Shown: one piece after another, positions 1 to 64,000 of the stretch
Numbering within the stretch: the stretch's first letter is position 1
Layout: each line of letters begins with the position of its first letter
NCBI GenBank assembly: GCA_964639185.1
Contig: CAZXCN010000001.1
Location: 38,626 to 102,625, forward strand
Origin: an uncultured Candidatus Saccharibacteria bacterium
Lineage (GTDB): Bacteria; Patescibacteriota; Minisyncoccia; Phycocordibacterales; UBA9973
Reading direction: 5' to 3'
Length of the DNA: 64,000 nucleotides
Translations under genes and position numbers: made by a program
Notes under the pieces: generated by a model
Told to the model about the DNA's origin: nothing
Seen by the model: only the letters and a program-made list of their open reading frames with translations
Databases searched by the model: none

Positions 1-557
1 TTGTAGGTGCGCGTATGACAAAAAAGATACTAGAAAGGTTAAAATTTGATAACCAAACTATAGATTTTTTAACTAATATGGTTCGCCGTCACATGTTCTT
101 TTCTGACACGGAATTAATTACATTATCTGCAGTAAGGAGAGTAATACAGAATGTAGGTCCAGAACACATATGGGAATTGATGGAAATACGTGAATGCGAC
201 AGGGTAGGCATGAAAAAGAAAGAGGCTCCTTATAGATTACGTAAATACCATGCCATGATAGAAGAAGCGCTTCATGACCCTATTTCAGTAAAACAACTCA
301 AAATCAATGGTGAGTATCTAATGAATACGTTACACATGAAACCAGGTCCTCGAATGGGTTGGATACTCATTGCATTACTAGAAGAAGTCCTCGATGATCC
401 TACAAAAAATACGGTGGAAATTTTGAGCGAAAGAGTAGGGGAGTTAGAAAAATTATCAGACACAGACCTAAAAGCATTGGGTGATAAAGCTAAAGAAAAA
501 AAGGAGGAGCTCGAAGAGGAAGAAGTAGGAAAACTGAGAAAGAAGCATGGGGTATAA
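1..557 (+). CDS. tRNA nucleotidyltransferase (CCA-adding) / poly(A) polymerase family, C-terminal portion; 5' end lies outside window
   Basis: Frame is open to position 1. C-terminal motif L.INGEYLMNTLHMKPGPRMGWILIALLEEVL..NT is typical of the CCA-enzyme C-terminal domain. Acidic/lysine-rich tail. Confidence 0.55.
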   Translation, partial: VGARMTKKILERLKFDNQTIDFLTNMVRRHMFFSDTELITLSAVRRVIQNVGPEHIWELMEIRECDRVGMKKKEAPYRLRKYHAMIEEALHDPISVKQLKINGEYLMNTLHMKPGPRMGWILIALLEEVLDDPTKNTVEILSERVGELEKLSDTDLKALGDKAKEKKEELEEEEVGKLRKKHGV

Positions 558-583
558 GAAATATGAAATTTTGGGTTGGCAAT

Positions 584-620
584 AAAAAAAACCGATTTGT
601 GTAAACAAATCGGTTTTTAT
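584..620. terminator. Bidirectional rho-independent terminator hairpin (ACCGATTTG / CAAATCGGT flanked by A- and T-runs)
   Basis: Perfect 9-bp inverted repeat with A-run upstream and T-run downstream, between convergent genes. Confidence 0.7.
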
Positions 621-634
621 TTAATAAGTTTATT

Positions 635-2527
635 TTAATCTTTGTTTTCAATGAAAACGGGATAAAATAATTTTTCAATGAACAATTCTTTATCTAAAAG
701 TGTGTTTAGATCAGTTTTTGCAATCAAATCATGCAAAAACCCACCACAAATTAATAGATCTTCCCTACTCAAACCAGAATTAGTATTCAATTCTGCAATT
801 TCTTTCTTTTGCTCTAAATAAAGCCTGTAAAGATTTTGCAAAGAACTCATAGAACTTTCAAATTGCTTCCTCTCACTATCATCATCAACCTGAGAAGAAA
901 CATAGAAAGATTCTTCTATTGCTTCCACTACATTCTCGGCAGAATTGTCTGCAAGGTCGGCTTTTGAATTTTTTGAGTACCCCACAATAACATGTGTACG
1001 ATGATTTGATAACCGATGTGCTTTGATTGCTTTATTATTTTTTAGCTCCTCAAGTAACCATTGACATGCGATCTCCCTGTTTGTCTCAAATTCCTCATGG
1101 AAAGTAACTAATTTTGATTCATTCTCTCCCTCTTCATTGGGGGCAATAGTAATTTTTACATCCGAACCATGGGCTACTTTGTCATAAGCCTCACGAATAA
1201 TGCGTTCAAGTCCATAAGCTTTTTTACCAAAAACCCAAAGGGTTTTCTTGCCTCTTGGAGATTTGTCAACATCATAAAGTGGCAATAAAAATTCAAGGAT
1301 CGATTCAAGAGATTCAAAAGATTCACTACAGTATATTGGTACAAAATTCTGCTTGGGGTTGAAAGGACCCATTTCATAATTTTTGTAATTGAATTTACCT
1401 GACTGCAATAAATAATTATTTACATCTAACCTCAGTGCTTTAAACTTTTCTTGCTCTTCTTTTGAAAGTTCAGCCTTAGCCTTACTTACTTTTGCATATG
1501 GTTTATCATTTACAACAGAAGGAGTGAGTTCATCTTTAGCTTCCTTGGAGTCTATTTTGCCTACTATCCAAAAAGATCTAGAATTAGGATTATTAACAGG
1601 CCTAACTTCATATAAATTTCCAGCAACTATAAAATCATAAGCTGTTTTCATCACAGCAGAAGTCCTAAAATGAAGCGAAAAGCTACCAGGGTTTATAATT
1701 GTGTTTAACAACTTTTTACCTTTTAAATAGACTTGAATCTCTTTTTTAGTTTCTTTTGTAAAGAAATTAATCTTAGGCAATTTAAACCAAAGCGTTTTTG
1801 TATTCTCGGCTACTGGTTTTTCGTAAGAAATGTTAGCTTTTGTTAAATTTCCTTCTATCTCCTGCCTAATGGATGGAGTAGTAGCTTTCAAATTAATACG
1901 CTTGTGTTCTTCATCAATTTCTAACGTCATATAATGACGTCCGTGCTGATAATCACTTAAACTTAAAAAGTTTTCAATAGACACAAGTAATTCAGCTAGT
2001 TTACTTAGTGTTGTTGTTTTAGGTGTGGCTGTTTGTGTTGTCATTTCTGTCTTGTTTGTTTGTGATGAATTTAAATTTTCTGAAGGTGCAACAATTTCTT
2101 GTTCATACGTTGTAGTCTCTTTTGAGATCGAATTAGTCGAGTCGTTTTTTAACCCAACAGAAGTCTTTAAGAATTGCTCAAAAGTCAAATCTTCAAATCT
2201 GTTCTTAAAAGAATTCAAGTGCTCTTCAATGATTGAAAAACGGATTGTGTCTTCTGGTATTATCGTGCAAACAATTTGATTTAATGTAACTCTTACAATA
2301 AATTTTTTCGCTTCAGCAATAAAGTTTTCGTACATAATCTCCTTAAAATGAACCTCCAGCCCTGTGCCTGCTTTTAGTGATACAGTTTTTGTAGATAATC
2401 CTTGATGTACAAAATTTTGTTTCAATAGACTAATTAGTCTATTGAAAATTACCTCTCGAGCATCGTTTGCTTTTTTCTGTTTGTTTTGAGCCTCTTTCAT
2501 GTCGGCTTTTCCATAAATTCCTACCAT
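635..2527 (-). CDS. Hypothetical protein, 630 aa, no recognisable family
   Basis: Long uninterrupted ORF with coding-like composition. No motif I can assign. Confidence 0.5.
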   Translation of the reverse strand: MVGIYGKADMKEAQNKQKKANDAREVIFNRLISLLKQNFVHQGLSTKTVSLKAGTGLEVHFKEIMYENFIAEAKKFIVRVTLNQIVCTIIPEDTIRFSIIEEHLNSFKNRFEDLTFEQFLKTSVGLKNDSTNSISKETTTYEQEIVAPSENLNSSQTNKTEMTTQTATPKTTTLSKLAELLVSIENFLSLSDYQHGRHYMTLEIDEEHKRINLKATTPSIRQEIEGNLTKANISYEKPVAENTKTLWFKLPKINFFTKETKKEIQVYLKGKKLLNTIINPGSFSLHFRTSAVMKTAYDFIVAGNLYEVRPVNNPNSRSFWIVGKIDSKEAKDELTPSVVNDKPYAKVSKAKAELSKEEQEKFKALRLDVNNYLLQSGKFNYKNYEMGPFNPKQNFVPIYCSESFESLESILEFLLPLYDVDKSPRGKKTLWVFGKKAYGLERIIREAYDKVAHGSDVKITIAPNEEGENESKLVTFHEEFETNREIACQWLLEELKNNKAIKAHRLSNHRTHVIVGYSKNSKADLADNSAENVVEAIEESFYVSSQVDDDSERKQFESSMSSLQNLYRLYLEQKKEIAELNTNSGLSREDLLICGGFLHDLIAKTDLNTLLDKELFIEKLFYPVFIENKD

Positions 2528-2667
2528 AATGTTATTTGGTTTTTAAATTTTTCTTTTATATTACATTATTTTTCTAATTTGTCAAATATTATATACACTA
2601 TAACTATAAGACATCTCAAATAAAAATAGCCCCATTAGGGCTATTTTTATTTTACTTATACTCGAGA

Positions 2668-3258
2668 TTATTTTACAGGGACTGTTACTATAAGCTCAAT
2701 TTCCTCATTGGCGAATTTTTGGTCTATACCGAAGTCTTTCATATTAAGGGTAAAGTCTGCTGTGTATGTATTGTTTACCAATGTAACAGGGAAGCTGATT
2801 GTCTTTGCAATATTACGTATAGTCATAACACCAGTAACCTTTCCATCGTCCCAGCTATTAATTTTGAAATTTGCTGTTTTAAATTTAGCTGTGTCAAAAA
2901 AGTCTTTTGAGTTTAAGTGGGTTGTAAGCTTGTCACTATCGCTTGTCAAAGACGCCACATCAATAGAGATATTTCCTGTGAGTGCCTCACCAACAAAATG
3001 CATATCTGATGTAACCTTACCAAATGACCCATCATGCACCTTGCCTGGACCAAATCCTTTGAACGCAACTTTTATATTTGTATTATCTACTTGTCTTTTT
3101 GAAGTCGGCGCTGTATTTTCTTCTTTTTCTTCATTTTGGTCTATAACCACATCGTTCACTTGAGCTTGGGGAATATTTGCCTCGGGCTTTGTTTGGATAG
3201 CGTACCAGACACCGTAACCTATAACCAAAAATGCAAGGATAATTAAAATTGTTTTCAT
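2668..3258 (-). CDS. YceI-like (polyisoprenoid-binding) family protein with N-terminal membrane anchor/signal
   Basis: N-terminal hydrophobic segment. Beta-rich KVAFKGFGPGKVHDGSFGKV ... TISFPVTL pattern resembles the YceI family. Confidence 0.6.
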   Translation of the reverse strand: MKTILIILAFLVIGYGVWYAIQTKPEANIPQAQVNDVVIDQNEEKEENTAPTSKRQVDNTNIKVAFKGFGPGKVHDGSFGKVTSDMHFVGEALTGNISIDVASLTSDSDKLTTHLNSKDFFDTAKFKTANFKINSWDDGKVTGVMTIRNIAKTISFPVTLVNNTYTADFTLNMKDFGIDQKFANEEIELIVTVPVK

Positions 3259-3583
3259 ATGTGTTAAAAAATTACTTATTAAGATTGTTATTATAGCAAA
3301 TTTAAGGGCAAATAAAAAAAGGTCCAGCTTGCACTGGACCTTTAAACCTAATCACTTAATCACCCATATTAACAGAACAAACAGGTCTTACAAAAAACAA
3401 TCATACTTATTCAGTATCCCCAGTATTAGGCTTCGTATCTCAGTAACGAAGCCCATACCAGGAACACAAAAATGTATAATAACTATTATCCAAATAGTAC
3501 TCTTGTATAGAAATTGTGTCAATATAATAAAACATGTATAGACAAATATATTTTTTGTGTTATGCTGTTAGAAAATAGTAATT

Positions 3584-4102
3584 ATGGGAAAAATTAAAAA
3601 CGGTGTTTTGGCAGTAGAGAATTTACTGTCCAACAAATTGCTTGCTAGGGTAATGCTTGTATTATCAATAATTGCCTTTCTAATCTTATTTCTAATCTTA
3701 ATTAGAAGAGGAAATAACACTTTTGCGATGCAACAATTATTATGGCCAAGCCTTAGTAAATTTATCATTGCAATACCTTTCTGTATATTTCATATAATAC
3801 AGATGCTCATTTATAGGGGTCCAATGAGGTACGCCAAAAGAAATGGGTATTCTAATGTAATTGGGTGGCGTACCGCAATATTCAGTTATTTTATATACTG
3901 TTTGGGCACGGGTTGGATATTCCTTATTGTACTACTTGCAAAAGCAATTCATATTTATTCTAGTATAGAAAATATGGAAAGCAAAAAACCTTTAGCAAAC
4001 TGGTTTGTGTGGGATATTGTTACTGTATTTACAGTATCAATAACTGCATGCCTGATACCAGAGAACTATCATATAACCATGAAAAGCATTCTAGGTTATT
4101 AA
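3584..4102 (+). CDS. Hypothetical integral membrane protein (about 4 TM helices)
   Basis: ORF with several hydrophobic helices. No family assignment. Confidence 0.4.
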   Translation: MGKIKNGVLAVENLLSNKLLARVMLVLSIIAFLILFLILIRRGNNTFAMQQLLWPSLSKFIIAIPFCIFHIIQMLIYRGPMRYAKRNGYSNVIGWRTAIFSYFIYCLGTGWIFLIVLLAKAIHIYSSIENMESKKPLANWFVWDIVTVFTVSITACLIPENYHITMKSILGY

Positions 4103-4124
4103 AGTAAAAATTAATTTAAATTAT

Positions 4125-4157
4125 AAAAAAGCTCTACTATTTAGTAGAGCTTTTTTT
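4125..4157. terminator. Bidirectional terminator hairpin (AAAAAGCTCTACTA..TAGTAGAGCTTTTT)
   Basis: Perfect 10-bp stem flanked by A-run and T-run between convergent genes. Confidence 0.7.
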
Positions 4158-4971
4158 ATTTTATCTCCAATACAATAGGGCAGTGGTCGGAACCCATGTA
4201 GTCAGATAACATCTTTGAATCCACCACTTTTTTCATTATATTTTGTGATACGAAAAAGTAGTCGATACGCCAGCCCACATTCCTGTCGCGTGAGCGAGTC
4301 TTTTGATCCCAATACGTATACATATCTTTTGTATTTGGGTAAAGTTGCCGGAATGTATCAATGTATCCGGCTTTGATTACCTTTGATATCCATGCACGCT
4401 CGATAGGTAGGAAGCCTGTGTTCTCTTCGTTTGCTTTTGGTCGAGCTAGATCCACCTCTGTATGTGCCGTATTTATATCACCTGTAAATATTATTTCATA
4501 TCCTGACTTTTTCTTTTTATTTATAAATTTTAGAAAAGCTTCGTAGAACTTCAATTTATATTCTAAACGATGTGGACCTTGGCCACCGTTCGGATAGTAA
4601 CCATTGATAAGAATAATTTTACTTTTTATACCACCGAGACCTTTATTGAAGTACAAGACAACAAGTCGGCCTTCTTGATCCAACTCTTTTACACCCATTC
4701 CATATTCCACCTTGTCAGGTTTTATTTTAGTAAACACAGCAACCCCACTGTAACCCTTGCGTTCGAGTGAAGGGGATAGATAAAAATGATACTTACCCGC
4801 CTTGCTGGAGGGGTCTTTATAATCTATTATTTCTTTTGGTAACTGATCTATCTCGCTCTTTGTTTCCTGAAGGCAAACAATGTCGGGCTTGTATTTAACA
4901 AAGAGTGGGTCAAAATGACCTTGTTTTATAGTCGCTCGTAATCCATTTGTATTCCAACTAATAATTCGCAT
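4156..4971 (-). CDS. xthA: Exodeoxyribonuclease III (AP endonuclease, Xth family)
   Basis: N-terminal MRIISWNTNGLRA, LQETK, and C-terminal GSDHCPIVLEI motifs are hallmark ExoIII/EEP-family signatures. Confidence 0.9.
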   Translation of the reverse strand: MRIISWNTNGLRATIKQGHFDPLFVKYKPDIVCLQETKSEIDQLPKEIIDYKDPSSKAGKYHFYLSPSLERKGYSGVAVFTKIKPDKVEYGMGVKELDQEGRLVVLYFNKGLGGIKSKIILINGYYPNGGQGPHRLEYKLKFYEAFLKFINKKKKSGYEIIFTGDINTAHTEVDLARPKANEENTGFLPIERAWISKVIKAGYIDTFRQLYPNTKDMYTYWDQKTRSRDRNVGWRIDYFFVSQNIMKKVVDSKMLSDYMGSDHCPIVLEIK

Positions 4972-5065
4972 ATTTGTGTATTATATCAGATATTTATAAA
5001 ACCTATTGACTATGAATAACCAAAAGAGTACTACAAAAAAGATTTTTCTTTACGGAGCCACAAAC

Positions 5066-5096
5066 AAAAAAACCCAATCTATGATTGGGTTTTTTA
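5066..5096 (-). terminator. Terminator hairpin downstream of the xer recombinase gene (AAAAACCCAATC..GATTGGGTTTTT)
   Basis: Perfect inverted repeat with flanking A/T runs. Confidence 0.65.
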
Positions 5097-6050
5097 TTTA
5101 CTATGAAACTTCTTATGTATTTCACGAAGCTGTTTGTCTGTCACATGCGTATATATTTGAGTCGTTGCTATATTTGCATGGCCGAGCATCATCTGCACGG
5201 AACGTATATCGGCACCGTTCTCCAATAGATCAGTTGCAAAGCTATGGCGTATCACGTGCGGAGTAACCTTTTTTGATATCCCTGCGATGATAGCATAGTG
5301 TGCAACTATACGCTCGATCGAGCGAGGAGTCAGGCGCCCTGTGCCTTTTCTATTATTAGATTGTTGGATAAACATCGGTTCATCCATATCGCGCCTATTT
5401 TTCAAATACATACGTATCGCATCTTTGGCTGAATCAGACAAGAAAACGACACGCACCTTTTCACCCTTACCACGGATCGAGAATTCATCTTTGGACAAAT
5501 CCAAGTCACGATTGAGCGAACAAAGTTCCGACAAACGAAGACCAGTAGAAAAGAATAGCTCGAGTATCGCTTTGTCGCGTAGGCATTTTAAACTTTCTGA
5601 ATCTTTATCTTTTGTTATTTTAGAATCTGCATTTTTTAATATTTGATTCGGTGCATCAAGCAATCTTTGTAACTCACTACCAGATATCAAGTCTAGATGC
5701 CTCCCTTTAACTTTTGCGAGCTCGATTCTGTCTGGGGGGAGCGACGTAACCCCGCGCTTCATTAAATATTTCAAAAAAGCACGAAGCGCAATGAGGTGAT
5801 AATTCTGAGTATTCTTTTTTAGTGTGCCTGCTTGCTGACCCTTTGCTTTAACTCCTGGCAGTCTATTGATGTGTAGACGAAATTCACGAATAACATCGTC
5901 AGTGATATCCTTTGGGCCCGAAACTTTGCCCACTTCAAAAAATCGAGTAAGGTAATGATCGTAGTTACGAACAGTTAGAAGACTGTTGCCTTTCTCGATC
6001 TCCACATGTTCGAGGAATTCGCGTTTCAATTGTTCAATAGGTGTTGTCAT
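5094..6050 (-). CDS. Tyrosine site-specific recombinase, XerC/XerD family
   Basis: C-terminal RHSFATDLLENGADIRSVQMMLGHANIATTQIYTHV contains the catalytic R..H..R..Y tetrad context. N-terminal core-binding domain present. XerC versus XerD not distinguishable by eye. Confidence 0.85.
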   Translation of the reverse strand: MTTPIEQLKREFLEHVEIEKGNSLLTVRNYDHYLTRFFEVGKVSGPKDITDDVIREFRLHINRLPGVKAKGQQAGTLKKNTQNYHLIALRAFLKYLMKRGVTSLPPDRIELAKVKGRHLDLISGSELQRLLDAPNQILKNADSKITKDKDSESLKCLRDKAILELFFSTGLRLSELCSLNRDLDLSKDEFSIRGKGEKVRVVFLSDSAKDAIRMYLKNRRDMDEPMFIQQSNNRKGTGRLTPRSIERIVAHYAIIAGISKKVTPHVIRHSFATDLLENGADIRSVQMMLGHANIATTQIYTHVTDKQLREIHKKFHSK

Positions 6051-6157
6051 ATCAATGTCGTAAAATAATTATATCATGAAACAAACCATCAAACCCTACA
6101 AAAATAATGTAGGTGTGGGGGCTTGCAATATTTATCAATATATGCTATTATACTCCC

Positions 6158-6418
6158 ATGTTAACAACAAAGAAAAAGCAAAATATCATTAAGAAAAACC
6201 AAGCACATGCTACAGATACTGGTTCTCCTGAGGTTCAGATCGCTATGCTTTCAGAGCGTATTGACGAACTAGCTATTCATTTAAAGAAGCACAAGAAGGA
6301 TAATCACTCACGCCGTGGCCTAATAAAGATGGTTGCTGACCGCCGTGGTCACCTAAAGCATCTTGAAAAGTCAGACAAGACTCGTCACGAGAAAGCTCTA
6401 AAAAAAATCAAAGCTTAA
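6158..6418 (+). CDS. rpsO: 30S ribosomal protein S15
   Basis: About 87 aa with GSPEVQIA.L..RI..L..HLK.HKKD.HSRRGL motif, characteristic of S15. The ORF-track start at 6113 is probably upstream of the true start. Confidence 0.9.
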   Translation: MLTTKKKQNIIKKNQAHATDTGSPEVQIAMLSERIDELAIHLKKHKKDNHSRRGLIKMVADRRGHLKHLEKSDKTRHEKALKKIKA

Positions 6419-6421
6419 ATG

Positions 6422-6445
6422 AAAAACTCCTGCAAGGGAGTTTTT
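6422..6445 (+). terminator. Terminator hairpin after rpsO (AAAAACTCC..GGAGTTTTT)
   Basis: Inverted repeat followed by T-run. Confidence 0.65.
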
Positions 6446-6470
6446 CATTTTATGGTACAATTATATTTAT

Positions 6471-6974
6471 ATGATAATTAAACACAAAGAACAAAGAGTT
6501 GGGGTATTTATCGATACATCGAACTTATATCACAGCGCAAAAAATTTATATAAAAAGAAGGTCAATTTTGGCCAAGTATTAAAAGATGCATTAGCTGACA
6601 GAAAGTTAGTGCGTGCAACAGCATATGTTATCACCAGTGAAGGTGGTGACGAAAAGAACTTTTTTGAAGCATTAACAAAGCTTGGTATTGAAACAAAAAC
6701 AAAAGAATTACAAATATTTGCTGGTGGAGCAAAGAAGGGGGATTGGGATGTAGGAATAACAGTTGATGTTATTAAAATGTCATCTCGCCTCGATGCAGTA
6801 GTATTGGTAACTGGTGACGGTGACTACATACCACTTGTTGAATATTTACAAGCACAGCTTGTGCAAGTCGAAGTGGTTTCATTTGATAAATCTACTTCAA
6901 TGAAATTAAAAGAAGCGGCCGACGATTTCCTCGACCTTTCAAAGAATCCAAAAAAATATCTAATGGGAAGATAA
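6471..6974 (+). CDS. NYN-domain (LabA-like, PIN-related) protein
   Basis: VGVFIDTSNLYHS ... VVLVTGDGDYIPLVEYL pattern matches the NYN/LabA nuclease-like domain. Confidence 0.7.
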   Translation: MIIKHKEQRVGVFIDTSNLYHSAKNLYKKKVNFGQVLKDALADRKLVRATAYVITSEGGDEKNFFEALTKLGIETKTKELQIFAGGAKKGDWDVGITVDVIKMSSRLDAVVLVTGDGDYIPLVEYLQAQLVQVEVVSFDKSTSMKLKEAADDFLDLSKNPKKYLMGR

Positions 6975-6988
6975 CATCTATCAATTGC

Positions 6989-7861
6989 ATGGATATACCT
7001 CTTAATCTTATCTACATACATAATCAAAGCGACATACACTGTGGCGGTTTTTCGGCGCAAGATGAATCGGCTCTTGGGATAGAGGCTGGGACTCTATTAA
7101 TACAAATAAGTACTTTGCATGAATTGGTAACCTTGCATCGAACAAACCTAGGAAAGAATTTAGAAAAATACAGAGAATTATACATAATAAAAAGTGGCGA
7201 ATACACCGAAGTCCAATCAGGTGTGTTCATACATAATACTGCTACAGTAGATGACCAAGTAGTTTTTAATACAAAAAATGGAATAATAGTAATAGAGGAG
7301 GGTGTGCACATAAATCCATTTACATATTTAGTAGGACCACTACGCATAGACAAACACGCAACAATAAACCCACATGCAAATATTGGTAATTCTTATATTG
7401 GTAAATATTGCAAAGTTGGTGGCGAAGTATCCAACTCTATTATAGAAGGCTATAGCAACAAAGGTCATTATGGATACGTGGGTGACAGCTGGGTAGGAAG
7501 CTGGGTGAATTTGGGTGGGGGAACTTCTACATCGAATCTAAAGAATACTTATGGTAATATCAAAATGGGAGGGCAAGATACTGGCGAACAATTCTTGGGA
7601 TCTATAATATGCGACCACGTAAAGACTGCATCGAACACGAGTATATACACAGGCAAGGTGATCGGAGTAGGTAGCCATATATATGGAACTGTTACAAGCG
7701 ATGTTCCGAATTGTGTAAATTATTATTCAAAAGACAACACAACGAGTATCCCAATCGAAGTAATAGAAAAGACAGCAAAGAGGATGATGGCGCGTCGTGG
7801 TGTAGAATTTACAGAAGATGATAAAAAATTATTAATAAATTTATATAAAAACAATGAGTAA
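6989..7861 (+). CDS. Left-handed beta-helix (hexapeptide-repeat) protein, putative acyl/nucleotidyl transferase
   Basis: Repeated [LIV]G..[ST]..[LIV] hexapeptide periodicity in the C-terminal half. The region around GGGTSTSNLKNTYGNIKMG resembles the GlmU-type LbH acetyltransferase domain. The 3' end overlaps the tdh start by 8 nt. Confidence 0.5.
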   Translation: MDIPLNLIYIHNQSDIHCGGFSAQDESALGIEAGTLLIQISTLHELVTLHRTNLGKNLEKYRELYIIKSGEYTEVQSGVFIHNTATVDDQVVFNTKNGIIVIEEGVHINPFTYLVGPLRIDKHATINPHANIGNSYIGKYCKVGGEVSNSIIEGYSNKGHYGYVGDSWVGSWVNLGGGTSTSNLKNTYGNIKMGGQDTGEQFLGSIICDHVKTASNTSIYTGKVIGVGSHIYGTVTSDVPNCVNYYSKDNTTSIPIEVIEKTAKRMMARRGVEFTEDDKKLLINLYKNNE

Positions 7862-8795
7862 AATTTTAATCATGGGTGCATGTGGGCAGATCGGGGTAGA
7901 GCTAACATTGGCCCTGCGTAAAATTCATGGAAATGAAAATGTAATAGCGAGTGATTTAAAAGGAAATCACCCAATGCTTGTAGACGGCCCTTATATACAA
8001 CTCGATGCAACAGATGCAGTAAAGACAAAAGAGATAGTGGAAAAAGAGGGTATTACAGATATATATTTACTCGCAGCATTACTTTCTGCTACAGGGGAGC
8101 AGAATCCAAAGCTTTGCTGGGATCTAAACATGGGTAGCTTGAGGCAAATATTAGACCTAGGTGTAGAGAAAAATTTAAAAATTTTTTGGCCTTCATCTAT
8201 CGCAGTCTTTGGGCCAACTACTCCTCGTGATCAAACTCAACAACAGACTGTTATTGAACCTACTACAATGTACGGCATTACTAAGTACGCAGGCGAAATG
8301 CTCTGCCAATATTACAACAATAAATTTGGGCTTGATGTGCGAAGTGTGCGCTACCCAGGATTGATAAGCTGGAAAAGTGAGCCAGGTGGTGGAACTACCG
8401 ACTATGCTGTAGAAATTTTCTATGAGGGTATAAAGAATAAAAAATATACATGTTTCCTTGGTGAAAACACTTATCTACCTATGATGTATATGGACGATGC
8501 TATCCGTGCAACGATCGAACTCATGCAAGCACCAGCAGAAAATATTAAAAACAGAATGTCTTACAATCTTTCTGCAATTAGCTTCTCACCAAAAGAAATT
8601 ACAAACGAAATCAAAAAACACATTCCAGAATTAGAAATATCGTATGCACCCGATCAACGCCAAAAGATCGCCGACTCATGGCCTGCAAGTATCGATGACT
8701 CTGTAGCACGAAGTGATTGGGGCTGGAAACACGAATTTGATTTAGAAAAAATGACTGAAGTAATGCTTGTAAACTTAAAGGATAAGTTAAAGTAG
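7854..8795 (+). CDS. tdh: L-threonine 3-dehydrogenase (NAD-dependent epimerase/dehydratase-family type)
   Basis: N-terminal Rossmann motif ILIMGACGQIG and the Y..K active-site pair (YGITKYAGE) of the extended SDR family. Lies immediately upstream of kbl, the conserved tdh-kbl arrangement. Confidence 0.75.
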   Translation: MSKILIMGACGQIGVELTLALRKIHGNENVIASDLKGNHPMLVDGPYIQLDATDAVKTKEIVEKEGITDIYLLAALLSATGEQNPKLCWDLNMGSLRQILDLGVEKNLKIFWPSSIAVFGPTTPRDQTQQQTVIEPTTMYGITKYAGEMLCQYYNNKFGLDVRSVRYPGLISWKSEPGGGTTDYAVEIFYEGIKNKKYTCFLGENTYLPMMYMDDAIRATIELMQAPAENIKNRMSYNLSAISFSPKEITNEIKKHIPELEISYAPDQRQKIADSWPASIDDSVARSDWGWKHEFDLEKMTEVMLVNLKDKLK

Positions 8796-8962
8796 TTATT
8801 TAAAAAATTAATTTAAATCTTTACTTGGCATATCTTTTCTTTGGGTACGGATTTTTTGAAGCTTAAAAAATCCTGAAGTTTGCTCGCCGTCGCTCGCAAA
8901 ACCCCCTCGAAAAGATACGCCTGCGATGATTTAAATTGGTAAAAATTTTATAATATAAAAAT

Positions 8963-10174
8963 ATGTACACAAAAAAAATAAAAGATTTTATAGATAATGA
9001 TTTGCAGGCAATAAAAGATGCTGGCAAATTCAAGGTAGAGAAGGTGATAAATGGTGCACAAGATACACATGTAAATGTCGGGGGTAGGGATCTTGTAATG
9101 TTTGCTTCAAATAATTATCTAGGTATGGCTAACCACCCAACACTAGTTGAAGCTGCAAAAAATGGGTTGGATCAATACGGTTTTGGAACAGCTTCTGTAC
9201 GCTTCTTATCCGGCACACAAACAATCCACCACGAGTTAGAGAATAGGATTGCTAAATTCATAGGCACCGAAGATGCCATAGTTTACTCTACGAACTTCAT
9301 GGCCAACCTCGGTTTGTTTGCAACATTGGTAAATGAACCATTTGGAGCAACTCAACCTTGGAAAGATGTAATATACAGTGATGCCAACAATCATGCCTCT
9401 ATCATCGACGCATTTAAACTTTGCAAGAAAGAAAATCTAGACAAGAGGATCTACAAAGGTGGTGACCTAAATATGCTTGAGCAAATGTTGGAAGAAGATA
9501 AGGATAAAAATTACAGAAATAAAATAATAGCAACCGATGGAATATTTAGCATGGAAGGCACAATGGCCAACCTGCCAAAATTAATTGAACTCGCAGAAAA
9601 ATACGAAGCACTACTATTTGTAGATGATGCACATGGTATTGGTGTCATGGGTGAAAATGGAAAAGGAACAGCAGAACAGCAAAATGTATTTGGTAAAATC
9701 GATATCATTTCCGGCACATTTGGCAAAGCACTTGGTGGCGCTGTCGGTGGATACATTGGGGGAAGTAGCACACTTGTAGAACTGCTTCGCCAAAAGTCAC
9801 GCACATATATGTTCTCTAATGCATTACCGGCAAGTGTAGCACTAGCAGGTATTGCATCGCTTGACCTACTCGAATCAAACAATGATCTAACAGCAAAGGT
9901 TATGGAAAATGCGCAATACTTTAGAAATAAATTACAGGAGAATAACTTGCCAACACTTCCAGGCAACCATGCTATCGTACCACTGATGATAGGTGATGCT
10001 AGTCGTGCAAGTGATCTCTCAAAGAAATTATACGAAGAGGGTATCTACGCTGTGTCACTTTCATTCCCAGTTGTGCCTGAAGGCGAAGCCCGTATCCGTT
10101 TCCAGATGTCAGCATTACATACACACGAAGATATAGACAAAGCAATCGAAGCAATAAAGAAACACTACTCATAA
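8963..10174 (+). CDS. kbl: 2-amino-3-ketobutyrate CoA ligase (glycine C-acetyltransferase), PLP-dependent
   Basis: Alpha-oxoamine synthase family motifs (NNYLG, ATDGIFSMEG, PLP-lysine context SGTFGKALGG). 403 aa. Confidence 0.9.
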   Translation: MYTKKIKDFIDNDLQAIKDAGKFKVEKVINGAQDTHVNVGGRDLVMFASNNYLGMANHPTLVEAAKNGLDQYGFGTASVRFLSGTQTIHHELENRIAKFIGTEDAIVYSTNFMANLGLFATLVNEPFGATQPWKDVIYSDANNHASIIDAFKLCKKENLDKRIYKGGDLNMLEQMLEEDKDKNYRNKIIATDGIFSMEGTMANLPKLIELAEKYEALLFVDDAHGIGVMGENGKGTAEQQNVFGKIDIISGTFGKALGGAVGGYIGGSSTLVELLRQKSRTYMFSNALPASVALAGIASLDLLESNNDLTAKVMENAQYFRNKLQENNLPTLPGNHAIVPLMIGDASRASDLSKKLYEEGIYAVSLSFPVVPEGEARIRFQMSALHTHEDIDKAIEAIKKHYS

Positions 10175-10249
10175 AGTAGTGTTTCTTTATTTAACTTTTT
10201 TAAATAAAAGTGTATTGACATTGTCATTACATGGATATATACTGTACAT

Positions 10250-10561
10250 ATGAGTAATAACACACAAACAGTACAAATAAGAATAGATGCTAAGACAAAA
10301 ATCGCAGCCCAGAAAACATTCAAAGCTTTGGGTATGGACATGTCTTCTGGAGTAAAGATATTTTTAACTCAAGTGGTCAAGGACCAGTGTTTTCCTTTCG
10401 TGCCAAGCACAAAGAAAAATATCGCTTTACGCAAAGAAATAGACAAAGAAATAGCAGAAATAAAAAAAAGTAAAATAAAAGGTTACAAGAATGCAAAAGA
10501 ATTACACGAGTCTATCTTAGGAAAAAAGGAGTACTCAAAATATGCTAGTTTACAAAAGTAA
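10250..10561 (+). CDS. Type II antitoxin, RelB/DinJ family
   Basis: IRIDAKTKIAAQKTFKALGMDMSSGVKIFLTQVV is the classic DinJ/RelB ribbon-helix-helix antitoxin pattern. Overlaps the downstream toxin gene by 20 nt. Confidence 0.75.
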   Translation: MSNNTQTVQIRIDAKTKIAAQKTFKALGMDMSSGVKIFLTQVVKDQCFPFVPSTKKNIALRKEIDKEIAEIKKSKIKGYKNAKELHESILGKKEYSKYASLQK

Positions 10562-10820
10562 AAATTATACAAAATCCCTAAAAAAGATTTTAAGGAGTGG
10601 AAAAATTCATATTCTAGAAATAGAAATGGTTATTGATTTGCTGGCAGAGGGAAAGACTCTTCCAATCAAGTATCAGGACCACTACCTAACAGGAGAATTT
10701 ACTGGATGTCGTGAATGCCACATAAGGCCAGACTTGCTTCTGATATACAAAATTGAAAAAAATATTCTAATACTCACACTCATCGATATCGGTAGCCACT
10801 CAAAACTTTTCGGTAAATAA
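10542..10820 (+). CDS. Type II toxin, YafQ/RelE family mRNA interferase
   Basis: 92 aa. Motif GEFTGCRECHIRPDLLLIYKI...LIDIGSHSKLF matches the YafQ/RelE toxin family. Paired with the upstream DinJ-like antitoxin. Confidence 0.75.
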   Translation: MLVYKSKNYTKSLKKILRSGKIHILEIEMVIDLLAEGKTLPIKYQDHYLTGEFTGCRECHIRPDLLLIYKIEKNILILTLIDIGSHSKLFGK

Positions 10821-10856
10821 AATTCCCCTAGGTCGGACCTAGGGGAATTTTATTTT
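10818..10856. terminator. Bidirectional terminator hairpin (AAAATTCCCCTAGGT..CCTAGGGGAATTTT)
   Basis: 14-bp perfect inverted repeat flanked by A- and T-runs between convergent yafQ-like and glmS. Confidence 0.75.
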
Positions 10857-10862
10857 TTGTAT

Positions 10863-12710
10863 TTATTCTACAGTTACGCTCTTTGCGAGGTTGCGAGGCT
10901 TGTCTACATCGGCGCCACGAAGGATGGCGGTGTGGTAGGCAAGTAGCTGAAGAGGGATAACAGAGAGTATAGGCATCCATTCGTCAGGAACATCAGGCAC
11001 CTCTATAATATGATCGAAAATATTGCGAGCTTCTTTGTCACTTGCGCGCACGATACCTATCGTCAATGCCCCTCGGGCTTTAACCTCTTGAACATTAGAA
11101 ATAACTTTATCAAGCAAATGTTCATTTGTTGCTACTACAATCACAGGGAAATCTTTCTCCACTAATGCTATTGGACCATGTTTCATCTCTGCTGATGGAT
11201 ACCCTTCGGCATGAATATATGAAATCTCTTTTAACTTTAAAGCCCCTTCGAGTGCTACAGGGAACAGTGCGCCTCGGCCCAAGAACAATGCATTATTTTT
11301 ATTTTTTAATATTTCGGCAACTTCTTTTATTTTATTTTCTTGTTTCAAAACTTCTTCAACTTTGTCACCAATATTTTCCAAAGAATCTACGAGTTTCACA
11401 TAATCAGTTTCAGCAAGCGTGCCACGAGTTTTTGCTAACAATAGTGCAAGGAGTGACAGTATGACAACTTGACCAGTAAATGCTTTCGTACTCGCAACAC
11501 CTATCTCGGGCCCAACGTGTATATATGAACCTGCGTCAGTTGTACGCGCTATTGATGAACCAACAACATTACAAATACCATAAGTCACCGCCCCTTTTTC
11601 TTTTGCCAGAGCCAACGCAGCAAGTGTGTCGGCTGTTTCACCTGACTGTGAAATAGCAATAACAATATCGTGCTTGTTTAATATTGGATTGCGATACCTA
11701 AATTCAGAAGCATACTCTACTTCAACTGGCATCTGGGCCAACTGCTCAACAAGATATTCACCCACCAAACCCGATATCCAAGACGTTCCACACGCCACAA
11801 TAATTAACCTACGCGCAATTGCTAATTGGTCAGATATTTCCTCAAGACCTCGTAAATGTACTGAATGATCAGGAAGAATATGCCCACGCAATGCATCAGA
11901 TATAGTATGAGCTTGTTCAAATATTTCTTTTTGCATGTAATGCTCATAACCATTCTTCTCCAACATTTCGGCTTCGAGTGTTAGCTTTTCTATAAATGGA
12001 GTTTGTGGTACACCCGCAATACTTGAAACATTGTATTCGCCACTGCGCTTCAATATCGCTATCTGATTATCATCCAGATATATAACACTCTTTGTGTATT
12101 CAGATATTGGTGAAGCATCAGATGCAATAAAAAATTCGTGTTCCCCAATACCCACAACAAGTGGACTACCACGACGCGCCACTATCAGTGTGTCAGTATC
12201 ATTTTCATCCATTACTATTATTGCGTATGCTCCAATAACTTGAGTTAGTGCTTCACGTACTGCCTCAAGGAGAGTTAAGTTATCTTTTGTTTTTACTGTT
12301 TCAATAAGGTGTATCAGAACTTCAGTATCAGTATCACTTTTAAATTTATGCCCATCTTTTTCCAAGGCTTTTTTTAATACTGCATAATTTTCTATTATGC
12401 CGTTGTGAATTATTGCGAGTGAACCTGATTCAGACAAATGTGGGTGCGAATTGCGATCAGAAGGTTCGCCATGTGTTGCCCAGCGTGTATGACCTATACC
12501 TATCGTACCTTTGACATTACTGCCATCAGTTAGTTTCAATAGTTCTGCAACTTTACCGTTCTTCTTGTACACACGCATGCTACCGGTACCTGCTTCTTCG
12601 ACAAGTGCTACGCCCGCAGAATCATAACCCCGGTATTCGAGCCTTTGTAAACCTTTGATTATAATAGGGAAGGCTTCGCGCCCCCCGATGTATCCAATAA
12701 TTCCACACAT
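10863..12710 (-). CDS. glmS: Glutamine--fructose-6-phosphate aminotransferase (isomerising)
   Basis: N-terminal MCGIIGY nucleophile-Cys glutaminase domain, two SIS domains, C-terminal ...TVE. 615 aa. Confidence 0.95.
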   Translation of the reverse strand: MCGIIGYIGGREAFPIIIKGLQRLEYRGYDSAGVALVEEAGTGSMRVYKKNGKVAELLKLTDGSNVKGTIGIGHTRWATHGEPSDRNSHPHLSESGSLAIIHNGIIENYAVLKKALEKDGHKFKSDTDTEVLIHLIETVKTKDNLTLLEAVREALTQVIGAYAIIVMDENDTDTLIVARRGSPLVVGIGEHEFFIASDASPISEYTKSVIYLDDNQIAILKRSGEYNVSSIAGVPQTPFIEKLTLEAEMLEKNGYEHYMQKEIFEQAHTISDALRGHILPDHSVHLRGLEEISDQLAIARRLIIVACGTSWISGLVGEYLVEQLAQMPVEVEYASEFRYRNPILNKHDIVIAISQSGETADTLAALALAKEKGAVTYGICNVVGSSIARTTDAGSYIHVGPEIGVASTKAFTGQVVILSLLALLLAKTRGTLAETDYVKLVDSLENIGDKVEEVLKQENKIKEVAEILKNKNNALFLGRGALFPVALEGALKLKEISYIHAEGYPSAEMKHGPIALVEKDFPVIVVATNEHLLDKVISNVQEVKARGALTIGIVRASDKEARNIFDHIIEVPDVPDEWMPILSVIPLQLLAYHTAILRGADVDKPRNLAKSVTVE

Positions 12711-12841
12711 ATATATCTATCCTAAATGATATTAGATAAGTAAGCAATACCAAAACCCCTTATTTCACAATGATATTTTACTTGACAAATAGGGTACTAT
12801 TGTGCTATAATATACACAAATCACAATTAAATAAAAAACAC

Positions 12842-13240
12842 ATGAAAAATCAAAAAAGTTTTAGAGTTTGGGGATTCTGCCTTGTAATCCTAAGTATTGC
12901 CTTCTTGTTTATAAACATAACCTGGTATTATGTTGATGAATTTTTTAACTTCCTAGCACTTCTTCCTGCATTAGTTGGCGGAATCCTACTTGGAGCAGGA
13001 ATTGGAGTTCGACCACAAGGTGATCTTTATTGGCTTAGCGACATTCAAAACGGAAAAAGATTCCAGGTAATAAATGATGCTTGGCCTACCCCAAACGATG
13101 ATCCGGATGGTAAAACTATTTTGTGTACTTTCCCGAAAAAACAATACTTCCTTTTGTTTGTAGGCAAAGATTTCTATGCCAACAAAGAGATAGATGGAAA
13201 GTTTTTCATTAAACACAAAGAGAAAGTATACGCGGAATAA
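12842..13240 (+). CDS. Hypothetical small membrane protein
   Basis: ORF with two hydrophobic helices. Start chosen at the internal Met (MKNQKSF) after the promoter-like region. Confidence 0.35.
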   Translation: MKNQKSFRVWGFCLVILSIAFLFINITWYYVDEFFNFLALLPALVGGILLGAGIGVRPQGDLYWLSDIQNGKRFQVINDAWPTPNDDPDGKTILCTFPKKQYFLLFVGKDFYANKEIDGKFFIKHKEKVYAE

Positions 13241-13474
13241 AAACCCGTAGTACAAAAATTTTAAATCCGTACAACTAGAGAAAATCCAGTTGTACGGATT
13301 TTCTTTTTATCTATTTATAAAAAAGCATATATATGTTATAAATGAATTATTAAAAGGTAATTGCTAGCCCTCAGACAGTTAGAGTTGAAACATATTTGGA
13401 ATAGGGTTTCCAGATTAGAATTTCAAAACTAGAGTCTGGAGGTTAGCCCCGCCATAGCGGGTAAATATATAAAT

Positions 13475-15598
13475 ATGAATACACAAGAATTCGAGGTAGA
13501 GATAGGTGGCAAGAAAATTGTCGCAATGTTTAGCGACCTAGCTGACCAAGCCAATGGTTCAGTCATGTTAAAAAGTGGTGGCACAGTAGTCATGGCCACA
13601 GCAGTGATAAGTCGCGATGGAAAATCTAATCCAGGATTTTTTAATTTAACTGTTGAATATTTAGAAAAGTTTTATGCGTCTGGAAAAATACTCGGCTCAC
13701 AATTTATGCGTCGTGAAGGCCGACCAAGCGACCAAGCTATACTTGCTGCACGCGTTATCGACCGCACTATCCGCCCATTGTTTGATCATCGGATTAAAAA
13801 TGCAGTTCAAGTAATTATCACTGTTATAGCTATCGGTGATACTGATCCAAAAATGCTCGGCATCAATGCTGCGTCTATTGCGCTCCACATGTCTGACATT
13901 CCATGGGCAGGGCCTATCGGTGCTGTGCACATAAGTAACACAAAAGAAGACAGTATACTTGCAGTAAATAATTATATTCCAAATTCTGACGAACCAGTAT
14001 ACACACTAGACTTAATGGTGTGCGGAAAAGACAAAACAATAAATATGATCGAGGCGATGACATTTGAGCTTTCTGAAGAATTGGTGGGCCAAGCATTTGA
14101 CCTTGCAAGTGACGAAATAACAAAGTGGGAAAACTTCCAAAAAACTCTACGTGAAAAATTAGGTAAAGAGAAGTTGGTTTTTACAACAGCTGAAACAACT
14201 GAAGAAATAAAAAGTTTGTTTAATGAAAAAATTACTCCAATGTTAGACGCTGGTTTATTCAGCAAAACAGAAAGCAAAAAAACAATCACCGAAGCTGAAC
14301 ATGAATGGAAAAAAATATGCGAAGAAAAATATGCCGAGGACCAAGCGATGAAATTTATAGCCGAGGATTACATTGAAACATATATCGACAAAGCTTTACA
14401 TGTTGCCGCACTTACAAAAGACATGCGTCCAGACATGCGAGGACTCGATGAAGTTCGAGCCCTCTCTGGTATGGCTGGTGGTATATCCGATGTGTTACAC
14501 GGCTCTGGTGTATTTTACCGTGGGCAAACTCATGTATTGAGCGTACTGACACTTGCAGGTCCCGAGAGCATGCACACAATAGATGGAATCGAATTCTCTG
14601 CGAAGAAAAGATTTATGCATCATTATAATTTCCCTCCATATTCTGCTGGTGAAACAGGTCGCGTAGGTGGAATCAATCGCCGTGAAATGGGTCATGGATT
14701 CCTAGCAGAAAAAGCTTTACTACCAGTGTTACCAAACAAAATAGATTTCCCTTATACTATTCGCCTTGTTTCAGAATCTACGGCATCAAATGGTTCTACA
14801 TCACAAGCTTCAATATGTGCGGCAACAATAGCACTACTTGATGGTGGTGTGCCGATCAAATACCCAGTAGCAGGAATATCAGTTGGTGTAATGATGGATG
14901 ATACTGACCCTACAAAATACAAATTGATAACTGACATTCAAGGCCCTGAGGATCACTATGGTGATATGGATTTTAAAGTTGCCGGAACTACAAATGGTAT
15001 TACTGCAATACAATTAGATATAAAAGTAGACGGTGTTCCAGTAAAAGTTTTAAAGGATGCTTTGATAAAAGCAAAAACTGCACGACTACATATACTCGAA
15101 GCAATCACGAATGTAATCAGTGCACCACGTGCCGACATATCACCAAAGGCCCCAAAGATAGTGGTAACAAAAGTGAAGACAACTCAGATAGGATTGATAA
15201 TCGGACCAGGTGGAAAAAATGTAAATGCAATTCGTGAAGAAACAGGCGCAGAAATAAGTATCGAAGAAGACGGAACAATATACATAACAGGTAAAGATGG
15301 TGCTGCAGATAAAGCAAAGAAAATAATCGAGGACATGACTCATGAATACAAGCCAGGCGACACAGCCCAAGGTGTTGTAGTAAAGATCACTGACTTTGGT
15401 GCATTCGTAAAGATAGGACGTGATACTGAAGGACTCGTGCATGTTTCTGAAATGGCCCCATTCCGCGTAGAGAAAATTTCTGATATTCTTAAAGAAGGAC
15501 AAACTGTTCCGATAAAGATATTGAAGCTCGATGAAAAAGGCCGTTTGTCATTTTCTATAAAAGAAGCTGACGGAGATTTCTTTAAACCAAAAGCTTAA
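13475..15598 (+). CDS. pnp: Polyribonucleotide nucleotidyltransferase (PNPase)
   Basis: Two RNase PH domains, KH and S1 domains (GQTVPIKILKLDEKGRLSFSIKEA at C-terminus). 707 aa. Confidence 0.95.
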   Translation: MNTQEFEVEIGGKKIVAMFSDLADQANGSVMLKSGGTVVMATAVISRDGKSNPGFFNLTVEYLEKFYASGKILGSQFMRREGRPSDQAILAARVIDRTIRPLFDHRIKNAVQVIITVIAIGDTDPKMLGINAASIALHMSDIPWAGPIGAVHISNTKEDSILAVNNYIPNSDEPVYTLDLMVCGKDKTINMIEAMTFELSEELVGQAFDLASDEITKWENFQKTLREKLGKEKLVFTTAETTEEIKSLFNEKITPMLDAGLFSKTESKKTITEAEHEWKKICEEKYAEDQAMKFIAEDYIETYIDKALHVAALTKDMRPDMRGLDEVRALSGMAGGISDVLHGSGVFYRGQTHVLSVLTLAGPESMHTIDGIEFSAKKRFMHHYNFPPYSAGETGRVGGINRREMGHGFLAEKALLPVLPNKIDFPYTIRLVSESTASNGSTSQASICAATIALLDGGVPIKYPVAGISVGVMMDDTDPTKYKLITDIQGPEDHYGDMDFKVAGTTNGITAIQLDIKVDGVPVKVLKDALIKAKTARLHILEAITNVISAPRADISPKAPKIVVTKVKTTQIGLIIGPGGKNVNAIREETGAEISIEEDGTIYITGKDGAADKAKKIIEDMTHEYKPGDTAQGVVVKITDFGAFVKIGRDTEGLVHVSEMAPFRVEKISDILKEGQTVPIKILKLDEKGRLSFSIKEADGDFFKPKA

Positions 15599-15608
15599 AA
15601 AAAATAAA

Positions 15609-16508
15609 ATGGATGAAGATAATTCACAAAAAAATATAGGCCCCGAAGGGACACCTGTTATACACACGTATGCAGGGGACATGGCTTCTATGGTACGTGA
15701 TCACGAAACAAGTGTTATCAAGATAGCCCTAGCTGAACAAAGACGCCGTGAACAAGATGCTCAGAAAGAAAAATATTCTCGCAACAGTAAACGCAGTACT
15801 TTATTTATATTTGGAACAATTGTTATTATTATGATAACAATATTTGGTGTTCAATTATTAAAACAAAAAACAATAAAGGATTCTATTCACCCAGAAGTCT
15901 TAACACGCACACCTACATTTATTCCTACTGATGTTGATTCAATAATCGATGCAGACAGATTCACTGGCAAGGAAGACTTAACAATGATCTTCAATAAAGA
16001 AAGGGGTACCCCTGGCAAACGCGGGGAAGTGCGCTCAATCTTTTTTACCCAAGGTGTTGGTGATAATAAAACAATAATAAAAACTAGTGAATTCTTGAAA
16101 TTACTACAGAGCAGTATCCCCGGATCAATGGCTCGATCGTTCGATGAATCCATGATGGTAGGAATATATACTGATAGTGCTGACACAACACGCACATACT
16201 TTATATTTAAAACAAATAGTTTTGAAAATGCATACGCAGGATCGCTCGCTTGGGAAAATACACTTCTCGATGAATTGTTCCCATTATTTGGAATAGATAT
16301 TAGTGGGGAACGAGGTGTATTATTGCAAAATAGATTTACTGACAAACTAATAGAAAATATTGATACACGTGTTTTATTCGACAACGACAGTAATGTATTA
16401 ATGTATTCATTATTCTTAAATAAGGAATACTACCTGATCACCGATAGTGATGAAATAATAAAAGAGATGGCAAAGCGCCTACGCTCGATAAATAGCACAG
16501 CTCGATAA
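15609..16508 (+). CDS. Hypothetical single-pass membrane protein with extracytoplasmic domain
   Basis: ORF with one TM helix (STLFIFGTIVIIMITIFGV). No family assignment. Confidence 0.45.
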   Translation: MDEDNSQKNIGPEGTPVIHTYAGDMASMVRDHETSVIKIALAEQRRREQDAQKEKYSRNSKRSTLFIFGTIVIIMITIFGVQLLKQKTIKDSIHPEVLTRTPTFIPTDVDSIIDADRFTGKEDLTMIFNKERGTPGKRGEVRSIFFTQGVGDNKTIIKTSEFLKLLQSSIPGSMARSFDESMMVGIYTDSADTTRTYFIFKTNSFENAYAGSLAWENTLLDELFPLFGIDISGERGVLLQNRFTDKLIENIDTRVLFDNDSNVLMYSLFLNKEYYLITDSDEIIKEMAKRLRSINSTAR

Positions 16509-16543
16509 GTTGCGTGTTTGAGTGTGCATGATAATATAGACAT

Positions 16544-16894
16544 ATGATAAACACAGAACAACAAAAGGGTAAATTACAAGAGGAGAAAGCTTTATTAGAA
16601 AGTGAGCTAACCGGTATGAGCTCATCTCAAGACGAAAACGGTGCCTGGGTTGCAAAGCCATTAGAGGAAACAGCTCCAGAAGCTGATGAAAATGACCTTG
16701 CAGATAGGAACGAGGATTTCAATGAAAAGAGTTCTACAACAGAAATCTTGGCAAAAAGATTATCTGACATAAATACTGCACTTGCAAATATTGAATCTGG
16801 TAATTATGGTGTGTGTACAATGTGTGGTAACAATATTGAAGAGGACAGGCTCGAAGCAAATCCCGCAGCGCAAACTTGCAAAGCTTGCATGTAA
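16544..16894 (+). CDS. DksA/TraR-family C4-type zinc-finger protein
   Basis: C-terminal CTMCGNNIEEDRLEANPAAQTCKAC four-Cys motif with a coiled-coil N-terminus, typical of DksA/TraR. Confidence 0.65.
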   Translation: MINTEQQKGKLQEEKALLESELTGMSSSQDENGAWVAKPLEETAPEADENDLADRNEDFNEKSSTTEILAKRLSDINTALANIESGNYGVCTMCGNNIEEDRLEANPAAQTCKACM

Positions 16895-16940
16895 TTTAAA
16901 AAAACTCCCCACTGGGGAGTTTTTTTGATACAATATTAAC

Positions 16941-18512
16941 ATGTCATTCGCTAGAGTATATGCAGCGCAACCATATTTACTAAAAGGTAAGTTGGTGACA
17001 ATAGAAGTAGATATTACCAAAAATACTCTACATGCATTTACAATGGTCGGCTTGCCCGACAAAGCTGTCGATGAATCTAAGGATCGTATGGCTTCGGCAC
17101 TAAAGAATTCTGGATACCCCTCACCAAAAAGCCAGAATCAAAAAATAGTTATATCACTTTCCCCAGCTGATTTAAAAAAGGAGGGCTCGTATTTCGACCT
17201 GGCTATTGCATTGGCGTATTTACTGTCTGCCGAGGAAGTAGATTTTGATGCCGAAGGGAGAATATTTCTAGGCGAGCTTGCACTCAACGGTGAACTACGC
17301 CCTATCCGTGGAGCATTGCCATTAACCCAAGAAGCCAAACGCCTTGGATACAAAGAAATATTTCTTCCGATGGAAAATGCAAAAGAAGCGGCACTTGTAG
17401 ATGGTATTGATATATATGGTGCCAACACTTTAAATGAAGTCCTCGATCATATATATAAAATAAAACATGACAAGAAAGGGAATCCATTGGAAAAAGAACG
17501 CCCGAAATTAAATAAGGAACCTCGAACAATTATAGATAGAAAGGTAGCCGAATTCAAAACCGACTTCCAAGATATCCGTGGTCAAGAAGGTGCCAAAAGG
17601 GCATTGGAAATAGCTGCAGCTGGCGGACATAATATAGCAATGTCTGGACCACCAGGCACAGGCAAAACAATGCTGGCTCGCGCTTTTACACACATACTTC
17701 CCGACTTGGACAATGACGATATTCTAGAAATCACTGGAATACATTCAATAGTAGGGTTACTCGATGGTGCACTTGTGACCGAGCCACCATTACGCTCTCC
17801 GCATCACACTGCAAGCTATGTAGCACTCATTGGTGGTGGTGCAAATATAAAACCAGGCGAAGTGACACTAGCACACAAAGGTGTATTATTCCTCGACGAA
17901 TTCCCTGAATTCGAAAAGAAAGTTTTAGAAAGTCTACGCCAACCTCTCGAAGATAATATCGTATCAGTATCTCGAGCAAAAGGTACAGCCATATTCCCAT
18001 CCAATTTTATACTAATTGCTGCCATGAACCCATGCCCATGTGGGAACAAAGGCAACAAGCAAAAACAATGCATCTGCAAGCCAAGTGACTTGGAAAGATA
18101 CAATAGAAAATTGTCAGGCCCTATTATGGACCGTATTGATATATGGGTTACCGTTGGTAATGTAGAATACGACACACTTTCCGACACAACACCAAGTGGT
18201 ACAAGCACAAAAATAATAAAAGAACGTGTACGTATTGCCCGTGATATTCAAGGCAAGAGGTTAAAGCAAGCAACAAGAAAAATAAAAACAAATAGCGATA
18301 TGAATGTTAAAGATTTAAATACTTTTGCCGTACTTTCAAGCGAAGTAAAAGAAGTTTTAAATCAGAGCGCCGAAAAACTCCAGCTTTCAGCACGAGCATA
18401 TCACCGCACAATAAAGCTTGCTCGGACTATTGCTGATATTGAACATAGTGCCGACATACAAATACCACACATCCTCGAAGCCCTGCAGTACAGACCAAAG
18501 ATAAATCAATAG
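16941..18512 (+). CDS. YifB/ComM-family Mg-chelatase-like AAA+ ATPase
   Basis: Lon-like N-terminal domain, Walker A MSGPPGTGKTMLA, ChlI-type AAA+ region, C-terminal domain. 523 aa. Confidence 0.9.
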   Translation: MSFARVYAAQPYLLKGKLVTIEVDITKNTLHAFTMVGLPDKAVDESKDRMASALKNSGYPSPKSQNQKIVISLSPADLKKEGSYFDLAIALAYLLSAEEVDFDAEGRIFLGELALNGELRPIRGALPLTQEAKRLGYKEIFLPMENAKEAALVDGIDIYGANTLNEVLDHIYKIKHDKKGNPLEKERPKLNKEPRTIIDRKVAEFKTDFQDIRGQEGAKRALEIAAAGGHNIAMSGPPGTGKTMLARAFTHILPDLDNDDILEITGIHSIVGLLDGALVTEPPLRSPHHTASYVALIGGGANIKPGEVTLAHKGVLFLDEFPEFEKKVLESLRQPLEDNIVSVSRAKGTAIFPSNFILIAAMNPCPCGNKGNKQKQCICKPSDLERYNRKLSGPIMDRIDIWVTVGNVEYDTLSDTTPSGTSTKIIKERVRIARDIQGKRLKQATRKIKTNSDMNVKDLNTFAVLSSEVKEVLNQSAEKLQLSARAYHRTIKLARTIADIEHSADIQIPHILEALQYRPKINQ

Positions 18513-18546
18513 TGGACAAAATTGTTAGTGGGAGTAGAATATAATT

Positions 18547-18822
18547 ATGAAAAGAGAAATGTTTAATTCACAAATAAGGACTCCAAAAGAGGCTACCACA
18601 GAGGCCCTAAATAATACAGTTAACCCTTTTGAATTAGGAGACATCCAACAAAAAGCTCATATACTACTAGGTAGGATTTATTCTATGGGCAGAAATGATT
18701 CTGAAAAATCAACAATAGAAAATGTTATTCTTGAATTCAAAAGTGGTAAAATCAATCATGCCGAAGCACTAACAGCATTACACACAATAGAAACAATAAA
18801 AGATAGAGGAGATTACAATTAA
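18547..18822 (+). CDS. Hypothetical small protein
   Basis: ORF only. Confidence 0.3.
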   Translation: MKREMFNSQIRTPKEATTEALNNTVNPFELGDIQQKAHILLGRIYSMGRNDSEKSTIENVILEFKSGKINHAEALTALHTIETIKDRGDYN

Positions 18823-18866
18823 CAAAACAACTAGGCTTGGCCTAGTTGTTTTTTAATATTTAGATT

Positions 18867-20072
18867 TTAATCCTTTATACTGTAACTTGTGGAATTCTTT
18901 GCAAGACCAAGATATGGATTAATGGATCCACCTTTGAATTCAATATGCACGTGTGGGCCTGTCGAGCGACCAGTTGAACCAACGTATCCGATAACATCAC
19001 CCTTCTTTACTGTTTGCCCTGCATGCGAAGCAACAACACTCATATGGGCAAATATTGCCTGCTTGCCATCATTGAAGTTAACAACTACATACAATCCATA
19101 TCCACCATTGTAACCGCTTGAGTCTGTTGTTAGGACAACTCCATCTTGAATAGCATATATAGGTGTACCTTTTGGAGCAGCAAAGTCATAAGCTTGGCCA
19201 TCATGCTGACCTTGTGATATTCGTCCAGTACCAGCAGGGAATGGCCAAATGTATCCTCCTGAAACTTTACCTGAATGAACCATTTGGTTTGGAGTTGCAG
19301 ATTTCTTAGTAGGTGTCTTTACTGAAGTCTTTGGCTTTTCTACTTTTGTAATAGTTGTAGATTTTACACCAACGAGGATCAATGTTTGACCCACTTTCAA
19401 ACTATCACCTTTATCCATAAGGTTGTATTCCAATATATCGCTTGTACTAATACCGTATTTATTTGAAATTCCGCCTAAAGTATCACCCTTTTTCACTACG
19501 TATGAAGCACCTTCTAGAGGGATAATTACGAGTACGGTACCTTCCTCGGTTAATTTACTCTGACTTATATCACTGTTAGCATACAAAATAGAAGCTTTTG
19601 ATACATTGTTTGCCTTAGCAATACTCTCGAGAGTATCACCAGCCTTTACTATATATAGGTTAATTCTAGAATCTGAACCAGAATAACCATTCAAGTCAGC
19701 ATCGGTGCCCATAGGGCCAGTTACTGATTCTAGGGCCTCATCACCAATAATAGTTACATCAGCATCATCAGAGCCTGGCTTCAAGTCGGTAGTTAGGGAA
19801 GATTCCATTAATGGGATATTTTGAGAATTGTGAACTGTACCATTTGATACTTCATCCAAAGCAAATGTCTGACTGCCAAATAACCCACCAATAAAGGAAA
19901 AAAGACCGGCATGAGCTTGGAAAGGTAACACCCAAACAGCCAATATTAGTACCATAGTAGAAAAAGCCTTTGACATATTAGGCTTATTTGATGAGGTTAT
20001 TTCAGTAGGAACGGCTGATCCTGGACTTTCAGGCAAGCTCATATCCTTCTTTGTATTAGAATTTATTTTCAT
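18867..20072 (-). CDS. Secreted peptidoglycan hydrolase: LysM repeats plus M23 (lysostaphin-like) metallopeptidase domain
   Basis: N-terminal TM/signal, two LysM-like segments (GDTLESIAKANNVS; GDTLGGISNKYGIS), and C-terminal M23 motifs (H.G.D; GYVGSTGRSTGPHVHIE). Confidence 0.85.
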   Translation of the reverse strand: MKINSNTKKDMSLPESPGSAVPTEITSSNKPNMSKAFSTMVLILAVWVLPFQAHAGLFSFIGGLFGSQTFALDEVSNGTVHNSQNIPLMESSLTTDLKPGSDDADVTIIGDEALESVTGPMGTDADLNGYSGSDSRINLYIVKAGDTLESIAKANNVSKASILYANSDISQSKLTEEGTVLVIIPLEGASYVVKKGDTLGGISNKYGISTSDILEYNLMDKGDSLKVGQTLILVGVKSTTITKVEKPKTSVKTPTKKSATPNQMVHSGKVSGGYIWPFPAGTGRISQGQHDGQAYDFAAPKGTPIYAIQDGVVLTTDSSGYNGGYGLYVVVNFNDGKQAIFAHMSVVASHAGQTVKKGDVIGYVGSTGRSTGPHVHIEFKGGSINPYLGLAKNSTSYSIKD

Positions 20073-20299
20073 AATTTATTGGGTCTTGCGGTTGGTCAGA
20101 TATATGATCTGTACAGGTATTTCGGTATTTTATAAGGCCTAAACCTTATATCTTTTAATGGTAACCGAAAGCTTTTGTATGGTCAACCAAGATATACACA
20201 ATATTATCCACAATACCTAAAATCCTAAAAATAACCTTATTTTGCCCTATAAGGCCTAAATTTTGACACTATTTATATATACGTGGTATAATTTTTAAT

Positions 20300-22312
20300 A
20301 TGGAAAAACTAAGGGTGGATACACCAAAAGAAAGGGTAGTTTCAGAAAAGCACATAAATGACATCAAAGGGCTATTGGATGTAGACAAGTCACATCAAAG
20401 TGAATTCAATCAGAAAGTTATAGATGAAATAATAAAAGCAGTCTTGAGTGGAAAGACAGAAAAAGCTCTTAAAATACTAGATTTGAAATCTCGTTCTGAA
20501 AATGGGGAACCTGTAACTATAATTCCACAAGAAATCAAGGACAATCTTATCTCTATCTCAAATCAATACAAAGAGGAAAACAATATATCAACTGATGCTG
20601 AACTAAAACACAAGCGTTATACAAACAAGCAAGCAAGGAAAGAATCATGGGAACAAGATAGGGCAAAAATACTTGAACTATTTGATTCATTTGTAAACAA
20701 ATCACCAAAACCTAAATCAAAAATTGATAACAAAAAATCAGGCATGGTAAAAGATGTTATAATCGAAGATATGGTAAAAGAAGAAGTAATTGAAAATAAA
20801 TTCGGTGGCTCTGGAAAAGGCGACAGTGATGAGATTATTGAAAATAAAGATGTTTCTAAACTTTCATTAGTGGAATTAGTACGACGTGGGTACGCATTCA
20901 ATAGCCCTCAAGTTCTTGCTGCGTTAGAAAAATCCAAAATAGATACAGAAAAACAAGAAAAAGAAATACTAGCCAAGATGGAAAGTAAAAAACAAAATTC
21001 TCAAGAAAAAGAAGCAGCTATAGAAAAAATGAGGTTTGAAAACATGATTCGAGACATAAAAACGCTCGAGGGATTAGGACGTCGTTTCAAGAACGATAAA
21101 GAAAAAATAGAATTATGGAAAAATATTTCAGAAAAATATAATTTAGGTATTATATCTATTGACCCAATAAAAAAGGAGGGTAACTCTGCCAAAGAATTTG
21201 CCATACAAAAATACGAGAAATCCTTATTAGAAATCGGAGATATCATAAAAGAGGGTGTAGATAAAGTTGTAATACATGGTAATGATGTTTATGACAAAGA
21301 AACAATGAACGCAACAAGTTTAAGATTTAAAAATGATTTAGACACAAATGGAGCATTATATTTTCTAAATGATATAGCAAATATCAAATACAAAGAAGGA
21401 TCAACAACTGAAGTAGTAAATAAGGGTGGCCGGAGCCAAGAAAACACTGGAAATGTATTGTATGTAGACGTTGGTGGAAGAACCACCGGGGTAGAGAAAA
21501 CAGGAACTGGTAAAAGAGCTTTTATAGATCATCACCAAGAGGAATACAAAACTCATGAAACTTCAGCCACACAAATAACATATGATATTCTTGTAAAGAA
21601 TAAGATAATAGAAGGTGAACCTTGGATGGAAAATTTGGTAAAATTCACTACAAACATGGATAACTTGCAGTATGTGCGGGGTAAAGATTTCGACCTAAAA
21701 TTCTTTAAAGAAAAGTGGCCTAGTAGCCTTTACTCTCTTGCAGAAAAAGTACCATTTAAATATTTAGTACAATGGTTCAAAGAAGGCCGTGATCCAAAAA
21801 ATCCTTTCACAGAAGAAGAGATAAAAAATATTAAGATAGAAAAATATTCCCCAGCTTCAAAAACAATGAGTAAACATTCTTTAGAAGGACTTATAAAAAC
21901 AAATAGCATTGCTGCAGCGAAATCAACTGCAAACATATTATTTGCAAAAGAACAGATGATAAAAAATGCAATAAAAACAAGAACGGACGAGCTTGGAAAA
22001 GTTTTATATAATACGACAGAAGAAGTGATAAATCACCGCACAGGTAATAACTCAATAAACAAAATAGATATAAATGGTTTTATACCATCTACAGCTATGG
22101 GATATGATACATTCATTTCATATAATACTGAAACTCAAAAATATTTTATAAACTCCATTAATTATGACCTTACGAACGCCTACAATAGAATAAAAAAAAT
22201 AGTTCCAGATACAAAATTGATACGCGGGGTGATGATATTGCCACCCAACAACGAAAGCAGAAAGTTAATTACCCCAGAAAAATTATTAAAAATATTAGAT
22301 TTAAAAGAATAA
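20300..22312 (+). CDS. Hypothetical K/E-rich protein with a central DHH-family phosphoesterase-like domain
   Basis: Motifs VVIHGNDVYD, LYVDVGG and AFIDHHQ in the order expected for DHH motifs I-III. Long charged N-terminal region. An extended -10 (TGGTATAAT) lies just upstream. Confidence 0.5.
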   Translation: MEKLRVDTPKERVVSEKHINDIKGLLDVDKSHQSEFNQKVIDEIIKAVLSGKTEKALKILDLKSRSENGEPVTIIPQEIKDNLISISNQYKEENNISTDAELKHKRYTNKQARKESWEQDRAKILELFDSFVNKSPKPKSKIDNKKSGMVKDVIIEDMVKEEVIENKFGGSGKGDSDEIIENKDVSKLSLVELVRRGYAFNSPQVLAALEKSKIDTEKQEKEILAKMESKKQNSQEKEAAIEKMRFENMIRDIKTLEGLGRRFKNDKEKIELWKNISEKYNLGIISIDPIKKEGNSAKEFAIQKYEKSLLEIGDIIKEGVDKVVIHGNDVYDKETMNATSLRFKNDLDTNGALYFLNDIANIKYKEGSTTEVVNKGGRSQENTGNVLYVDVGGRTTGVEKTGTGKRAFIDHHQEEYKTHETSATQITYDILVKNKIIEGEPWMENLVKFTTNMDNLQYVRGKDFDLKFFKEKWPSSLYSLAEKVPFKYLVQWFKEGRDPKNPFTEEEIKNIKIEKYSPASKTMSKHSLEGLIKTNSIAAAKSTANILFAKEQMIKNAIKTRTDELGKVLYNTTEEVINHRTGNNSINKIDINGFIPSTAMGYDTFISYNTETQKYFINSINYDLTNAYNRIKKIVPDTKLIRGVMILPPNNESRKLITPEKLLKILDLKE

Positions 22313-22315
22313 CAT

Positions 22316-23350
22316 ATGGCAAATAAATTTGAATTTACATTTAAAGATGGAACAATCCTTACAGGGAATAGTCTTTCTGATGCATTGTTAAATTCAAAGA
22401 AAAGAAATCCTGTAAAACCAGAGTCTACATCTAAAAATCCAGCAGAAAAAACACCAGAAGAATCCGATAATCTAAAGAGCAAAATAGATGATCTGAATTC
22501 TCGTGGGGTAAAATTTACACAAACAAAAAATGGAGACAAGGAGGTTATTAAGTATGATGACAAAATAGAAACATACACAAATGGTACATTTACTAGTGTT
22601 GAATGGATATTAGATCAAAACAATGATGAGGATATAGATGGGTCAAAATTTGAACCAGTAGAGTTAGATACAAAATTCAACGAACAACTTACTGGGCTTA
22701 TCAAGCAGTACATGGAACTAAATAAAGAAATTATTAAAGAAAAAAATGAGTATAACAAATTAAAAGAAGAAATAAGAGGTATTAAAACAGAAAAATCCAT
22801 GAATGCAGTAGAGGCATTGGAGGAGTTGAAAAGTATTGATAAAAAAATAGAAGAGAAAGATAAAAAATTACAGTCTATGGTTGATAAGAATGAGGAGTGG
22901 CGGAAAATATATGATGAAATAAATATTTTAGAAGAAAATAAATTAAAACCTCATTCCATATTGTACCCAAATGCATATAAAGCATTTAATAAAATAAACC
23001 CAGAAAATACATACCCCATCGACGTACTTAGTAACACAACGGATAAAAAGGGTAATTACCAAGATCCTATGACTTATCACCAAAGAACATTCCATGCGTT
23101 TCAAGAAATAAATGAAGACGAAGGGTATTTTGATATGAGTATTCTAGGTTTTTATAAGATTTTGAAAAATAGAGAAGATGTATCTAACAAAAATGGCATT
23201 GATTCAAAATCACGAAAGGCGATATATAAAGTCATTGGCCCTGATGGATCCATACTGATAGATAATGTTGGGTATAAGGAGGCAAGTAAATTTATGGATA
23301 AAGAATCCGAAAAATATAAAATAAAACTTGAGAAAGAGTTTAGTGTATAA
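22316..23350 (+). CDS. Hypothetical coiled-coil-rich protein (shares IDGSKFEP motif with the downstream gene)
   Basis: ORF. The 25-nt exact repeat shared with the 23370 gene implies paralogous segments. Confidence 0.45.
   Translation: MANKFEFTFKDGTILTGNSLSDALLNSKKRNPVKPESTSKNPAEKTPEESDNLKSKIDDLNSRGVKFTQTKNGDKEVIKYDDKIETYTNGTFTSVEWILDQNNDEDIDGSKFEPVELDTKFNEQLTGLIKQYMELNKEIIKEKNEYNKLKEEIRGIKTEKSMNAVEALEELKSIDKKIEEKDKKLQSMVDKNEEWRKIYDEINILEENKLKPHSILYPNAYKAFNKINPENTYPIDVLSNTTDKKGNYQDPMTYHQRTFHAFQEINEDEGYFDMSILGFYKILKNREDVSNKNGIDSKSRKAIYKVIGPDGSILIDNVGYKEASKFMDKESEKYKIKLEKEFSV
22632..22656. repeat. 25-nt exact direct repeat (ATATAGATGGGTCAAAATTTGAACC), copy 1, encoding IDGSKFEP
   Basis: Identical 25-mer also at 23571-23595 inside the next gene. 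Confidence 0.8.
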
Positions 23351-23369
23351 TTAATTCATATAAATAAAC

Positions 23370-25661
23370 ATGATAGAACCTATGACAATTAATCCGGAAG
23401 AATTAGCGAAAAAAGAAGCAGAATTGCTTGAAAAGGAAGCTCGTATAGCTCACTTGAGCGCAGAAGCAAGTAAACTTGGTGATGGTATTACTGTATTGCT
23501 AAAAACAAAAACTCCCGAGGAATTGCTGGCTATGGGTTTGAGCAAGGAAGAGCTCGAGGGGTTTGGAATAAATATAGATGGGTCAAAATTTGAACCTAAA
23601 AAATACAAAGAAGAGACTAGGGAACAAAAGGCAGTAGAAGAAGCTCGGGAAAAATATGCGAAGGAAATTTCTAAGTATAAAAAGGAAACTAAAATATGGG
23701 ACAAGATGAAGCACCACATAACTCCAGAGAAAAAACATGCCTATATAAATGATAAGTTTCCAAATGTTGCACTCCTAAAGGAATCTTATGATAAAGCCCG
23801 AATAGAATTGGGTAATAAAATGTATTTTGACAAGAAGATGGAGCTGGAAAAAACTGGAAAATCTGACTCTGAAATAAAAGAAGAATTAGATGAATATAAA
23901 AACTATGAAATCAAGTTTGCAATACATTTTGTAGAACATGCAAAAAGTAATGTAATTCGTTCAGAGAGATTACCACTAAATGCTAGAGAATCTTTAAATA
24001 AGACATTAGAATTTACCCAAAAAGCTTACATCCAAACAATGGACAAAGCTTCAAAGGCTTATTCAGCTGTAATGAATTCCAAGGCTATGGATCTTTATAA
24101 AAAAGTGGGAGATTGGGGTTCAAAATCAAAATATGGTCATGCAAACATAAAAGGGTACGATCTTACCGCTGGGAAGTTGGCCCGCTCTGCAGTATTAGGT
24201 CTTGGAACAGGATTTGCTTTCGGCGCTGCAGCTTATGGAATTCGATTTATTCGAGGTACTGCTATTGCTATGGGAGGGGGGATAGCTATCAGTAAGATGA
24301 ATGCTTGGCACCAACAAAGATTAGATATCTTAAATCAAGAAAAAAATGATGCGATGCAATCTCTTTCTGGATTAAATACAGCCGAGCAATTAATAAATCA
24401 AGAAAAAATATCAGATATAGAGAAAAGAATTAGAAAGGAGGATAGGGCTCATATGTTAAAAATGGGTGCAATCGCAGCCCTTATGCTAGGGGCCAACTGG
24501 GGTGCAGCAAAAGCTGAAAATTCCATGTTTGGGCATGGGGCAGAAGAAACTGGAAGTGAACCGAAGTCAAAAGATAAAGAAGAGACAACAGTTACCGAAA
24601 AGAAAGTTGAAGATAAGCCAAAAATCAAAAAACCGGAACCAACTACTGCTCCTAAAACAAAAACCCCAGAGGCAAATAATAATGTTGTAAAAACTCCAGA
24701 AAAAAAATCTATTATCCCAAAAGAAGCCTTTATAGATTCAAAGCACAATATAGGTATTACTTATGCATTTAGAAGTCAGCTAGAAGCCAATAGTGATCTT
24801 GCCCACAAGCTGGGCTATGATGTAGCACCTAATAAACCACAATTCCTTGCAGACCTTGGTAAAAAGCTAGGATACATTGGTGAAAATGGTGACGTGCGTG
24901 TACGCGGAGACGGCATGGGTGCAGCATATGTGTTACACATAGATGCAAGTGGTAATCCATATGTTGAAGAATTTCAAAATGGAATTTCTTCAGATACAGT
25001 TCATCATATTGGTGATAAATTTGAAGACAGGGATGTGCAGGAAAAATATGAATACTATAACGAAAATACTCCTAAAAATACAAGCGCAGGTACTAAAGGC
25101 GAATTCGATGGAGAAGCCACAAGTATTGCCCCATCTGGTACTCGAGCAGAGGGCAGTGCCGACGAATTTGCTGGTGAAGCAAAAGTTGTCCAAGGGGCAC
25201 CTTTGGGTGATAATAATAGTACAGACGGAAAATTTGGCCCGAAAACAAAAAGCGCATTGAACATTTACCAAACCGGAAACAAAGACCTGTTGAGTACAAA
25301 TGGCGTAGCCGAAGAGCTAGCACGTCGAGCAGATGCCATAGCAAATACAAATAGTGCTGGGTTGGATAATATCAACATCGAAAACACTGCATTGTTTATA
25401 AATGAAAAATCTGAAATTTTAAAAAATACATTCAAGAAATTCCTATCTAATGATTATAATCATAAAAATTGGGAACATGTTCAATATAAAAATATGAATG
25501 AATTAGCAAGCAAGGATAACCCGTATGAATTTGCATCCAGAGGTGAGCGTAAGTCTGTAATACGATTATTGAAACAAGCAAAGGAAATGGGTATTGATTA
25601 TCATGACAAGACAGCCGACCAATTGGTAAACGATATGACTAAACACGAATTAGGTAAATAA
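23370..25661 (+). CDS. Hypothetical membrane-associated protein, 763 aa, with a charged coiled-coil N-terminal region, central hydrophobic helices and a P/T/K-rich linker
   Basis: ORF. Hydrophobic segments AVLGLGTGFAFGAAAYGI and MGAIAALMLGANWGAA. No family assignment. Confidence 0.5.
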   Translation: MIEPMTINPEELAKKEAELLEKEARIAHLSAEASKLGDGITVLLKTKTPEELLAMGLSKEELEGFGINIDGSKFEPKKYKEETREQKAVEEAREKYAKEISKYKKETKIWDKMKHHITPEKKHAYINDKFPNVALLKESYDKARIELGNKMYFDKKMELEKTGKSDSEIKEELDEYKNYEIKFAIHFVEHAKSNVIRSERLPLNARESLNKTLEFTQKAYIQTMDKASKAYSAVMNSKAMDLYKKVGDWGSKSKYGHANIKGYDLTAGKLARSAVLGLGTGFAFGAAAYGIRFIRGTAIAMGGGIAISKMNAWHQQRLDILNQEKNDAMQSLSGLNTAEQLINQEKISDIEKRIRKEDRAHMLKMGAIAALMLGANWGAAKAENSMFGHGAEETGSEPKSKDKEETTVTEKKVEDKPKIKKPEPTTAPKTKTPEANNNVVKTPEKKSIIPKEAFIDSKHNIGITYAFRSQLEANSDLAHKLGYDVAPNKPQFLADLGKKLGYIGENGDVRVRGDGMGAAYVLHIDASGNPYVEEFQNGISSDTVHHIGDKFEDRDVQEKYEYYNENTPKNTSAGTKGEFDGEATSIAPSGTRAEGSADEFAGEAKVVQGAPLGDNNSTDGKFGPKTKSALNIYQTGNKDLLSTNGVAEELARRADAIANTNSAGLDNINIENTALFINEKSEILKNTFKKFLSNDYNHKNWEHVQYKNMNELASKDNPYEFASRGERKSVIRLLKQAKEMGIDYHDKTADQLVNDMTKHELGK
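23571..23595. repeat. 25-nt exact direct repeat, copy 2
   Basis: Identical to 22632-22656. Confidence 0.8.
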
Positions 25662-25684
25662 ATTATTAATTAGTATCCTGCTAT

Positions 25685-26017
25685 TTGGCAGGCAAAAATA
25701 TTATGGCATTTGATACAAATACACATTCAATATTGGCAAAAGCTTTGGGGGTAGATGGATTACCCGAAGATAAAAAAGAGGCAATGATAGAATCTGCGGG
25801 GGCTATTGTCTACCAAGCAGTATTAACGAAAGCAATGGAGGAATTACCTGAAGAAGCTCTAGATGAATTCGAGAAAATAATAAACGCTGAACCAACTCCT
25901 GAATTAGTCTTTGCATTCTTCCGAAGTAATATCATGAACTTTGATTCAATGATAGAAGAGGAGGCAAAAGCATTTATCGAAGACGGGCAAAATATTATGA
26001 ATCAGATAGGGGAATAA
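25685..26017 (+). CDS. Hypothetical small acidic protein
   Basis: ORF followed by a strong terminator hairpin at 26041-26080. Confidence 0.35.
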   Translation: MAGKNIMAFDTNTHSILAKALGVDGLPEDKKEAMIESAGAIVYQAVLTKAMEELPEEALDEFEKIINAEPTPELVFAFFRSNIMNFDSMIEEEAKAFIEDGQNIMNQIGE

Positions 26018-26083
26018 GTAGAAAAGAATAACACAAAAATACCACAGTAAAGCTGTGGTATTTTTGTGTTAGAATAGTGTGAT

Positions 26084-28000
26084 ATGAATATGAATTATCT
26101 AGATGAATTAAATGAAAAACAACGAACAGCTGCCGAATACCTCGAAGGACCTCTGTTGATAGTCGCTGGTGCAGGTGCAGGCAAAACCAAAACTCTTACA
26201 TATCGTATAACAAACCTTATCAGTCACGGTGTTGAACCATCGCAAATATTGGCAGTTACATTTACAAACAAAGCAGCAATGGAAATGCGTGAGAGAACAA
26301 TAAAAATGCTCGAGGGGCGCAATTATAATTCTGTACCACTTATATCAACTTTTCACTCATTAGGAGTAAGGATCATAAAGGAAAATGCTCAAAAATTGGG
26401 CCTAACTCGACATTTTGCAATAGCCGATGAATCCGATGCATTAACAATAATAAAAAATGCATTAAAAGAATTAGACTTGGACATAAAACAATACGAACCT
26501 AGAAAAATAAAGTCGATAATATCACGTTCCAAGGGTGACTTCATAACCCAAAGCAAATTTGCCGAGGATGCAGTATCGCACTTTGCACAGCTTGTTGCTC
26601 GTATATGGAAGATGTATGAAGAGGGCCTAAAGAAGGAACAAGCCTTGGATTTCGATGACCTATTACTTGAAACAGTATTATTATTGCGTAAAAATCCTGA
26701 AATATGCGAGCAGTATAAAAAACGTTGGCAATATATACATATCGATGAATATCAAGATACGAATGAGGTTCAATATGAATTGACCAAATTATTAGTAGGT
26801 GACAAGCACAATATTTGCGTCGTAGGTGACACTGATCAGAATATATATAGCTGGCGCGGAGCAAATATTAAAAACATGCTTCATTTTGAAAAGGATTACC
26901 CAACAACCAAAATAGTTATGCTTGAACAAAATTATCGTTCTACAAAAACAATCATCGAAGCAGCAAATGAAGTAATAAAGAAAAATATTTACCGAGCTCC
27001 AAAAGATTTATTTACCGAAAATGCTGTTGGCGACACTATCACACTACACGAAGCGTATGATGAAGTATATGAAGCCAACTTTGTAGCCAATACTATATAT
27101 GAATTACTAGAAGGGGGGCATGCTGAGCCCTCAGATATTGCAGTGTTGTATCGTGCTAATTTTCAATCTCGAGTACTAGAAGAAGCACTGCTTGGAAAGC
27201 AAATACCGTACCAAGTATTGGGTGTAAAATTCTTTGAACGTCGCGAAGTTCGTGACATGTTGTCATACATACGAGCAAGCCTTAACAAAGAAAGCTTGTC
27301 GGATATAAGGCGTATTATAAATGTCCCTGCCCGTGGTATTGGCAAAGTAACAATTGCAAAATTATTTGCCAACCAATTTTCAGATTTACCAGCAAGTATG
27401 CAAATAAAAATAAATAAATTCTACGAACTACTAAATGATATCAAAGAGTGTAGTGACAGTAATCCCGTAAGCGAGGTTATAAAATTTACACTCTCAGCAA
27501 GTGGCTTGGACAAAGAACTCGCTGATAGTGGCGAGGAAGGGATGGAAAGATTGGAAAATATAAAAGAATTAGTAACTCTTGCTACCAAATATGATGCGTA
27601 TGGCGAAGAAGGGTTAGACATGTTACTAACCGATGCATCACTTGCCAGTGACCAAGACAGCCTCAATGAAGTACGCGAAGGTATCCGCCTAATGACAGTG
27701 CATGCTTCTAAAGGTTTAGAATTCAAGTATGTATTCATAACTGGCCTCGAACAAGATTTGTTTCCACATCAACGATCTAATAATTCAAAGAATGCTGGTG
27801 AGAGCGAGGAGGAACGTAGATTATTTTATGTTGCCCTAACTCGAGCAGAACATAAATTGTATTTATCATACGCATCTTTACGAACAATATTTGGCATGAA
27901 GCAAGTAAACAGCCCGAGTGAATTCTTGTCTGATATTCCTACACACCTAACCAATTTTCAAACAGGTGGTGGTAATGGTGAAAGGATAGTTTATTTATAA
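26084..28000 (+). CDS. ATP-dependent DNA helicase, UvrD/PcrA/Rep family
   Basis: Walker A AGAGAGKTKTLT, motifs DEYQDTN, and C-terminal VALTRAE. 638 aa. Confidence 0.9.
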   Translation: MNMNYLDELNEKQRTAAEYLEGPLLIVAGAGAGKTKTLTYRITNLISHGVEPSQILAVTFTNKAAMEMRERTIKMLEGRNYNSVPLISTFHSLGVRIIKENAQKLGLTRHFAIADESDALTIIKNALKELDLDIKQYEPRKIKSIISRSKGDFITQSKFAEDAVSHFAQLVARIWKMYEEGLKKEQALDFDDLLLETVLLLRKNPEICEQYKKRWQYIHIDEYQDTNEVQYELTKLLVGDKHNICVVGDTDQNIYSWRGANIKNMLHFEKDYPTTKIVMLEQNYRSTKTIIEAANEVIKKNIYRAPKDLFTENAVGDTITLHEAYDEVYEANFVANTIYELLEGGHAEPSDIAVLYRANFQSRVLEEALLGKQIPYQVLGVKFFERREVRDMLSYIRASLNKESLSDIRRIINVPARGIGKVTIAKLFANQFSDLPASMQIKINKFYELLNDIKECSDSNPVSEVIKFTLSASGLDKELADSGEEGMERLENIKELVTLATKYDAYGEEGLDMLLTDASLASDQDSLNEVREGIRLMTVHASKGLEFKYVFITGLEQDLFPHQRSNNSKNAGESEEERRLFYVALTRAEHKLYLSYASLRTIFGMKQVNSPSEFLSDIPTHLTNFQTGGGNGERIVYL

Positions 28001-28040
28001 AATTTTCATCTTTTAGAGATAAGCTGTTATCATATAGTAT

Positions 28041-28868
28041 ATGTTACACAAAGCAAAAAAGTCATTGGGGCAGAACTTTCTTAAATCAAAGGGGGCTTTG
28101 TTGGCTATGTGTAAAGCAGGTGAATTAACTGGCAACGATATTGTCCTTGAAATAGGCCCTGGCAAGGGTGCACTGACTGAATACTTACTAAAAGAAGCAA
28201 AGAAAGTGATCGCAGTTGAAAAAGATTACGATTTGGCTATATTTTTGTCAGAAAAATTCAAAAAAGAGGTGGTGGATGGTAAATTAGTGCTTGTTCAAGG
28301 AGATATTTTGGAAAAAGACCCAAGTATATATGGATTAAAGGATGGAAAATATAAACTTATAGCCAATATCCCGTACAATATTACTGGTGCAATATTCAAA
28401 AAATTCCTATCTGGGCCTGTAAAACCAAGCATTATGACACTTTTAGTTCAAAAAGAGGTAGCCGAGAGGGTAGTCGCCCGTGATAAAAAAGAAAGTATCC
28501 TATCTATAAGCGTAAAAGTGTATGGTATTCCAAAATACATAACAAAAGTAAGCAAAAAATACTTTTCCCCTTCACCAAAAGTAGATTCCGCAATAATACA
28601 AATAACTAGTATTTCGAACAAATTATTCAAAAACAAAGAACTCGAGTCATGGTTCTTCCAAATATTAAAAGCTGGTTTTGCTCATAAAAGGAAGGTACTC
28701 AAGAGTAATTTAAATATTATTGCAAAAACAGAAGATATAAATCAAGTTTTTGAAAAATTACAAATAAATGGAAAATCTCGTGCTGAAAATATTGAAATTG
28801 GCACATGGGTCAAATTGGCAAGTGAATTGTCTGTAGAAAATAGTAAAAACTTTCAAAAGGTTATATAA
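28041..28868 (+). CDS. rsmA: 16S rRNA (adenine1518/1519-N6)-dimethyltransferase RsmA/KsgA
   Basis: LGQNFL, EIGPGKGALT SAM motif, NIPYNIT motif. Confidence 0.9.
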   Translation: MLHKAKKSLGQNFLKSKGALLAMCKAGELTGNDIVLEIGPGKGALTEYLLKEAKKVIAVEKDYDLAIFLSEKFKKEVVDGKLVLVQGDILEKDPSIYGLKDGKYKLIANIPYNITGAIFKKFLSGPVKPSIMTLLVQKEVAERVVARDKKESILSISVKVYGIPKYITKVSKKYFSPSPKVDSAIIQITSISNKLFKNKELESWFFQILKAGFAHKRKVLKSNLNIIAKTEDINQVFEKLQINGKSRAENIEIGTWVKLASELSVENSKNFQKVI

Positions 28869-28893
28869 TATTATTACACATGTTGTGTAATAA

Positions 28894-29790
28894 ATGAATA
28901 ATAATTTTTTACCAAGCAAACAGTTTGCAAAAAGAGCAATAATAATATTTGTTCTTATTGTTGTTGTATTAATACTAACAAAAGTTACTCCTTCCATTAA
29001 AGATAAATTAAATCGGGTAAATACCAATAGACAGCTATCTGTTAGCGAATTAGTAGGGCAGGACAGTAATACAAATGGGATACAAGATTGGGAGGAAATA
29101 TTATGGGGCCTAGACCCAAATGCTGATGGATCAGAAAATAAAAATTTTATAATAAACAAAAAGAAGCAATTAAACGGTGGTGTATTGCCAGCAGAAAATG
29201 ATACTCCGTTGACTGACAACGACAAATTGGCTCGTGAATTCTTTGCTATGATTATATCACTACAACAAAGTGGCAACTTGAACGAAGACGCAATAAAAAA
29301 TATATCAAATTCTGTAGGTGCAAATATTGTTGCTGAAGATCTAAAAGATATTTATACAAAAGATATGCTAGAAATACAAAGCACTACAACTATCACAGTG
29401 GGCAACTATCAAAATGAGATGCGAAAAATAACTCAGAAATATAATAATAGCGATATGGGTAATGAACTATCATTTATCGGCCAAGCCGTAGCAGGGAATG
29501 ACCCTCAGGTATTACGTATAGGTACTTCAATAGCAAACTCATATCGTTCACTGGGCAAAGATATATTAAAAGTGTCTGTACCAACATCATTAGTAACAAC
29601 ACACTTAGAATTGGCAAATAATATGGAGAAAACAGCTCGTTCGATAGAAAATATGCGTACACTACTCGATGACCCAATGGTTGGCATGACAGCAATTGTT
29701 CAGTATAAAAGATACAATGATGCACTGCTCTTAAATTTGGAACAGATTAAAACATTTTTCATTAAAAATGGTATAATAAAATATAATTAA
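28894..29790 (+). CDS. Hypothetical membrane-anchored protein; first gene of the secretion-associated island
   Basis: N-terminal TM anchor (AIIIFVLIVVVLIL). No family. Confidence 0.45.
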   Translation: MNNNFLPSKQFAKRAIIIFVLIVVVLILTKVTPSIKDKLNRVNTNRQLSVSELVGQDSNTNGIQDWEEILWGLDPNADGSENKNFIINKKKQLNGGVLPAENDTPLTDNDKLAREFFAMIISLQQSGNLNEDAIKNISNSVGANIVAEDLKDIYTKDMLEIQSTTTITVGNYQNEMRKITQKYNNSDMGNELSFIGQAVAGNDPQVLRIGTSIANSYRSLGKDILKVSVPTSLVTTHLELANNMEKTARSIENMRTLLDDPMVGMTAIVQYKRYNDALLLNLEQIKTFFIKNGIIKYN

Positions 29791-32760
29791 ATGAGTATAG
29801 ATAGATACAAAAAAATAGTATCTTCAATTACACTAATGGTGTTTGTTTTTTCTACCATTATTGGGCCTACAGCCATAGTCTACGCGGAAGATATTGATAC
29901 TGGAAGTCAGGAGGCTACAACAAACAAAGCAGCTTATACTACGAACAACCCTGCATATACGTTCAATATACAAAATATATCCAATGTTCTACCTGCAGTT
30001 ATAGGGTGTACTGGCATTGTGAATAAAGTAAAGCAATACATGACAAGTGCTTTTGATGGCAATTCCGGAGGTATTTCAAATGATCTTACTTCATCTAAAA
30101 CAGGTACTGGTAATTATAAAGCTGGTTATGATGATGGTAGTGGTAACACAGATATCGATGGATTTAACGCTGGTATAGTAACAGAAAGTGTACCAACTGG
30201 TGATGCCTCTACTCAAAAAAATACACAAAAAAGTGCAGCAGAAGAAGCAAAAATAGCAGAAGAAGAAAAACAAAAGAGAATCAAAGATGAATGTCTAAAT
30301 GGGGTAGCATATGCATTAGCTAAAGCTCAATTGGCATCTATCACAAACAAAACAGTAAATTGGATAAATAGTGGATTCAATGGTGATCCATTATTTATTC
30401 GTGATCGTGAATCATATTTCAAAAGTCTAGGTGACCAAACATTACAAAGCCTACTTGGACCACTTGCAAATATAAATAATCAATCTCTGTATCCATTTGG
30501 ACAAGATTTTGCTCGTTCAGCAATACTATCAGCTAAAACAACATTTTTAGACAGATCAAAATCAACTCTTTCCCAATCATTAAAGCCTGGTGCAACTACA
30601 GAAGATTTTTCCAAAGATTTTAGCCAAGGTGGGTGGGATGGGTGGTTCTCCTTAACACAAAACCCTCAGAATAACCCTCTTGGATTTGGAATCATAGCAT
30701 CACAAGAACTTACTAATAAAATAAATGCAAAACAACAAGAAGCTGAAGCCGACTTGGCTCAAGGTGATGGATTCCTTTCACAAAAGAGGTGTGTGGAATA
30801 TTCAAAATCAGACGAAGGGCTAGATAATACAACAACATCTTCTTCAAAAAATTATAGTATTGTTTCAAATGATACAAATGCAAAACTAACAGGATTCTAC
30901 ATAACTACAAATTCTGTAAATATGGCTATCAAATACCAAGCAGGCGAGCTCGGCACATTGACTGCTTCTATAAAAAATTCTGCAGGTATATCCAAAGGGG
31001 CACAAATAGTTGGTAAAACAAAAAAAGGCAACAATGACCTAGGTACAACTTTCAATAGCTTGTCCGCTTCATCGAAATATGAAGTTAAATTTACATATCT
31101 AGCAGACACAGGTAGTACAGGGGAGAAAACTATTTTAACACTAAATATAACAACCCCTGACAAAGCTACTGGTAATCAGGATACAAATCGTCCAACAAAC
31201 ACATCAACAAATACAAATGCCACCCCTGAATGTATCCGCTGGGAAACAGTAACACCAGGAACAGTTATCGCTGACCAATTAAAGATAAATTTGGGTTCCT
31301 CTGTACGCCAACTTGAACTTGCTGATAGCTTGAATGAATCACTCAGTGCAATATTTGAAGCTCTAGTGAACCAGCTAGTAAATCAAGGTTTATCTAGCCT
31401 AAGTAACATAAAGAATACTTCTACAAATGGATTAGGTGGTGCTGGTAATAATAAAGTTTATGATTCTAGTGGTATTGATATCTCAGGAATATCTGCCGAA
31501 GGAATTCTAGGTAATAAATTATCAGTGAACAAAGGTTCAGGATGGTACAACACAAATGATACATTTGATATAACAAAAGATCTGGGTGATATCTATAAAT
31601 TAGAAAAGGGGAAGAAAGTGTTAGTAAAAAAAGGTATCATAACTATACAATCTGAATACATAACAGCAGTAAAAGCCTCCATGAAAGAAGCTCCACCTAT
31701 TATCCCTGCATTAGGTGAACTTGATTATTGTATTCCGGGGCCAAATCCAAACTGGAAATCAATTGCTGTTCCAAATGTAAATGAAACCATGGCAATTCTA
31801 CGAGACATAGACAAGAATGGTGTTACAACCATTGACACTTCTAACCCAAGAATGGAAGCTATTTACTCTTTTATGAGAGAATACAATCCTGGTTTTAAAT
31901 TAGGGGAAAATATTGGTAATATCTTTACAGCAAAGAGGAAGGCTGGTGAGGCACAACAGCTAAATAGTGCTATAGATGAAAGTTATTATGTTGGTAAATT
32001 ACTATTGAAGTTTAATATACAACTTATTGGTGACCAATATAAATCATACAGAGACAAGATGGACCAATTGTATGGACCAAATTCATCTATGCGTGACCCT
32101 ACTAGTGCGTGGTATTTACCAATGGCTGAAGCAGGTCTAGGATTAACAAAGAACTTGATATCTTACGACCAAAGCATGGGTGGACTCTTGGATGATTACA
32201 CTGACCAAATCAATCAAACAAATGCAAATATTTACAAACTCCAACAAATAAAGAAAAAAGTGGATGCAATAGTGGCAGCTGCTAAAAAAAGACAAGCTGC
32301 AGATATTCGAAGTGGTAAAATACAATTCTGCGCAGAAGAAGCTGGTGGCCCTATAGATACTGGTGTTACAAATGGGGGACTACTTAACAACACTAGCTCA
32401 GGAACAAAACTAAATCCAAATAACAATGGGGCAGTCAGTGGTATTGAACCTATACCAGATTTCAACTTAAGTATTACAGAATCTTTGGAGGATTGTACTG
32501 CAAAAATAATTGCAAAAAATACCTCAATAAATACAGTAGGACCTTATACTTGGAACAGAGTAACAACCGACAAAAACCAATCACAATACAATGCAACTTC
32601 TAAAGATTTTGAGTTTAATGTATCTACCTTTAGCGCATCTGGTCAAGCAAAAGTTACATTAACAATATCTGATACACTTGGTAAACCTATTAGCAAATCA
32701 AAAAACATAACAGTACCAAAAAGAACAAAAACATTATCCGGTCAGGCTTGCCCAATATAA
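29791..32760 (+). CDS. Large secreted protein (989 aa), S/T/N/G-rich, unknown family
   Basis: Signal peptide (KKIVSSITLMVFVFSTIIGPTAIVYA-ED), then low-complexity regions and beta-rich segments. Confidence 0.55.
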   Translation: MSIDRYKKIVSSITLMVFVFSTIIGPTAIVYAEDIDTGSQEATTNKAAYTTNNPAYTFNIQNISNVLPAVIGCTGIVNKVKQYMTSAFDGNSGGISNDLTSSKTGTGNYKAGYDDGSGNTDIDGFNAGIVTESVPTGDASTQKNTQKSAAEEAKIAEEEKQKRIKDECLNGVAYALAKAQLASITNKTVNWINSGFNGDPLFIRDRESYFKSLGDQTLQSLLGPLANINNQSLYPFGQDFARSAILSAKTTFLDRSKSTLSQSLKPGATTEDFSKDFSQGGWDGWFSLTQNPQNNPLGFGIIASQELTNKINAKQQEAEADLAQGDGFLSQKRCVEYSKSDEGLDNTTTSSSKNYSIVSNDTNAKLTGFYITTNSVNMAIKYQAGELGTLTASIKNSAGISKGAQIVGKTKKGNNDLGTTFNSLSASSKYEVKFTYLADTGSTGEKTILTLNITTPDKATGNQDTNRPTNTSTNTNATPECIRWETVTPGTVIADQLKINLGSSVRQLELADSLNESLSAIFEALVNQLVNQGLSSLSNIKNTSTNGLGGAGNNKVYDSSGIDISGISAEGILGNKLSVNKGSGWYNTNDTFDITKDLGDIYKLEKGKKVLVKKGIITIQSEYITAVKASMKEAPPIIPALGELDYCIPGPNPNWKSIAVPNVNETMAILRDIDKNGVTTIDTSNPRMEAIYSFMREYNPGFKLGENIGNIFTAKRKAGEAQQLNSAIDESYYVGKLLLKFNIQLIGDQYKSYRDKMDQLYGPNSSMRDPTSAWYLPMAEAGLGLTKNLISYDQSMGGLLDDYTDQINQTNANIYKLQQIKKKVDAIVAAAKKRQAADIRSGKIQFCAEEAGGPIDTGVTNGGLLNNTSSGTKLNPNNNGAVSGIEPIPDFNLSITESLEDCTAKIIAKNTSINTVGPYTWNRVTTDKNQSQYNATSKDFEFNVSTFSASGQAKVTLTISDTLGKPISKSKNITVPKRTKTLSGQACPI

Positions 32761-32763
32761 TAT

Positions 32764-34110
32764 ATGCAAAACAATCCACACAAAAGCAGAGCATTGATAA
32801 TCACCTTCGTAATAGTACTTGGGCTATTGATAGGTGGATATTTTGTATTTACTAGTGATACATTGTTTGGAGTAGAGAATAGTATTGGTCAAAAATTCTC
32901 ACCATTTCTAACAACACCAAAAGAGAAAAATCTAAATCAGATAGAAGACCCAAACACACTAGACCCAAATGGGGAAATACCCGATACGAATAATACTAGT
33001 ACTGATGATACTCTTGGAACAGACAGTGGATCAGGAGGAACAGGTAATGGATTCTCTGGTAATATTGGGAGCGGGGGAGCAACAGGCGGTATCTACACAT
33101 CACCAACAGGGGGCTCGGTTGCACTTCCAGGAAGCAAAGGGACAGTTATTACATCTAATTTTGTACCTCAATGTAGCGATAAAATAGACAATGATGCAGA
33201 TAAATTAATCGATGCATTAGATCCGGGTTGCCATAGCGACGGAGACGCAAGTAATACAAAGAGTTACAATAAAAACCAATATCTAGAATACAATTTTATA
33301 CCTGCTTGTAATGATGGAATAGACAATGATGCAGATAAATTAATCGATGCACTAGATCCAGTTTGTCATAGTGACAATAATGCAAAAAATCCTGCAACTT
33401 ATACTCCAAATTATACTTCAGAATATGTATCACAAACCAATACAAATAAAGCATCTAGCCAGTGTAATCCAGACGATCTTGCTCTTGTATTTACAGCCGA
33501 GGAACAAGCCGAGCTTGATGAATTGACTCGTCAATTCTATCGCATTGCTCCAACATTAAAGTCAACAAATGATATCCTGATAGAAGACAAGGCTAAACAA
33601 AGCTATATTGACCTAGTAAACAATGCCACAACACTTACAAATGAATGCTATGCGCAAACATATAATGATAAATATTTAGCAAATAGTACCAGCGTTGTAA
33701 CTGAAGGATTTGAAGCACTTAATACCAGATACTCATCGGACACAAAAGAAATCGATGGAACAGCATATGTTATAAAAACTTGGTATCCTTTCTTAAATAA
33801 TCAAAATGGAACACTCATCAGTGGTGGTAAGGAATTCAAAGAATCTTCAAGCTTAAGTATCCCACTATATCCTTATGCAAGCTTGAGTGGTCCAGATGCA
33901 AGTGGCCTAGGGGACAAAGGCAGGACCGAAAGACGAGGTAACCCTTATATAAGTCAAAAACCAGTATCTTCATATTGGCAAATATACGAAACAAAGCAAG
34001 CGACAAGAGACCCTAATGCTAATTATTATGGAAATGTTTACAAAAAAACCATAATTGGAAATAAATACTTCCCTTGGGCTGACTGGGAAAATATGATGGG
34101 TATTTGGTAA
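32764..34110 (+). CDS. Secreted protein with duplicated Cys-flanked D-x-D-x-D calcium-binding-like modules
   Basis: N-terminal TM/signal. Two copies of C.D.IDNDADKLIDALDP.CHSD (dockerin/EF-hand-like acidic loops) with a 33-nt perfect nucleotide repeat. Gly-rich linker. Confidence 0.5.
   Translation: MQNNPHKSRALIITFVIVLGLLIGGYFVFTSDTLFGVENSIGQKFSPFLTTPKEKNLNQIEDPNTLDPNGEIPDTNNTSTDDTLGTDSGSGGTGNGFSGNIGSGGATGGIYTSPTGGSVALPGSKGTVITSNFVPQCSDKIDNDADKLIDALDPGCHSDGDASNTKSYNKNQYLEYNFIPACNDGIDNDADKLIDALDPVCHSDNNAKNPATYTPNYTSEYVSQTNTNKASSQCNPDDLALVFTAEEQAELDELTRQFYRIAPTLKSTNDILIEDKAKQSYIDLVNNATTLTNECYAQTYNDKYLANSTSVVTEGFEALNTRYSSDTKEIDGTAYVIKTWYPFLNNQNGTLISGGKEFKESSSLSIPLYPYASLSGPDASGLGDKGRTERRGNPYISQKPVSSYWQIYETKQATRDPNANYYGNVYKKTIIGNKYFPWADWENMMGIW
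33184..33216. repeat. 33-nt exact direct repeat, copy 1 (ATAGACAATGATGCAGATAAATTAATCGATGCA)
   Basis: Identical 33-mer at 33319-33351, in frame, 135 nt (45 codons) apart. Confidence 0.8.
33319..33351. repeat. 33-nt exact direct repeat, copy 2
   Basis: Identical to 33184-33216. Confidence 0.8.
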
Positions 34111-34111
34111 T

Positions 34112-34142
34112 AAAACAGCGTGTTGAAAAACACGCTGTTTTA
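34112..34142 (+). terminator. Terminator hairpin (AAAACAGCGTGTT..AACACGCTGTTTT)
   Basis: 13-bp perfect inverted repeat with flanking A/T runs after the 32764 gene. Confidence 0.75.
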
Positions 34143-34182
34143 TATAGCAACAGTATTAATGAAATGCTATAATATTTAAAGC

Positions 34183-36615
34183 GTGAAGAAATTCTTGCCA
34201 TACATTTTAACACTATTAGTTGTCGTGAACTTATTCGCGCCATTTAGTGTTATATGGAAAGAAAACAATACTCTATCAGTAACAAAGAACGAGGCTAAAG
34301 CATCAGGTATTATAGTATTAGGAGGAGCTGGACAAATCACTTCAACAGACACCACTATATCAGTAACAGTAACTGCGGAATTTCCTACAGATTTTTCAAA
34401 AATAGATAGCGAAGGGGTTTCTGTTTATTTAAAAAAACCCACAGAAAGTGAGGAAGATGCAAAATTAGAAACCTTAACAGATAATTTCAAAGTTGTTGCT
34501 GATAAAAAAAATACCAAATCAGGTACTGTTGTTTTCCAAGACCTAACTCCCAATACACAATACCAAGTATGGTATGCTGTCTTACAAGACGAAGGTAGTG
34601 TTTGGGGCAAGCTAACAAGTGGTTGGAGGTATGGGTATGACAATACAATATCTGCTGAAGTCAGGAATCCATCTCAAAACTATTATGAAGTAACAACAAC
34701 TTCCGGAGGGCAAGCTAACGTTAACACCGAAACATCAGGTAATGCAGAGGGTATGATGCCCGCTTGTGGTGTATCAACTGGTGATGAATTATTAGGCTGT
34801 GTGGCAAAATTATTCTACTATGCAGTATTCACCACTACATCATTCTTATTTGGATTGGCAGGTAAATTCTTTGACTGGACATTTGCCTACTCTATAACAG
34901 ACACATCATACCGAACAGCTTTTGTGAACGAAGGTTGGGCAATAGTACGTGATATATGTAATATATTTTTTATATTTGTATTGTTATATGCTGCTTTCAA
35001 ATCAATATTTGGCTCACACGAAGCTAAATCAATTGTTATAAATGTAATCATTATTGGATTACTGATAAATTTTAGCCTCTTTGCTGCCCGTATCATGATA
35101 GATGCTTCAAATATTCTAGCTAGATTATTCTATACATCACAAGCAGTAGAAATATTGGCATCAGATAGTAGTGGAAATTATTCAAGGGGTGGGGTGGACA
35201 CACTACAAGATTCTGGATTGGGGGAACTTTCTCTTTCTAGTGCTTTGGTAAATAAAATTAACCCACAAAAAATTATTCTAGGGGCAAGAAATATAAATAT
35301 CAAAGATGATGCTTTGGGTGCAAATGGTAATGCCCAAAACAACAAGAATCAACCAATCGGAATTGGGGCATTTTTCCTTATCACCCTTCTAGCTGTAATT
35401 GTAAATGTGGTTGGACTCTTTGTATTCTTATCTGTTGGCCTTATATTTGTGGCCCGAGTTATTGGATTATGGATTGCTATGGTTTTGGCACCATTTGCAT
35501 TCTTTAGTTACACAGTGCCCAAACTTTCAAAAACAAAAATGCTAGGGTGGAGTAATTGGTGGAGCGATACACTAGGGCTATGTTTTGTAGCACCAATATT
35601 TATGTTTTTCCTTTATTTAATATTACTATTCTTGGAAAATGGATTCTCATCTTTGATAGACCCAAATGTTACTGGAGCAAATTTTGTCTTGGTCACAATT
35701 ATCCCATTTGTATTTATAATGATATTACTAATGACTGCTAAAAAGTTGGCAAAAGAGTATTCAGGAACAATAGGCCAAACAATTACCGGTGCAGTTACTG
35801 CAGTAGGGGCGGCGGCGCTTGGCGGGGCAGCGTTAGGCACAGCATGGGCTGGTAGAGGAGTAGGAAAAGGTTTTAATATGGCATCACAACAAGGAACAAG
35901 ACTCAAAGAAATAAAAGAACAAAAAGCTGCAGGAACATATGTAAAACAAAAGGGTGACTGGAAAGCACAAACATTTGGACGTATTGGTAATCCACTAAAC
36001 AGAACTCAAGAAAAAATAAATAAAGTTGACCACGCTAGACATGAGCTTGATACTCTTACTGAAAAAAAGTTTGGTAAGGGTCAAAGGTTTGAAAGACTTT
36101 CTGGTTATCAAAAAAGTTTGATTCAACAAGAACATGCTAAAAAGGAACGTGCTGGTGTCGAAGAAAAATACAGAAGAGAAAATGGTCTTAGTAAAAGTCA
36201 GGCTCTTACCGCAGCACAAAGAAGTGACGTTGATGCTAAACTATCACATGAATTCGATCATTTCGTTGACGAAGCTAAGAAGAAAATTTCAGGGCTTAGT
36301 CGAGCATTTTCACAAGTCAATACTGGAAGTTGGGATGTTAGAAACATGTCAGATGTAAAACAAGACAGAAGAGAAGGTTTGATAACCAAATTCTCATCAA
36401 AATTAATGTCTGGTACTGCTGGGGGAATGCGTATGGGATTAAATAAAAGTGCTGATATAAATTACGGAAAAGGTTTTGCTGATATTTTTAAGGATCTTGG
36501 CCATACAATAACAGAAGCCTTGAAGAGTGCTAAATTTGAAATAAAAGCCGACGCTTCTCACGGAGCTGGAGCTGCTGAAAGTGGACATGATGCTGGACAT
36601 GGAGGAGGGCATTAG
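34183..36615 (+). CDS. Polytopic membrane protein, VirB6/TrbL-like candidate, with N-terminal FN3-like ectodomain and long charged cytoplasmic tail ending in His/Gly-rich segment
   Basis: Signal/TM, then ectodomain with DLTPNTQYQVWYAV (FN3-like). At least six hydrophobic helices. About 270-aa K/E/R-rich tail ending HGAGAAESGHDAGHGGGH. Assignment to VirB6 is by architecture and context only. Confidence 0.45.
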   Translation: MKKFLPYILTLLVVVNLFAPFSVIWKENNTLSVTKNEAKASGIIVLGGAGQITSTDTTISVTVTAEFPTDFSKIDSEGVSVYLKKPTESEEDAKLETLTDNFKVVADKKNTKSGTVVFQDLTPNTQYQVWYAVLQDEGSVWGKLTSGWRYGYDNTISAEVRNPSQNYYEVTTTSGGQANVNTETSGNAEGMMPACGVSTGDELLGCVAKLFYYAVFTTTSFLFGLAGKFFDWTFAYSITDTSYRTAFVNEGWAIVRDICNIFFIFVLLYAAFKSIFGSHEAKSIVINVIIIGLLINFSLFAARIMIDASNILARLFYTSQAVEILASDSSGNYSRGGVDTLQDSGLGELSLSSALVNKINPQKIILGARNINIKDDALGANGNAQNNKNQPIGIGAFFLITLLAVIVNVVGLFVFLSVGLIFVARVIGLWIAMVLAPFAFFSYTVPKLSKTKMLGWSNWWSDTLGLCFVAPIFMFFLYLILLFLENGFSSLIDPNVTGANFVLVTIIPFVFIMILLMTAKKLAKEYSGTIGQTITGAVTAVGAAALGGAALGTAWAGRGVGKGFNMASQQGTRLKEIKEQKAAGTYVKQKGDWKAQTFGRIGNPLNRTQEKINKVDHARHELDTLTEKKFGKGQRFERLSGYQKSLIQQEHAKKERAGVEEKYRRENGLSKSQALTAAQRSDVDAKLSHEFDHFVDEAKKKISGLSRAFSQVNTGSWDVRNMSDVKQDRREGLITKFSSKLMSGTAGGMRMGLNKSADINYGKGFADIFKDLGHTITEALKSAKFEIKADASHGAGAAESGHDAGHGGGH

Positions 36616-36666
36616 GAAAGATAAGCAGAAAGTAGTAAGGAAATACTAATTTAAAAAATAATTGAA

Positions 36667-37578
36667 ATGGATCAACAACAACTACAACAAAAGATCGCTG
36701 AATACGCAAGCAAGCTTCCACCAAATGCCCAAGAGTATTTTATCAAAATGGATTGGATGAATGTACTACAAACTATTGCGACTAAGTACCAGCTAAACGA
36801 ACAACAAGTAGCAAGCCTTGGTACTGAAACAACACTATTATTACTAGGTATAGTGCACCCAGATGAATATACAGGCTTCTTAAAGAAGGAGATAAATATG
36901 GAAGAAGAGGCAAGTGTACAAATGTTTAATGATATTAATACTCAGATAATTGGCAACTTGCGTGGTGACCTAGAGAGTGCCCATATGGCAAACTCGATAG
37001 AACTTGCAGAGAATGAATATGGTGATAATCTGGAAACAGAAATGAATATTCCTGAAGCCCCGAAGCCACCATACGTATCCACACCACCAGCACCAAATTT
37101 ATCTATTCCAAATGCTCCAACTCCATCATACAAGCCTGCTCCGGAAGCAATAGCTACTGTGGCTATACCAGTTGAATCTGAAGCAGACATATCAATAGAA
37201 ACAGCAAATAGCCCTACCAATATAAACCCAGCAAAAGATAGCTCTAATATTTTTTCAAATGCTGGTATAGAGATGGTGTCTATAAATAAATCCGACACTA
37301 CCATCGGAAGCCAGCCAAAGGTAATGCCATTAGTTACAAGGAGTTTCAATACAGCTGACAGGTTCATGGAATCTGGAATTGATATAATTCCCGAGCGTAA
37401 AGCTGACGATGTATTCAAGCCTAATTCTGCTACTGGGGCAGAAACTCTATCTGGTATAAATAATCCAACAATGGGTGTTGTTAATATGCTAGGCGATAAA
37501 CTAAATAAAGCCACAGTAACACCAACAACACAAAGCAACCAAAGCTTGAACAAAGACCCTTACAAAGAACAAATATAA
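36667..37578 (+). CDS. Hypothetical protein with P/S/T/N-rich low-complexity C-terminal half
   Basis: ORF. The minus-strand ORF 36942-37553 overlapping it is judged spurious. Confidence 0.4.
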   Translation: MDQQQLQQKIAEYASKLPPNAQEYFIKMDWMNVLQTIATKYQLNEQQVASLGTETTLLLLGIVHPDEYTGFLKKEINMEEEASVQMFNDINTQIIGNLRGDLESAHMANSIELAENEYGDNLETEMNIPEAPKPPYVSTPPAPNLSIPNAPTPSYKPAPEAIATVAIPVESEADISIETANSPTNINPAKDSSNIFSNAGIEMVSINKSDTTIGSQPKVMPLVTRSFNTADRFMESGIDIIPERKADDVFKPNSATGAETLSGINNPTMGVVNMLGDKLNKATVTPTTQSNQSLNKDPYKEQI

Positions 37579-37579
37579 T

Positions 37580-37981
37580 ATGCAATTCAAAGTACCACAA
37601 TTTATCGATGTAGAGGACAAATTATTTGGCCCATTTACTTTTAAACAATTTGCTTATATGGCAGGTGGTGGGGGATTGGTATATATATTGTATAAAGTAT
37701 TACCTATATGGATCGCTATTCCACTAATAATACCTGTGGTAATACTTACAGCATTACTTACTTTTTATAAAATCAATGGCAAATCTTTTCTATACTACCT
37801 ACAAGCAAGCATTACATATGCAACAAAAAGCAAGCTCTATGTATGGAAGCAACGCTTACAGAGGCCAGATACAAAGAAGGATATACCTAATCTACCTACA
37901 CAAACATCAGTAGTTCCAACACTTTCAGGAAGCAAACTCAAGGATTTATCTTGGAGCCTTGATGTACTAGACAAGAAATAG
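37580..37981 (+). CDS. PrgI-like / VirB3-like small membrane protein of type IV secretion systems
   Basis: 133 aa. N-terminal VPQFIDVEDKLFGPFTFKQF followed by two hydrophobic helices resembles PrgI-family (VirB3-analogue) proteins. Sits immediately upstream of VirB4. Confidence 0.5.
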   Translation: MQFKVPQFIDVEDKLFGPFTFKQFAYMAGGGGLVYILYKVLPIWIAIPLIIPVVILTALLTFYKINGKSFLYYLQASITYATKSKLYVWKQRLQRPDTKKDIPNLPTQTSVVPTLSGSKLKDLSWSLDVLDKK

Positions 37982-38024
37982 TTTCCCCTTACTACTTATT
38001 GAATCTACATGTTACAATAACATT

Positions 38025-38672
38025 ATGTCGCTTGATGCAAAAAGATCACAAGAATTTGTTCCAATAAAAGAAGTTCGCGATGGTATCATTATATTAAAAG
38101 ATGGTGGTCTTCGTGCGGTTCTTGTTGCTTCATCTATCAATTTATCACTCAAATCCTCAGACGAACAAAGGGCTGTTATCTCTAATTTTCAAAACTTTCT
38201 AAATGGATTGGATTTTTCTATACAAATAGTAGTTCAATCACGCAGGCTTGATATTCGACCATATTTACTAACACTCGAAGAGCGTATGAAGTTACAAGTA
38301 GAGCCACTTATAAAAATCCAAACCAAAGAATATATGGAATTTATTCAGTCATTTACAAATGAAGTAAACATAATGACCAAAAGTTTCTTTGTTGTTGTAC
38401 CATACAGTGGTGGAACATTTAAATCCGACGAGAGCATAGTGGAAAAAGTCTTAGACATGAAAAAAGCAAAGAAAACTAATTCAAAGAAGGAGGCCGACCT
38501 AGCCAGTTTTGAGGAAAAGAGGTCACAATTGGACCAGCGAGTATCCATGATAAGTCAGGGGTTAGGTGGGTTTGGAGTACGTAGTTCACAATTAGGAACC
38601 GAAGAAGTTATCGAGATGTTTTACAAGACATTTAATCCTGGTGATATAAGTCAGGGAATAAAATTAGAATAA
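38025..38672 (+). CDS. VirB4/TrbE/CagE-family ATPase, N-terminal segment (terminated by an in-frame TAA)
   Basis: FVPIKEVRDGIIILKDGGLRAVLVASSINLSLKSSDEQRAVISNFQNFLN matches the conserved N-terminal region of VirB4 proteins. Same reading frame as the downstream ATPase ORF, separated only by TAA-TAT-ATG. Confidence 0.65.
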   Translation: MSLDAKRSQEFVPIKEVRDGIIILKDGGLRAVLVASSINLSLKSSDEQRAVISNFQNFLNGLDFSIQIVVQSRRLDIRPYLLTLEERMKLQVEPLIKIQTKEYMEFIQSFTNEVNIMTKSFFVVVPYSGGTFKSDESIVEKVLDMKKAKKTNSKKEADLASFEEKRSQLDQRVSMISQGLGGFGVRSSQLGTEEVIEMFYKTFNPGDISQGIKLE

Positions 38673-38675
38673 TAT

Positions 38676-40505
38676 ATGAGTATTTTTTCATCAATTTTTG
38701 GTTCAAATAAAGCAACACCACAAGGCAAAATGGTGCTACCTGTGTTACCAAATGAAATATACCAAGCAGCCACATTGGAGCTTCAGGATATAATAGCCCC
38801 TTCAGCATTACAAATCAGCCCAAAATCACTAAATCTCGGAGACAAGATATCCCGCACATTTTTTGTTATATCATACCCACGCTACCTTACCGACAATTGG
38901 TTTTCACCAATTATCAATTTAGATAAAATATTTGATGTTTCTATATTTATTCACCCTATCAATACGGGGGAAATACTACGTTCTTTCCAAAAGAAGGTGG
39001 CTGAAGTGCAAAGTCAGATATCGATACGTGAATCCAAGGGGCTCGTGCGTGACCCAATGCTAGATACTGCATATGGCGACCTCGAGGAACTTCGCAATAA
39101 CTTGATGCAAGCTCAGGAAAAGATGTTCGATGTAGGTTTATATATCACTATATATGCCGACAACGAAAACGAATTATATAAATCCGAAAATGAAATCAAG
39201 TCATTATTGGAATCTAAATTAATATATTTAAAACCTGCATTATTCCAACAAGAAGAAGCTTTCAAAAGCTCTATCCCTACTGGTACTGACCTTTTGGAAA
39301 TAGGGCAGAAGTTGAATACCGAACCACTTTCTAGTGTATTTCCATTTGTATCCTTTGACCTTACTTCAGACAAAGGCATACTATATGGGGTAAATAGGCA
39401 TAATTCCAGCCTTATCATATTTGACCGTTTCTCACTGCCAAACTATAACTCTATTACATTTGCCACATCTGGTGCTGGTAAATCATACGCTACCAAACTA
39501 GAGATCATTCGCACTCTTATGTTTGATACCGAAGTAATTGTCATAGATCCTGAACGTGAATACGAATTCCTGTCTGAAGCAATGGGGGGTAGGTATTTCA
39601 ATATTGCACTTTCATCTGAGCACCACATCAATCCATTTGACCTGCCTATCCCAAGCGAAGACGAAACAGGTGGTGATGTATTGCGATCAAACACCATCAA
39701 CCTTGTTGGATTATTTCGTATCATGCTCGGTGGCCTAACCCCAGAAGAGGATTCCATAATCGATCGTGCTATTACAGAAACATATGCGCTTAAAGACATT
39801 ACCGCGGAAAGTGATTTTCGAAATATTGAACCTCCTTTACTTTCCGATTTTGAAATGGTTCTAGCTGGCATGGAAGGTAGTGATTCAATCATACAACGCC
39901 TTACAAAATACACTCGTGGAAGTTGGGCTTCGTTCCTAAATCAACCTTCAAATGTGGATATAAATAGAAAATTTGTTGTCTTTTCTGTACGTGATATGGA
40001 AGATGAGCTCAAACCAGTAGCTATGTATATAGTTACACATTATATATGGAACGCTATTCGTAAAAATATAAAGAAGCGACTATTGGTGGTAGATGAAGCT
40101 TGGTGGATGATGAAATCCGAGGACACAGCTTCGTTCCTATATTCTATTGCAAAACGTGGGCGTAAATATTACTTAGGGCTTGCTACTATAACCCAAGATG
40201 TGGGAGACTTTATGAAGAGCCCTTATGGTATACCTATTGTTACCAACTCTTCACTTCAACTTCTACTAAAGCAATCACCATCAACAGTAGACCTGCTTCA
40301 AAAAACTTTCAACCTTACCGACGAGGAAAAATACCTTCTTTTAGAAGCAAATGTAGGGGAGGGTATATTCTTTGCAGGACTCAAACACGTAGCTGTTAAA
40401 ACTATTGCTTCTTATACCGAGGACCAGATCATAACATCGGACCCATCACAAATATTGGCTATAAAAAAAGCAAAAGACGAATTAATGAATAATAATACGC
40501 AATAG
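38676..40505 (+). CDS. VirB4/TrbE/CagE-family type IV secretion ATPase (main body)
   Basis: Walker A ATSGAGKS, Walker B LLVVDEAWWM, and the conserved LATITQDV region. 609 aa. Confidence 0.85.
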   Translation: MSIFSSIFGSNKATPQGKMVLPVLPNEIYQAATLELQDIIAPSALQISPKSLNLGDKISRTFFVISYPRYLTDNWFSPIINLDKIFDVSIFIHPINTGEILRSFQKKVAEVQSQISIRESKGLVRDPMLDTAYGDLEELRNNLMQAQEKMFDVGLYITIYADNENELYKSENEIKSLLESKLIYLKPALFQQEEAFKSSIPTGTDLLEIGQKLNTEPLSSVFPFVSFDLTSDKGILYGVNRHNSSLIIFDRFSLPNYNSITFATSGAGKSYATKLEIIRTLMFDTEVIVIDPEREYEFLSEAMGGRYFNIALSSEHHINPFDLPIPSEDETGGDVLRSNTINLVGLFRIMLGGLTPEEDSIIDRAITETYALKDITAESDFRNIEPPLLSDFEMVLAGMEGSDSIIQRLTKYTRGSWASFLNQPSNVDINRKFVVFSVRDMEDELKPVAMYIVTHYIWNAIRKNIKKRLLVVDEAWWMMKSEDTASFLYSIAKRGRKYYLGLATITQDVGDFMKSPYGIPIVTNSSLQLLLKQSPSTVDLLQKTFNLTDEEKYLLLEANVGEGIFFAGLKHVAVKTIASYTEDQIITSDPSQILAIKKAKDELMNNNTQ

Positions 40506-40589
40506 ATATAGGGTGATACTAACAAATCGATTTGTGCTTTTAATTCTTTTCTACTTTCTACTTTTTACTTATTTTAGTATAATATAATA

Positions 40590-41579
40590 GTGAAAAAATG
40601 GTTTATACAAATAACCCTATTAATACTTTTAGTTATTAGTGTATCACCTCTGTATATCAATGCTGAGAGTCTTCAGGTTACATCTGCTGATATAAATATT
40701 GAAACAATACCAGAAAACCCAGCTCCGTATTCTGATGTAACTATCAATATTACGAGCTACGCTACTGACTTGAATAAAGCACTAATAACATGGAAAAGTG
40801 GCAATGATACACTACTTTCTGGAATAGGGCGCACAAAATATGTATTTAAAACTGGGGCTCCTAATATAAATACCGCATTTCAAATTTCTATTACCCCTGC
40901 TGGAACATTTGGGTCTGTTGATAAAAGCTTTATCATACAACCATCTGAAGTAGAGATGCTATGGCAAGCTATCGATTCATATACACCACCTTTCTACAAA
41001 GGTAGAAGTTTCCCATCAACCGAAGGGTATATTCGAGTAGTAGCTATGCCAAACACTGCTGGTGTAGCAAATATAAACAACAAGAACATGGCTTACTATT
41101 GGAAGATAAATTACAATAGTGACCAAGATGCATCGGGGTATGGCAAGGATTCATTTACTTATAAAAATAGCTACCTTAATGATATTGACCATGTTGGGGT
41201 TGCTGTATCCACCACAAATGGATCATACACTGGTACTGGTACAGTAGATATACCGATGTCTAAACCTGAAATAATTTTCTACAAAAAGTCACCTACTGAA
41301 GGGATCAATTATAACGAAGCTATATCTAATACAGTAGATATGACCGAAGATGAGATGACCCTAGTAGCAGAACCTTATTTTCTAAATAATATAATTAACA
41401 CAAATGATTTAGTATATAAATGGCAAATAAACAACAAAGATATCAATACCCCTAGAAACCCTTATGAATTAACAATCCGCCCAGAATCACGTGGGGGATA
41501 TGCTAATATAAATATATCAATAAACAGTATTAGTAAACTTTTCCAGTCGGTTAGTAAATCTATTAAAATAAATTTGTAA
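40590..41579 (+). CDS. Secreted protein with three internal beta-rich modules, unknown family
   Basis: Signal peptide (ITLLILLVISVSPLYINA-ES). Recurrent W[KQ]...N pattern. No family assignment. Confidence 0.45.
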   Translation: MKKWFIQITLLILLVISVSPLYINAESLQVTSADINIETIPENPAPYSDVTINITSYATDLNKALITWKSGNDTLLSGIGRTKYVFKTGAPNINTAFQISITPAGTFGSVDKSFIIQPSEVEMLWQAIDSYTPPFYKGRSFPSTEGYIRVVAMPNTAGVANINNKNMAYYWKINYNSDQDASGYGKDSFTYKNSYLNDIDHVGVAVSTTNGSYTGTGTVDIPMSKPEIIFYKKSPTEGINYNEAISNTVDMTEDEMTLVAEPYFLNNIINTNDLVYKWQINNKDINTPRNPYELTIRPESRGGYANINISINSISKLFQSVSKSIKINL

Positions 41580-41580
41580 T

Positions 41581-43035
41581 ATGAAAAAGGTAACCATATT
41601 AGTATTATCAATATTAACAATGCTTGGTGGAGTATTTATTTCAATGTACCCACAAAAGGCTAGTGCAGCAGCATGTTCTGTATCATCAGCAACTTTTAGC
41701 CCTAGTGGTGATCAAGCAGACAAATGGTATGCCCCTGGTAAAAACAAAGTGTCCATAGAAATAATCACTGAAAATTGCATTGGGCAAACACTTACCGTAA
41801 ATGTAACAGAAGCGGACAGTTGCCCTCTTGTTGATTGCGATGATTATTTACCAGATTCAGGACTTGAAAATTTAAAAATAAAAATTGAACAAATTATTAC
41901 AAATATAGATATAACTGCAGGTGAGGAATCTTGTGAAGCAGGACTGGGGTTTGATTGTGATTTATATCTTCGAGTTAAAAGTGGTGGTTATTCATTGTAT
42001 TCATCTTGGGAAAAGAGTCAGGGTAATTTAAGATATGAATGTAGTGGTGTGTGTTTAGACAATGCAAAATTAGGAAATATTGCATTTAGTGAGGGAACTG
42101 GTCCTGTTAATGAAAATGGTGATCCTGTATCTGTTACACCTACAGGCAACCGAGTATTTGATGAGGATTATAAATTACTAGCACCATTACCTGGGATATC
42201 TAAAATAGACAGTACAACAACTACATTGGGAGATTATCTGAATATAATTTTCAAATTAGCTATTGGTATTTGTGGGGCACTGGCTGTAATTATGATTGTA
42301 ATATACGGAGTACAGTACATGGGGGATGGGTCAGTATTTGGTCATACTGAGGCAAAGAGCAAGATATCAGCTGCTATAATGGGTCTATTACTAGCACTCG
42401 GTGCATATGCAATATTGAATACAATTAATCCCGATCTGGTAGGGGAAAGTGGTATAAACATAAAGCAAGTACAGATAAGTATCTCTCCAGACGATACATC
42501 AACAGGATCATCTACAAATCTTTGTATTTCATCAACAAATCCGCCAAATCCAGATGATGCGAAAGGGACAACAGTAACTTTAAACAAAACCATGCTGGAT
42601 AAATACATACCTGAAATAAACAAAATTACTTCATTAAAAACTGGTCAAAAATTACTAATGACAGCACAAACATTTACTGAAGGTTTTAACGAAACTCCAT
42701 CACCAGGTACTAAATCTTACAGAACAAATAATCCTGGTAATATAGGGAACACAGATGATGGTAAAACTAAATCTTTTCCAACACTTAAAGAAGGCATAAT
42801 AGCACAATCAACCGAAGTGATAAGTGGGAAAGGAAGTTACCAGATCAATGGATCATCCACCTGTGCTCTTGGCAAAGAATTATATGATGGGTCTTTGTAT
42901 CAGTATTTAAGAATATATTCTACTGGAGCAAGACAAAATAATAATTATGTTAATTCTATTATTGGTTATTTTAAAGCAAACGGTAAAACAATTACAGCAA
43001 GAACAAAGATGTCTGAAATATATAACATGAATTAA
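41581..43035 (+). CDS. Secreted Cys-rich protein with an internal VirB2/TrbC-pilin-like two-helix hydrophobic hairpin and a C-terminal globular domain
   Basis: Signal peptide. Cys-rich N-domain. Segment FKLAIGICGALAVIMIVIYGVQYMGDGSVFGHTEAKSKISAAIMGLLLALGAYAILNTI resembles TrbC/VirB2 pilin helices. C-terminal ~200 aa of unknown function. Confidence 0.4.
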   Translation: MKKVTILVLSILTMLGGVFISMYPQKASAAACSVSSATFSPSGDQADKWYAPGKNKVSIEIITENCIGQTLTVNVTEADSCPLVDCDDYLPDSGLENLKIKIEQIITNIDITAGEESCEAGLGFDCDLYLRVKSGGYSLYSSWEKSQGNLRYECSGVCLDNAKLGNIAFSEGTGPVNENGDPVSVTPTGNRVFDEDYKLLAPLPGISKIDSTTTTLGDYLNIIFKLAIGICGALAVIMIVIYGVQYMGDGSVFGHTEAKSKISAAIMGLLLALGAYAILNTINPDLVGESGINIKQVQISISPDDTSTGSSTNLCISSTNPPNPDDAKGTTVTLNKTMLDKYIPEINKITSLKTGQKLLMTAQTFTEGFNETPSPGTKSYRTNNPGNIGNTDDGKTKSFPTLKEGIIAQSTEVISGKGSYQINGSSTCALGKELYDGSLYQYLRIYSTGARQNNNYVNSIIGYFKANGKTITARTKMSEIYNMN

Positions 43036-43040
43036 TTAAC

Positions 43041-44363
43041 ATGAGAAAGACAATAATCATTATTATACTTATACTAATCACCGCTGGTGGGACATTTTGG
43101 TATATACAAAATAAACAAAATACTACTGCAACCAGTAACACTAATACAGACACTGGATTCTTTAAATCATTCTTTTCATTTACACAAAAAAAATCAGACA
43201 CAACAACTGGTACTGGCTCGGACACAACAGACACAACAACTGGTACAGACACCAATGGCGATGGGGTAGTAGATACTTCAGTACAAAATACTCCTAAATT
43301 AAAACAGGTCACAAATTTTGCGATATCAGGTTTTACAACATTTATCGACAAAAGAAAGCTTCCAGAAAGTGCAGTACCTTTTTCTGAAACACCAATATTA
43401 ACAAACACAAAGGAAAAGCAAGTAACCCCGATAATACCTAAAATAGAGGAGGAGTCAGTGTCAGCATTACGCTATGTTGCACGATCAAATGGACATATTT
43501 ATAGTCAGTATTTAGACACAGAAGCAAGTGCTAAAACATCTAACTCAACAATTCCAAGTATTTACGAAACATATTTAGGCAACAATGGTAGTGCTGTAAT
43601 ATACAGATACCTAAGCAATAACAACAAAACAATACAAACATTTCTAACACATACAAATCAAACAAAAGGGGATTTTCTTCAAGAAGATATAACAAGTGTA
43701 TCAATATCACCAGATAGTGTTGGTTTATTCTACCTTGCACCACTCGGTAGTGATATAGCTGGTTATTACATGAACCTTCAGGATAATAATAAAGTACAAA
43801 TATTCACATCTGCATTTACTGAGTGGTTACCACAATGGGCAGGGACTTCTACTATATTCCTGACAACAAAGCCATCATGGGACACCAGAGGTTCATTGTA
43901 CGCAACAAATATAGGTAAAAACAATTTCACAAAAGTATTTGGAGGGATAAAGGGTCTAACCACACTTGCTTCTAATAATGCTACAAATATAATATACAGC
44001 GCAACAACAAATATTGGCCCAGAATTAGGTGTATACAATATAGAAAAGAAAGAATTCACAAAGCTTCCAGTACGAACAATGGCAGATAAATGCGTATGGA
44101 GCAGGGATGGGGTGAGGGTTTATTGTGCAAAGCCAAACAACATTGAAGGCAATAAGTATCCAGATAACTGGTATAAAGGCATAACTTCATTCAATGACAG
44201 TATTGTAGTTATAGATATTACAAACAAATCTTACCTAACTATCATAAATACTGAAGATGTTTCAGCAATAGATGCAATAAATCTAACACTATCAAAAGAT
44301 GAAAAGGTTTTATTATTTATGAATAAAAAAGATTCAACATTGTGGAGATTGGATTTAGAATAA
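43041..44363 (+). CDS. Membrane-anchored protein with T-rich linker and beta-propeller-like (TolB/PD40-like) C-terminal region, unknown function
   Basis: N-terminal TM (IIIIILILITAGGTFWYI), T/G/D-rich linker, repeated [YF]..[ST].DG-type blades. Assignment is weak. Confidence 0.4.
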   Translation: MRKTIIIIILILITAGGTFWYIQNKQNTTATSNTNTDTGFFKSFFSFTQKKSDTTTGTGSDTTDTTTGTDTNGDGVVDTSVQNTPKLKQVTNFAISGFTTFIDKRKLPESAVPFSETPILTNTKEKQVTPIIPKIEEESVSALRYVARSNGHIYSQYLDTEASAKTSNSTIPSIYETYLGNNGSAVIYRYLSNNNKTIQTFLTHTNQTKGDFLQEDITSVSISPDSVGLFYLAPLGSDIAGYYMNLQDNNKVQIFTSAFTEWLPQWAGTSTIFLTTKPSWDTRGSLYATNIGKNNFTKVFGGIKGLTTLASNNATNIIYSATTNIGPELGVYNIEKKEFTKLPVRTMADKCVWSRDGVRVYCAKPNNIEGNKYPDNWYKGITSFNDSIVVIDITNKSYLTIINTEDVSAIDAINLTLSKDEKVLLFMNKKDSTLWRLDLE

Positions 44364-44374
44364 CCTCTCCCTAG

Positions 44375-44438
44375 CCCTCTCCTTTGTAATGAGAGGGGAT
44401 AACCAAAAGAAAAAGAGGAGATTATATCTCCTCTTTTT
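44375..44438. terminator. Two adjacent terminator hairpins between convergent genes (CCCTCTCC..GGAGAGGG and AAAAAGAGGAGAT..ATCTCCTCTTTTT)
   Basis: Perfect inverted repeats with A/T runs, one serving each strand. Confidence 0.7.
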
Positions 44439-44889
44439 CTTTGTATTTAATTACTACTCTACGTCCTGGACCAACTCCAGATGATTCAGTAGTGATGTCT
44501 GGGATATTCTCTAGAAACATGTGCACAATACGACGTTCATATGCAGGCATAGGGTCAAGCTCGACACTATTCTTGAAATATCGTGCGCGCTCAGCCAACA
44601 TGTGTGCAGTAGTTTTCAAGCTATCAAACCTCTTCTTATTATAACCATTGATATCGATCATAAGCATGCCGGCCTCGGCCTCACTTATATCCTTCTCGAT
44701 CATTTTACGAACAATATGATTTAAAGATTTAAGTGTATCACCCTCACGGCCTATCATGAATCGTGAATCGGGTGTTGATACAGAGCACCACAACATTGAG
44801 CCTTCTTCGGTAAATTCACATGCATCCAATTTGCACGCTGTGTGTTTAAATATATCTTCTATTATTTTTTTTATATTATCTTTGTCCAT
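44422..44889 (-). CDS. Jag/KhpB-like R3H-domain RNA-binding protein
   Basis: KH-like plus R3H motif (ERRIVHMFLEN...SSGVGPGRRVVI). Downstream of yidC as in the canonical oriC-region operon. Confidence 0.8.
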   Translation of the reverse strand: MDKDNIKKIIEDIFKHTACKLDACEFTEEGSMLWCSVSTPDSRFMIGREGDTLKSLNHIVRKMIEKDISEAEAGMLMIDINGYNKKRFDSLKTTAHMLAERARYFKNSVELDPMPAYERRIVHMFLENIPDITTESSGVGPGRRVVIKYKEKEEI

Positions 44890-44902
44890 ATTTATAATAT
44901 AT

Positions 44903-45664
44903 TTATTTTACTTCAATCGCTTTTACTTCTATTATGCCATCTTCTTTCTTTAAATTATTCTTTACGTACCATTCCTGAATAATTGTAAACACGTTACTTG
45001 TAACCCAATAAAGTGCTACTGCTGCAGATATTTTGTAAGAAATAAATACTATGAATATTGGTAATATAAAGCGAACATTTACAGACATACTGTCAGACAT
45101 TTGCTCTTGGAAAGTTTTTGGTTTATCAGAATCAGCTGGGTCTTTCTTTGGCTTTTTTGCAAACATCATCTGCCCTTGGATAAATTGTGATATACCAGCA
45201 AGCAAAGCAAGAACTATTGATTTACCATGAACATCAATAACACCTAGGAACATTGTGTGTAAATTCACTGGCATTGTTACAAATGAATATAATGGGTCAG
45301 TCCCTTGTGCCAAACCCTTATAAAATGCGTAATACAAAGCAAATATAACAGGCAACTGTACTAACAGAACCAAACACCCAGAAAAAGGATTTACTTTGTA
45401 TTGTTTATATAACTCAAAAGTCTTCTTTGATTGCTCTTCTTTATTTGGATAATCCTCCTTTATCTTCTTTAGAAGGGGTTCTATTTGCTTCATTTTGAAT
45501 TGACTGCGAATAGACTTCTTTGAAAGAGGGAATAGTATCAGTTTTACTAAAATTGTAAGTATTATGATAGCAAAACCAACATCCCCAAAGGTGACATGGT
45601 TTATAATAAAGATAAGAGCGTTATAAATAGGTTGATAAAAAAGATTAGTCCAAATAGTTTGCAT
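44903..45664 (-). CDS. yidC: Membrane protein insertase YidC/Oxa1 family (short form)
   Basis: Five-TM core with conserved hydrophilic groove residues. Position in the rpmH-rnpA-yidD-yidC-jag cluster. Confidence 0.9.
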   Translation of the reverse strand: MQTIWTNLFYQPIYNALIFIINHVTFGDVGFAIIILTILVKLILFPLSKKSIRSQFKMKQIEPLLKKIKEDYPNKEEQSKKTFELYKQYKVNPFSGCLVLLVQLPVIFALYYAFYKGLAQGTDPLYSFVTMPVNLHTMFLGVIDVHGKSIVLALLAGISQFIQGQMMFAKKPKKDPADSDKPKTFQEQMSDSMSVNVRFILPIFIVFISYKISAAVALYWVTSNVFTIIQEWYVKNNLKKEDGIIEVKAIEVK

Positions 45665-45707
45665 TAAACTATTGTAACTTAATAAGCTCTAAAATCAAAA
45701 TATTTGT

Positions 45708-45914
45708 TTATTTTAAAGGGTCTAAGCGGTTTTTCTGCCATGGATGGCAACGTAATATCCTATACACACCTTTATACACACCTTTTAGAGATCCATACTT
45801 TTCAATAGCTTGTTTAGTATACTCAGAGCAAGTTGGGACAAAAACACAAGCATAATGCGCCCTTGTTGGGGTCTTTTGATATGTATTTATAAGCCAAATT
45901 AGTAGTTTTTTCAA
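45708..45914 (-). CDS. yidD: Membrane protein insertion efficiency factor YidD
   Basis: 68 aa with the C.F.PTCSEY...RC.PW motif. Confidence 0.85.
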   Translation of the reverse strand: MKKLLIWLINTYQKTPTRAHYACVFVPTCSEYTKQAIEKYGSLKGVYKGVYRILRCHPWQKNRLDPLK

Positions 45915-45915
45915 T

Positions 45916-46245
45916 TTAAGCCTTTATTTTAAGGAATAATTCAGATAAATCGCCTTTAATTTGCTCAAAAGAAGCCTCTTTGGCTTGTTTCTTGTAAAAA
46001 ACTATGTAAACAAAGCCTTTTTTGAGATTCACACAAGAAATAGCCCTATAACCCTGTCTTCGAAGGGAATTACGCTTTGAGGCAAGCTTGGCTACTGCTT
46101 TTGGTGCAACAAAGGCTAATTTATATACATCTTTATCCGAAAAAGCCTTATATTTCAACATAAAAAAAGGGCTATGCAAAACATTGCCTTCTTTTATGAC
46201 AGAATCGAATAACCCTTTTGTTACTCGTCTATTCTTTGAGATCAT
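45916..46245 (-). CDS. rnpA: Ribonuclease P protein component
   Basis: 109 aa, basic. Immediately downstream of rpmH (1-nt spacing), conserved synteny. Confidence 0.8.
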   Translation of the reverse strand: MISKNRRVTKGLFDSVIKEGNVLHSPFFMLKYKAFSDKDVYKLAFVAPKAVAKLASKRNSLRRQGYRAISCVNLKKGFVYIVFYKKQAKEASFEQIKGDLSELFLKIKA

Positions 46246-46247
46246 AC

Positions 46248-46388
46248 TTATTTTGATACTGAGAGTTTTGCGCGACCCTTTTGGCGTCGGCGAGCAAGCA
46301 CCTTCTTACCACCAACTGTTTTTGTACGAGTTAGGAAGCCGTGAGTTTTTGCTCTTTTTCTTTTATTAGGTTGGTATGTTTGAGACAT
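46248..46388 (-). CDS. rpmH: 50S ribosomal protein L34
   Basis: [46 protein letters not shown], 46 aa, a near-textbook L34 sequence. The longer ORF-track version has a spurious upstream extension. Confidence 0.9.
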
Positions 46389-46497
46389 ATAGGAAATATA
46401 TACTATAATGTACATTATTGCAAATCCACATGTTATCAACATGTTAATTAAGAGTTGCAAGTATTACTTATTAACAAAGACGGGTATAATACAAATT

Positions 46498-47838
46498 ATG
46501 AATAACACAAAGGAATTATGGAATACATGCCTAATAGATATCGAATCAAATATCTCACGTGCCAACTTTACAACATGGTTCAAGAACACATCTATCATAA
46601 AAGAGGATAGTGGTACGTTACACATAGGTGTTCCAAATGAATTCGTAAAGGATTGGTTATACAACAAATTCCACAAACTGATCCTAAAAACTCTAATGTC
46701 ACACAAGGATGATATTCGTAGCATTGAATACGTGATAGTTAAACATGACTCTAGTAAAATAGCACCACCTCCAGTCTCTACCCAAAACAAAGAATTACCT
46801 TTAGGTGATTTATATATAAACAAAGAAGATAATCTAAATCCTAAATACACATTCAACTCATTTATTGTTGGACCTTTCAACGAGCTTGCTTATGCCGTAT
46901 CACAAGCAATAATAAACAATCCTGGCAATAGTTATAATCCTTTCTTTATTTATGGTGGTACTGGGTTGGGTAAAACTCATATGATCCAATCAATAGGGAA
47001 TACCATAAAAGCAAAATTTCCAAACAAAAAGATATTCTATGTAAGCTTGGAAAGGTTTTCAATCGATTATGTAAATTCATTACAAAACAAAACACCAAAT
47101 GCTTTCAAGGAGAAGTATAGAAAATACGATGTGATAATAATGGATGATATTCAATTCATATCTGGTAAAGAAAAAACTCAGGAAGAATTATTCCACTTAT
47201 TCAACACACTTCACGAGAGTAACCGACAGATAATATTCTCATCTGATAAACACCCGAACTTTATCCAAGGTCTAGAGGAGAGGTTACAATCAAGATTTGC
47301 TTCAGGTATGACTGTTCAAATAACTGAACCTGACTATGAATCTCGTATAGCTATAATACAAGCTAAATTACAGAACAATAATTGTATCGTGGATGAAGAT
47401 GTGGTTTCATATCTTGCAGCTTCTCTTGAGGGTAATATACGCGAATTAGAGGGTAGTTTGAACGCTATTATATGCCAATCTCAATTAAAAAATAAGAGTA
47501 TTAGTCTAATAGAAGCAAAACAATTAATAAAAAACAACATTAAACCAAAAAAGAGTGTTGCAATAAAAGATGTTGTAAAAACAATAGCTGATTATTATGG
47601 AATAGAAGAAGAAACAATATACGATAAAACAAGAAGGAAGGAGATAGTTCGAGCTCGCCAAGTAACTATGTATATCTTGAGAGAAGATTTCAATATATCT
47701 TACCCACTTATTGGTCAGAAAATGGGTGGCAAAGATCACACAACAGTAATACACTCTCATTTAAAAATAAAGAAGGATATAACAACCGACCCAGCATTAG
47801 TACAAGAATTAGAAAAGATAAGAATATTGTTTAAATAG
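46498..47838 (+). CDS. dnaA: Chromosomal replication initiator protein DnaA
   Basis: Start taken at MNNTKELW. AAA+ Walker A GGTGLGKTHM, Walker B IMDDIQF, and C-terminal DNA-binding helix-turn-helix. Confidence 0.95.
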   Translation: MNNTKELWNTCLIDIESNISRANFTTWFKNTSIIKEDSGTLHIGVPNEFVKDWLYNKFHKLILKTLMSHKDDIRSIEYVIVKHDSSKIAPPPVSTQNKELPLGDLYINKEDNLNPKYTFNSFIVGPFNELAYAVSQAIINNPGNSYNPFFIYGGTGLGKTHMIQSIGNTIKAKFPNKKIFYVSLERFSIDYVNSLQNKTPNAFKEKYRKYDVIIMDDIQFISGKEKTQEELFHLFNTLHESNRQIIFSSDKHPNFIQGLEERLQSRFASGMTVQITEPDYESRIAIIQAKLQNNNCIVDEDVVSYLAASLEGNIRELEGSLNAIICQSQLKNKSISLIEAKQLIKNNIKPKKSVAIKDVVKTIADYYGIEEETIYDKTRRKEIVRARQVTMYILREDFNISYPLIGQKMGGKDHTTVIHSHLKIKKDITTDPALVQELEKIRILFK

Positions 47839-48065
47839 TTGTGGATAAGTTACTTATAAGTTAATAAAAAAATGTTTATAAGTGTTAATAAAAATAGAAT
47901 AAGTACACGGTTTAATAAAAAATGTATTTAAATAAAAATTAATTAACATTTCGATAATTTAAAAAACAATAATATACATTTATAAAATAAGGTTTAAAAA
48001 GTAATCCACATTATACAGACAGTAATAGTAATAATAATGTATTAATAGATAATATACACAATTAT
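47839..48065. promoter_or_regulatory. Candidate chromosomal origin (oriC): AT-rich dnaA-dnaN intergenic region with DnaA boxes
   Basis: Perfect DnaA box in reverse orientation TGTGGATAA at 47840-47848. Near-consensus TAATCCACA at 48002-48010. Additional TTATAAGT/ATATACACA-like boxes and a >85% AT tract. Canonical location next to dnaA/dnaN, diverging from rpmH. Confidence 0.6.
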
Positions 48066-49163
48066 ATGAATATAGAAACAACATTAGAAAAGATAAAGAA
48101 AGCATTGGTTATTGTAGAGAGAATGACTGGTAAGAATTTAACACTACCAGTACTAAATTCAATATTGATAATAGCTCGTGGTAATAACTTGATACTAAGA
48201 TCAACAAACCTTAGTATTGGTGCTGAGATATCAATACCTGTAAAAGTAATAAAAGAAGGTGTTGTCGCTGTAAAGGGTGATATCCTTAGCTCAATGTTTT
48301 CAAATATAAATACTGATAGTAATGTTGTTTTTATTCAACAAGATAATAATTTGAATATAAAAACAAAAAACAATAATATAACTCTCAAGACATTACCACA
48401 CGAAGACTTTCCAACACTACCTGTTGTGGAGGGGGAAACATGTGTAATACCAGCAAGTAAGTTAATCGAAGGTTTGAAATCTGTTTATTTTAGTGCATCT
48501 GTTTCTGATATTAAACCAGAGATAGGTAGTGTGTATATATACCCAGAAGACGATAATCTTGTCTTTGTTGCTACTGACTCATTTAGGCTTGCTGAGAAAA
48601 AGGTAAAAATAAAACAAAATTTAAATTTTAATGGAATATTAATACCATTTAAGAATACTATAGAATTAATAAGAGTTTTTGAAGGTGAGACAGATGATGT
48701 GAATATTGTTTTTAATAAAAACCAAGCATCTTTTACTGTAGGTAATATTTATATTACTTCTCGTGTTATCGACGGTGTATTCCCTGATTATAAACAGATA
48801 ATTCCAAAACAACCAACAACAGAGGTTGTAATTTTGAAACAAGATATAATTAATGCTTTAAAGGTAGCAAATGTTTTATCTGATAAATTTAATCAAATAA
48901 TATTTGAAATTAACCCAAAAGAGAAAAAGTTTGAAATAGAATCTAGGAATACAGATGTTGGAGAAAACATAACAATGGTTGCTGGTGCTTTGAAAGGGGA
49001 GGAGGTTACAGCATCTTTTAATTATCGATATATATTAGATTCATTTCAATCAATATCAGTAGACAGTGTTACTTTTGAGTTAACTGGTAGTAATAAAGCC
49101 ATGGTAATACGCCCTATAAGCGATAATACGTTCTTATACCTCATTATGCCTATGAATAGGTAA
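48066..49163 (+). CDS. dnaN: DNA polymerase III beta sliding clamp
   Basis: 365 aa, three-domain clamp, immediately downstream of dnaA. Terminal MPMNR-like C-terminus. Confidence 0.9.
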   Translation: MNIETTLEKIKKALVIVERMTGKNLTLPVLNSILIIARGNNLILRSTNLSIGAEISIPVKVIKEGVVAVKGDILSSMFSNINTDSNVVFIQQDNNLNIKTKNNNITLKTLPHEDFPTLPVVEGETCVIPASKLIEGLKSVYFSASVSDIKPEIGSVYIYPEDDNLVFVATDSFRLAEKKVKIKQNLNFNGILIPFKNTIELIRVFEGETDDVNIVFNKNQASFTVGNIYITSRVIDGVFPDYKQIIPKQPTTEVVILKQDIINALKVANVLSDKFNQIIFEINPKEKKFEIESRNTDVGENITMVAGALKGEEVTASFNYRYILDSFQSISVDSVTFELTGSNKAMVIRPISDNTFLYLIMPMNR

Positions 49164-49166
49164 TAT

Positions 49167-49427
49167 ATGGACTACAAGCCTATTTCAAGCTTTCTAGATA
49201 GGATAAAGAGTATTGTGTTGATATCAGATACACAGATTGATTTAATTCAAGTAATTCTGAAAAATTCAATAAAGAAAGAGATTCCAAAAGAAAAAATAAT
49301 TTTTAAAAAAGGAATTCTTAGTTTTGATAACCTAGGGCCTGTTTACAAGAGTGAGATATTTATAAATAAAAATAAAATATTAGAAAATGCCCGTATTCTA
49401 AATATTAATATTCTAGATATTAAATAA
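49167..49427 (+). CDS. Hypothetical small protein downstream of dnaN
   Basis: ORF only, 86 aa. Confidence 0.3.
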   Translation: MDYKPISSFLDRIKSIVLISDTQIDLIQVILKNSIKKEIPKEKIIFKKGILSFDNLGPVYKSEIFINKNKILENARILNINILDIK

Positions 49428-51959
49428 TTATTTTATTTGTAGTGTAATTTCTGTCTGACTAGAGCTACCGTATATATCATATGCAAGTGCTCGAATCTTG
49501 TTAACAGATGATACACCTTGAACTTCATTGGGTGTTATCGAGAATTTTCCAGAGGAAGATTTAAGAGATGTTATATATAAATTATTTATAAAAATATCTA
49601 TTTTTTGTATCGGTGAAGAACTATTTGTTGTGATTGTGATTATTTGTTCTTGGTTACCATCATAAACTACTGACTCATCTATACCCGATAGATAAACTAG
49701 GGGTTTATTGTTCTCTGTGTGAATTGAGTCGTAGCTTGTTGGTTTGTTTCCTTCTGTTATTGTTTTGTATTTATGTTTATTGTTTTCCCACCATTTTTGT
49801 ACACCATATTCCCATCTTTTGTATTGGGGATCACTTTCGGGGTTATTTGTTTTTCCACCTGTTGGGTTATTTTTGTCTAACCAATATAATATTGTATGAA
49901 CATTTGTTATAGATGTTTCTACTTTTGTTGCATCTGGAGTATTTTCTGTTGCAAGTTTACCTGACATTGAGTCTATTGTGAAAGTCTCACCTCCTTGCCA
50001 GAATCCTCGTAATATTGGTGGTAAATTCCTGTCTATGTATTCTGGTTTATTAAAGTTTCCAGCAGGATATGTCACAGAAGCTTCTTTTATTATTTGGTTC
50101 CATATTGGACCAGCCAATGCAGCACCACCCTTCTTCATTGGAGTATTGTCATTGTTACCAACCCAAGCACCAACAGTTATTGATGTTGTATAACCTATTG
50201 TCCAAGCATCTTTGTTGCTGTTTGTTGTACCTGTTTTAGCAGCAGAGTTTATGTCACCCGTATATAAGCTTGAGTGTGAACCAAAAGTAGGAACACGAGC
50301 TTGTTCGTCTGATAATATGTCTGATATTATTCTTGTTGTATTTGGGTCTAATACTATTGTTGGGTTCTCTTTGTATTCTTCTGTTTTTACACCATCTTTG
50401 TCTTCTACAGATAATATGCCTGTGTATGGTTGACGAATACCTTCTGTTGCAAAGACACCGTATGCTGATGTCATATCTAACAAACTTACTTCACCACCTC
50501 CTATAACAAGTGATAGTCCATAACGACTTGGGTCGTTCAGGCTTGTTACACCCATATCATGAGCGAGTTTAATGGAATCAGTAACACCTACTAAATATAG
50601 TAATTTTACAGCTATAACGTTTATTGATTGTGCTAATGCATCGCGTAGTGTCATTGGTCCACGAAAAGCATTGTCATAATTATTAGGCATGTAACAATTA
50701 TCCTTACTAGCACCACCAATAGGGTTACCTACAGCGTCACATGAATCTGAAAATTGTGTTTTTACATCAAAAAGCGTTGTTTTGTCTGTGTATCCATTCT
50801 TAAAAGCTAATGCATATACAAATGGTTTAAATGCTGAACCTGGTTGTCTTTGCGCTGTGACCACATTAAAATTACCTTCTATTTCTTTGTCGAAATAATT
50901 TCGTGAGCCAACCATAGACAGTATTTGTCCTGTCTTTGTTTCTATTACTACAGCAGCTGCATTTTTACCATTTGCATTTTTTGCATTTTCTTCTGCTTGT
51001 TTTGCTACTATTGCCTCGGCTTTTTCTTGTAGACTTGCGTCGAGTGTTGTTATAACTTTTAATCCACCTACATCGAGTGCTTCTGCACCATATTTATTTT
51101 CCAAATAATCTTTGATAAAAAATACAAAATGCGGAGCTTTTATATTTGTAGGTTGTTCTGGTAGAAATACAACTACTTCATTTACTGATTTTTGATACTC
51201 ATCGTTTGTTATATAACCTAGGTCGAACATTCTCTTTAATACTAAATTCTTTCTCTCATCTAATTGAGCTTTGTGTTTTTTGTACGGTGAATAATATGTC
51301 GGGCTATTTGGTATAGCGGCGAGGTACGCTGATTCCGCAATTGTTATGTCACGAGGCTCTTTACCAAAAAACATTCTTGCTCCTTCTTTTATTCCGTATA
51401 CTGTACCACCATACGGAGCCTCATTTAAATAAAGCCCCAATATTTCGTCTTTACTTATAATTCTTTCTAGTTTGATAGCCAGTATCCATTCCTTTATCTT
51501 TCTTGTTAGAGTTTTTTCTTGGGTTAGAAGAGTGTTCTTTATTAATTGTTGGGTTATGGTTGAACCACCACCAGCCTTTTGGTTACCTAGGAATCTTTGC
51601 CATAATGCACGGATTATTGATGTTATGCGGATACCTTTGTGATTATAGAATTCAGAATCTTCGATAGCTATAGTTGCATTTTTTATATTTGTACCCATGT
51701 CTTCAAAAGGGATGACAGTTCTACGCATATCTTTGTGTACATCGTATAGTAGTATTTCCCCAGTACGGTCGTATATTTTTGTCGAATTAGCCACCTTTCT
51801 TTCGGTAAATGATTTAAAATCAGGGAGTCTAAGGGTGCTTAATAGTATTATTACCAAGCCTAAAAAGACAGAAAATAGACCTGTTAATATTAATAGCCAA
51901 AACTTAATTTTTTTAGGCTTTGTATTTGATTTTGTATTTGGATTCATGTTATTTATCAT
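49428..51959 (-). CDS. Class A penicillin-binding protein (PBP1A-type bifunctional transglycosylase/transpeptidase) with extended C-terminal domain
   Basis: N-terminal TM, GT51 motifs (EDSEFYNHKGI, GGSTITQQL), transpeptidase SxxK (SAFKP), SxN and KTG(T) motifs. 843 aa. Confidence 0.9.
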   Translation of the reverse strand: MINNMNPNTKSNTKPKKIKFWLLILTGLFSVFLGLVIILLSTLRLPDFKSFTERKVANSTKIYDRTGEILLYDVHKDMRRTVIPFEDMGTNIKNATIAIEDSEFYNHKGIRITSIIRALWQRFLGNQKAGGGSTITQQLIKNTLLTQEKTLTRKIKEWILAIKLERIISKDEILGLYLNEAPYGGTVYGIKEGARMFFGKEPRDITIAESAYLAAIPNSPTYYSPYKKHKAQLDERKNLVLKRMFDLGYITNDEYQKSVNEVVVFLPEQPTNIKAPHFVFFIKDYLENKYGAEALDVGGLKVITTLDASLQEKAEAIVAKQAEENAKNANGKNAAAVVIETKTGQILSMVGSRNYFDKEIEGNFNVVTAQRQPGSAFKPFVYALAFKNGYTDKTTLFDVKTQFSDSCDAVGNPIGGASKDNCYMPNNYDNAFRGPMTLRDALAQSINVIAVKLLYLVGVTDSIKLAHDMGVTSLNDPSRYGLSLVIGGGEVSLLDMTSAYGVFATEGIRQPYTGILSVEDKDGVKTEEYKENPTIVLDPNTTRIISDILSDEQARVPTFGSHSSLYTGDINSAAKTGTTNSNKDAWTIGYTTSITVGAWVGNNDNTPMKKGGAALAGPIWNQIIKEASVTYPAGNFNKPEYIDRNLPPILRGFWQGGETFTIDSMSGKLATENTPDATKVETSITNVHTILYWLDKNNPTGGKTNNPESDPQYKRWEYGVQKWWENNKHKYKTITEGNKPTSYDSIHTENNKPLVYLSGIDESVVYDGNQEQIITITTNSSSPIQKIDIFINNLYITSLKSSSGKFSITPNEVQGVSSVNKIRALAYDIYGSSSQTEITLQIK

Positions 51960-52007
51960 ACCACAAATACCATATCAAAAAGGACAAGAAATACAAAATA
52001 TGTTAAA

Positions 52008-53219
52008 GTGGTTTATATGACAAAAGAGGAAATCAAAAATAATACTTTATTGACTAGAGGTGTTTCTGCTGTGTATCCAACAGCTAATTATGTTGCATCT
52101 AGGATCAATCGAGGGGAAAAACTTACAATATATTTAGGTATTGACCCTACTGGCCCAACGCTACATTTGGGGCATGTTATTGCACTACGCAAGCTTGGTG
52201 AATTCCAGCGTGCTGGGCACAAGGTCATAATGCTTTTGGGTGACTTTACTGCAATGATAGGTGATCCTACTGATAAAGGTGCTACTCGTAAACAGCTCAC
52301 TCATAAAGAAGTAATGAAGAATTTAAAGAATTACAAGAAGCAGGCTTCAAAAATTTTATCTTTCTCTGGTAAAAATAGTGCCAAGGTTATGTTCAACTCA
52401 AAGTGGTTGGGAAAAATGAAATTCGAAGATGTGTTGAATCTTGCTTCAAATATGACAGTAAGCCAAATGCTCGAACGTGATATGTTTGAAAAAAGAATAG
52501 AAGAAGGTAAGCCTGTATTTATACATGAATTCATGTACCCACTTATGCAAGGTTATGATAGTGTGGCTATGGACGTGGATGGTGAGATAGGTGGTAATGA
52601 TCAAACATTCAATATGCTTGCTGGACGTGATCTAATGAAGTCATTAAAAAACAAAGAAAAGTTTGTCATAACTATGAAGTTACTCGAAGACAACACTGGT
52701 AAAAAGATGGGTAAGACAGAAGGGAATATGATAGCCTTGTCTGATTCAATAACAGAAATGTTTGGCAAAGTTATGAGTTGGAATGATAACCTAATAATAC
52801 CGGGGTTTGAATTGTGTACAGATGTTCCTATGGAGGATGTTGCATCTATCGCTACAGACATCACTCGTGGAGCATTGAACCCTCGTGATGCAAAGATGCG
52901 CCTTGCTCGAGAAATAATAAAAATATTCTTTTCAGAAGAAAAAGCAAATAAAGTTCAAGAAGAATTTATAGCGACTTTTTCCAAAAAAGAAATTCCTGAT
53001 AATATCGACAATATAAATGTAGGGGCTGATGAGTTATTGATAGATATTTTTGTAAAAGAAAAATTAGTATCTTCTAGGAGTGATTTTCGTAGGTTGGTAG
53101 ATGAAGGTGCTATTACAAATCTAACAACTGATAAAAAGGTTTCTGACAATAATACAAAAGTAGACTCTGGTGTGTATAGAATAGGGAAGAAGAGATTTAT
53201 AAAAATAAATTTTAAATAA
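52008..53219 (+). CDS. tyrS: Tyrosine--tRNA ligase
   Basis: HIGH motif (PTGPTLHLGHV), KMSKS-type motif (KMGKTEG), and C-terminal S4 RNA-binding domain (SRSDFRRLVDEGAI). True start may be the Met at 52017. Confidence 0.9.
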   Translation: MVYMTKEEIKNNTLLTRGVSAVYPTANYVASRINRGEKLTIYLGIDPTGPTLHLGHVIALRKLGEFQRAGHKVIMLLGDFTAMIGDPTDKGATRKQLTHKEVMKNLKNYKKQASKILSFSGKNSAKVMFNSKWLGKMKFEDVLNLASNMTVSQMLERDMFEKRIEEGKPVFIHEFMYPLMQGYDSVAMDVDGEIGGNDQTFNMLAGRDLMKSLKNKEKFVITMKLLEDNTGKKMGKTEGNMIALSDSITEMFGKVMSWNDNLIIPGFELCTDVPMEDVASIATDITRGALNPRDAKMRLAREIIKIFFSEEKANKVQEEFIATFSKKEIPDNIDNINVGADELLIDIFVKEKLVSSRSDFRRLVDEGAITNLTTDKKVSDNNTKVDSGVYRIGKKRFIKINFK

Positions 53220-53222
53220 AAT

Positions 53223-53250
53223 TAAAACCCTCCATTTATGGAGGGTTTTA
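53223..53250. terminator. Bidirectional terminator hairpin (AAAACCCTCCA..TGGAGGGTTTT)
   Basis: Perfect inverted repeat with flanking A/T runs after tyrS and after the minus-strand ruvC-small ORF unit. Confidence 0.7.
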
Positions 53251-53254
53251 ATTT

Positions 53255-53431
53255 CTAGTACATATCGTCGGCAGCAAGATCGTCTTCTACAAGATCTTCT
53301 TCATCATCAGCAAGGATATCATCAGACAAATCATCTTCTAGTAAAGAATCACTTAAATTATCAGAAAATAAATCTAAATCATCTTCCATTGTATCTAAAT
53401 CATCTTTTATTTCATCGTCACTATAGCTCAT
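53255..53431 (-). CDS. Candidate small, extremely acidic protein (58 aa; MSYSDDEIKDDLDTMEDDLDLFSDNLSDSLLEDDLSDDILADDEEDLVEDDLAADDMY), not in the supplied ORF track
   Basis: My own translation of the minus strand. Open frame from ATG (rc of 53429-53431) to TAG (rc of 53255-53257). Strongly periodic D/E/L composition. Lies between ruvC and a terminator on the same strand. Confidence 0.3.
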   Translation of the reverse strand: MSYSDDEIKDDLDTMEDDLDLFSDNLSDSLLEDDLSDDILADDEEDLVEDDLAADDMY

Positions 53432-53529
53432 ATTTGGTATTTTAAATTTTAAAAAATAAGCGACCTATTAATATGCATTATTTGTATCAAAATCATAAAC
53501 TCTTTGCAATACAAGTAGATTGTGGAAAA

Positions 53530-54009
53530 CTATTTGAATTGCTCTATAGCATAGCATGTTAGGCCTATTGCTACAGCATCAAGCTCGTCATCTGACTCAG
53601 TGATCTTATCCATTTTGCATAATTTGGGCACCATCGACATGATCATTTCCTTTGTAGCCTTACCATAGCCTGTTATAGCAACCTTGATTTCACCAGGGGT
53701 ATATTCATATATGTCCAAGCCTGCACGGCTAGCCTCGTATAATATAACTCCTCGAGCTTCTGATACATTCATGGCAGTTTTTTGATTGTTGGTTATATAC
53801 AGCTTCTCTATTGCTAGGGCTTTTGGTTTATAGTTCTCTATTATGTTCCTTACTTCTTCCCCTAATAAAAATAATCTTTCATGAAATTTTATCTTAGGTG
53901 TTGTTTTGAAGCATTCGGAATAAACAACAACCTCCTTTCCAGTAAGGGGTTTTTCTATTATTGCTATGCCGAGCCTTTCAAAGCCAGGGTCTATTCCAAT
54001 GATTCTCAT
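53530..54009 (-). CDS. ruvC: Crossover junction endodeoxyribonuclease RuvC
   Basis: MRIIGIDPG... RNase H-like fold with catalytic acidic residues. 159 aa. Confidence 0.9.
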   Translation of the reverse strand: MRIIGIDPGFERLGIAIIEKPLTGKEVVVYSECFKTTPKIKFHERLFLLGEEVRNIIENYKPKALAIEKLYITNNQKTAMNVSEARGVILYEASRAGLDIYEYTPGEIKVAITGYGKATKEMIMSMVPKLCKMDKITESDDELDAVAIGLTCYAIEQFK

Positions 54010-54190
54010 GTATTTTTATTTAAAAAATTATTTCGTTTAAAAGCTCTTTTCAAAAAGCACGAATATTTTCCTGTTGGAAAATTTCTCTGCTCGTCGTTCA
54101 AGAAAATAATACTCACTTTGTTCGTTTATTTTCTAAACTCCTGCGCAAGTCTTTTCTCTAAGACTTTTAAACTTCATCATAGTTTTTATT

Positions 54191-55213
54191 TTATTTTTCA
54201 ATAAACTCGAAACCTAAATGCTCATATGCCTTCTTTGTTACAGTACGTCCACGAGGTGTGCGCTCGAGGAATCCGAGCTGTATTAGGTATGGCTCGATAA
54301 CTTCCTCTATAGTAGCCTCTTCCTCACTTGTAGCTGCGGCTATCGTCTTGAGTCCAACTGGTCCACCATTGAATTTATCTATCACTGTTGTTAACACGCG
54401 TCTGTCTGAAGATGTTAATCCATGTTCATCTATCTCAAGTAATGCCAATGCTTTCTTTACAGAATCTTTCGTCATATTTGTTTTGTGTACTTGAGCAAAA
54501 TCACGACAACGCTTTAGGAAATAATTTGCAGTACGTGGTGTGAATCGTGCACGCATTGCTATTTCATCCAAAGCTTCGTCCTCGAGTACGATACCTAGGA
54601 TTTTGGCAGAGCGACCTAATATTTTTTTTATTTCTTCATGAGTGTAGAATTCTAGGCGAAAGACTCCTCCTGAGAATCTGGATCGTAGTGGTGATGACAA
54701 TAATGCAATACGAGTGGTGGCTGCGATCATGGTAAATGGTGGTAACTCGAGTTGGATCGTTCTAGCTGATGGACCTTTACCGATAATAATATCAAGTACA
54801 CCGCTTTCCATTGCTGGGTAAAGAACTTCTTCTACCATTTTATTTAGTCTGTGTATCTCATCTATAAATACAATATCACCAGGGGAGAGGTTGGTCAGTA
54901 TCGATGCCAAGTCACCAACTTTTTCAATAGCAGGTCCGGAGGTTATTTTCATTTGGCGACCAGTGTCTTTGGCTATAAGGTGGGCCAAAGTAGTTTTACC
55001 AAGGCCTGGTGGCCCATAAAATAGTATATGTTCAGGAGGGTGATTGCGTTCGCTCGCCGCTTGTAGTAATATTCGCAAGTTTTCCTTTATATTATTTTGG
55101 CCAATATAATCATCCCAGATACTTGGTCGTAAAGTTTGGTCTAAAAATCCATCATCTTTTACAGATGTTTCTTCGGAATCGATATTTTCAGTGTTTTTAT
55201 TTAGGCTTGACAT
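54191..55213 (-). CDS. ruvB: Holliday junction branch migration ATPase RuvB
   Basis: AAA+ Walker [12 protein letters not shown], Walker B VFIDEIHR, sensor motifs, and winged-helix C-terminus. Confidence 0.95.
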
Positions 55214-55478
55214 AAAAATTTTAATATGCTATACTCTTCTCAGATATGTTTTAACTGTTTATGTAAGAAGTATATCATTTCTTAATCAAAACTTCATATC
55301 AATGCAAAAGAGGACATGAATCTCTAAGCAATCAGCCCCTGGCTCTATATTTGTGCGTAGGACGTCCTGGTTTATTTTTAATATTACTGGGTCCATCCTG
55401 CAATCCTGTGTTACTTTAGTGGTCTTGTATCATTAAAGGATTGTTTAGAGATTTATGTCTTTTTTAATTTCTGTTAAT

Positions 55479-55508
55479 ACACCCATAATGTTTCGGGTGT
55501 ATTTTTTT
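55479..55508 (+). terminator. Plus-strand terminator hairpin (ACACCC..GGGTGT followed by T7)
   Basis: 6-bp GC-rich stem followed by TATTTTTTT. Implies a plus-strand transcript ending here although no CDS precedes it. See finding on candidate sRNA. Confidence 0.5.
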
Positions 55509-55537
55509 ATCCCTCAATAGCGACGGCCGTCGCTAAG
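55507..55537. repeat. GC-rich palindromic repeat, copy 1 (CAATAGCGACGGCCGTCGCTAAGTGATATTA)
   Basis: 18-bp perfect palindrome TAGCGACGGCCGTCGCTA. Related copies at 56140 and 56765 carry compensatory C/G swaps that preserve the palindrome. Confidence 0.85.
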
Positions 55538-55581
55538 TGATATTATGTTGTTATGTTTTTATCTCATGATATAGTAATAAT

Positions 55582-56121
55582 ATGGATAAAATAACAAATG
55601 GCGATGTTGAATTAAAATACCTTGATATAAATAGATATCAAGAACTTTTTGACCTTACAGATAAGAATCGTACTTATTTAAAGAAAACACTAGCTTGGTT
55701 GGACATAACTAAGACGGAAGAAGTTTCAAAAAAGTTTATTGAAACATCTCTAGAAAAACAAAAAAATGGTAGTGGAATAGCTTTTGAGATCTGGTACAAG
55801 GGTGAATTTGTTGGAATGATTGATTATCACGATATGGATAAAAGGAATAATATTGGTCGGATTGGTTATTGGTTGGATGAGGGTCATCAAGGTAAGGGTA
55901 TCATAACCGAAGCTTGTAAATTAATTATTAAATATGGTTTTGAAAAATTGAATTTAAATAGAATAGAGATAATTTGCGCGCTCCACAATCCAAGGAGTGG
56001 TGCTGTGGCACAAAGACTTGGATTTGTAAAAGAGGGGGTATTACGTAAATGGGCATTCATGTATGACCACTATGACGACATGGAATCTTGGAGCCTAATA
56101 AAAGGTGAAGAATCTTTCTAA
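55582..56121 (+). CDS. GNAT-family N-acetyltransferase (RimJ/RimL-like)
   Basis: Acetyl-CoA binding motif region QGKGIITEA...RIEI and overall RimJ/L-like layout. 179 aa. Confidence 0.8.
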   Translation: MDKITNGDVELKYLDINRYQELFDLTDKNRTYLKKTLAWLDITKTEEVSKKFIETSLEKQKNGSGIAFEIWYKGEFVGMIDYHDMDKRNNIGRIGYWLDEGHQGKGIITEACKLIIKYGFEKLNLNRIEIICALHNPRSGAVAQRLGFVKEGVLRKWAFMYDHYDDMESWSLIKGEESF

Positions 56122-56139
56122 TATTTATAATAATATATT

Positions 56140-56169
56140 AATAGCCACGGCCGTGGCTAAGTCATATTA
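56140..56169. repeat. GC-rich palindromic repeat, copy 2 (AATAGCCACGGCCGTGGCTAAGTCATATTA)
   Basis: 18-bp perfect palindrome TAGCCACGGCCGTGGCTA. Lies between the convergent GNAT and PaaX-like genes. Confidence 0.85.
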
Positions 56170-56188
56170 CAATAAGATATCATTTGTT

Positions 56189-56746
56189 TTAAAGATTGAA
56201 ATGTCTTTCTAGTCTTTCTCTATTTGTTAAGTCTTTTACTAATGCAAATTGGACGTATTTACCAATGTTCCAATAATTCGCTATGAAATCAATCTCTTTC
56301 TGGCAAGGGTATGGGTATACCCACACACTATCATTAAATTTTATAAAACCCATTTCTTTCATCTTGTTTCTCAGGGAATCTCTGGCGTTTCTTTTATTTT
56401 CTGGAATATCAAAGATTATCATTCTAAAATTCCTATCCCAAACCTTATCTTCTTTAATTTTAATTTCCTCATAATTAAATCTAAGAAATATTTTCTTGCC
56501 ATCTTCTGTTAAGGTAATCTTGTCTTCTTTTCCAATCTTTTCTATTTTAATTAATTTCTGCTTTCTTAGTTTATGAAAATACTGACTAACATTTTTAGGT
56601 TTTTTATCTTTAAAAATATCTTTTATAATTTCATTTGCAAACTTATAACTAACTCTTTTATTTGAGAGGGTAGCAAGTACCCCCAGACTCATACCCAGAG
56701 ATCTTATTATTTTTCCACTTGTTGATGACTTATCTATGTTTCTCAT
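56189..56746 (-). CDS. Short PaaX-family-like transcriptional regulator (winged helix plus PaaX WD...FD.PE...R..R..L...GF....SVWV.P motif)
   Basis: N-terminal wHTH-like region. Motif WDRNFRMIIFDIPENKRNARDSLRNKMKEMGFIKFNDSVWVYPYP matches the conserved PaaX core (WDG.W.L....VPE..R..RD.LR..L...GF..L..GVWV.P). 185 aa, shorter than E. coli PaaX. Confidence 0.5.
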   Translation of the reverse strand: MRNIDKSSTSGKIIRSLGMSLGVLATLSNKRVSYKFANEIIKDIFKDKKPKNVSQYFHKLRKQKLIKIEKIGKEDKITLTEDGKKIFLRFNYEEIKIKEDKVWDRNFRMIIFDIPENKRNARDSLRNKMKEMGFIKFNDSVWVYPYPCQKEIDFIANYWNIGKYVQFALVKDLTNRERLERHFNL

Positions 56747-56764
56747 CTGTATTTAATTATATCA

Positions 56765-56795
56765 CAATAGCCACGGCCGTGGCTAAGTCATATTA
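56765..56795. repeat. GC-rich palindromic repeat, copy 3 (CAATAGCCACGGCCGTGGCTAAGTCATATTA)
   Basis: Identical to copy 2 over 30 nt. Lies between the PaaX-like gene and the pilB/gspE stop. Confidence 0.85.
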
Positions 56796-56814
56796 ATTAT
56801 TTTAATTAGATGTT

Positions 56815-58533
56815 TTAGGCTTCGTAGAAGTCTACAACACTAGCCACTTCTTCGTACGATGTGATACCTGTTAGGATTTTTACCACACCATCTTCTTTCA
56901 TATTTAGTATGCCTTGGTTTGCGGCTACTTCACGGATCTCGCGTTCGCTTGGGTTTTTTGGGATGATGGCTTCTATGTTGGCATCATTTTGTATTGCTTC
57001 AAATAATCCCATACGGCCCTTGTATCCAGTATTGTTACATTGTTCGCAACCGGAAGCCTCGTATAATTTAATACCAGCTTCAATATCTACACCATAATCC
57101 TTTATATCTTTGTTATGAGTTTTAGCTTCGGCAATAATAGCATTTATTATTTTTAACTCTTCTTCGTTTACTTGTTTTTCCTTTTTGCAATTTACGCATA
57201 GCTTGCGTACAAGACGCTGAGCAATGGAGAGTGAAAGTGCAGAAACCAATATCTTTGGATTTACATCTAGGTCGATAAGGCGGGGGATCACACCAGCTGC
57301 ATTGTTGGTATGAAGGGTTGAGAACACTAGGTGGCCAGTAAGTGCTGATTCGACAGCTATCTTTGCTGTCTCTGCGTCACGGATTTCACCCACCATGATT
57401 ACATCTGGGTCTTGGCGTAGTGATGAACGTAAGCCTTCGAGGAATGTATAACCTTTTTCATCACTTGTTTGAGTTTGAGTAATACCAGGCAAGTGGTATT
57501 CGATAGGGTCTTCGATTGTGATGATTTTTATTTCAGTTGAATATATTCTTTGCAAGAATGCATAGAGTGTTGTTGTCTTACCACTACCTGTTGGACCAGT
57601 TAGGAGTATCATGCCATTTGGCTTTTTTATTTCACGCATGAATACTTCGTATAATTTGGGTTCGATACCCATATCCTCAAGTTTTACACGGATAGATTTT
57701 GGATTTAATATACGCATTACCACGCCCTCGCCATATGCACCAGGTATTAGTGATACACGCACACTTATTTCTTCCTCGTTAAGGATTATACTGAATCGTC
57801 CGTCTTGTGCTGTGCGTTCAGTACTTATCTTTACGCCTGATAATATTTTAATACGTGAATTTAGAAAGCGATGTATTTCATGAGGTATATCGATCACTTC
57901 TTGGAGTACACCATCGAGTCGGTATCGGAGTCTAACAGTAGCTTCCTCTGGTTCAAAGTGTATATCTGAAGCATCAATAGCAATAGCACCAGCTAGTATT
58001 ACTTCGAGTATGTGTGATGTAGTGTGAACTTTATCTTTCTCGACTTCTTCTATTTTTTTCTTTACATCGACTAAGCTTTTTATATCTTTACCTATCTCGC
58101 TTAGGACTTCACCAGATATGTCTATGCTACCAGCATGAGATTGTTCAGCATAAGACATTTCTTTGTACCTATCCCAAGCTTTAGTCAGGCTCGCAAGTGA
58201 AGCCATATAGAAGTGGGGAATAAAACCATGGTTTTTGAAATATTCAGTTAGTTTTGTTAAGTGTTCAGGTATGGGTGATCGTACTGCTACATGTAGTTCG
58301 TGCCCGAGCACCTTAAAAGGGGCTACTTGTTCTTCCAAAGCATCTTTTTCTTTCATTGCACGTAAAGCATCATTCTCTATTGGAAGGTTAGCTAGGTTGA
58401 TATGAGGGATATTGTACTTGCTTTCGGCAAGCATAGCCACTAACTCCTCCTCTTCATCTTTTCTTAAATCTTGAAGCTCTTTTTCACTCTTATCGTCATC
58501 AAATTGAATTGTCATAATGGCCTTATTATACAA
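56815..58533 (-). CDS. Type II secretion / type IV pilus assembly ATPase (GspE/PilB family)
   Basis: N-terminal GspII-type domain, Walker A LLTGPTGSGKTTTL, Asp/His boxes, and C-terminal tetra-Cys zinc motif CVNC...CEQCNNTGYKGR. 572 aa. Confidence 0.9.
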   Translation of the reverse strand: MYNKAIMTIQFDDDKSEKELQDLRKDEEEELVAMLAESKYNIPHINLANLPIENDALRAMKEKDALEEQVAPFKVLGHELHVAVRSPIPEHLTKLTEYFKNHGFIPHFYMASLASLTKAWDRYKEMSYAEQSHAGSIDISGEVLSEIGKDIKSLVDVKKKIEEVEKDKVHTTSHILEVILAGAIAIDASDIHFEPEEATVRLRYRLDGVLQEVIDIPHEIHRFLNSRIKILSGVKISTERTAQDGRFSIILNEEEISVRVSLIPGAYGEGVVMRILNPKSIRVKLEDMGIEPKLYEVFMREIKKPNGMILLTGPTGSGKTTTLYAFLQRIYSTEIKIITIEDPIEYHLPGITQTQTSDEKGYTFLEGLRSSLRQDPDVIMVGEIRDAETAKIAVESALTGHLVFSTLHTNNAAGVIPRLIDLDVNPKILVSALSLSIAQRLVRKLCVNCKKEKQVNEEELKIINAIIAEAKTHNKDIKDYGVDIEAGIKLYEASGCEQCNNTGYKGRMGLFEAIQNDANIEAIIPKNPSEREIREVAANQGILNMKEDGVVKILTGITSYEEVASVVDFYEA

Positions 58534-58555
58534 TATTATATTACTTTTTTAGTAC

Positions 58556-58583
58556 TTGACAAATCCTGTAGATTTGATATAAT
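58556..58583 (+). promoter_or_regulatory. Sigma70-like promoter: TTGACA - 16 nt - TATAAT upstream of the 58668 gene
   Basis: Exact consensus -35 and -10 hexamers with 16-nt spacing, about 85 nt upstream of the ATG. Confidence 0.55.
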
Positions 58584-58667
58584 GTAATAGAAAGTTATTC
58601 TATTATTTGTATTGGTGAAGACCACGATTTTTTCGCTGTTTTTGCCAATATAAATAACAGATTAATC

Positions 58668-59843
58668 ATGAAAACAAATAAGAAGATCTTTGCAATTATG
58701 GCGCTCGCCCTTATGGGGTTAGTAGCACCAACAAAACTCAAAGCACAAGACGCAAAAACAAAAGCTGATAATGGACAATGGTTCCATTTTGATTCTAAGG
58801 AGTACATTGTGATAATGGACGATGTTAATGACATTGCACTATTGTCTGACCAAGGTAACTTAGTTAATGGAAAATTATACAAGACTCGTTCTGGTATGAA
58901 ATTCTATACAAAGTACTCTGAGCAATGGAGAGCCAGAATGTTGGCTATCCTGACCAAAGTTACAGGAAGTCCCGTAACATCACTTGTAACTGGTTTTTCT
59001 GGAGCAAGTATTTTGCCCTGGGATCAAAACATTACTATTAAAACTAAAAACTACTACATAAATAATGGAGTAGAGGGTTTCAATAGAAACTTTACTGGTG
59101 GTACTGGAATTAGAACTGTAGTGGTCAATGGGTATCCTGTTTTAAAGGTTGCAGAACCTTGTTTTAACCCAAATGATCCAGAGGTTGAAAAAACAGAACC
59201 TGTTTTTGTAACTAAACCTAATGTTCCTAGCGCTGTTCCTCCACATGTTGTACCTGCTCCAAGAGATACTATAAAGCAAGTAGTACAACAAGTTTGTCCA
59301 TGTAGCACGTATGTTGCATGTACAAATTGTTTTGAAAGTTATCCTGTTAGTTCTGTGAGTGGACTATCCTTCAATCAATACTATCAGTTGAATTCCATGA
59401 GTCATGGTCAATTGCCAACAAGTAGTAATGATCGTTATGGTTCATTCCACGGTCCATATGGAAATATGTACACATCGATAGGCCAAACACCTGGGTATCA
59501 GAATGCAGTTTATTCTGCAACTTCTGGTCAACAGATGATATGGGCTTACGCAGGGTATTCTTCGCCACAATGTTGTGTTCAACAAGTGGCTGTGAATCCT
59601 TGCCCATGCGGACAAGCTATTCAACCTTGTCCATGTGCACAACAACCTGCACCTGCACCAGCATCTGCACCTACGGTTAAGCCAAAACGTAGATGTGGTG
59701 GATGGATTGTTGCTGGTGTTATTGCTACAGGAGTAATTGTGTATGCAATATTAACAGGTAAAAAAACAGATCAAAATTCTGGTGGACCTGGAACACAAGG
59801 TGGAGTTTTACCCACTGGTGGACCTGGAACACAAGGTGGCTAA
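58668..59843 (+). CDS. Secreted Cys-rich protein with CPC motifs, C-terminal TM anchor and tandem GGPGTQGG tail
   Basis: Signal peptide (IFAIMALALMGLVAPTKLKA-QD). Motifs CPCSTYVACTNC and NPCPCGQAIQPCPCAQ. C-terminal hydrophobic helix. A 23-nt tandem repeat encodes GGPGTQGG x2. Confidence 0.5.
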   Translation: MKTNKKIFAIMALALMGLVAPTKLKAQDAKTKADNGQWFHFDSKEYIVIMDDVNDIALLSDQGNLVNGKLYKTRSGMKFYTKYSEQWRARMLAILTKVTGSPVTSLVTGFSGASILPWDQNITIKTKNYYINNGVEGFNRNFTGGTGIRTVVVNGYPVLKVAEPCFNPNDPEVEKTEPVFVTKPNVPSAVPPHVVPAPRDTIKQVVQQVCPCSTYVACTNCFESYPVSSVSGLSFNQYYQLNSMSHGQLPTSSNDRYGSFHGPYGNMYTSIGQTPGYQNAVYSATSGQQMIWAYAGYSSPQCCVQQVAVNPCPCGQAIQPCPCAQQPAPAPASAPTVKPKRRCGGWIVAGVIATGVIVYAILTGKKTDQNSGGPGTQGGVLPTGGPGTQGG

Positions 59844-59872
59844 CAGTAGTTAACTTTGAGTAAAAAATTTTC

Positions 59873-59917
59873 GGTGAAGCTTCGTCATGTATATGACAAA
59901 AGCTTCACCACTTTTTT
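59873..59917 (+). terminator. Compound terminator hairpin (GGTGAAGCTT ... AAGCTTCACC with nested GTCAT..ATGAC, then T-run)
   Basis: 10-bp outer stem, nested palindrome in the loop, followed by CTTTTTT. Confidence 0.65.
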
Positions 59918-59999
59918 AAGTCTTGAACCGAAAAGTCGTCGTGTTAAAGATTTAAAATTGTAAACCTATCCACCTTTGGTGGATTAATTAAAAAAAATT

Positions 60000-62594
60000 A
60001 TGAATAAAATTATTAAAAAAGTCGTATTTATTTTCGCATTCGCAATGCTGTTTACAGCACCGACTGCTTTTGCTGCACCTTTTAATACAGATCCACAAGA
60101 TTGTGCAACAGGAGCTATTGGTAATGCTACTACTAATACAGGAGTTCCTACTTCTTGGGCGATGAGTTGTCAGAATTGGAATTTAACAAGTGTTCCAGCT
60201 AGTGCTGGTGACACTATCAAGGTCCATGTTTATTTCCACAACACAAGTTCAAATCCTGCCACTAATGTAACAATTAGACTAAGTCAGTCACCTTCAAGTG
60301 GAGCTTCAAACAACTTTAACTTTGCTGGTGTTCTGGGTTCAGACCAAGGTTCAATACCATTTAACCTAAGTACTAATATTTCTACTTCTCAGACACTCAG
60401 TGTTGTAAGTGCAACATTAGCAAAAACTCAGGCAAATTTATCTAACCCAACATCTGTGTCAGCTTCACAAATAATGTCTAGTGGTCTAAATATTGGTACT
60501 GTTGGTACAGGCTGGGCAAACCAAGGTGACCTTGTTGTTACATTCCGTGTGGGTAATACTGTTGTAAACAACTGTACGCTTACCAGCTTTCAAGCAAATC
60601 CAACATCTATAAATTCAGGTGGCTCAACAACACTTTCTTGGACAAGCACTGGCTGTACATCGGTAACTATCCCAGGAGTTGGAACATTTACAAATACAAA
60701 TAGTAACACAACAGTGTCACCAAGTAACACGACGACATATTCAGCAACAGGTGGCCCAAGTGGTAACACTCTATCTACAACAGTATCAGTTAACTCTGTA
60801 TCTGCTTGTTACATCACATCATTCTCTGCATCACCTACATACATAAATTCTGGCCAATCAAGTACTCTATACTGGTCTACAACTGGTGCAACAAATGTGA
60901 CTATTAGTTCTCTTGGTACATTTGGCCCAACAGATAGCCGTGTGGTTTACCCAACAAGTACAACTACATATACACTAACAGCTAACTGTATTAACGGAAC
61001 AACAGCAGTGCAAACAGTAATAGTTACAGTAAATGGTAATAATAATGGAACTAATCCATCTGTTCGTACAGATTCACCAACAGGTGTTGATGAGGAGAGT
61101 GCTACACTTCGTGGATATGCCAATGGTAACGGTAGCTTGATCGATGCATGGCTCGAATTTCCATGTCGTGGTACACGGTATGATTATACGTATGGTGTAT
61201 CAAACACAAACTTGTCTTACAATATTTCTTCTTTGTCACCGAATACAACATACTATTATTGTGCAGCTGCGCAGAATTCATATTCCGGACAAATAATTCG
61301 TGGTAGGGAAGTTTCATTTAGAACTGATGACAACAACAATAATAATAATAACCTAGATGTAACTACAAATCCTGCAACAAGTATTGGCAAGACATATGCA
61401 ACAATCAATGGTTATGTAGATGGTAATGGTAATAGTACAACAACATGGTTCCGTTATGGTACAAGTACTGGAGCAATGACAATGTACACAAGTACAGTAA
61501 ACAATGGTAGTGGTGCAGGTAATACGTCTGCGTATCTTTCGAACCTCGCTCCTAACACAACATATTACTTCCAAGCAGTAGCAAATAATTCTGCAAGTGG
61601 AACTGTAAATGGAAATATAAAAAACTTTAACACAGATGCCTCTGTTATTAACAACAGTTCAACGAGCGTAGTCACAACTATTGCAACAAATGTATCAAGG
61701 AATAATGCAACATTAAATGGTATTTTGCTAGATACTTCGAATTTATCAACAAATGTTTATTTTGAATACGGTACTACTGTTAACTTGGGTGCCCGTACAA
61801 ATTCAAAGAACTTGGGTTCAGGAACTTCATTACCATTTAACGAATATATCTCGAACCTTGCTCCGAATACTATCTACTTCTTCCGCGCAATGGCAAATAA
61901 TAGTAACGGTACGGTAATGGGGAATATTGAAATATTCCGCACACCAGGTACAGCGGTAACACCAACACCACCAGTGAACCCACCGCAAGTTGACTCAAAA
62001 ATAATGTTAAAGATCGAGAACCGTTATCAGTTCGTATCAGTTGGTGACACTATCGACTATACAATTACTTATCAGAACATCAGTAAGACAAAGATCACAA
62101 AGCCACTATTGCAAGTAATAGTTCCACGTTATGTAGCATACTTGAATTCTTCACGCGGTACATTTGCAGTCGAGACAAACACACTCAATGTACAAGTAGA
62201 GGATTTGGCCCCAGGTGCAGGCGGAGTAGTATACCTACAAGGTCGTGTACTGTCACTGCCGGAGAATAATGCAGACATAGTAACAACAGCATACATTGCT
62301 TATACTAACGGATCAGGTGCGCAAGATTCTGCAATGGCATATGTACTGAACACTCCAAGAGCAGTCAACAACCTAACTGCATCAGCATTTGGTGCTGGGT
62401 TCTTCCCAAGTTCACTTTGTGGATGGTTGCTATGGGTTGTGATAATACTACTTATACTATGGGCATTACGTGAAATATTCCGTAGTCGTAATATGAGAAA
62501 TAATTATTATTACAATAATGCACAAGCAGTACCACCACGACCTATTAATGCAAACCCAGCACATACAGATTCGCAGGGTGTACCGCATACTTAA
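60000..62594 (+). CDS. Cell-surface protein: signal peptide, two Ig/PKD-like modules, three FN3-like repeats, DUF11/CARDB-like domain, C-terminal TM anchor and N/Y-rich tail
   Basis: Signal peptide (VVFIFAFAMLFTAPTAFA-AP). Repeated ~95-aa units with ATLNG[YI]..GNG....WFEYGT....LS.L.PNT.YYF.A.A.N. Segment DTIDYTITYQNIS...LQVIVP matches the DUF11 conserved-repeat pattern. TM LCGWLLWVVIILLILWAL. Confidence 0.6.
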   Translation: MNKIIKKVVFIFAFAMLFTAPTAFAAPFNTDPQDCATGAIGNATTNTGVPTSWAMSCQNWNLTSVPASAGDTIKVHVYFHNTSSNPATNVTIRLSQSPSSGASNNFNFAGVLGSDQGSIPFNLSTNISTSQTLSVVSATLAKTQANLSNPTSVSASQIMSSGLNIGTVGTGWANQGDLVVTFRVGNTVVNNCTLTSFQANPTSINSGGSTTLSWTSTGCTSVTIPGVGTFTNTNSNTTVSPSNTTTYSATGGPSGNTLSTTVSVNSVSACYITSFSASPTYINSGQSSTLYWSTTGATNVTISSLGTFGPTDSRVVYPTSTTTYTLTANCINGTTAVQTVIVTVNGNNNGTNPSVRTDSPTGVDEESATLRGYANGNGSLIDAWLEFPCRGTRYDYTYGVSNTNLSYNISSLSPNTTYYYCAAAQNSYSGQIIRGREVSFRTDDNNNNNNNLDVTTNPATSIGKTYATINGYVDGNGNSTTTWFRYGTSTGAMTMYTSTVNNGSGAGNTSAYLSNLAPNTTYYFQAVANNSASGTVNGNIKNFNTDASVINNSSTSVVTTIATNVSRNNATLNGILLDTSNLSTNVYFEYGTTVNLGARTNSKNLGSGTSLPFNEYISNLAPNTIYFFRAMANNSNGTVMGNIEIFRTPGTAVTPTPPVNPPQVDSKIMLKIENRYQFVSVGDTIDYTITYQNISKTKITKPLLQVIVPRYVAYLNSSRGTFAVETNTLNVQVEDLAPGAGGVVYLQGRVLSLPENNADIVTTAYIAYTNGSGAQDSAMAYVLNTPRAVNNLTASAFGAGFFPSSLCGWLLWVVIILLILWALREIFRSRNMRNNYYYNNAQAVPPRPINANPAHTDSQGVPHT

Positions 62595-62615
62595 TATCTC
62601 CGATGTAAGATAAAC

Positions 62616-62645
62616 AAAAACCCTCTTTTAAAGAGGGTTTTTGTT
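62616..62645 (+). terminator. Terminator hairpin (AAAAACCCTCTTT..AAGAGGGTTTTT)
   Basis: Perfect inverted repeat plus T-run after the surface-protein gene. Confidence 0.7.
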
Positions 62646-62671
62646 TATGTGTGTAAATATTGATTTGATGC

Positions 62672-63628
62672 ATGTGTGTGGTAGTATTTAGAAAACAAAA
62701 AAATATGAAAAAGCAAATATATGTCCGAAAAATGGAACTAAAATCTTTTTTTGTTCCTGTGATTGTTTTGGCTGTTTTAATATTATTTATACCATTTCGT
62801 ATAGAACATCACACTTTAAAAACTACACAATATATTTTTGGTGGTTTAATGAGTGCTGTTTTTTTAATGCGTTTTGTTGATATAACAATGCCAAATCACC
62901 ACATAAATTTTAAGTTGATCGACTACATACTGACTCCAGTAATTCTTGTCCTTTCATTTTGCATATTAATACCTATTGGAATTATTGCAATTATTATTGG
63001 ATACTTCTTTCCTCGAAGCTGGACATTTGTTGGCTGGCTCGTATCTACTATTGTTCTTTTTACTATAGGAATAAGACTGAGGTATTCAGGCAAGATACCT
63101 AATTTTACTCAACGTAATTATATTATGATCGCGAACCATTCATCGTGGATTGATTATTTCTTGATAGTTCATATTATGGGCTTTCGTGGTAAATACAAAA
63201 TATTTTACGGTACAAATTTACGCAAATATAAAATCTGGAATCCATTTTTGGATAGACATGGTATTGGAGTAAATCGTAAGAGTAAAATATCTCAAGGACG
63301 TGCCCATTTGCAAATGGAAAAAGATTTGAAAGATGGATACTCTATTGCTATTTTCCCTGAAGGTACACGAATGCGCTCATACGAAAAGGAACAAAAATTA
63401 CTTCCTTTTAAAGAGGGTACATTTACTACCGCAGTCAAATTTAATCTAGAGATAGTACCAATTGTTTTTGATTGGCCGATACTTTATTCGGCTCCTGATA
63501 AACCTTGGTTATTATCACCACACACAATCAAAGCAACTGTGTTACCTCGCTTGGTAACAAATAATCATGATGCTGAAAAAGTTATGGAACATGCTCATAA
63601 AGTAATGCTTCATGAGCTAAAGAATTAA
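62672..63628 (+). CDS. Membrane-bound 1-acyl-sn-glycerol-3-phosphate acyltransferase-like (PlsC/LPLAT family) with N-terminal TM region
   Basis: H(X)4D motif NHSSWID and FPEGTR motif of the lysophospholipid acyltransferase family. N-terminal three hydrophobic helices. True start may be Met at 62705. Confidence 0.65.
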   Translation: MCVVVFRKQKNMKKQIYVRKMELKSFFVPVIVLAVLILFIPFRIEHHTLKTTQYIFGGLMSAVFLMRFVDITMPNHHINFKLIDYILTPVILVLSFCILIPIGIIAIIIGYFFPRSWTFVGWLVSTIVLFTIGIRLRYSGKIPNFTQRNYIMIANHSSWIDYFLIVHIMGFRGKYKIFYGTNLRKYKIWNPFLDRHGIGVNRKSKISQGRAHLQMEKDLKDGYSIAIFPEGTRMRSYEKEQKLLPFKEGTFTTAVKFNLEIVPIVFDWPILYSAPDKPWLLSPHTIKATVLPRLVTNNHDAEKVMEHAHKVMLHELKN

Positions 63629-63702
63629 AATTATTTTTTGAATCAAAGGCAGGCCTACGGGACTGCCTTTTTTTATACCTGAAATGCTATAATAGGGGGT
63701 AT

Positions 63703-64000
63703 ATGGCAAAAATGAAAGATAATAAAAAGAGGCTGGTATTACTGGATGTGCATGCCATTATTCACCGCGCCTATCATGCATTGCCTGACTTTATGGCAAG
63801 CTCTGGCGAGCCTACAGGGGCCTTGTATGGCCTGGCTACTATGCTTATGAAGATAGTCTCTGAATTGTCACCTGATTATATCGTGGCTTGCTATGACTTA
63901 CCAAAGAAGACTTTTCGCCACGAAGCTTATGATGCATACAAAGCCGGCCGAGCAAAGACCGATGATTCATTGGTTGCCCAGCTTATAAAATCCCGCGAAG
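63703..64000 (+). CDS. polA: DNA polymerase I, N-terminal 5'-3' exonuclease domain (3' end beyond window)
   Basis: LVLLDVHAIIHRAYHALP...GEPTGALYGL matches the PolA/FEN N-terminus. TATAAT at 63687-63692 upstream. Frame open to the window end. Confidence 0.8.
   Translation, partial: MAKMKDNKKRLVLLDVHAIIHRAYHALPDFMASSGEPTGALYGLATMLMKIVSELSPDYIVACYDLPKKTFRHEAYDAYKAGRAKTDDSLVAQLIKSRE

Follow-up and report, generated by a model that had tools for sequence, protein, structure and literature searches.

A T4SS-pilin-like hairpin fused to a putative peptidoglycan hydrolase in a type IV secretion locus of Patescibacteria

Introduction

The type IV secretion system (T4SS) of Patescibacteria is widespread, lies at the replication origin and proved indispensable to epibiotic growth in the only species examined (PMC10633639, PMC12857230). 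In Saccharibacteria, epibiotic growth requires both the T4SS locus and its pilin array, and the same locus encodes separate pilins together with a GH73/lysozyme/peptidase protein (PMC10633639). The T4SS hydrolases of S. epibionticum are likewise essential (PMC12102498). Matches to PF18895 were scored as "VirB2-like pilins" in a survey of 2025. The PF18895 pilins of Patescibacteria are small proteins (∼125–140 aa), composed only of a signal peptide and a hairpin, and are often encoded in arrays of 2–11 genes.

The gene considered here lies in a stretch of 64,000 nucleotides (the window, analyzed at its full length) and appears to encode the pilin-position component of a chromosomal Gram-positive-type (MPF-FATA-like) T4SS, in a member of the Patescibacteria (Paceibacteria/Nomurabacteria-like). 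Its product is a three-part fusion, in which a pilin-like module is joined to a putative cell-wall hydrolase. Pilin-hydrolase fusions are not described in the literature searched.

Results

Organization of the T4SS operon

The target ORF begins with an ATG and encodes a protein of 484 aa. It is located among the following genes:

34183..36615, forward strand: 810-aa polytopic membrane protein with a signal segment and at least five hydrophobic segments, probable VirB6-like channel subunit
37580..37981, forward strand: PrgI/VirB3-like gene (PF12666, 40.3 bits)
38025..40505, forward strand: split VirB4, with an N-terminal TraC-like/TrsD piece (38025..38672) and an ATPase piece (38676..40505)
40590..41579, forward strand: conserved 329-aa secreted protein directly upstream of the target (signal peptide; no Pfam match)
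41581..43035, forward strand: the target
43041..44363, forward strand: conserved 440-aa protein directly downstream, last gene of the operon (N-terminal TM segment; no Pfam match)

The ATPase piece of VirB4 matched NF045971 (CD1110-family VirB4) with 372.8 bits, PF19044 was also matched at the split gene, and the small ORF preceding the ATPase produced matches to NF041427 (TrsD) and to the VirB4 N-region. The same split was observed in all relatives checked. The positional counterparts of the 810-aa protein in relatives match PF19590 (TrbL_3). The target and the gene upstream of it are tightly packed in one operon, since the ATG of the former lies one base past the stop codon of the latter (TAA-T-ATG). 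A terminator-like hairpin of 17 pairs (44406..44442) follows the last gene.

Seven loci were compared, i.e., the target locus and those of six relatives. In these, a fixed order of genes was found near the replication origin: PrgI, TraC-like, VirB4, a ∼326-aa gene, the fusion gene, a ∼440-aa gene and jag/yidC/rnpA/dnaA. The upstream gene has a counterpart of ∼316–330 aa in every relative checked, and the counterparts of the downstream gene measure 418–453 aa. In all seven loci, VirB4 lies two genes and PrgI five genes upstream of the fusion gene. The initial annotation had positioned the gene just downstream of VirB4 and proposed a functional link; the strict synteny upholds the link, but the two genes are not adjacent, the 329-aa gene being placed between them. 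The PrgI/TcpE-type families, also suggested for comparison with the target, pertain to another gene of the cluster, that at 37580..37981.

No other peptidoglycan hydrolase was detected among the ORFs of the T4SS operon using Pfam. Similarly, the cluster ORFs scanned against profiles contained no TraF/LepB-like or other maturation peptidase, no relaxase and no coupling protein. A gene for PBP1 is found near the locus, which is surrounded by housekeeping genes.

Modular structure of the fusion protein

Five parts succeed one another in the 484-aa protein. A signal peptide is followed by a disulfide-rich beta-sandwich, then by a two-helix hairpin, which a linker connects to a helical C-domain of ∼155 aa. 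The corresponding features are as follows:

41581..41670, forward strand: Sec signal peptide, residues 1–30 (hydropathy scan; KK n-region, hydrophobic core 4–24)
41671..42090, forward strand: N-domain, residues 31–170, predicted from the AlphaFold2 model to be a disulfide-rich, extracytoplasmic Ig/FnIII-like beta-sandwich; swappable
42091..42168, forward strand: variable disordered linker, residues 171–196 (pLDDT 44–48; median identity 15%)
42169..42453, forward strand: VirB2-like pilin module, residues 197–291 (PF18895, NF045849, AlphaFold2 helices)
42226..42324, forward strand: TM helix 1, residues 216–248
42334..42426, forward strand: TM helix 2, residues 252–282
42454..42570, forward strand: linker with a conserved DTSTGSST...LC(315), residues 292–330 (low pLDDT at 292–310)
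42571..43032, forward strand: C-domain, residues 331–484, all-alpha in the AlphaFold2 model, lysozyme-like putative peptidoglycan hydrolase

With 350 homologues at E≤1e-3 and a protein sequence that is 100% identical on two independent assemblies, the target is not a chance ORF. An artefact of gene fusion, by frameshift or misassembly, was ruled out by the occurrence of the tripartite layout in more than 100 homologues and on the two independent assemblies. The presence of individual modules was evaluated in 120 listed homologues out of the 350, all of which are 290–750 aa long.

A Kyte-Doolittle scan revealed hydrophobic segments at residues 1–24, 218–248 and 260–283. Eight of the 11 cysteines are found in the N-domain (positions 32, 66, 81, 86, 118, 126, 154 and 158). 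The AlphaFold2 model, produced with 87 homologues as input (pLDDT 86), places a beta-sandwich at residues 33–169, a disordered linker at 171–191, a short beta-hairpin at 197–209, helices at 216–248 and 252–282 and, after the linker, a helical domain at 336–481. Hydropathy, ORF reading and model thus agree with the arrangement originally described for this gene, namely a Cys-rich N-domain bearing a signal peptide, a hairpin and a C-terminal domain.

Signal peptide and N-terminal domain

An ASA|A cleavage-type motif occurs around residues 27–30, and the model shows an N-terminal helix (residues 2–21) followed by a stretch of low confidence. Cys32 was considered as a lipoprotein cysteine and ruled out: K26 falls into the excluded zone of the lipobox (by our own reading of the PROSITE-type rule), and Cys32 is conserved together with Cys66.

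The N-domain is modelled as all-beta with a pLDDT of 88–97. In Foldseek searches it matched only generic beta-sandwiches (the C-terminal domain of GH3, Asf1 and the Wzt CBM; best E 3.8e-3). Homologues preserve the Cys pairs 32/66, 118/126 and 154/158. The domain was detected in ∼42 of the 120 listed homologues and is duplicated in three (P0007, P0061 and P0073); elsewhere among the homologues, its place is taken by TIG, fn3, Big or PEGA domains. Neither the N-domain nor the C-domain matched an entry of Pfam, NCBIfam, PHROGs or the PDB, using phmmer or hmmsearch with a profile of 52 sequences.

The pilin-like hairpin

The pilin module begins with an invariant Y197-x-L-L-A-P motif and the short beta-hairpin, and ends with a conserved LNTINPxL. 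It contains AIGICGALAVIMIVIYGVQYMGDGS at residue 227 and AAIMGLLLALGAYAILNTI at residue 264, and the short loop between its two TM helices carries a conserved Lys. The target has a signal peptide, two hydrophobic helices and a short polar loop, as in T4SS_pilin. The pLDDT of the two helices is ∼89–94.

On the target alone, PF18895 (T4SS_pilin) scored 23.5 bits (E 6e-5), below its cut-off of 26.6, in an alignment covering profile positions 2–70 of 71 and target residues 213–281; the precomputed annotation lists the target under this family. Among the orthologues, 47 of 52 matched PF18895, the best with an E of 2.9e-10, and scores in homologues reached 39.1 bits (P0081) and 29.0 bits (P0116). 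NF045849, a pilin-like family of Mycoplasma ICEs, aligned through positions 2–76 of 80 with target residues 209–282. Judging from these profiles, the orthologue family reaches membership in PF18895, and the target alone narrowly misses the cut-off. The initial annotation had called the segment similar to VirB2/TrbC pilins and had left it open whether it only mimics a pilin hairpin in a simple membrane anchor. The profile alignments, nearly full-length for both families, indicate homology between the two-helix segment and T4SS pilins, as opposed to a look-alike. The profile named at the time, PF04956 (TrbC/VirB2), was not the one to reveal this: its score on the target was 8.9 bits (E 2.4), with no match at the gathering score of 27.9, and 31 of the 52 orthologues matched it weakly (E<1, best 7.7e-5).

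All 120 listed homologues possess the hairpin, versus ∼42 with the N-domain and ∼52 with a C-domain of the target type. The hairpin is also the best-conserved part of the protein, with a median identity of 59% (67% in TM helix 1), as compared to 36% in the N-domain and 15% in the linker. Y197, G268 and L279 are invariant, while L200/A201/P202 and T281/P284/L286 are at least 90% conserved. Since no other module is constant and none is as well conserved, the hairpin is probably more than a passive anchor, and the notion of a mere mimic is contradicted.

The form of a small stand-alone pilin (∼100–150 aa, leader and hairpin only) is not the form found here. The pilin module is a member of T4SS_pilin; the whole protein is not a canonical pilin, because folded domains flank the hairpin on both sides within 484 aa and the listed homologues all measure 290–750 aa. 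No second VirB2-like or small pilin gene was found in the 64 kb, using a hairpin HMM on six-frame ORFs, a scan for small ORFs with two TM segments and Pfam on the neighbouring ORFs. A weak match at 46251..46463 proved to be ribosomal protein L34.

The C-terminal domain

The C-domain model has a pLDDT of 86.8 and a pTM of 0.81. The signal peptide and the even number (two) of TM helices would place the domain outside the cytoplasm. Its invariant residues are E367 (codon 42679..42681), NNPGNIG at 383–389, Y446 and Y456, of which E367 and the N-P-G-N are invariant in the 52 orthologues and in 83 distant members. Of 87 sequences, 68 share C315 of the linker and 40 share C428; these two cysteines may form a disulfide.

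By sequence, the C-domain has no Pfam family, matches no PHROG or PDB entry, and carries no catalytic family known to the profiles. The top Foldseek neighbours were mostly GH73 enzymes, at weak scores (best E 3.3e-3, TM 0.31–0.43): 8 of the top ten PDB matches were GH73 or peptidoglycan-related, as were most of the top BFVD matches. PF01832 produced no match at E≤10 on the target, and none in the 52 orthologues or the 83 distant members. An alignment of 11 GH73 sequences (E. coli FlgJ and ten phage lysins) was compared by hhalign with one narrow and one wide profile of the C-domain. The comparison was not significant (local P 0.037–0.13, global P 0.0013, probability ≤7%). E367 fell on the catalytic Glu of GH73 in every run spanning that residue (P 0.0013–0.16), and the alignments were co-linear: TAQTFTE(367)GF was placed onto AQAALESGWG (its Glu being the catalytic one), NNPGNIG onto NLFGIK, and YSTGARQNNNY onto GYATDPxY. 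The model of the C-domain lacks the beta-hairpin lobe that provides GH73 with its second acidic residue, and in the hhalign alignment this lobe lies in a gap. Since these alignments lack significance, the domain was not filed under GH73. It would at best be a distant lysozyme-fold relative of GH73 that forms its own family. GH108 was a passing thought, prompted by the EG[GF] motif and by the pairing with PG_binding_3; the Foldseek matches included no structure of GH108.

The C-domain family comprises 202 clusters at 50% identity (E≤1e-3) among 1.84 billion representative proteins. Outside of the pilin fusions, its members are combined only with PG_binding_1, PG_binding_3, SH3_3, SH3_4 and Phage_base_V.

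Exchange of the C-terminal domain among relatives

The part of the protein that follows the hairpin differs among relatives. Each of the six syntenic relatives carries another C-terminal domain in this slot: VanY, Amidase_2, NlpC/P60, SLT, M23 or YkuD. In all, seven known families of peptidoglycan hydrolases occupy the slot among homologues, and six of these were confirmed at the syntenic position. According to precomputed Pfam annotation, 47 of the 120 listed homologues contain a known peptidoglycan-hydrolase domain, and in all ten homologues scanned it was located C-terminal to the hairpin. Within one large lineage, the hydrolase part of this T4SS slot thus takes the form of at least eight alternative domain types, while the genomic position stays fixed.

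The invariant Glu and NPGN, together with the seven catalytic families that hold the same slot, argue for a C-domain that is putatively catalytic rather than glycan-binding only. The VirB1-like hydrolase raised in the initial annotation is therefore half sustained: the context strongly supports a peptidoglycan hydrolase, but by sequence it is not of the VirB1/SLT type. The target produced no match to the SLT-type domain of VirB1 proper (PF01464), which appeared in positional orthologues only (P0088, P0093 and P0117).

Discussion

A proposed role at the secretion machine

The reading that we favour, at about an even chance of being correct, is that of a cell-wall hydrolase dedicated to the T4SS and anchored by a pilin module, i.e., a VirB2-like/VirB1-like fusion. 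The N-terminus would be exported by the Sec pathway and its leader removed by signal peptidase. The hairpin would then be inserted in an N-out/C-out orientation, the short loop with its Lys facing the cytoplasm and both globular domains lying outside the membrane; such a topology is suggested by the signal peptide, by the conservation of the Cys pairs and by the requirement that a wall enzyme be located outside. The hairpin itself may serve as a specific docking element for the VirB3/VirB4/VirB6 platform, through the interactions that normally recruit VirB2 pilins. Borne on a flexible linker of ∼40 residues, the C-domain would act as a lysozyme-like peptidoglycan hydrolase, with E367 as its candidate catalytic acid, and the N-terminal Ig-like domain as a spacer or an adhesin. 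The enzyme would cut the wall at the machine, either the cell's own wall for passage of the apparatus (a VirB1-like role), the wall of the attached host, or both. We would tentatively favour the host wall, since seven hydrolase chemistries replace one another at a single locus, a pattern suggestive of adaptation to target walls of different kinds.

Alternative explanations

A polymerising or a processed pilin would account for the conservation of the hairpin equally well as an anchored enzyme, since the locus has no other VirB2-like gene, the linkers that flank the module are disordered and its boundaries are sharp. If the target were a true polymerising pilin, a VirB2-type filament or conduit would arise from hairpins that VirB4 extracts from the membrane and stacks. 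VirB2-type pilins have their two termini on the outside of the filament, so an Ig-like domain and a wall hydrolase, tethered by flexible linkers, would project from each subunit, and the filament could digest its way through the host wall. A conservation that far exceeds the needs of an anchor, and the disordered linkers of ∼25 and ∼40 residues on either side of the module, are in line with this proposal. Moreover, neither the window nor the syntenic loci of relatives contain another VirB2-like gene, and the target must therefore serve any pilin-based structure of this T4SS. F and T pili are built on a five-start VirB2-type lattice, however, and by a rough estimate ∼170 plus ∼190 residues of globular cargo per subunit would crowd such a lattice. 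Saccharibacterial T4SS pilins are essential (PMC10633639) and a pilus has been proposed there (PMC12857230), but the literature searched reports no T4SS pilus in any Patescibacterium. On balance, a polymerising pilin appears rather unlikely. Unlikely, too, is the broader notion of a Paceibacteria-type T4SS "pilus" built from, or seeded by, Ig-plus-hydrolase subunits, as a self-drilling conduit with a swappable, host-matched warhead. If true, the warhead (VanY, M15, NlpC/P60, YkuD, M23, SLT, amidase or the NNPGNIG domain) would fit the wall chemistry of the host, and a determinant of host range could be read straight from the genome.

Processing is an improbable explanation, in which proteolysis near Y197 and after LNTINPxL would free a mature pilin of ∼95 aa that assembles like the small CPR pilins; the N-domain would represent a long leader or a pro-domain, and the Ig-like domain and the hydrolase would be released in soluble form. 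VirB2, TraA and TrbC, which are cut from long leaders, serve as precedents, and in RP4 TrbC the C-terminus is trimmed as well. The edges of the module are sharply conserved (at the invariant Y197 and the nearly invariant positions on both sides), variable disordered linkers adjoin them, and in size the module equals a stand-alone pilin and is covered end-to-end by two small-pilin profiles. Processing sites conserved among orthologues, which the initial annotation had proposed to look for, did not emerge: the linkers show a median identity of 15% and no conserved cleavage motif, and the operon has no recognisable peptidase, whether TraF/LepB-like or other. Furthermore, the conserved Cys315 and Cys428 suggest that the linker is structurally tied to the C-domain. 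The least probable of the readings is a housekeeping wall enzyme or adhesin on a two-helix anchor, with no role in the T4SS and a C-domain that binds glycan without cleaving it. The position of the locus beside the replication origin, among housekeeping genes and near PBP1, would suit such a protein, as would a C-domain that significantly matches no characterised enzyme. Yet in seven loci the gene is locked between two conserved, T4SS-specific genes of the T4SS operon, its anchor is homologous to T4SS pilins, and the C-domain has an invariant Glu and NPGN in a slot otherwise held by seven families of catalytic hydrolases. Elsewhere the C-domain is paired with dedicated peptidoglycan-binding domains, as catalytic domains are.

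Significance

Within one large lineage, a pilin-like module and a wall hydrolase are thus combined on one polypeptide. The fusion would remove the apparent absence of VirB1, and a polymorphic, probably host-facing enzyme is identified as a core part of the T4SS. The C-domain defines a small, uncharacterised domain family of muralytic type. The seven-way exchange of hydrolases suggests how these ultrasmall parasites (Patescibacteria/CPR) may open cell walls at the secretion machine. Two matters become testable: the type of C-domain against the wall chemistry of the host, and a VirB2-type hairpin with cargo on both termini.

Comparison with known systems

Among described enzymes, the GH73 N-acetylglucosaminidases (FlgJ, Listeria Auto, Enterococcus AtlA and pneumococcal LytB) are the top structural neighbours of the C-domain in two libraries. 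The likeness is limited by TM scores of 0.31–0.43, the missing PF01832 match and the second-acid beta-lobe, which is absent from the C-domain.

With VirB2/TrbC/TraA (PF04956), the target shares the helix-polar loop-helix layout, the presumed N-out/C-out topology and a locus with VirB3 and VirB4. It differs from them in lacking a PF04956 match and in carrying large domains at both termini. Unlike the Gram-negative T4SS, the organism is monoderm and has no genes for an outer-membrane core complex.

The PF18895 pilins of Ca. Southlakia epibionticum (the essential array SEML1_0014–0019) have a hairpin of the same profile family (PMC10633639; PMC12102498). Both these Patescibacteria pilins and the target are encoded in a Gram-positive-type T4SS locus with PrgI and VirB4, and the position of the target locus near dnaA matches what is reported for Paceibacteria. 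The NCBI product name of the target's relatives is "pilin". In contrast to the small pilins and their arrays, the target is a single 484-aa gene with no small pilin nearby, in which an Ig-like domain of 170 aa precedes the hairpin and ∼190 aa of linker and enzyme-like domain follow it.

Functional parallels would be the hydrolases of monoderm T4SSs, which are analogues of VirB1 in function. PrgK (pCF10), TraG (pIP501), CwlT (ICEBs1) and SEML1_0006/0007 of S. epibionticum are, like the target, encoded in T4SS operons, membrane-tethered and extracytoplasmic (the latter two properties being predicted for the target), and are similarly modular, with interchangeable muralytic domains. The catalytic domains of these enzymes (SLT, CHAP, LytM and GH73) are recognisable by profiles, whereas the C-domain of the target is not; SEML1_0006 has a GH73 domain, the family that this C-domain most resembles. 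The hydrolases listed above are anchored by one N-terminal TM segment or a lipid, in contrast to the target, which would be anchored by a pilin hairpin.

Organization of the T4SS locus

The gene of interest belongs to a T4SS cluster of 11 co-directional genes (28894..44363), whose components, shown together with a neighbor, include:

within the cluster, polytopic VirB6-like protein, 810 aa
37580..37981, within the cluster, PrgI/VirB3
38025..38672, within the cluster, VirB4 N-piece (TraC-like/TrsD), 215 aa
38676..40505, VirB4 ATPase of the CD1110 family, 609 aa (372.8 bits)
41581..43035, + strand, fusion protein under study, 484 aa
49428..51959, - strand, class A PBP, beyond the dnaA-dnaN block

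The cluster is flanked by ksgA (28041..28868) on one side and by jag(R3H)-yidC-rnpA-rpmH / dnaA-dnaN (44422..49163) on the other, and thus adjoins the replication origin, in agreement with the location of Paceibacteria T4SS loci next to dnaA (Quinonero-Coronel et al., PMC12102498). A perfect 17-bp stem-loop followed by a T-rich stretch (44406..44442), between the last T4SS gene and the convergent jag, is likely a bidirectional terminator. VirB4 was split into two adjacent ORFs in every related locus looked at, which rules out a frameshift as the cause and, on this comparison, marks the split as a conserved gene organization. The ORFs scanned, from the cluster and its surroundings, included no recognizable coupling protein, relaxase or peptidase, and there was no second pilin-like ORF anywhere within the 64 kb.

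The target ATG lies 1 base past the stop of an upstream gene for a secreted 329-aa protein (40590..41579), and the ATG of a gene for an N-terminally anchored 440-aa protein (43041..44363) follows 5 bases after the target end. These two genes, neither of which has a Pfam match, always flank the fusion gene in relatives, and their products are candidate partners of the fusion protein. The initial annotation had placed the gene just downstream of VirB4; it is indeed near VirB4, but the 329-aa gene lies between. The functional link to the T4SS proposed there is supported by the strict operon position and by synteny in relatives.

Three upstream cluster genes (28894..34110) encode proteins of 298, 989 and 448 aa, each with one N-terminal hydrophobic segment and without a Pfam match. 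The 989- and 448-aa proteins are probably surface-exposed T4SS accessory proteins, as judged from their 8 and 6 cysteines, respectively. Elsewhere in the window, three consecutive large ORFs of 670, 344 and 763 aa (20300..25661) gave no Pfam match at E<=1e-4, and a T2SSE/PilB-type ATPase with an MshEN domain (56815..58533, - strand; PF00437, 391 bits) points to a type IV pilus or to a system resembling T2SS. The sole recognizable stand-alone peptidoglycan hydrolase seen within the window is a LysM + Peptidase_M23 protein (18867..20072, - strand), which precedes the T4SS operon by ∼9 kb and lies outside the cluster.

Architecture of the fusion protein

The target, which contains the sequence strings quoted in the initial annotation, was analyzed by hydropathy and modeled with AlphaFold2 (87 homologues as input; pLDDT 86):

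residues 1-24, signal peptide with an ASA-A-type cleavage site, cut after ASA (hydropathy); N-terminal leader helix (AlphaFold2)
residues 33-169, all-beta domain, confident (AlphaFold2)
residues 171-191, first linker, disordered (AlphaFold2)
from Y197, short beta-hairpin on the invariant motif Y-K-L-L-A-P-L-P-G (AlphaFold2)
residues 218-248 and 260-283, two more hydrophobic segments (hydropathy)
residues 216-248 and 252-282, two long helices (AlphaFold2)
between the helices and the C-domain, second linker, poorly ordered (AlphaFold2)
residues 336-481, helical domain (AlphaFold2)

This tripartite architecture is close to certain. The N-domain contains eight cysteines, conserved in the pairs 32/66, 118/126 and 154/158, while the pair 81/86 is lineage-specific; conservation of Cys315 (second linker) goes along with that of Cys428 (C-domain). 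Such a pattern fits a location of both globular parts outside the cytoplasm.

The two-helix segment is related to T4SS pilins

The initial annotation had likened the two-helix segment to a conjugative pilin, allowing that it might only mimic one. Residues 213-281 of the target align with positions 2-70 of the 71 in PF18895 (T4SS_pilin; E 6e-5), with a score of 23.5 bits, slightly below the 26.6 cut-off, and the target covers positions 2-76 of 80 of NF045849, an NCBIfam profile for a small pilin-like protein of Mycoplasma ICEs. TrbC/VirB2 (PF04956) did not match the target (8.9 bits). Among 52 orthologues, 47 matched PF18895 (best 2.9e-10) and 31 matched PF04956 (best 7.7e-5). Membership in PF18895 is therefore marginal for the target alone and clear for the orthologue family, and by these profiles the hairpin is homologous to T4SS pilins.

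The hairpin was present in all 120 homologues listed, as compared with ∼42 for the N-domain and ∼52 for the C-domain. It is also the most conserved region, with a median identity to the target of 59% (67% in helix 1), versus 36% in the N-domain and 15% in the preceding linker. Conservation of this kind would not be expected of a passive membrane anchor and, together with the profile matches, contradicts the mimic reading; the lack of both match and conservation, named earlier as grounds for refutation, was not observed. By its size and composition, the whole target is nevertheless not a canonical pilin.

Exchange of domains around a constant hairpin

The homologues came from Ca. Nomurabacteria and Paceibacterota and bear the NCBI name 'pilin'. 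The gene order VirB4, ∼326-aa gene, X, ∼440-aa gene, jag was kept in all six relatives examined, in which X carried the same hairpin and a different C-terminal domain: VanY (in the homologue P0044), Amidase_2 (P0107), NlpC/P60 (P0055), SLT (P0088), Peptidase_M23 (P0072) or YkuD (P0054). A seventh family, Peptidase_M15_4, occurred in the homologue P0081. These seven peptidoglycan-hydrolase families were present in 47 of the 120 homologues listed (precomputed Pfam) and the target-type C-domain in 52, and the enzyme domain was C-terminal to the hairpin in 10 of 10 homologues scanned. Among close relatives with ∼60% identical hairpins and identical synteny, the enzyme has been exchanged among at least eight chemistries.

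The N-terminal slot was also variable, being occupied by the Cys-rich sandwich or by TIG, fn3, Big or PEGA domains; in three homologues (P0007, P0061 and P0073) the Cys-rich domain was tandemly duplicated ahead of the hairpin. Since both flanks are polymorphic and the hairpin is constant, the family layout, as read from these sequences, is one of variable Ig-like domain(s), a constant VirB2-like hairpin and a variable cell-wall enzyme. For two hairpin-bearing homologues, P0074 and P0078, the longest NCBI contig listed is 344230 bp in each case; if that contig is the same for both, two or more pilin-fusion paralogues may coexist in a genome.

The C-terminal domain

Modeled alone, the C-domain (residues 331-484) was predicted with confidence to be all-alpha (pLDDT 86.8, pTM 0.81), and it had no match in Pfam, PHROGs or PDB sequences. 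Twelve residues were invariant in 52 orthologues (Y342, E367, G368, N384, G386, N387, G405, Q409, G437, L443, Y446 and Y456), and the E-G and N-P-G-N motifs remained so in 83 more distant members. When 1.84 billion representative proteins were searched exhaustively with HMMER (E<=1e-3), only 202 clusters came up. The domain forms an uncharacterized family of its own. It is almost always C-terminal, the proteins that carry it are 55 to 2493 aa long, and only 10 of the 112 new members had the pilin hairpin. The 83 hairpin-free members scanned contained PG_binding_1 (6, best 3e-39), PG_binding_3 (3), SH3_3/SH3_4 (3) and Phage_base_V (1), and no other recognizable partner domain. Domains of the PG_binding, SH3 and Phage_base_V types are usual partners of muralytic catalytic domains.

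The domain also ends giant proteins of 1000-2500 aa, including P0189 (2493 aa), P0204 (2449 aa) and P0228 (2078 aa), as well as one protein with a Phage_base_V spike domain, which suggests that other delivery contexts, too, use it as a warhead.

Foldseek gave no significant match of the C-domain model in the PDB; eight of the top ten entries were non-significant hits (E 0.28-6, TMq 0.31-0.37) to GH73 glucosaminidases (Auto, LytB, four FlgJ entries, AtlA and 5t1q). In BFVD, a 'Peptidoglycan binding-like' phage protein ranked first (E 3.3e-3, TMq 0.43), and most of the entries after it were phage proteins annotated as GH73. An hhalign comparison with a GH73 alignment, made from ten phage lysins and FlgJ of E. 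coli, was co-linear: E367 fell on the catalytic Glu, NNPGNIG on NLFGIK and YSTGARQNNNY on GYATDPxY, with the GH73 beta-lobe missing and poor statistics (P 0.037-0.16 in local and 0.0013 in global mode, probability <=7%). The C-domain is very probably a cell-wall hydrolase, a putative assignment from context, and plausibly a stripped-down lysozyme/GH73-like glycosidase, which we regard as a lead. The hydrolase suspected in the initial annotation is thus probable, but membership in VirB1/SLT, as in GH73, is not demonstrable.

Possible function

The reading that we favor, at roughly even confidence, is that of a T4SS-docked, membrane-tethered wall hydrolase. The protein would be exported by Sec and its leader cleaved; the signal peptide and two helices together imply that the hairpin inserts N-out/C-out, with both globular domains outside. 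The hairpin, whose loop carries the conserved Lys255, would dock specifically on the VirB3/VirB4/VirB6 platform, and the tethered C-domain would cleave peptidoglycan locally. The wall attacked may be that of the host at the epibiotic contact, in preference to or besides the bacterium's own; exchange of the enzyme among so many chemistries, at constant hairpin and synteny, favors a target that varies between lineages.

The protein might instead polymerize and display both domains on the filament surface, as could be expected of the sole pilin-like gene in the locus, with flexible linkers on either side of its hairpin; the steric crowding that would result, and a pilus that has not been observed, make this rather unlikely. 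Cleavage at the sharply conserved module boundaries could also release a ∼95-aa pilin, a suitable module size, yet no conserved cleavage motif was seen and no peptidase gene was recognized among the ORFs scanned, so that we consider such a precursor distinctly improbable. Least probable is a housekeeping wall protein with no relation to the T4SS: the locus is origin-proximal and has housekeeping neighbors, but both the synteny and the pilin homology of the hairpin speak against it.

Comparison with known systems

PF18895 was used in a 2025 survey for counting 'VirB2-like pilins'; no mention of pilin-hydrolase fusions was found in that survey, a 2025 FEMS review or the other literature searched. 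The target joins parts of two known kinds, VirB2-like and VirB1-like, in a fusion whose ends are polymorphic, and it brings to light a new small muralytic-type domain family. The T4SS locus of Saccharibacteria encodes small PF18895 pilins (SEML1_0014-0019) and separate GH73/lysozyme/peptidase proteins (SEML1_0006/0007; Table S2, PMC10633639). In contrast to that locus, where pilin and hydrolase-type functions reside in separate proteins, the target combines them in one chain.

Follow-up and report, generated by a model that had tools for sequence, protein, structure and literature searches.

The closest described counterpart of the system analysed here is PaaX of E. coli, a wHTH dimer that recognises a long dyad, TGATTC-N27-GAATCA, and represses its own synthesis by blocking RNA polymerase (PMC9493321). 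In E. coli and Pseudomonas, PaaX has operators at Px, Pa and Pz, and the autorepression of the E. coli protein acts at the Px promoter (PMC9493321; PDB 8a39 and 3L09). The 64-kb stretch of DNA analysed in this study (the window) encodes a much shorter PaaX-like protein, hereafter mini-PaaX, which resembles PaaX in having a predicted N-terminal winged helix followed by a Cas2-like central domain (PF20803), in a long dyad as putative operator (about 36 bp here, compared with TGATTC-N27-GAATCA), and in the overlap of this site with the regulator's own promoter, an arrangement that would fit repression by RNA polymerase exclusion. However, mini-PaaX has 185 aa against about 305-316 aa in PaaX, whose C-terminal domain is absent here, and its site, ...TAGCCACGGCCGTGGCTA..., has other arms and an unrelated sequence with a conserved CG-NN-CG centre. 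Moreover, its neighbours are RuvB, GNAT and PilB, with no paa genes in the immediate vicinity, a link to phenylacetyl-CoA is not evident, and, unlike PaaX, the mini-PaaX family has a second site past the stop codon at nearly every member.

Paired or auxiliary operators and DNA looping are familiar from lambda CI, whose OL and OR flank the immunity region, and from LacI, GalR and DeoR. As in those repressors, the regulator gene here lies between two putative cognate sites separated by several hundred bp, with one of them on a promoter and, as in phage immunity regions, the DNA-binding domain and the candidate operators diversify together, and fast, among close relatives. In contrast, the sites considered here are single long dyads rather than operator clusters, their spacing equals the length of a gene without obvious helical phasing, and there is no phage context; oligomerisation or looping would be conjectural for the present system.

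The first-pass annotation of this DNA had described three repeat copies with perfect 18-bp palindromes around a GNAT gene and a PaaX-like gene, the last copy lying next to pilB, and both the repeats (by their positions, mismatch scans and shuffles) and the gene identities and positions (by Pfam matches and ORFs) were confirmed. The 30-bp unit AATAGCsACGGCCGTsGCTAAGTsATATTA occurs as three direct copies at 55516-55545 (copy 1), 56140-56169 (copy 2) and 56766-56795 (copy 3), with three mismatches in copy 1 and none in copies 2 and 3, while shuffled sequences gave no occurrence. The 18-bp pattern TAGCSACGGCCGTSGCTA has exactly three matches in 64 kb (55518-55535, 56142-56159 and 56768-56785), each a perfect palindrome, and no fourth match appeared in the 64 kb when three mismatches were tolerated, the expectation from shuffles being 0.02. 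The repeats exist and exceed chance. A repeat search extended the family to 42 nt, with 76-100% identity between copies, and the base preceding the 30-bp unit is C for copies 1 and 3 and T for copy 2. Three positions set copy 1 apart from copies 2 and 3; two of them form a symmetric C/G swap that leaves the palindrome perfect, and the third, a change from C to G, yields the TG of an extended -10, TGATATTAT. The regular spacing, previously put at about 630 bp, was measured as 624 and 626 bp, and a regularity of about 625 bp arises because the two genes are alike in length, nothing more. An assembly from Logan (run SRR12712865) was identical across 9,875 bp, the three copies included, and this assembly and the window may share a source sample. 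Rfam searches of the whole window (gathering threshold) and of 55150-55600 (E <= 1) assigned no family to the repeats or to the upstream candidate ncRNA, and no tRNA or tmRNA was found when looked for. Avoidance of CGGCCG as a restriction site was not seen, since there were 5 occurrences against about 2 expected.

The mini-PaaX gene (56189..56746, minus strand) matches PF20803 (PaaX_M, E = 3.6e-20) with 72.3 bits against a cut-off of 24, which identifies the central Cas2-like domain, while the PaaX equivalog model TIGR02277 gave 37.3 bits, well below its cut-off of 264.55, and aligned residues 58-170 only, to model positions 42-151 of 279. The predicted N-terminal winged helix covers approximately residues 9-79 and the Cas2-like PaaX_M domain residues 101-171, and the protein ends at residue 185, directly past the latter and without PaaX_C, there being no match to PF08223. 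The N-terminal part had no match to PF07848, its winged-helix Pfam matches were sub-threshold (DUF6293_C with 25.2 bits against 27) and AlphaFold2 assigned it an H-H-H-beta-beta topology at low pLDDT (35-51); the winged-helix signature of this domain is weak. The C-terminal Cas2-like domain was predicted with pLDDT values of 76-89, and the best Foldseek matches of the protein were Cas2 proteins, PaaX 8a39 also being among the matches; no solved structure was matched by sequence. This domain shares with the small nucleases Cas2 and VapD a ferredoxin-like fold and a beta1 'FDIPE' aspartate motif but, in contrast to them, is fused to a predicted DNA-binding domain and has neither a CRISPR array nor cas genes among its immediate neighbours. 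Mini-PaaX has an invariant Asp, D113. The family, a large one from the ultra-small Patescibacteria, comprises 271 homologues and 3,196 clusters at 50% identity, and a literature search covering PaaX-like/PF20803 proteins, PaaX with Cas2-like domains, and Patescibacteria or CPR yielded no description of it.

Copy 3 (56754..56795, minus strand, from pattern and repeat searches) is the upstream, promoter-proximal palindrome of the mini-PaaX gene, with its core lying in a 36-bp dyad at 56759-56794. Alone among the three copies it has both outer arms (ATATGAC ... GTGATAT), and its PWM score of 30.0 exceeds those of copies 1 and 2 (17-18), each of which lacks one outer arm. The promoter scan placed the promoter of the gene at 56756..56785 (minus strand, 10/12 matches with TG), where a -35-like TAGCCA (56785-56780) inside the copy 3 palindrome is followed by an 18-nt spacer and by TG plus TATAAT (56761-56756). 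With the ATG (56746) just 9 nt past the -10, a transcript from this promoter would have little or no leader. Orthologues show an equal layout (-35-like, 18 nt, TGnTAATAT), and the position of copy 3 agrees with that of the upstream site of 32 orthologous loci. Copy 3 is therefore a dyad-symmetric site across the regulator's own core promoter, and as it reaches from the -35 region as far as the extended -10, RNA polymerase would be unable to gain access while a dimer is bound. Because it corresponds to the upstream, promoter-covering copy in orthologues, and because the site tracks the N-terminal domain, copy 3 is most likely the gene's own operator, mediating autorepression.

The comparison with orthologues was based on 35 loci at 52-70% identity, from several different gene neighbourhoods. 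The upstream copy was detected in 32 of them, its dyad ending 7-13 nt before the ATG in 28 of these 32 and usually covering the -35-like box, the spacer and the extended -10, and the second copy lies 12-48 nt past the regulator gene. Scanning about 560 kb of flanks of the 35 loci with the PWM revealed one extra site, and none in shuffles. The three copies of the window are the local form of a dyad of about 36 bp that brackets mini-PaaX genes, and a palindrome is linked to a gene of this type in about 50 loci. In family members at 28-49% identity the gene is bracketed in the same way by quite different palindromes (CGATCG and GCTATCGC are examples of their centres), and a shared word of at least 12 nt was found around 11 of 15 distant family genes, compared with 4 of 154 control genes.

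Gene and site travel as a pair, and variation in the site follows that in the N-terminal domain. The partial correlation of the site with the N-terminal domain was 0.46, a value reached in 0 of 2,000 permutations, against 0.20 for the Cas2-like domain, and since the upstream site is adjacent to the gene's 5' end, physical linkage could account for part of this co-variation. All eight loci in which the N-x-(S/P)-R motif preceding the predicted recognition helix has its Arg carry a TGGTA arm, and loci without this Arg mostly have a TGCTA or TGTTA arm. Additionally, paralogues in one genome have distinct sites, and at one locus (L069) the upstream and downstream sites are of different types, as in a recombinant. 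Between the window and a close relative, PilB, RuvB and GNAT are 93%, 98% and 91% identical, while the N-terminal half of the regulator is 66% identical and the palindrome arms differ.

Taken together, these comparisons make it fairly probable, in our judgement, that the three repeats are DNA sites recognised by the PaaX-like protein encoded between copies 2 and 3. This operator reading was among those proposed from the first inspection of the sequence and is strongly favoured by the comparative evidence, namely about 50 linked loci, the fixed position at the promoter and the co-variation with the N-terminal domain. We infer both the binding of the protein at the repeats and the repression, in which a dimer on copy 3 would block RNA polymerase so that the gene represses itself. 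Counting against this reading, the scans revealed almost no sites at a distance from the gene, which would leave hardly any regulon, and the weak winged-helix signature of the N-terminal domain and the missing outer arm of copies 1 and 2 point the same way. How genes are regulated in Patescibacteria (CPR), few of which are cultivated, is almost unexplored, and each member of this family can be paired from its sequence with a likely DNA site, a pairing that is directly testable. Besides, the co-variation of motif residues with arm bases (e.g., Arg with GG) offers a natural code for orthogonal repressor-operator pairs.

Copy 2 (56133..56169, minus strand, from pattern and repeat searches) is the downstream partner of copy 3, lying 20 nt beyond the stop codon of the mini-PaaX gene, between the convergent GNAT and PaaX-like genes. 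Such a site is unusual for an autoregulator, and the operator model does not explain it. A downstream site is present in 28 orthologous loci irrespective of the orientation of the neighbour (23 co-directional, 10 convergent), and its constancy may reveal gene insulation in very compact genomes, or something more unusual. Most likely copy 2 would also bind the PaaX-like protein, and it might serve as an auxiliary operator, as a roadblock or insulator against neighbouring transcription, as a hairpin terminator, possibly bidirectional, or in some combination of these roles.

One alternative is that the repeats act without any protein, as structural hairpins (bidirectional terminators or 3'-end stabilisers at gene boundaries, whichever strand is transcribed) whose symmetry is kept by selection for base pairing, a possibility that we regard as doubtful. 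Every copy can form a hairpin with a GGCC loop on a GC-rich stem of 7 bp, to which the AT-rich arms can add further pairs; folding energies are -12 to -15 kcal/mol (z = -2.3 to -4.1 over the copies, and -2.6 to -3.4 for the RNA hairpin of copy 2), and copy 2 is the sole structured element of the 67-nt gap in which the close relative L064 has a canonical bidirectional terminator. The repeats share with bidirectional intrinsic terminators a location at gene boundaries and the form of an extended palindrome, GC-rich in the centre and AT-rich in the arms; both family sites lie nearly always just past a co-directional gene (32 of 33 upstream neighbours), and the solo copy of L082 occupies a 48-bp gap between convergent genes. 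Nevertheless, the stem is not followed by a U-run, the repeats have no A or T runs, and the terminator scan left them unflagged, copy 2 included, whereas the window contains at least 10 canonical terminators (A-tract, hairpin, T-tract), each with a unique stem. Terminators would also not be expected to keep their sequence across genomes with 60-70% identical proteins, nor to be tied to one gene family and to co-vary with its DNA-binding domain, while the repeats share their sequence between copies and are conserved across species with one family; moreover, the upstream copy precedes the transcription start of its own gene. Symmetric double changes, which favour the operator reading as well as this one, are in excess among the 65 sites, numbering 129 where 71 would be expected (a level seen in 0 of 500 shuffles), and G:T and A:C mismatches are about equally frequent, as expected if both strands matter, but about 46% of sites lack pairing at positions +/-5 and +/-6, which makes the signal mixed. 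Ordinary intrinsic terminators were rejected because the T-run is absent and the canonical terminators of the window are unlike the repeats, so that of the earlier proposal of termination hairpins lacking T-runs there survives a possible secondary role of the 3' copy.

Returning to the operator reading, copy 1 differs from its two partners in its origin. Together with its carrier segment it forms a stretch of approximately 49-52 bp (55512..55563, plus strand) that, in alignments with L067, L068 and L064, corresponds exactly to a 49-column gap, and the copy is missing from L064, L067 and L083. Within the segment lie the palindrome core at 55518-55535, a single outer arm and, at 55538-55546, the extended -10 TGATATTAT; an 8-bp direct repeat, TTTTTATC, flanks the segment at 55504-55511 and 55556-55563. 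From these alignments, copy 1 appears to be a recent, lineage-specific insertion of about 50 bp at the GNAT promoter. The resident promoter (55548..55575, plus strand, promoter scan) consists of TTGTTA, 16 nt and TG plus TATAGT, with the ATG of the GNAT gene 6 nt past TATAGT; its -10 part is older than the insertion, the -35-like hexamer lies inside the inserted segment, and TGATATAGT is kept in L064, L067 and L083, all of which lack the copy 1 palindrome.

The gene downstream of this promoter (55582..56121, plus strand) encodes a RimL/RimJ-like GNAT N-acetyltransferase (PF13302, E = 1e-23) that scored 112 bits, under the cut-off of 184, against NF007539 (L7/L12-serine acetyltransferase) and has few close homologues (100, 91, 82 and 79% identity, the next ones at <=55%); it is an accessory neighbour of the regulator. 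With the insertion, a partial site, consisting of the core and a single arm, and one more extended -10 came to lie immediately upstream of the GNAT promoter, and the acetyltransferase is probably tied to the PaaX-like regulator through copy 1. Such an event would represent rewiring in progress, in which an acetyltransferase of the ribosomal-protein type has gained a site at its promoter through an insertion of some 50 bp. The GNAT gene itself is ancestral at the locus: L064 has it but neither the regulator nor any palindrome, and it is there in all three relatives that lack copy 1. Thus, the regulator unit and copy 1 are found in some relatives and missing in others, and on the other side of the unit PilB (56815-58533, minus strand, from the ORF and domain search) completes the neighbourhood.

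This patchy distribution also bears on a second alternative, which we consider improbable, in which the whole unit, gene and both palindromes, is a module that is mobile, selfish or prone to recombination. The palindromes would be its ends, serving in recombination or as hairpin substrates, on which the wHTH-Cas2-like protein would act, and solo palindromes such as copy 1 would be footprints or offshoots. In its favour, the unit is missing from the GNAT-PilB gap of L064 despite 92.8% (PilB) and 95.2% (RuvB) identity, orthologues occur in at least three different neighbourhoods with two or three paralogues in some genomes, divergence at a fixed locus is far quicker in the unit than in the adjoining genes, and recombinants such as L069 exist. 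Furthermore, copy 1 is an insertion with a flanking direct repeat, solo sites exist in L082 and L076, the two ends of the unit can be identical across 32-42 bp (L056 and L061), and there are nucleases among Cas2-fold proteins. On the other hand, synteny is stable within sub-clades (rpoD downstream in at least seven loci, IleRS / Lactamase_B-RecO flanking in at least five), no transposase, integrase or recombinase adjoins the unit, copy number is about two per gene, and no target-site duplication is recognisable around the whole unit in its AT-rich flanks. The state of L064 could equally be explained by a simple deletion, because L083, which is similarly distant, has the unit, and none of the loci compared has a regulator unit where L082 has its solo site, which might be a deletion scar. 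Relatives of mini-PaaX were sought in viral contigs, phage records and plasmids, and with the exception of one distant PaaX none was found there, for which reason a phage, plasmid or viral origin was rejected. The 8-bp direct repeat around copy 1 is a single case in T-rich sequence, and slippage can produce such repeats.

A further reading, quite improbable in our estimation, is that the unit is not an ordinary regulator but an undescribed, Patescibacteria-specific self-recognising module of selfish, mobile or addiction-like character. In such a module the winged helix would read the arms while the Cas2-like domain would act on an extruded hairpin or cruciform, or on an RNA hairpin, and the module could be gained, lost or swapped between lineages, with copy 1 and the sites of L082 and L076 as its solo offshoots.

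It is very improbable that the repeats belong to a generic dispersed family (REP/BIME or MITE) present here in three copies by happenstance. The elements are short, palindromic and intergenic, and copy 1 looks inserted, in the manner of a small insertion with an 8-bp direct repeat; as in REP/RAYT systems, a single-copy gene is flanked by palindromes that its product supposedly recognises, with occasional extras elsewhere. However, the protein here is not an HUH/Y1 transposase, there are 2-3 copies rather than tens to hundreds, and BIME-like clusters are absent. All three copies of the window lie within 1.3 kb, the 35 related loci have two gene-flanking copies each apart from the one extra overall, and among metagenome contigs the exact window-type pattern had 11 matches, of which only two are family-like (L076 and L082), the others lying in unrelated, mostly GC-rich contigs and looking like chance. 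The REP/MITE reading put forward in the first-pass annotation was accordingly rejected on copy number, and an att-bounded cassette of the GNAT and PaaX-like genes, also suggested there, was not supported, the conserved bracketed unit being the PaaX-like gene alone and relatives having GNAT without the regulator or without copy 1. Integron attC sites were rejected, as no recombinase occurs among the neighbouring ORFs and the two convergent genes each have their own promoter-like site, and so was a CRISPR array, since the intervals of about 595 bp that separate the repeats are complete protein-coding genes, not spacers.

The symmetry of the sites merits separate consideration. The covariation reported at the outset as evidence for a selected dyad holds at the level of the family, through the excess of symmetric double changes, but within the window it amounts to a single event. 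Some family palindromes are perfect across 36-54 bp, and symmetric changes can distinguish the two sites of a genome (the window and L083 are examples), which suggests selection for base-pairing itself or templated homogenisation, beyond the reading of half-sites. The symmetric swap in the window could also stem from the site of another paralogue.

The interpretation that we favour, and hold to be fairly probable, is that the three palindromic repeats are cognate sites of the PaaX-like protein (mini-PaaX) encoded between copies 2 and 3; as the most economical reading, it would make copy 3 an autoregulatory operator across the PaaX-like promoter, copy 2 a conserved 3' partner site, and copy 1 a partial site recently inserted at the GNAT promoter. 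Operators for this regulator had been among the readings of the first-pass annotation, and they are favoured by the recurring layout and by the co-variation of site and N-terminal domain, with binding and every regulatory step inferred from sequence comparison. The pattern TAGCSACGGCCGTSGCTA matches the window exactly three times (55518-55535, 56142-56159 and 56768-56785), with no fourth match in the window at up to three mismatches and 0.02 expected in shuffles, so that the three copies previously claimed for the window stand, as do the identities of RuvB (54191-55213, minus strand), GNAT (55582-56121, plus), the 185-aa PaaX_M protein (56189-56746, minus) and PilB (56815-58533, minus). The 30-bp unit lies at 55516-55545 (copy 1, three mismatches), 56140-56169 (copy 2) and 56766-56795 (copy 3), and the copies are alike over up to 42 nt. 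Compared with copies 2 and 3, copy 1 carries the symmetric C/G swap already described and also a third substitution, which produces a TG extended -10, TGATATTAT. A Logan assembly from a public run matches 9.9 kb of the window without difference. The source is a bacterium of Patescibacteria / Nomurabacteria type.

The best promoter match of the region in a promoter scan overlaps copy 3 on the minus strand, with a -35-like TAGCCA inside the palindrome, an 18-nt spacer and TG-TATAAT, and the PaaX-like ATG lies 9 nt past this -10. The stop codons of GNAT and the PaaX-like gene converge on a 67-nt gap in which copy 2 is the sole structured element, while copy 1 is flanked by the GNAT promoter and a canonical terminator (55480-55509) that closes a conserved unannotated transcript. 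A protein-independent role of the repeats as hairpins or terminators seems unlikely as the main explanation, but the 3' copy may well have such a function in addition. The repeats are unlike the window's ordinary bidirectional terminators (at least ten), built as A-tract, unique hairpin and T-tract; the long perfect palindromes of this kind, with arms of 13-20 nt (10815-10855, 62610-62648, 44406-44442, 53219-53254 and others), served solely as contrast. Two puzzles for the cognate-site reading are that the second site always lies past the stop codon and that perfect symmetry extends over 36-54 bp in some palindromes of the family; the latter suggests a role for base-pairing as such, or for templated copying, as well. 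The unannotated transcript is a candidate small RNA of about 270 nt (55207-55509, plus strand), with a strong promoter match (TTGACA, 17 nt, TG-TATACT; 55207-55235), the terminator at its end and high conservation in the related loci L064, L067 and L083; it is neither tRNA nor tmRNA and had no Rfam match at the gathering threshold or at E <= 1.

The order of RuvB, the conserved transcript and GNAT is kept in four related genomes. One of them, L064 (PilB 92.8%, RuvB 95.2% and GNAT 82% identical), lacks both the PaaX-like gene and the palindromes at its RuvB-GNAT-PilB locus, where a canonical bidirectional terminator occupies the 50-bp GNAT-PilB gap. In L067/L070 and L083 the palindrome-gene-palindrome unit is present, with no copy 5' of GNAT. 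Since the unit occurs without copy 1, and GNAT without the regulator, the conserved unit is the regulator plus its two sites, and a two-gene GNAT-PaaX cassette between the repeats, as suggested earlier, is not borne out. In the alignment with L064, L067 and L068, copy 1 falls within a 49-column insertion bounded by the direct repeat TTTTTATC (55504-55511 and 55556-55563), and the older GNAT -10, TGATATAGT, is kept. These comparisons indicate that GNAT is resident at the locus and copy 1 is new; the spacing, noted before as a regular 630 bp or so, is indeed near-equal, at 624 and 626 bp, and is a coincidence of gene lengths. That the unit is a mobile or selfish module is decidedly improbable. 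In favour of this reading, the unit is present in some relatives and absent in others, it diverges fast, solo sites occur and an 8-bp direct repeat borders copy 1; against it, synteny is stable within sub-clades, and neither a recombinase among the neighbouring genes nor a link to phages or plasmids was found. When metagenomes were searched for exact copies of the window-type core, 11 matches came up; nine are on unrelated contigs and apparently due to chance, and two are family sites without an adjoining PaaX-like gene. These two solo palindromes lie at L082 531-566, filling the 48-bp gap between convergent genes, one encoding trigger factor, and at L076 10121-10156 (= L031 19738-19773, the extra site of L031), some 80 nt 5' of a TatD-like gene. 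Such sites may belong to a regulon, be scars left by deletions or serve as terminators.

The PaaX-like protein clearly matches PF20803 (PaaX_M, Cas2-like), scores far below the cut-off of the PaaX equivalog model (37 against 264 bits) and lacks the PaaX C-terminal domain. AlphaFold2 modelled the Cas2-like domain with confidence and gave residues 9-79 an H-H-H-beta-beta (winged-helix) topology at low confidence only, while Foldseek ranked Cas2 proteins first and also retrieved E. coli PaaX (8a39). Canonical PaaX binds TGATTC-N27-GAATCA as a wHTH dimer and represses its own Px promoter through exclusion of RNA polymerase (PMC9493321). Hundreds of close homologues share 60-77% identity with the window protein, and the family comprises 3,196 clusters (50% identity; E <= 1e-3), mostly of proteins of 170-230 aa. 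Winged-helix repressors that control their own genes through a palindromic operator are a known kind. To judge from the searchable literature, three things are new: the PaaX architecture in truncated form, the bracketing of the gene by one site on each side, invariable throughout a very large Patescibacteria family, and the speed with which domain and site diversify together.

The locus set comprised 54 loci from species-representative genomes and several obtained by exact protein look-up. Among them, 35 orthologous loci, spread over at least three different gene neighbourhoods, each have two copies of a related dyad, some 36 bp long, with the consensus ATACCATAATAGaCACGGCCGTGtCTATTATGGTAT. 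The upstream copy, detected in 32 of the 35, ends 7-13 nt 5' of the ATG in 28/32 loci (exactly 10 nt in 21) and includes a -35-like box, TAGACA, separated by an 18-nt spacer from an extended -10, TGnTAATAT; on the other side, 12-48 nt separate the end of the gene from the downstream copy. The gene downstream of the unit is co-directional in 23 cases and convergent in 10, so its orientation is immaterial, and the gene upstream is co-directional in 32/33. Scanned with a weight matrix, the flanks of all these loci, about 560 kb together, contained two sites per locus and one extra site only, and shuffled flanks none; a generic REP or MITE family, proposed earlier, is thus considered excluded by copy number, with only three copies in the window, and we give it almost no credence. 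Relatives at 28-49% identity (Doudnabacteria, Levybacteria and others) have quite different palindromes, centred on CGATCG, GCTATCGC or GCTATAGC and in some cases perfect across 42-54 bp, and keep one on each side of the PaaX-like gene. In 11/15 distant-family genes, the 150-nt stretches on the two sides of the gene had an exact word of at least 12 nt in common, against 4/154 other genes of those loci. Genomes with two paralogues have two separate site types, each bracketing its own gene. L031 also carries, 5 kb away from the orthologue on one contig, a second, distant PaaX_M paralogue (14490-15092, = L076 5143-5463; 200 aa, 30-35% identity), which is flanked on either side by a palindrome of its own, TACGCTATAGCGTA.

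The cognate-site reading draws further on how the sites vary. Across 32 loci, site distance followed divergence of the N-terminal half (partial r 0.46; 0/2,000 permutations as high) more than that of the Cas2-like half (partial r 0.20). Directly before the predicted recognition helix lies the motif N-x-(S/P)-R-(Y/H)-F; all 8 loci with its Arg have an (A/G)TGGTA outer arm, and loci without it mostly TGCTA or TGTTA. The window and L031 proteins, just 63% identical overall, have NV(S/N)QYF and the unusual arms ATATGAC / GTGATAT in common. In the single genome of L067 and L070, a close relative, RuvB, PilB and GNAT are 98%, 93% and 91% identical to those of the window and the PaaX-like protein 77% (N-terminal half 66%, C-terminal half 88%), and the palindrome arms differ. 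Symmetric double changes numbered 129 in 65 aligned family sites against 71 expected (0/500 shuffles as many), an excess that collapses in slid controls. On the other hand, about 46% of these sites lack pairing at positions +/-5 and +/-6.

The PaaX-like unit of L069 looks recombinant from its sequence (2300-2995), with a window-type upstream palindrome and N-terminal half (96% to the window), an L070-type downstream palindrome and a C-terminal half 93% identical to each. In the same 65 sites (alignment A3), the central GGCC varies only to GACC (8; 7 upstream) or GGTC (11; 8 downstream), a strand bias that resembles C-to-T change at one position, perhaps deamination, and CG...CG around the centre is invariant in 65/65, as the core pattern used for selection demands. 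All six Logan contigs L067, L068, L069, L070, L071 and L083 end inside a palindrome, about 13-14 nt beyond its centre. Evidently these assemblies break where a perfect palindrome exceeds the assembler k-mer in length, and short-read MAGs may therefore under-represent or split both the element and the gene that it flanks. Elsewhere in the window, a 134-nt unit occurs in two tandem copies (33157-33425; 72% identity at a spacing of 135), which probably reflect a domain repeated within a coding region.
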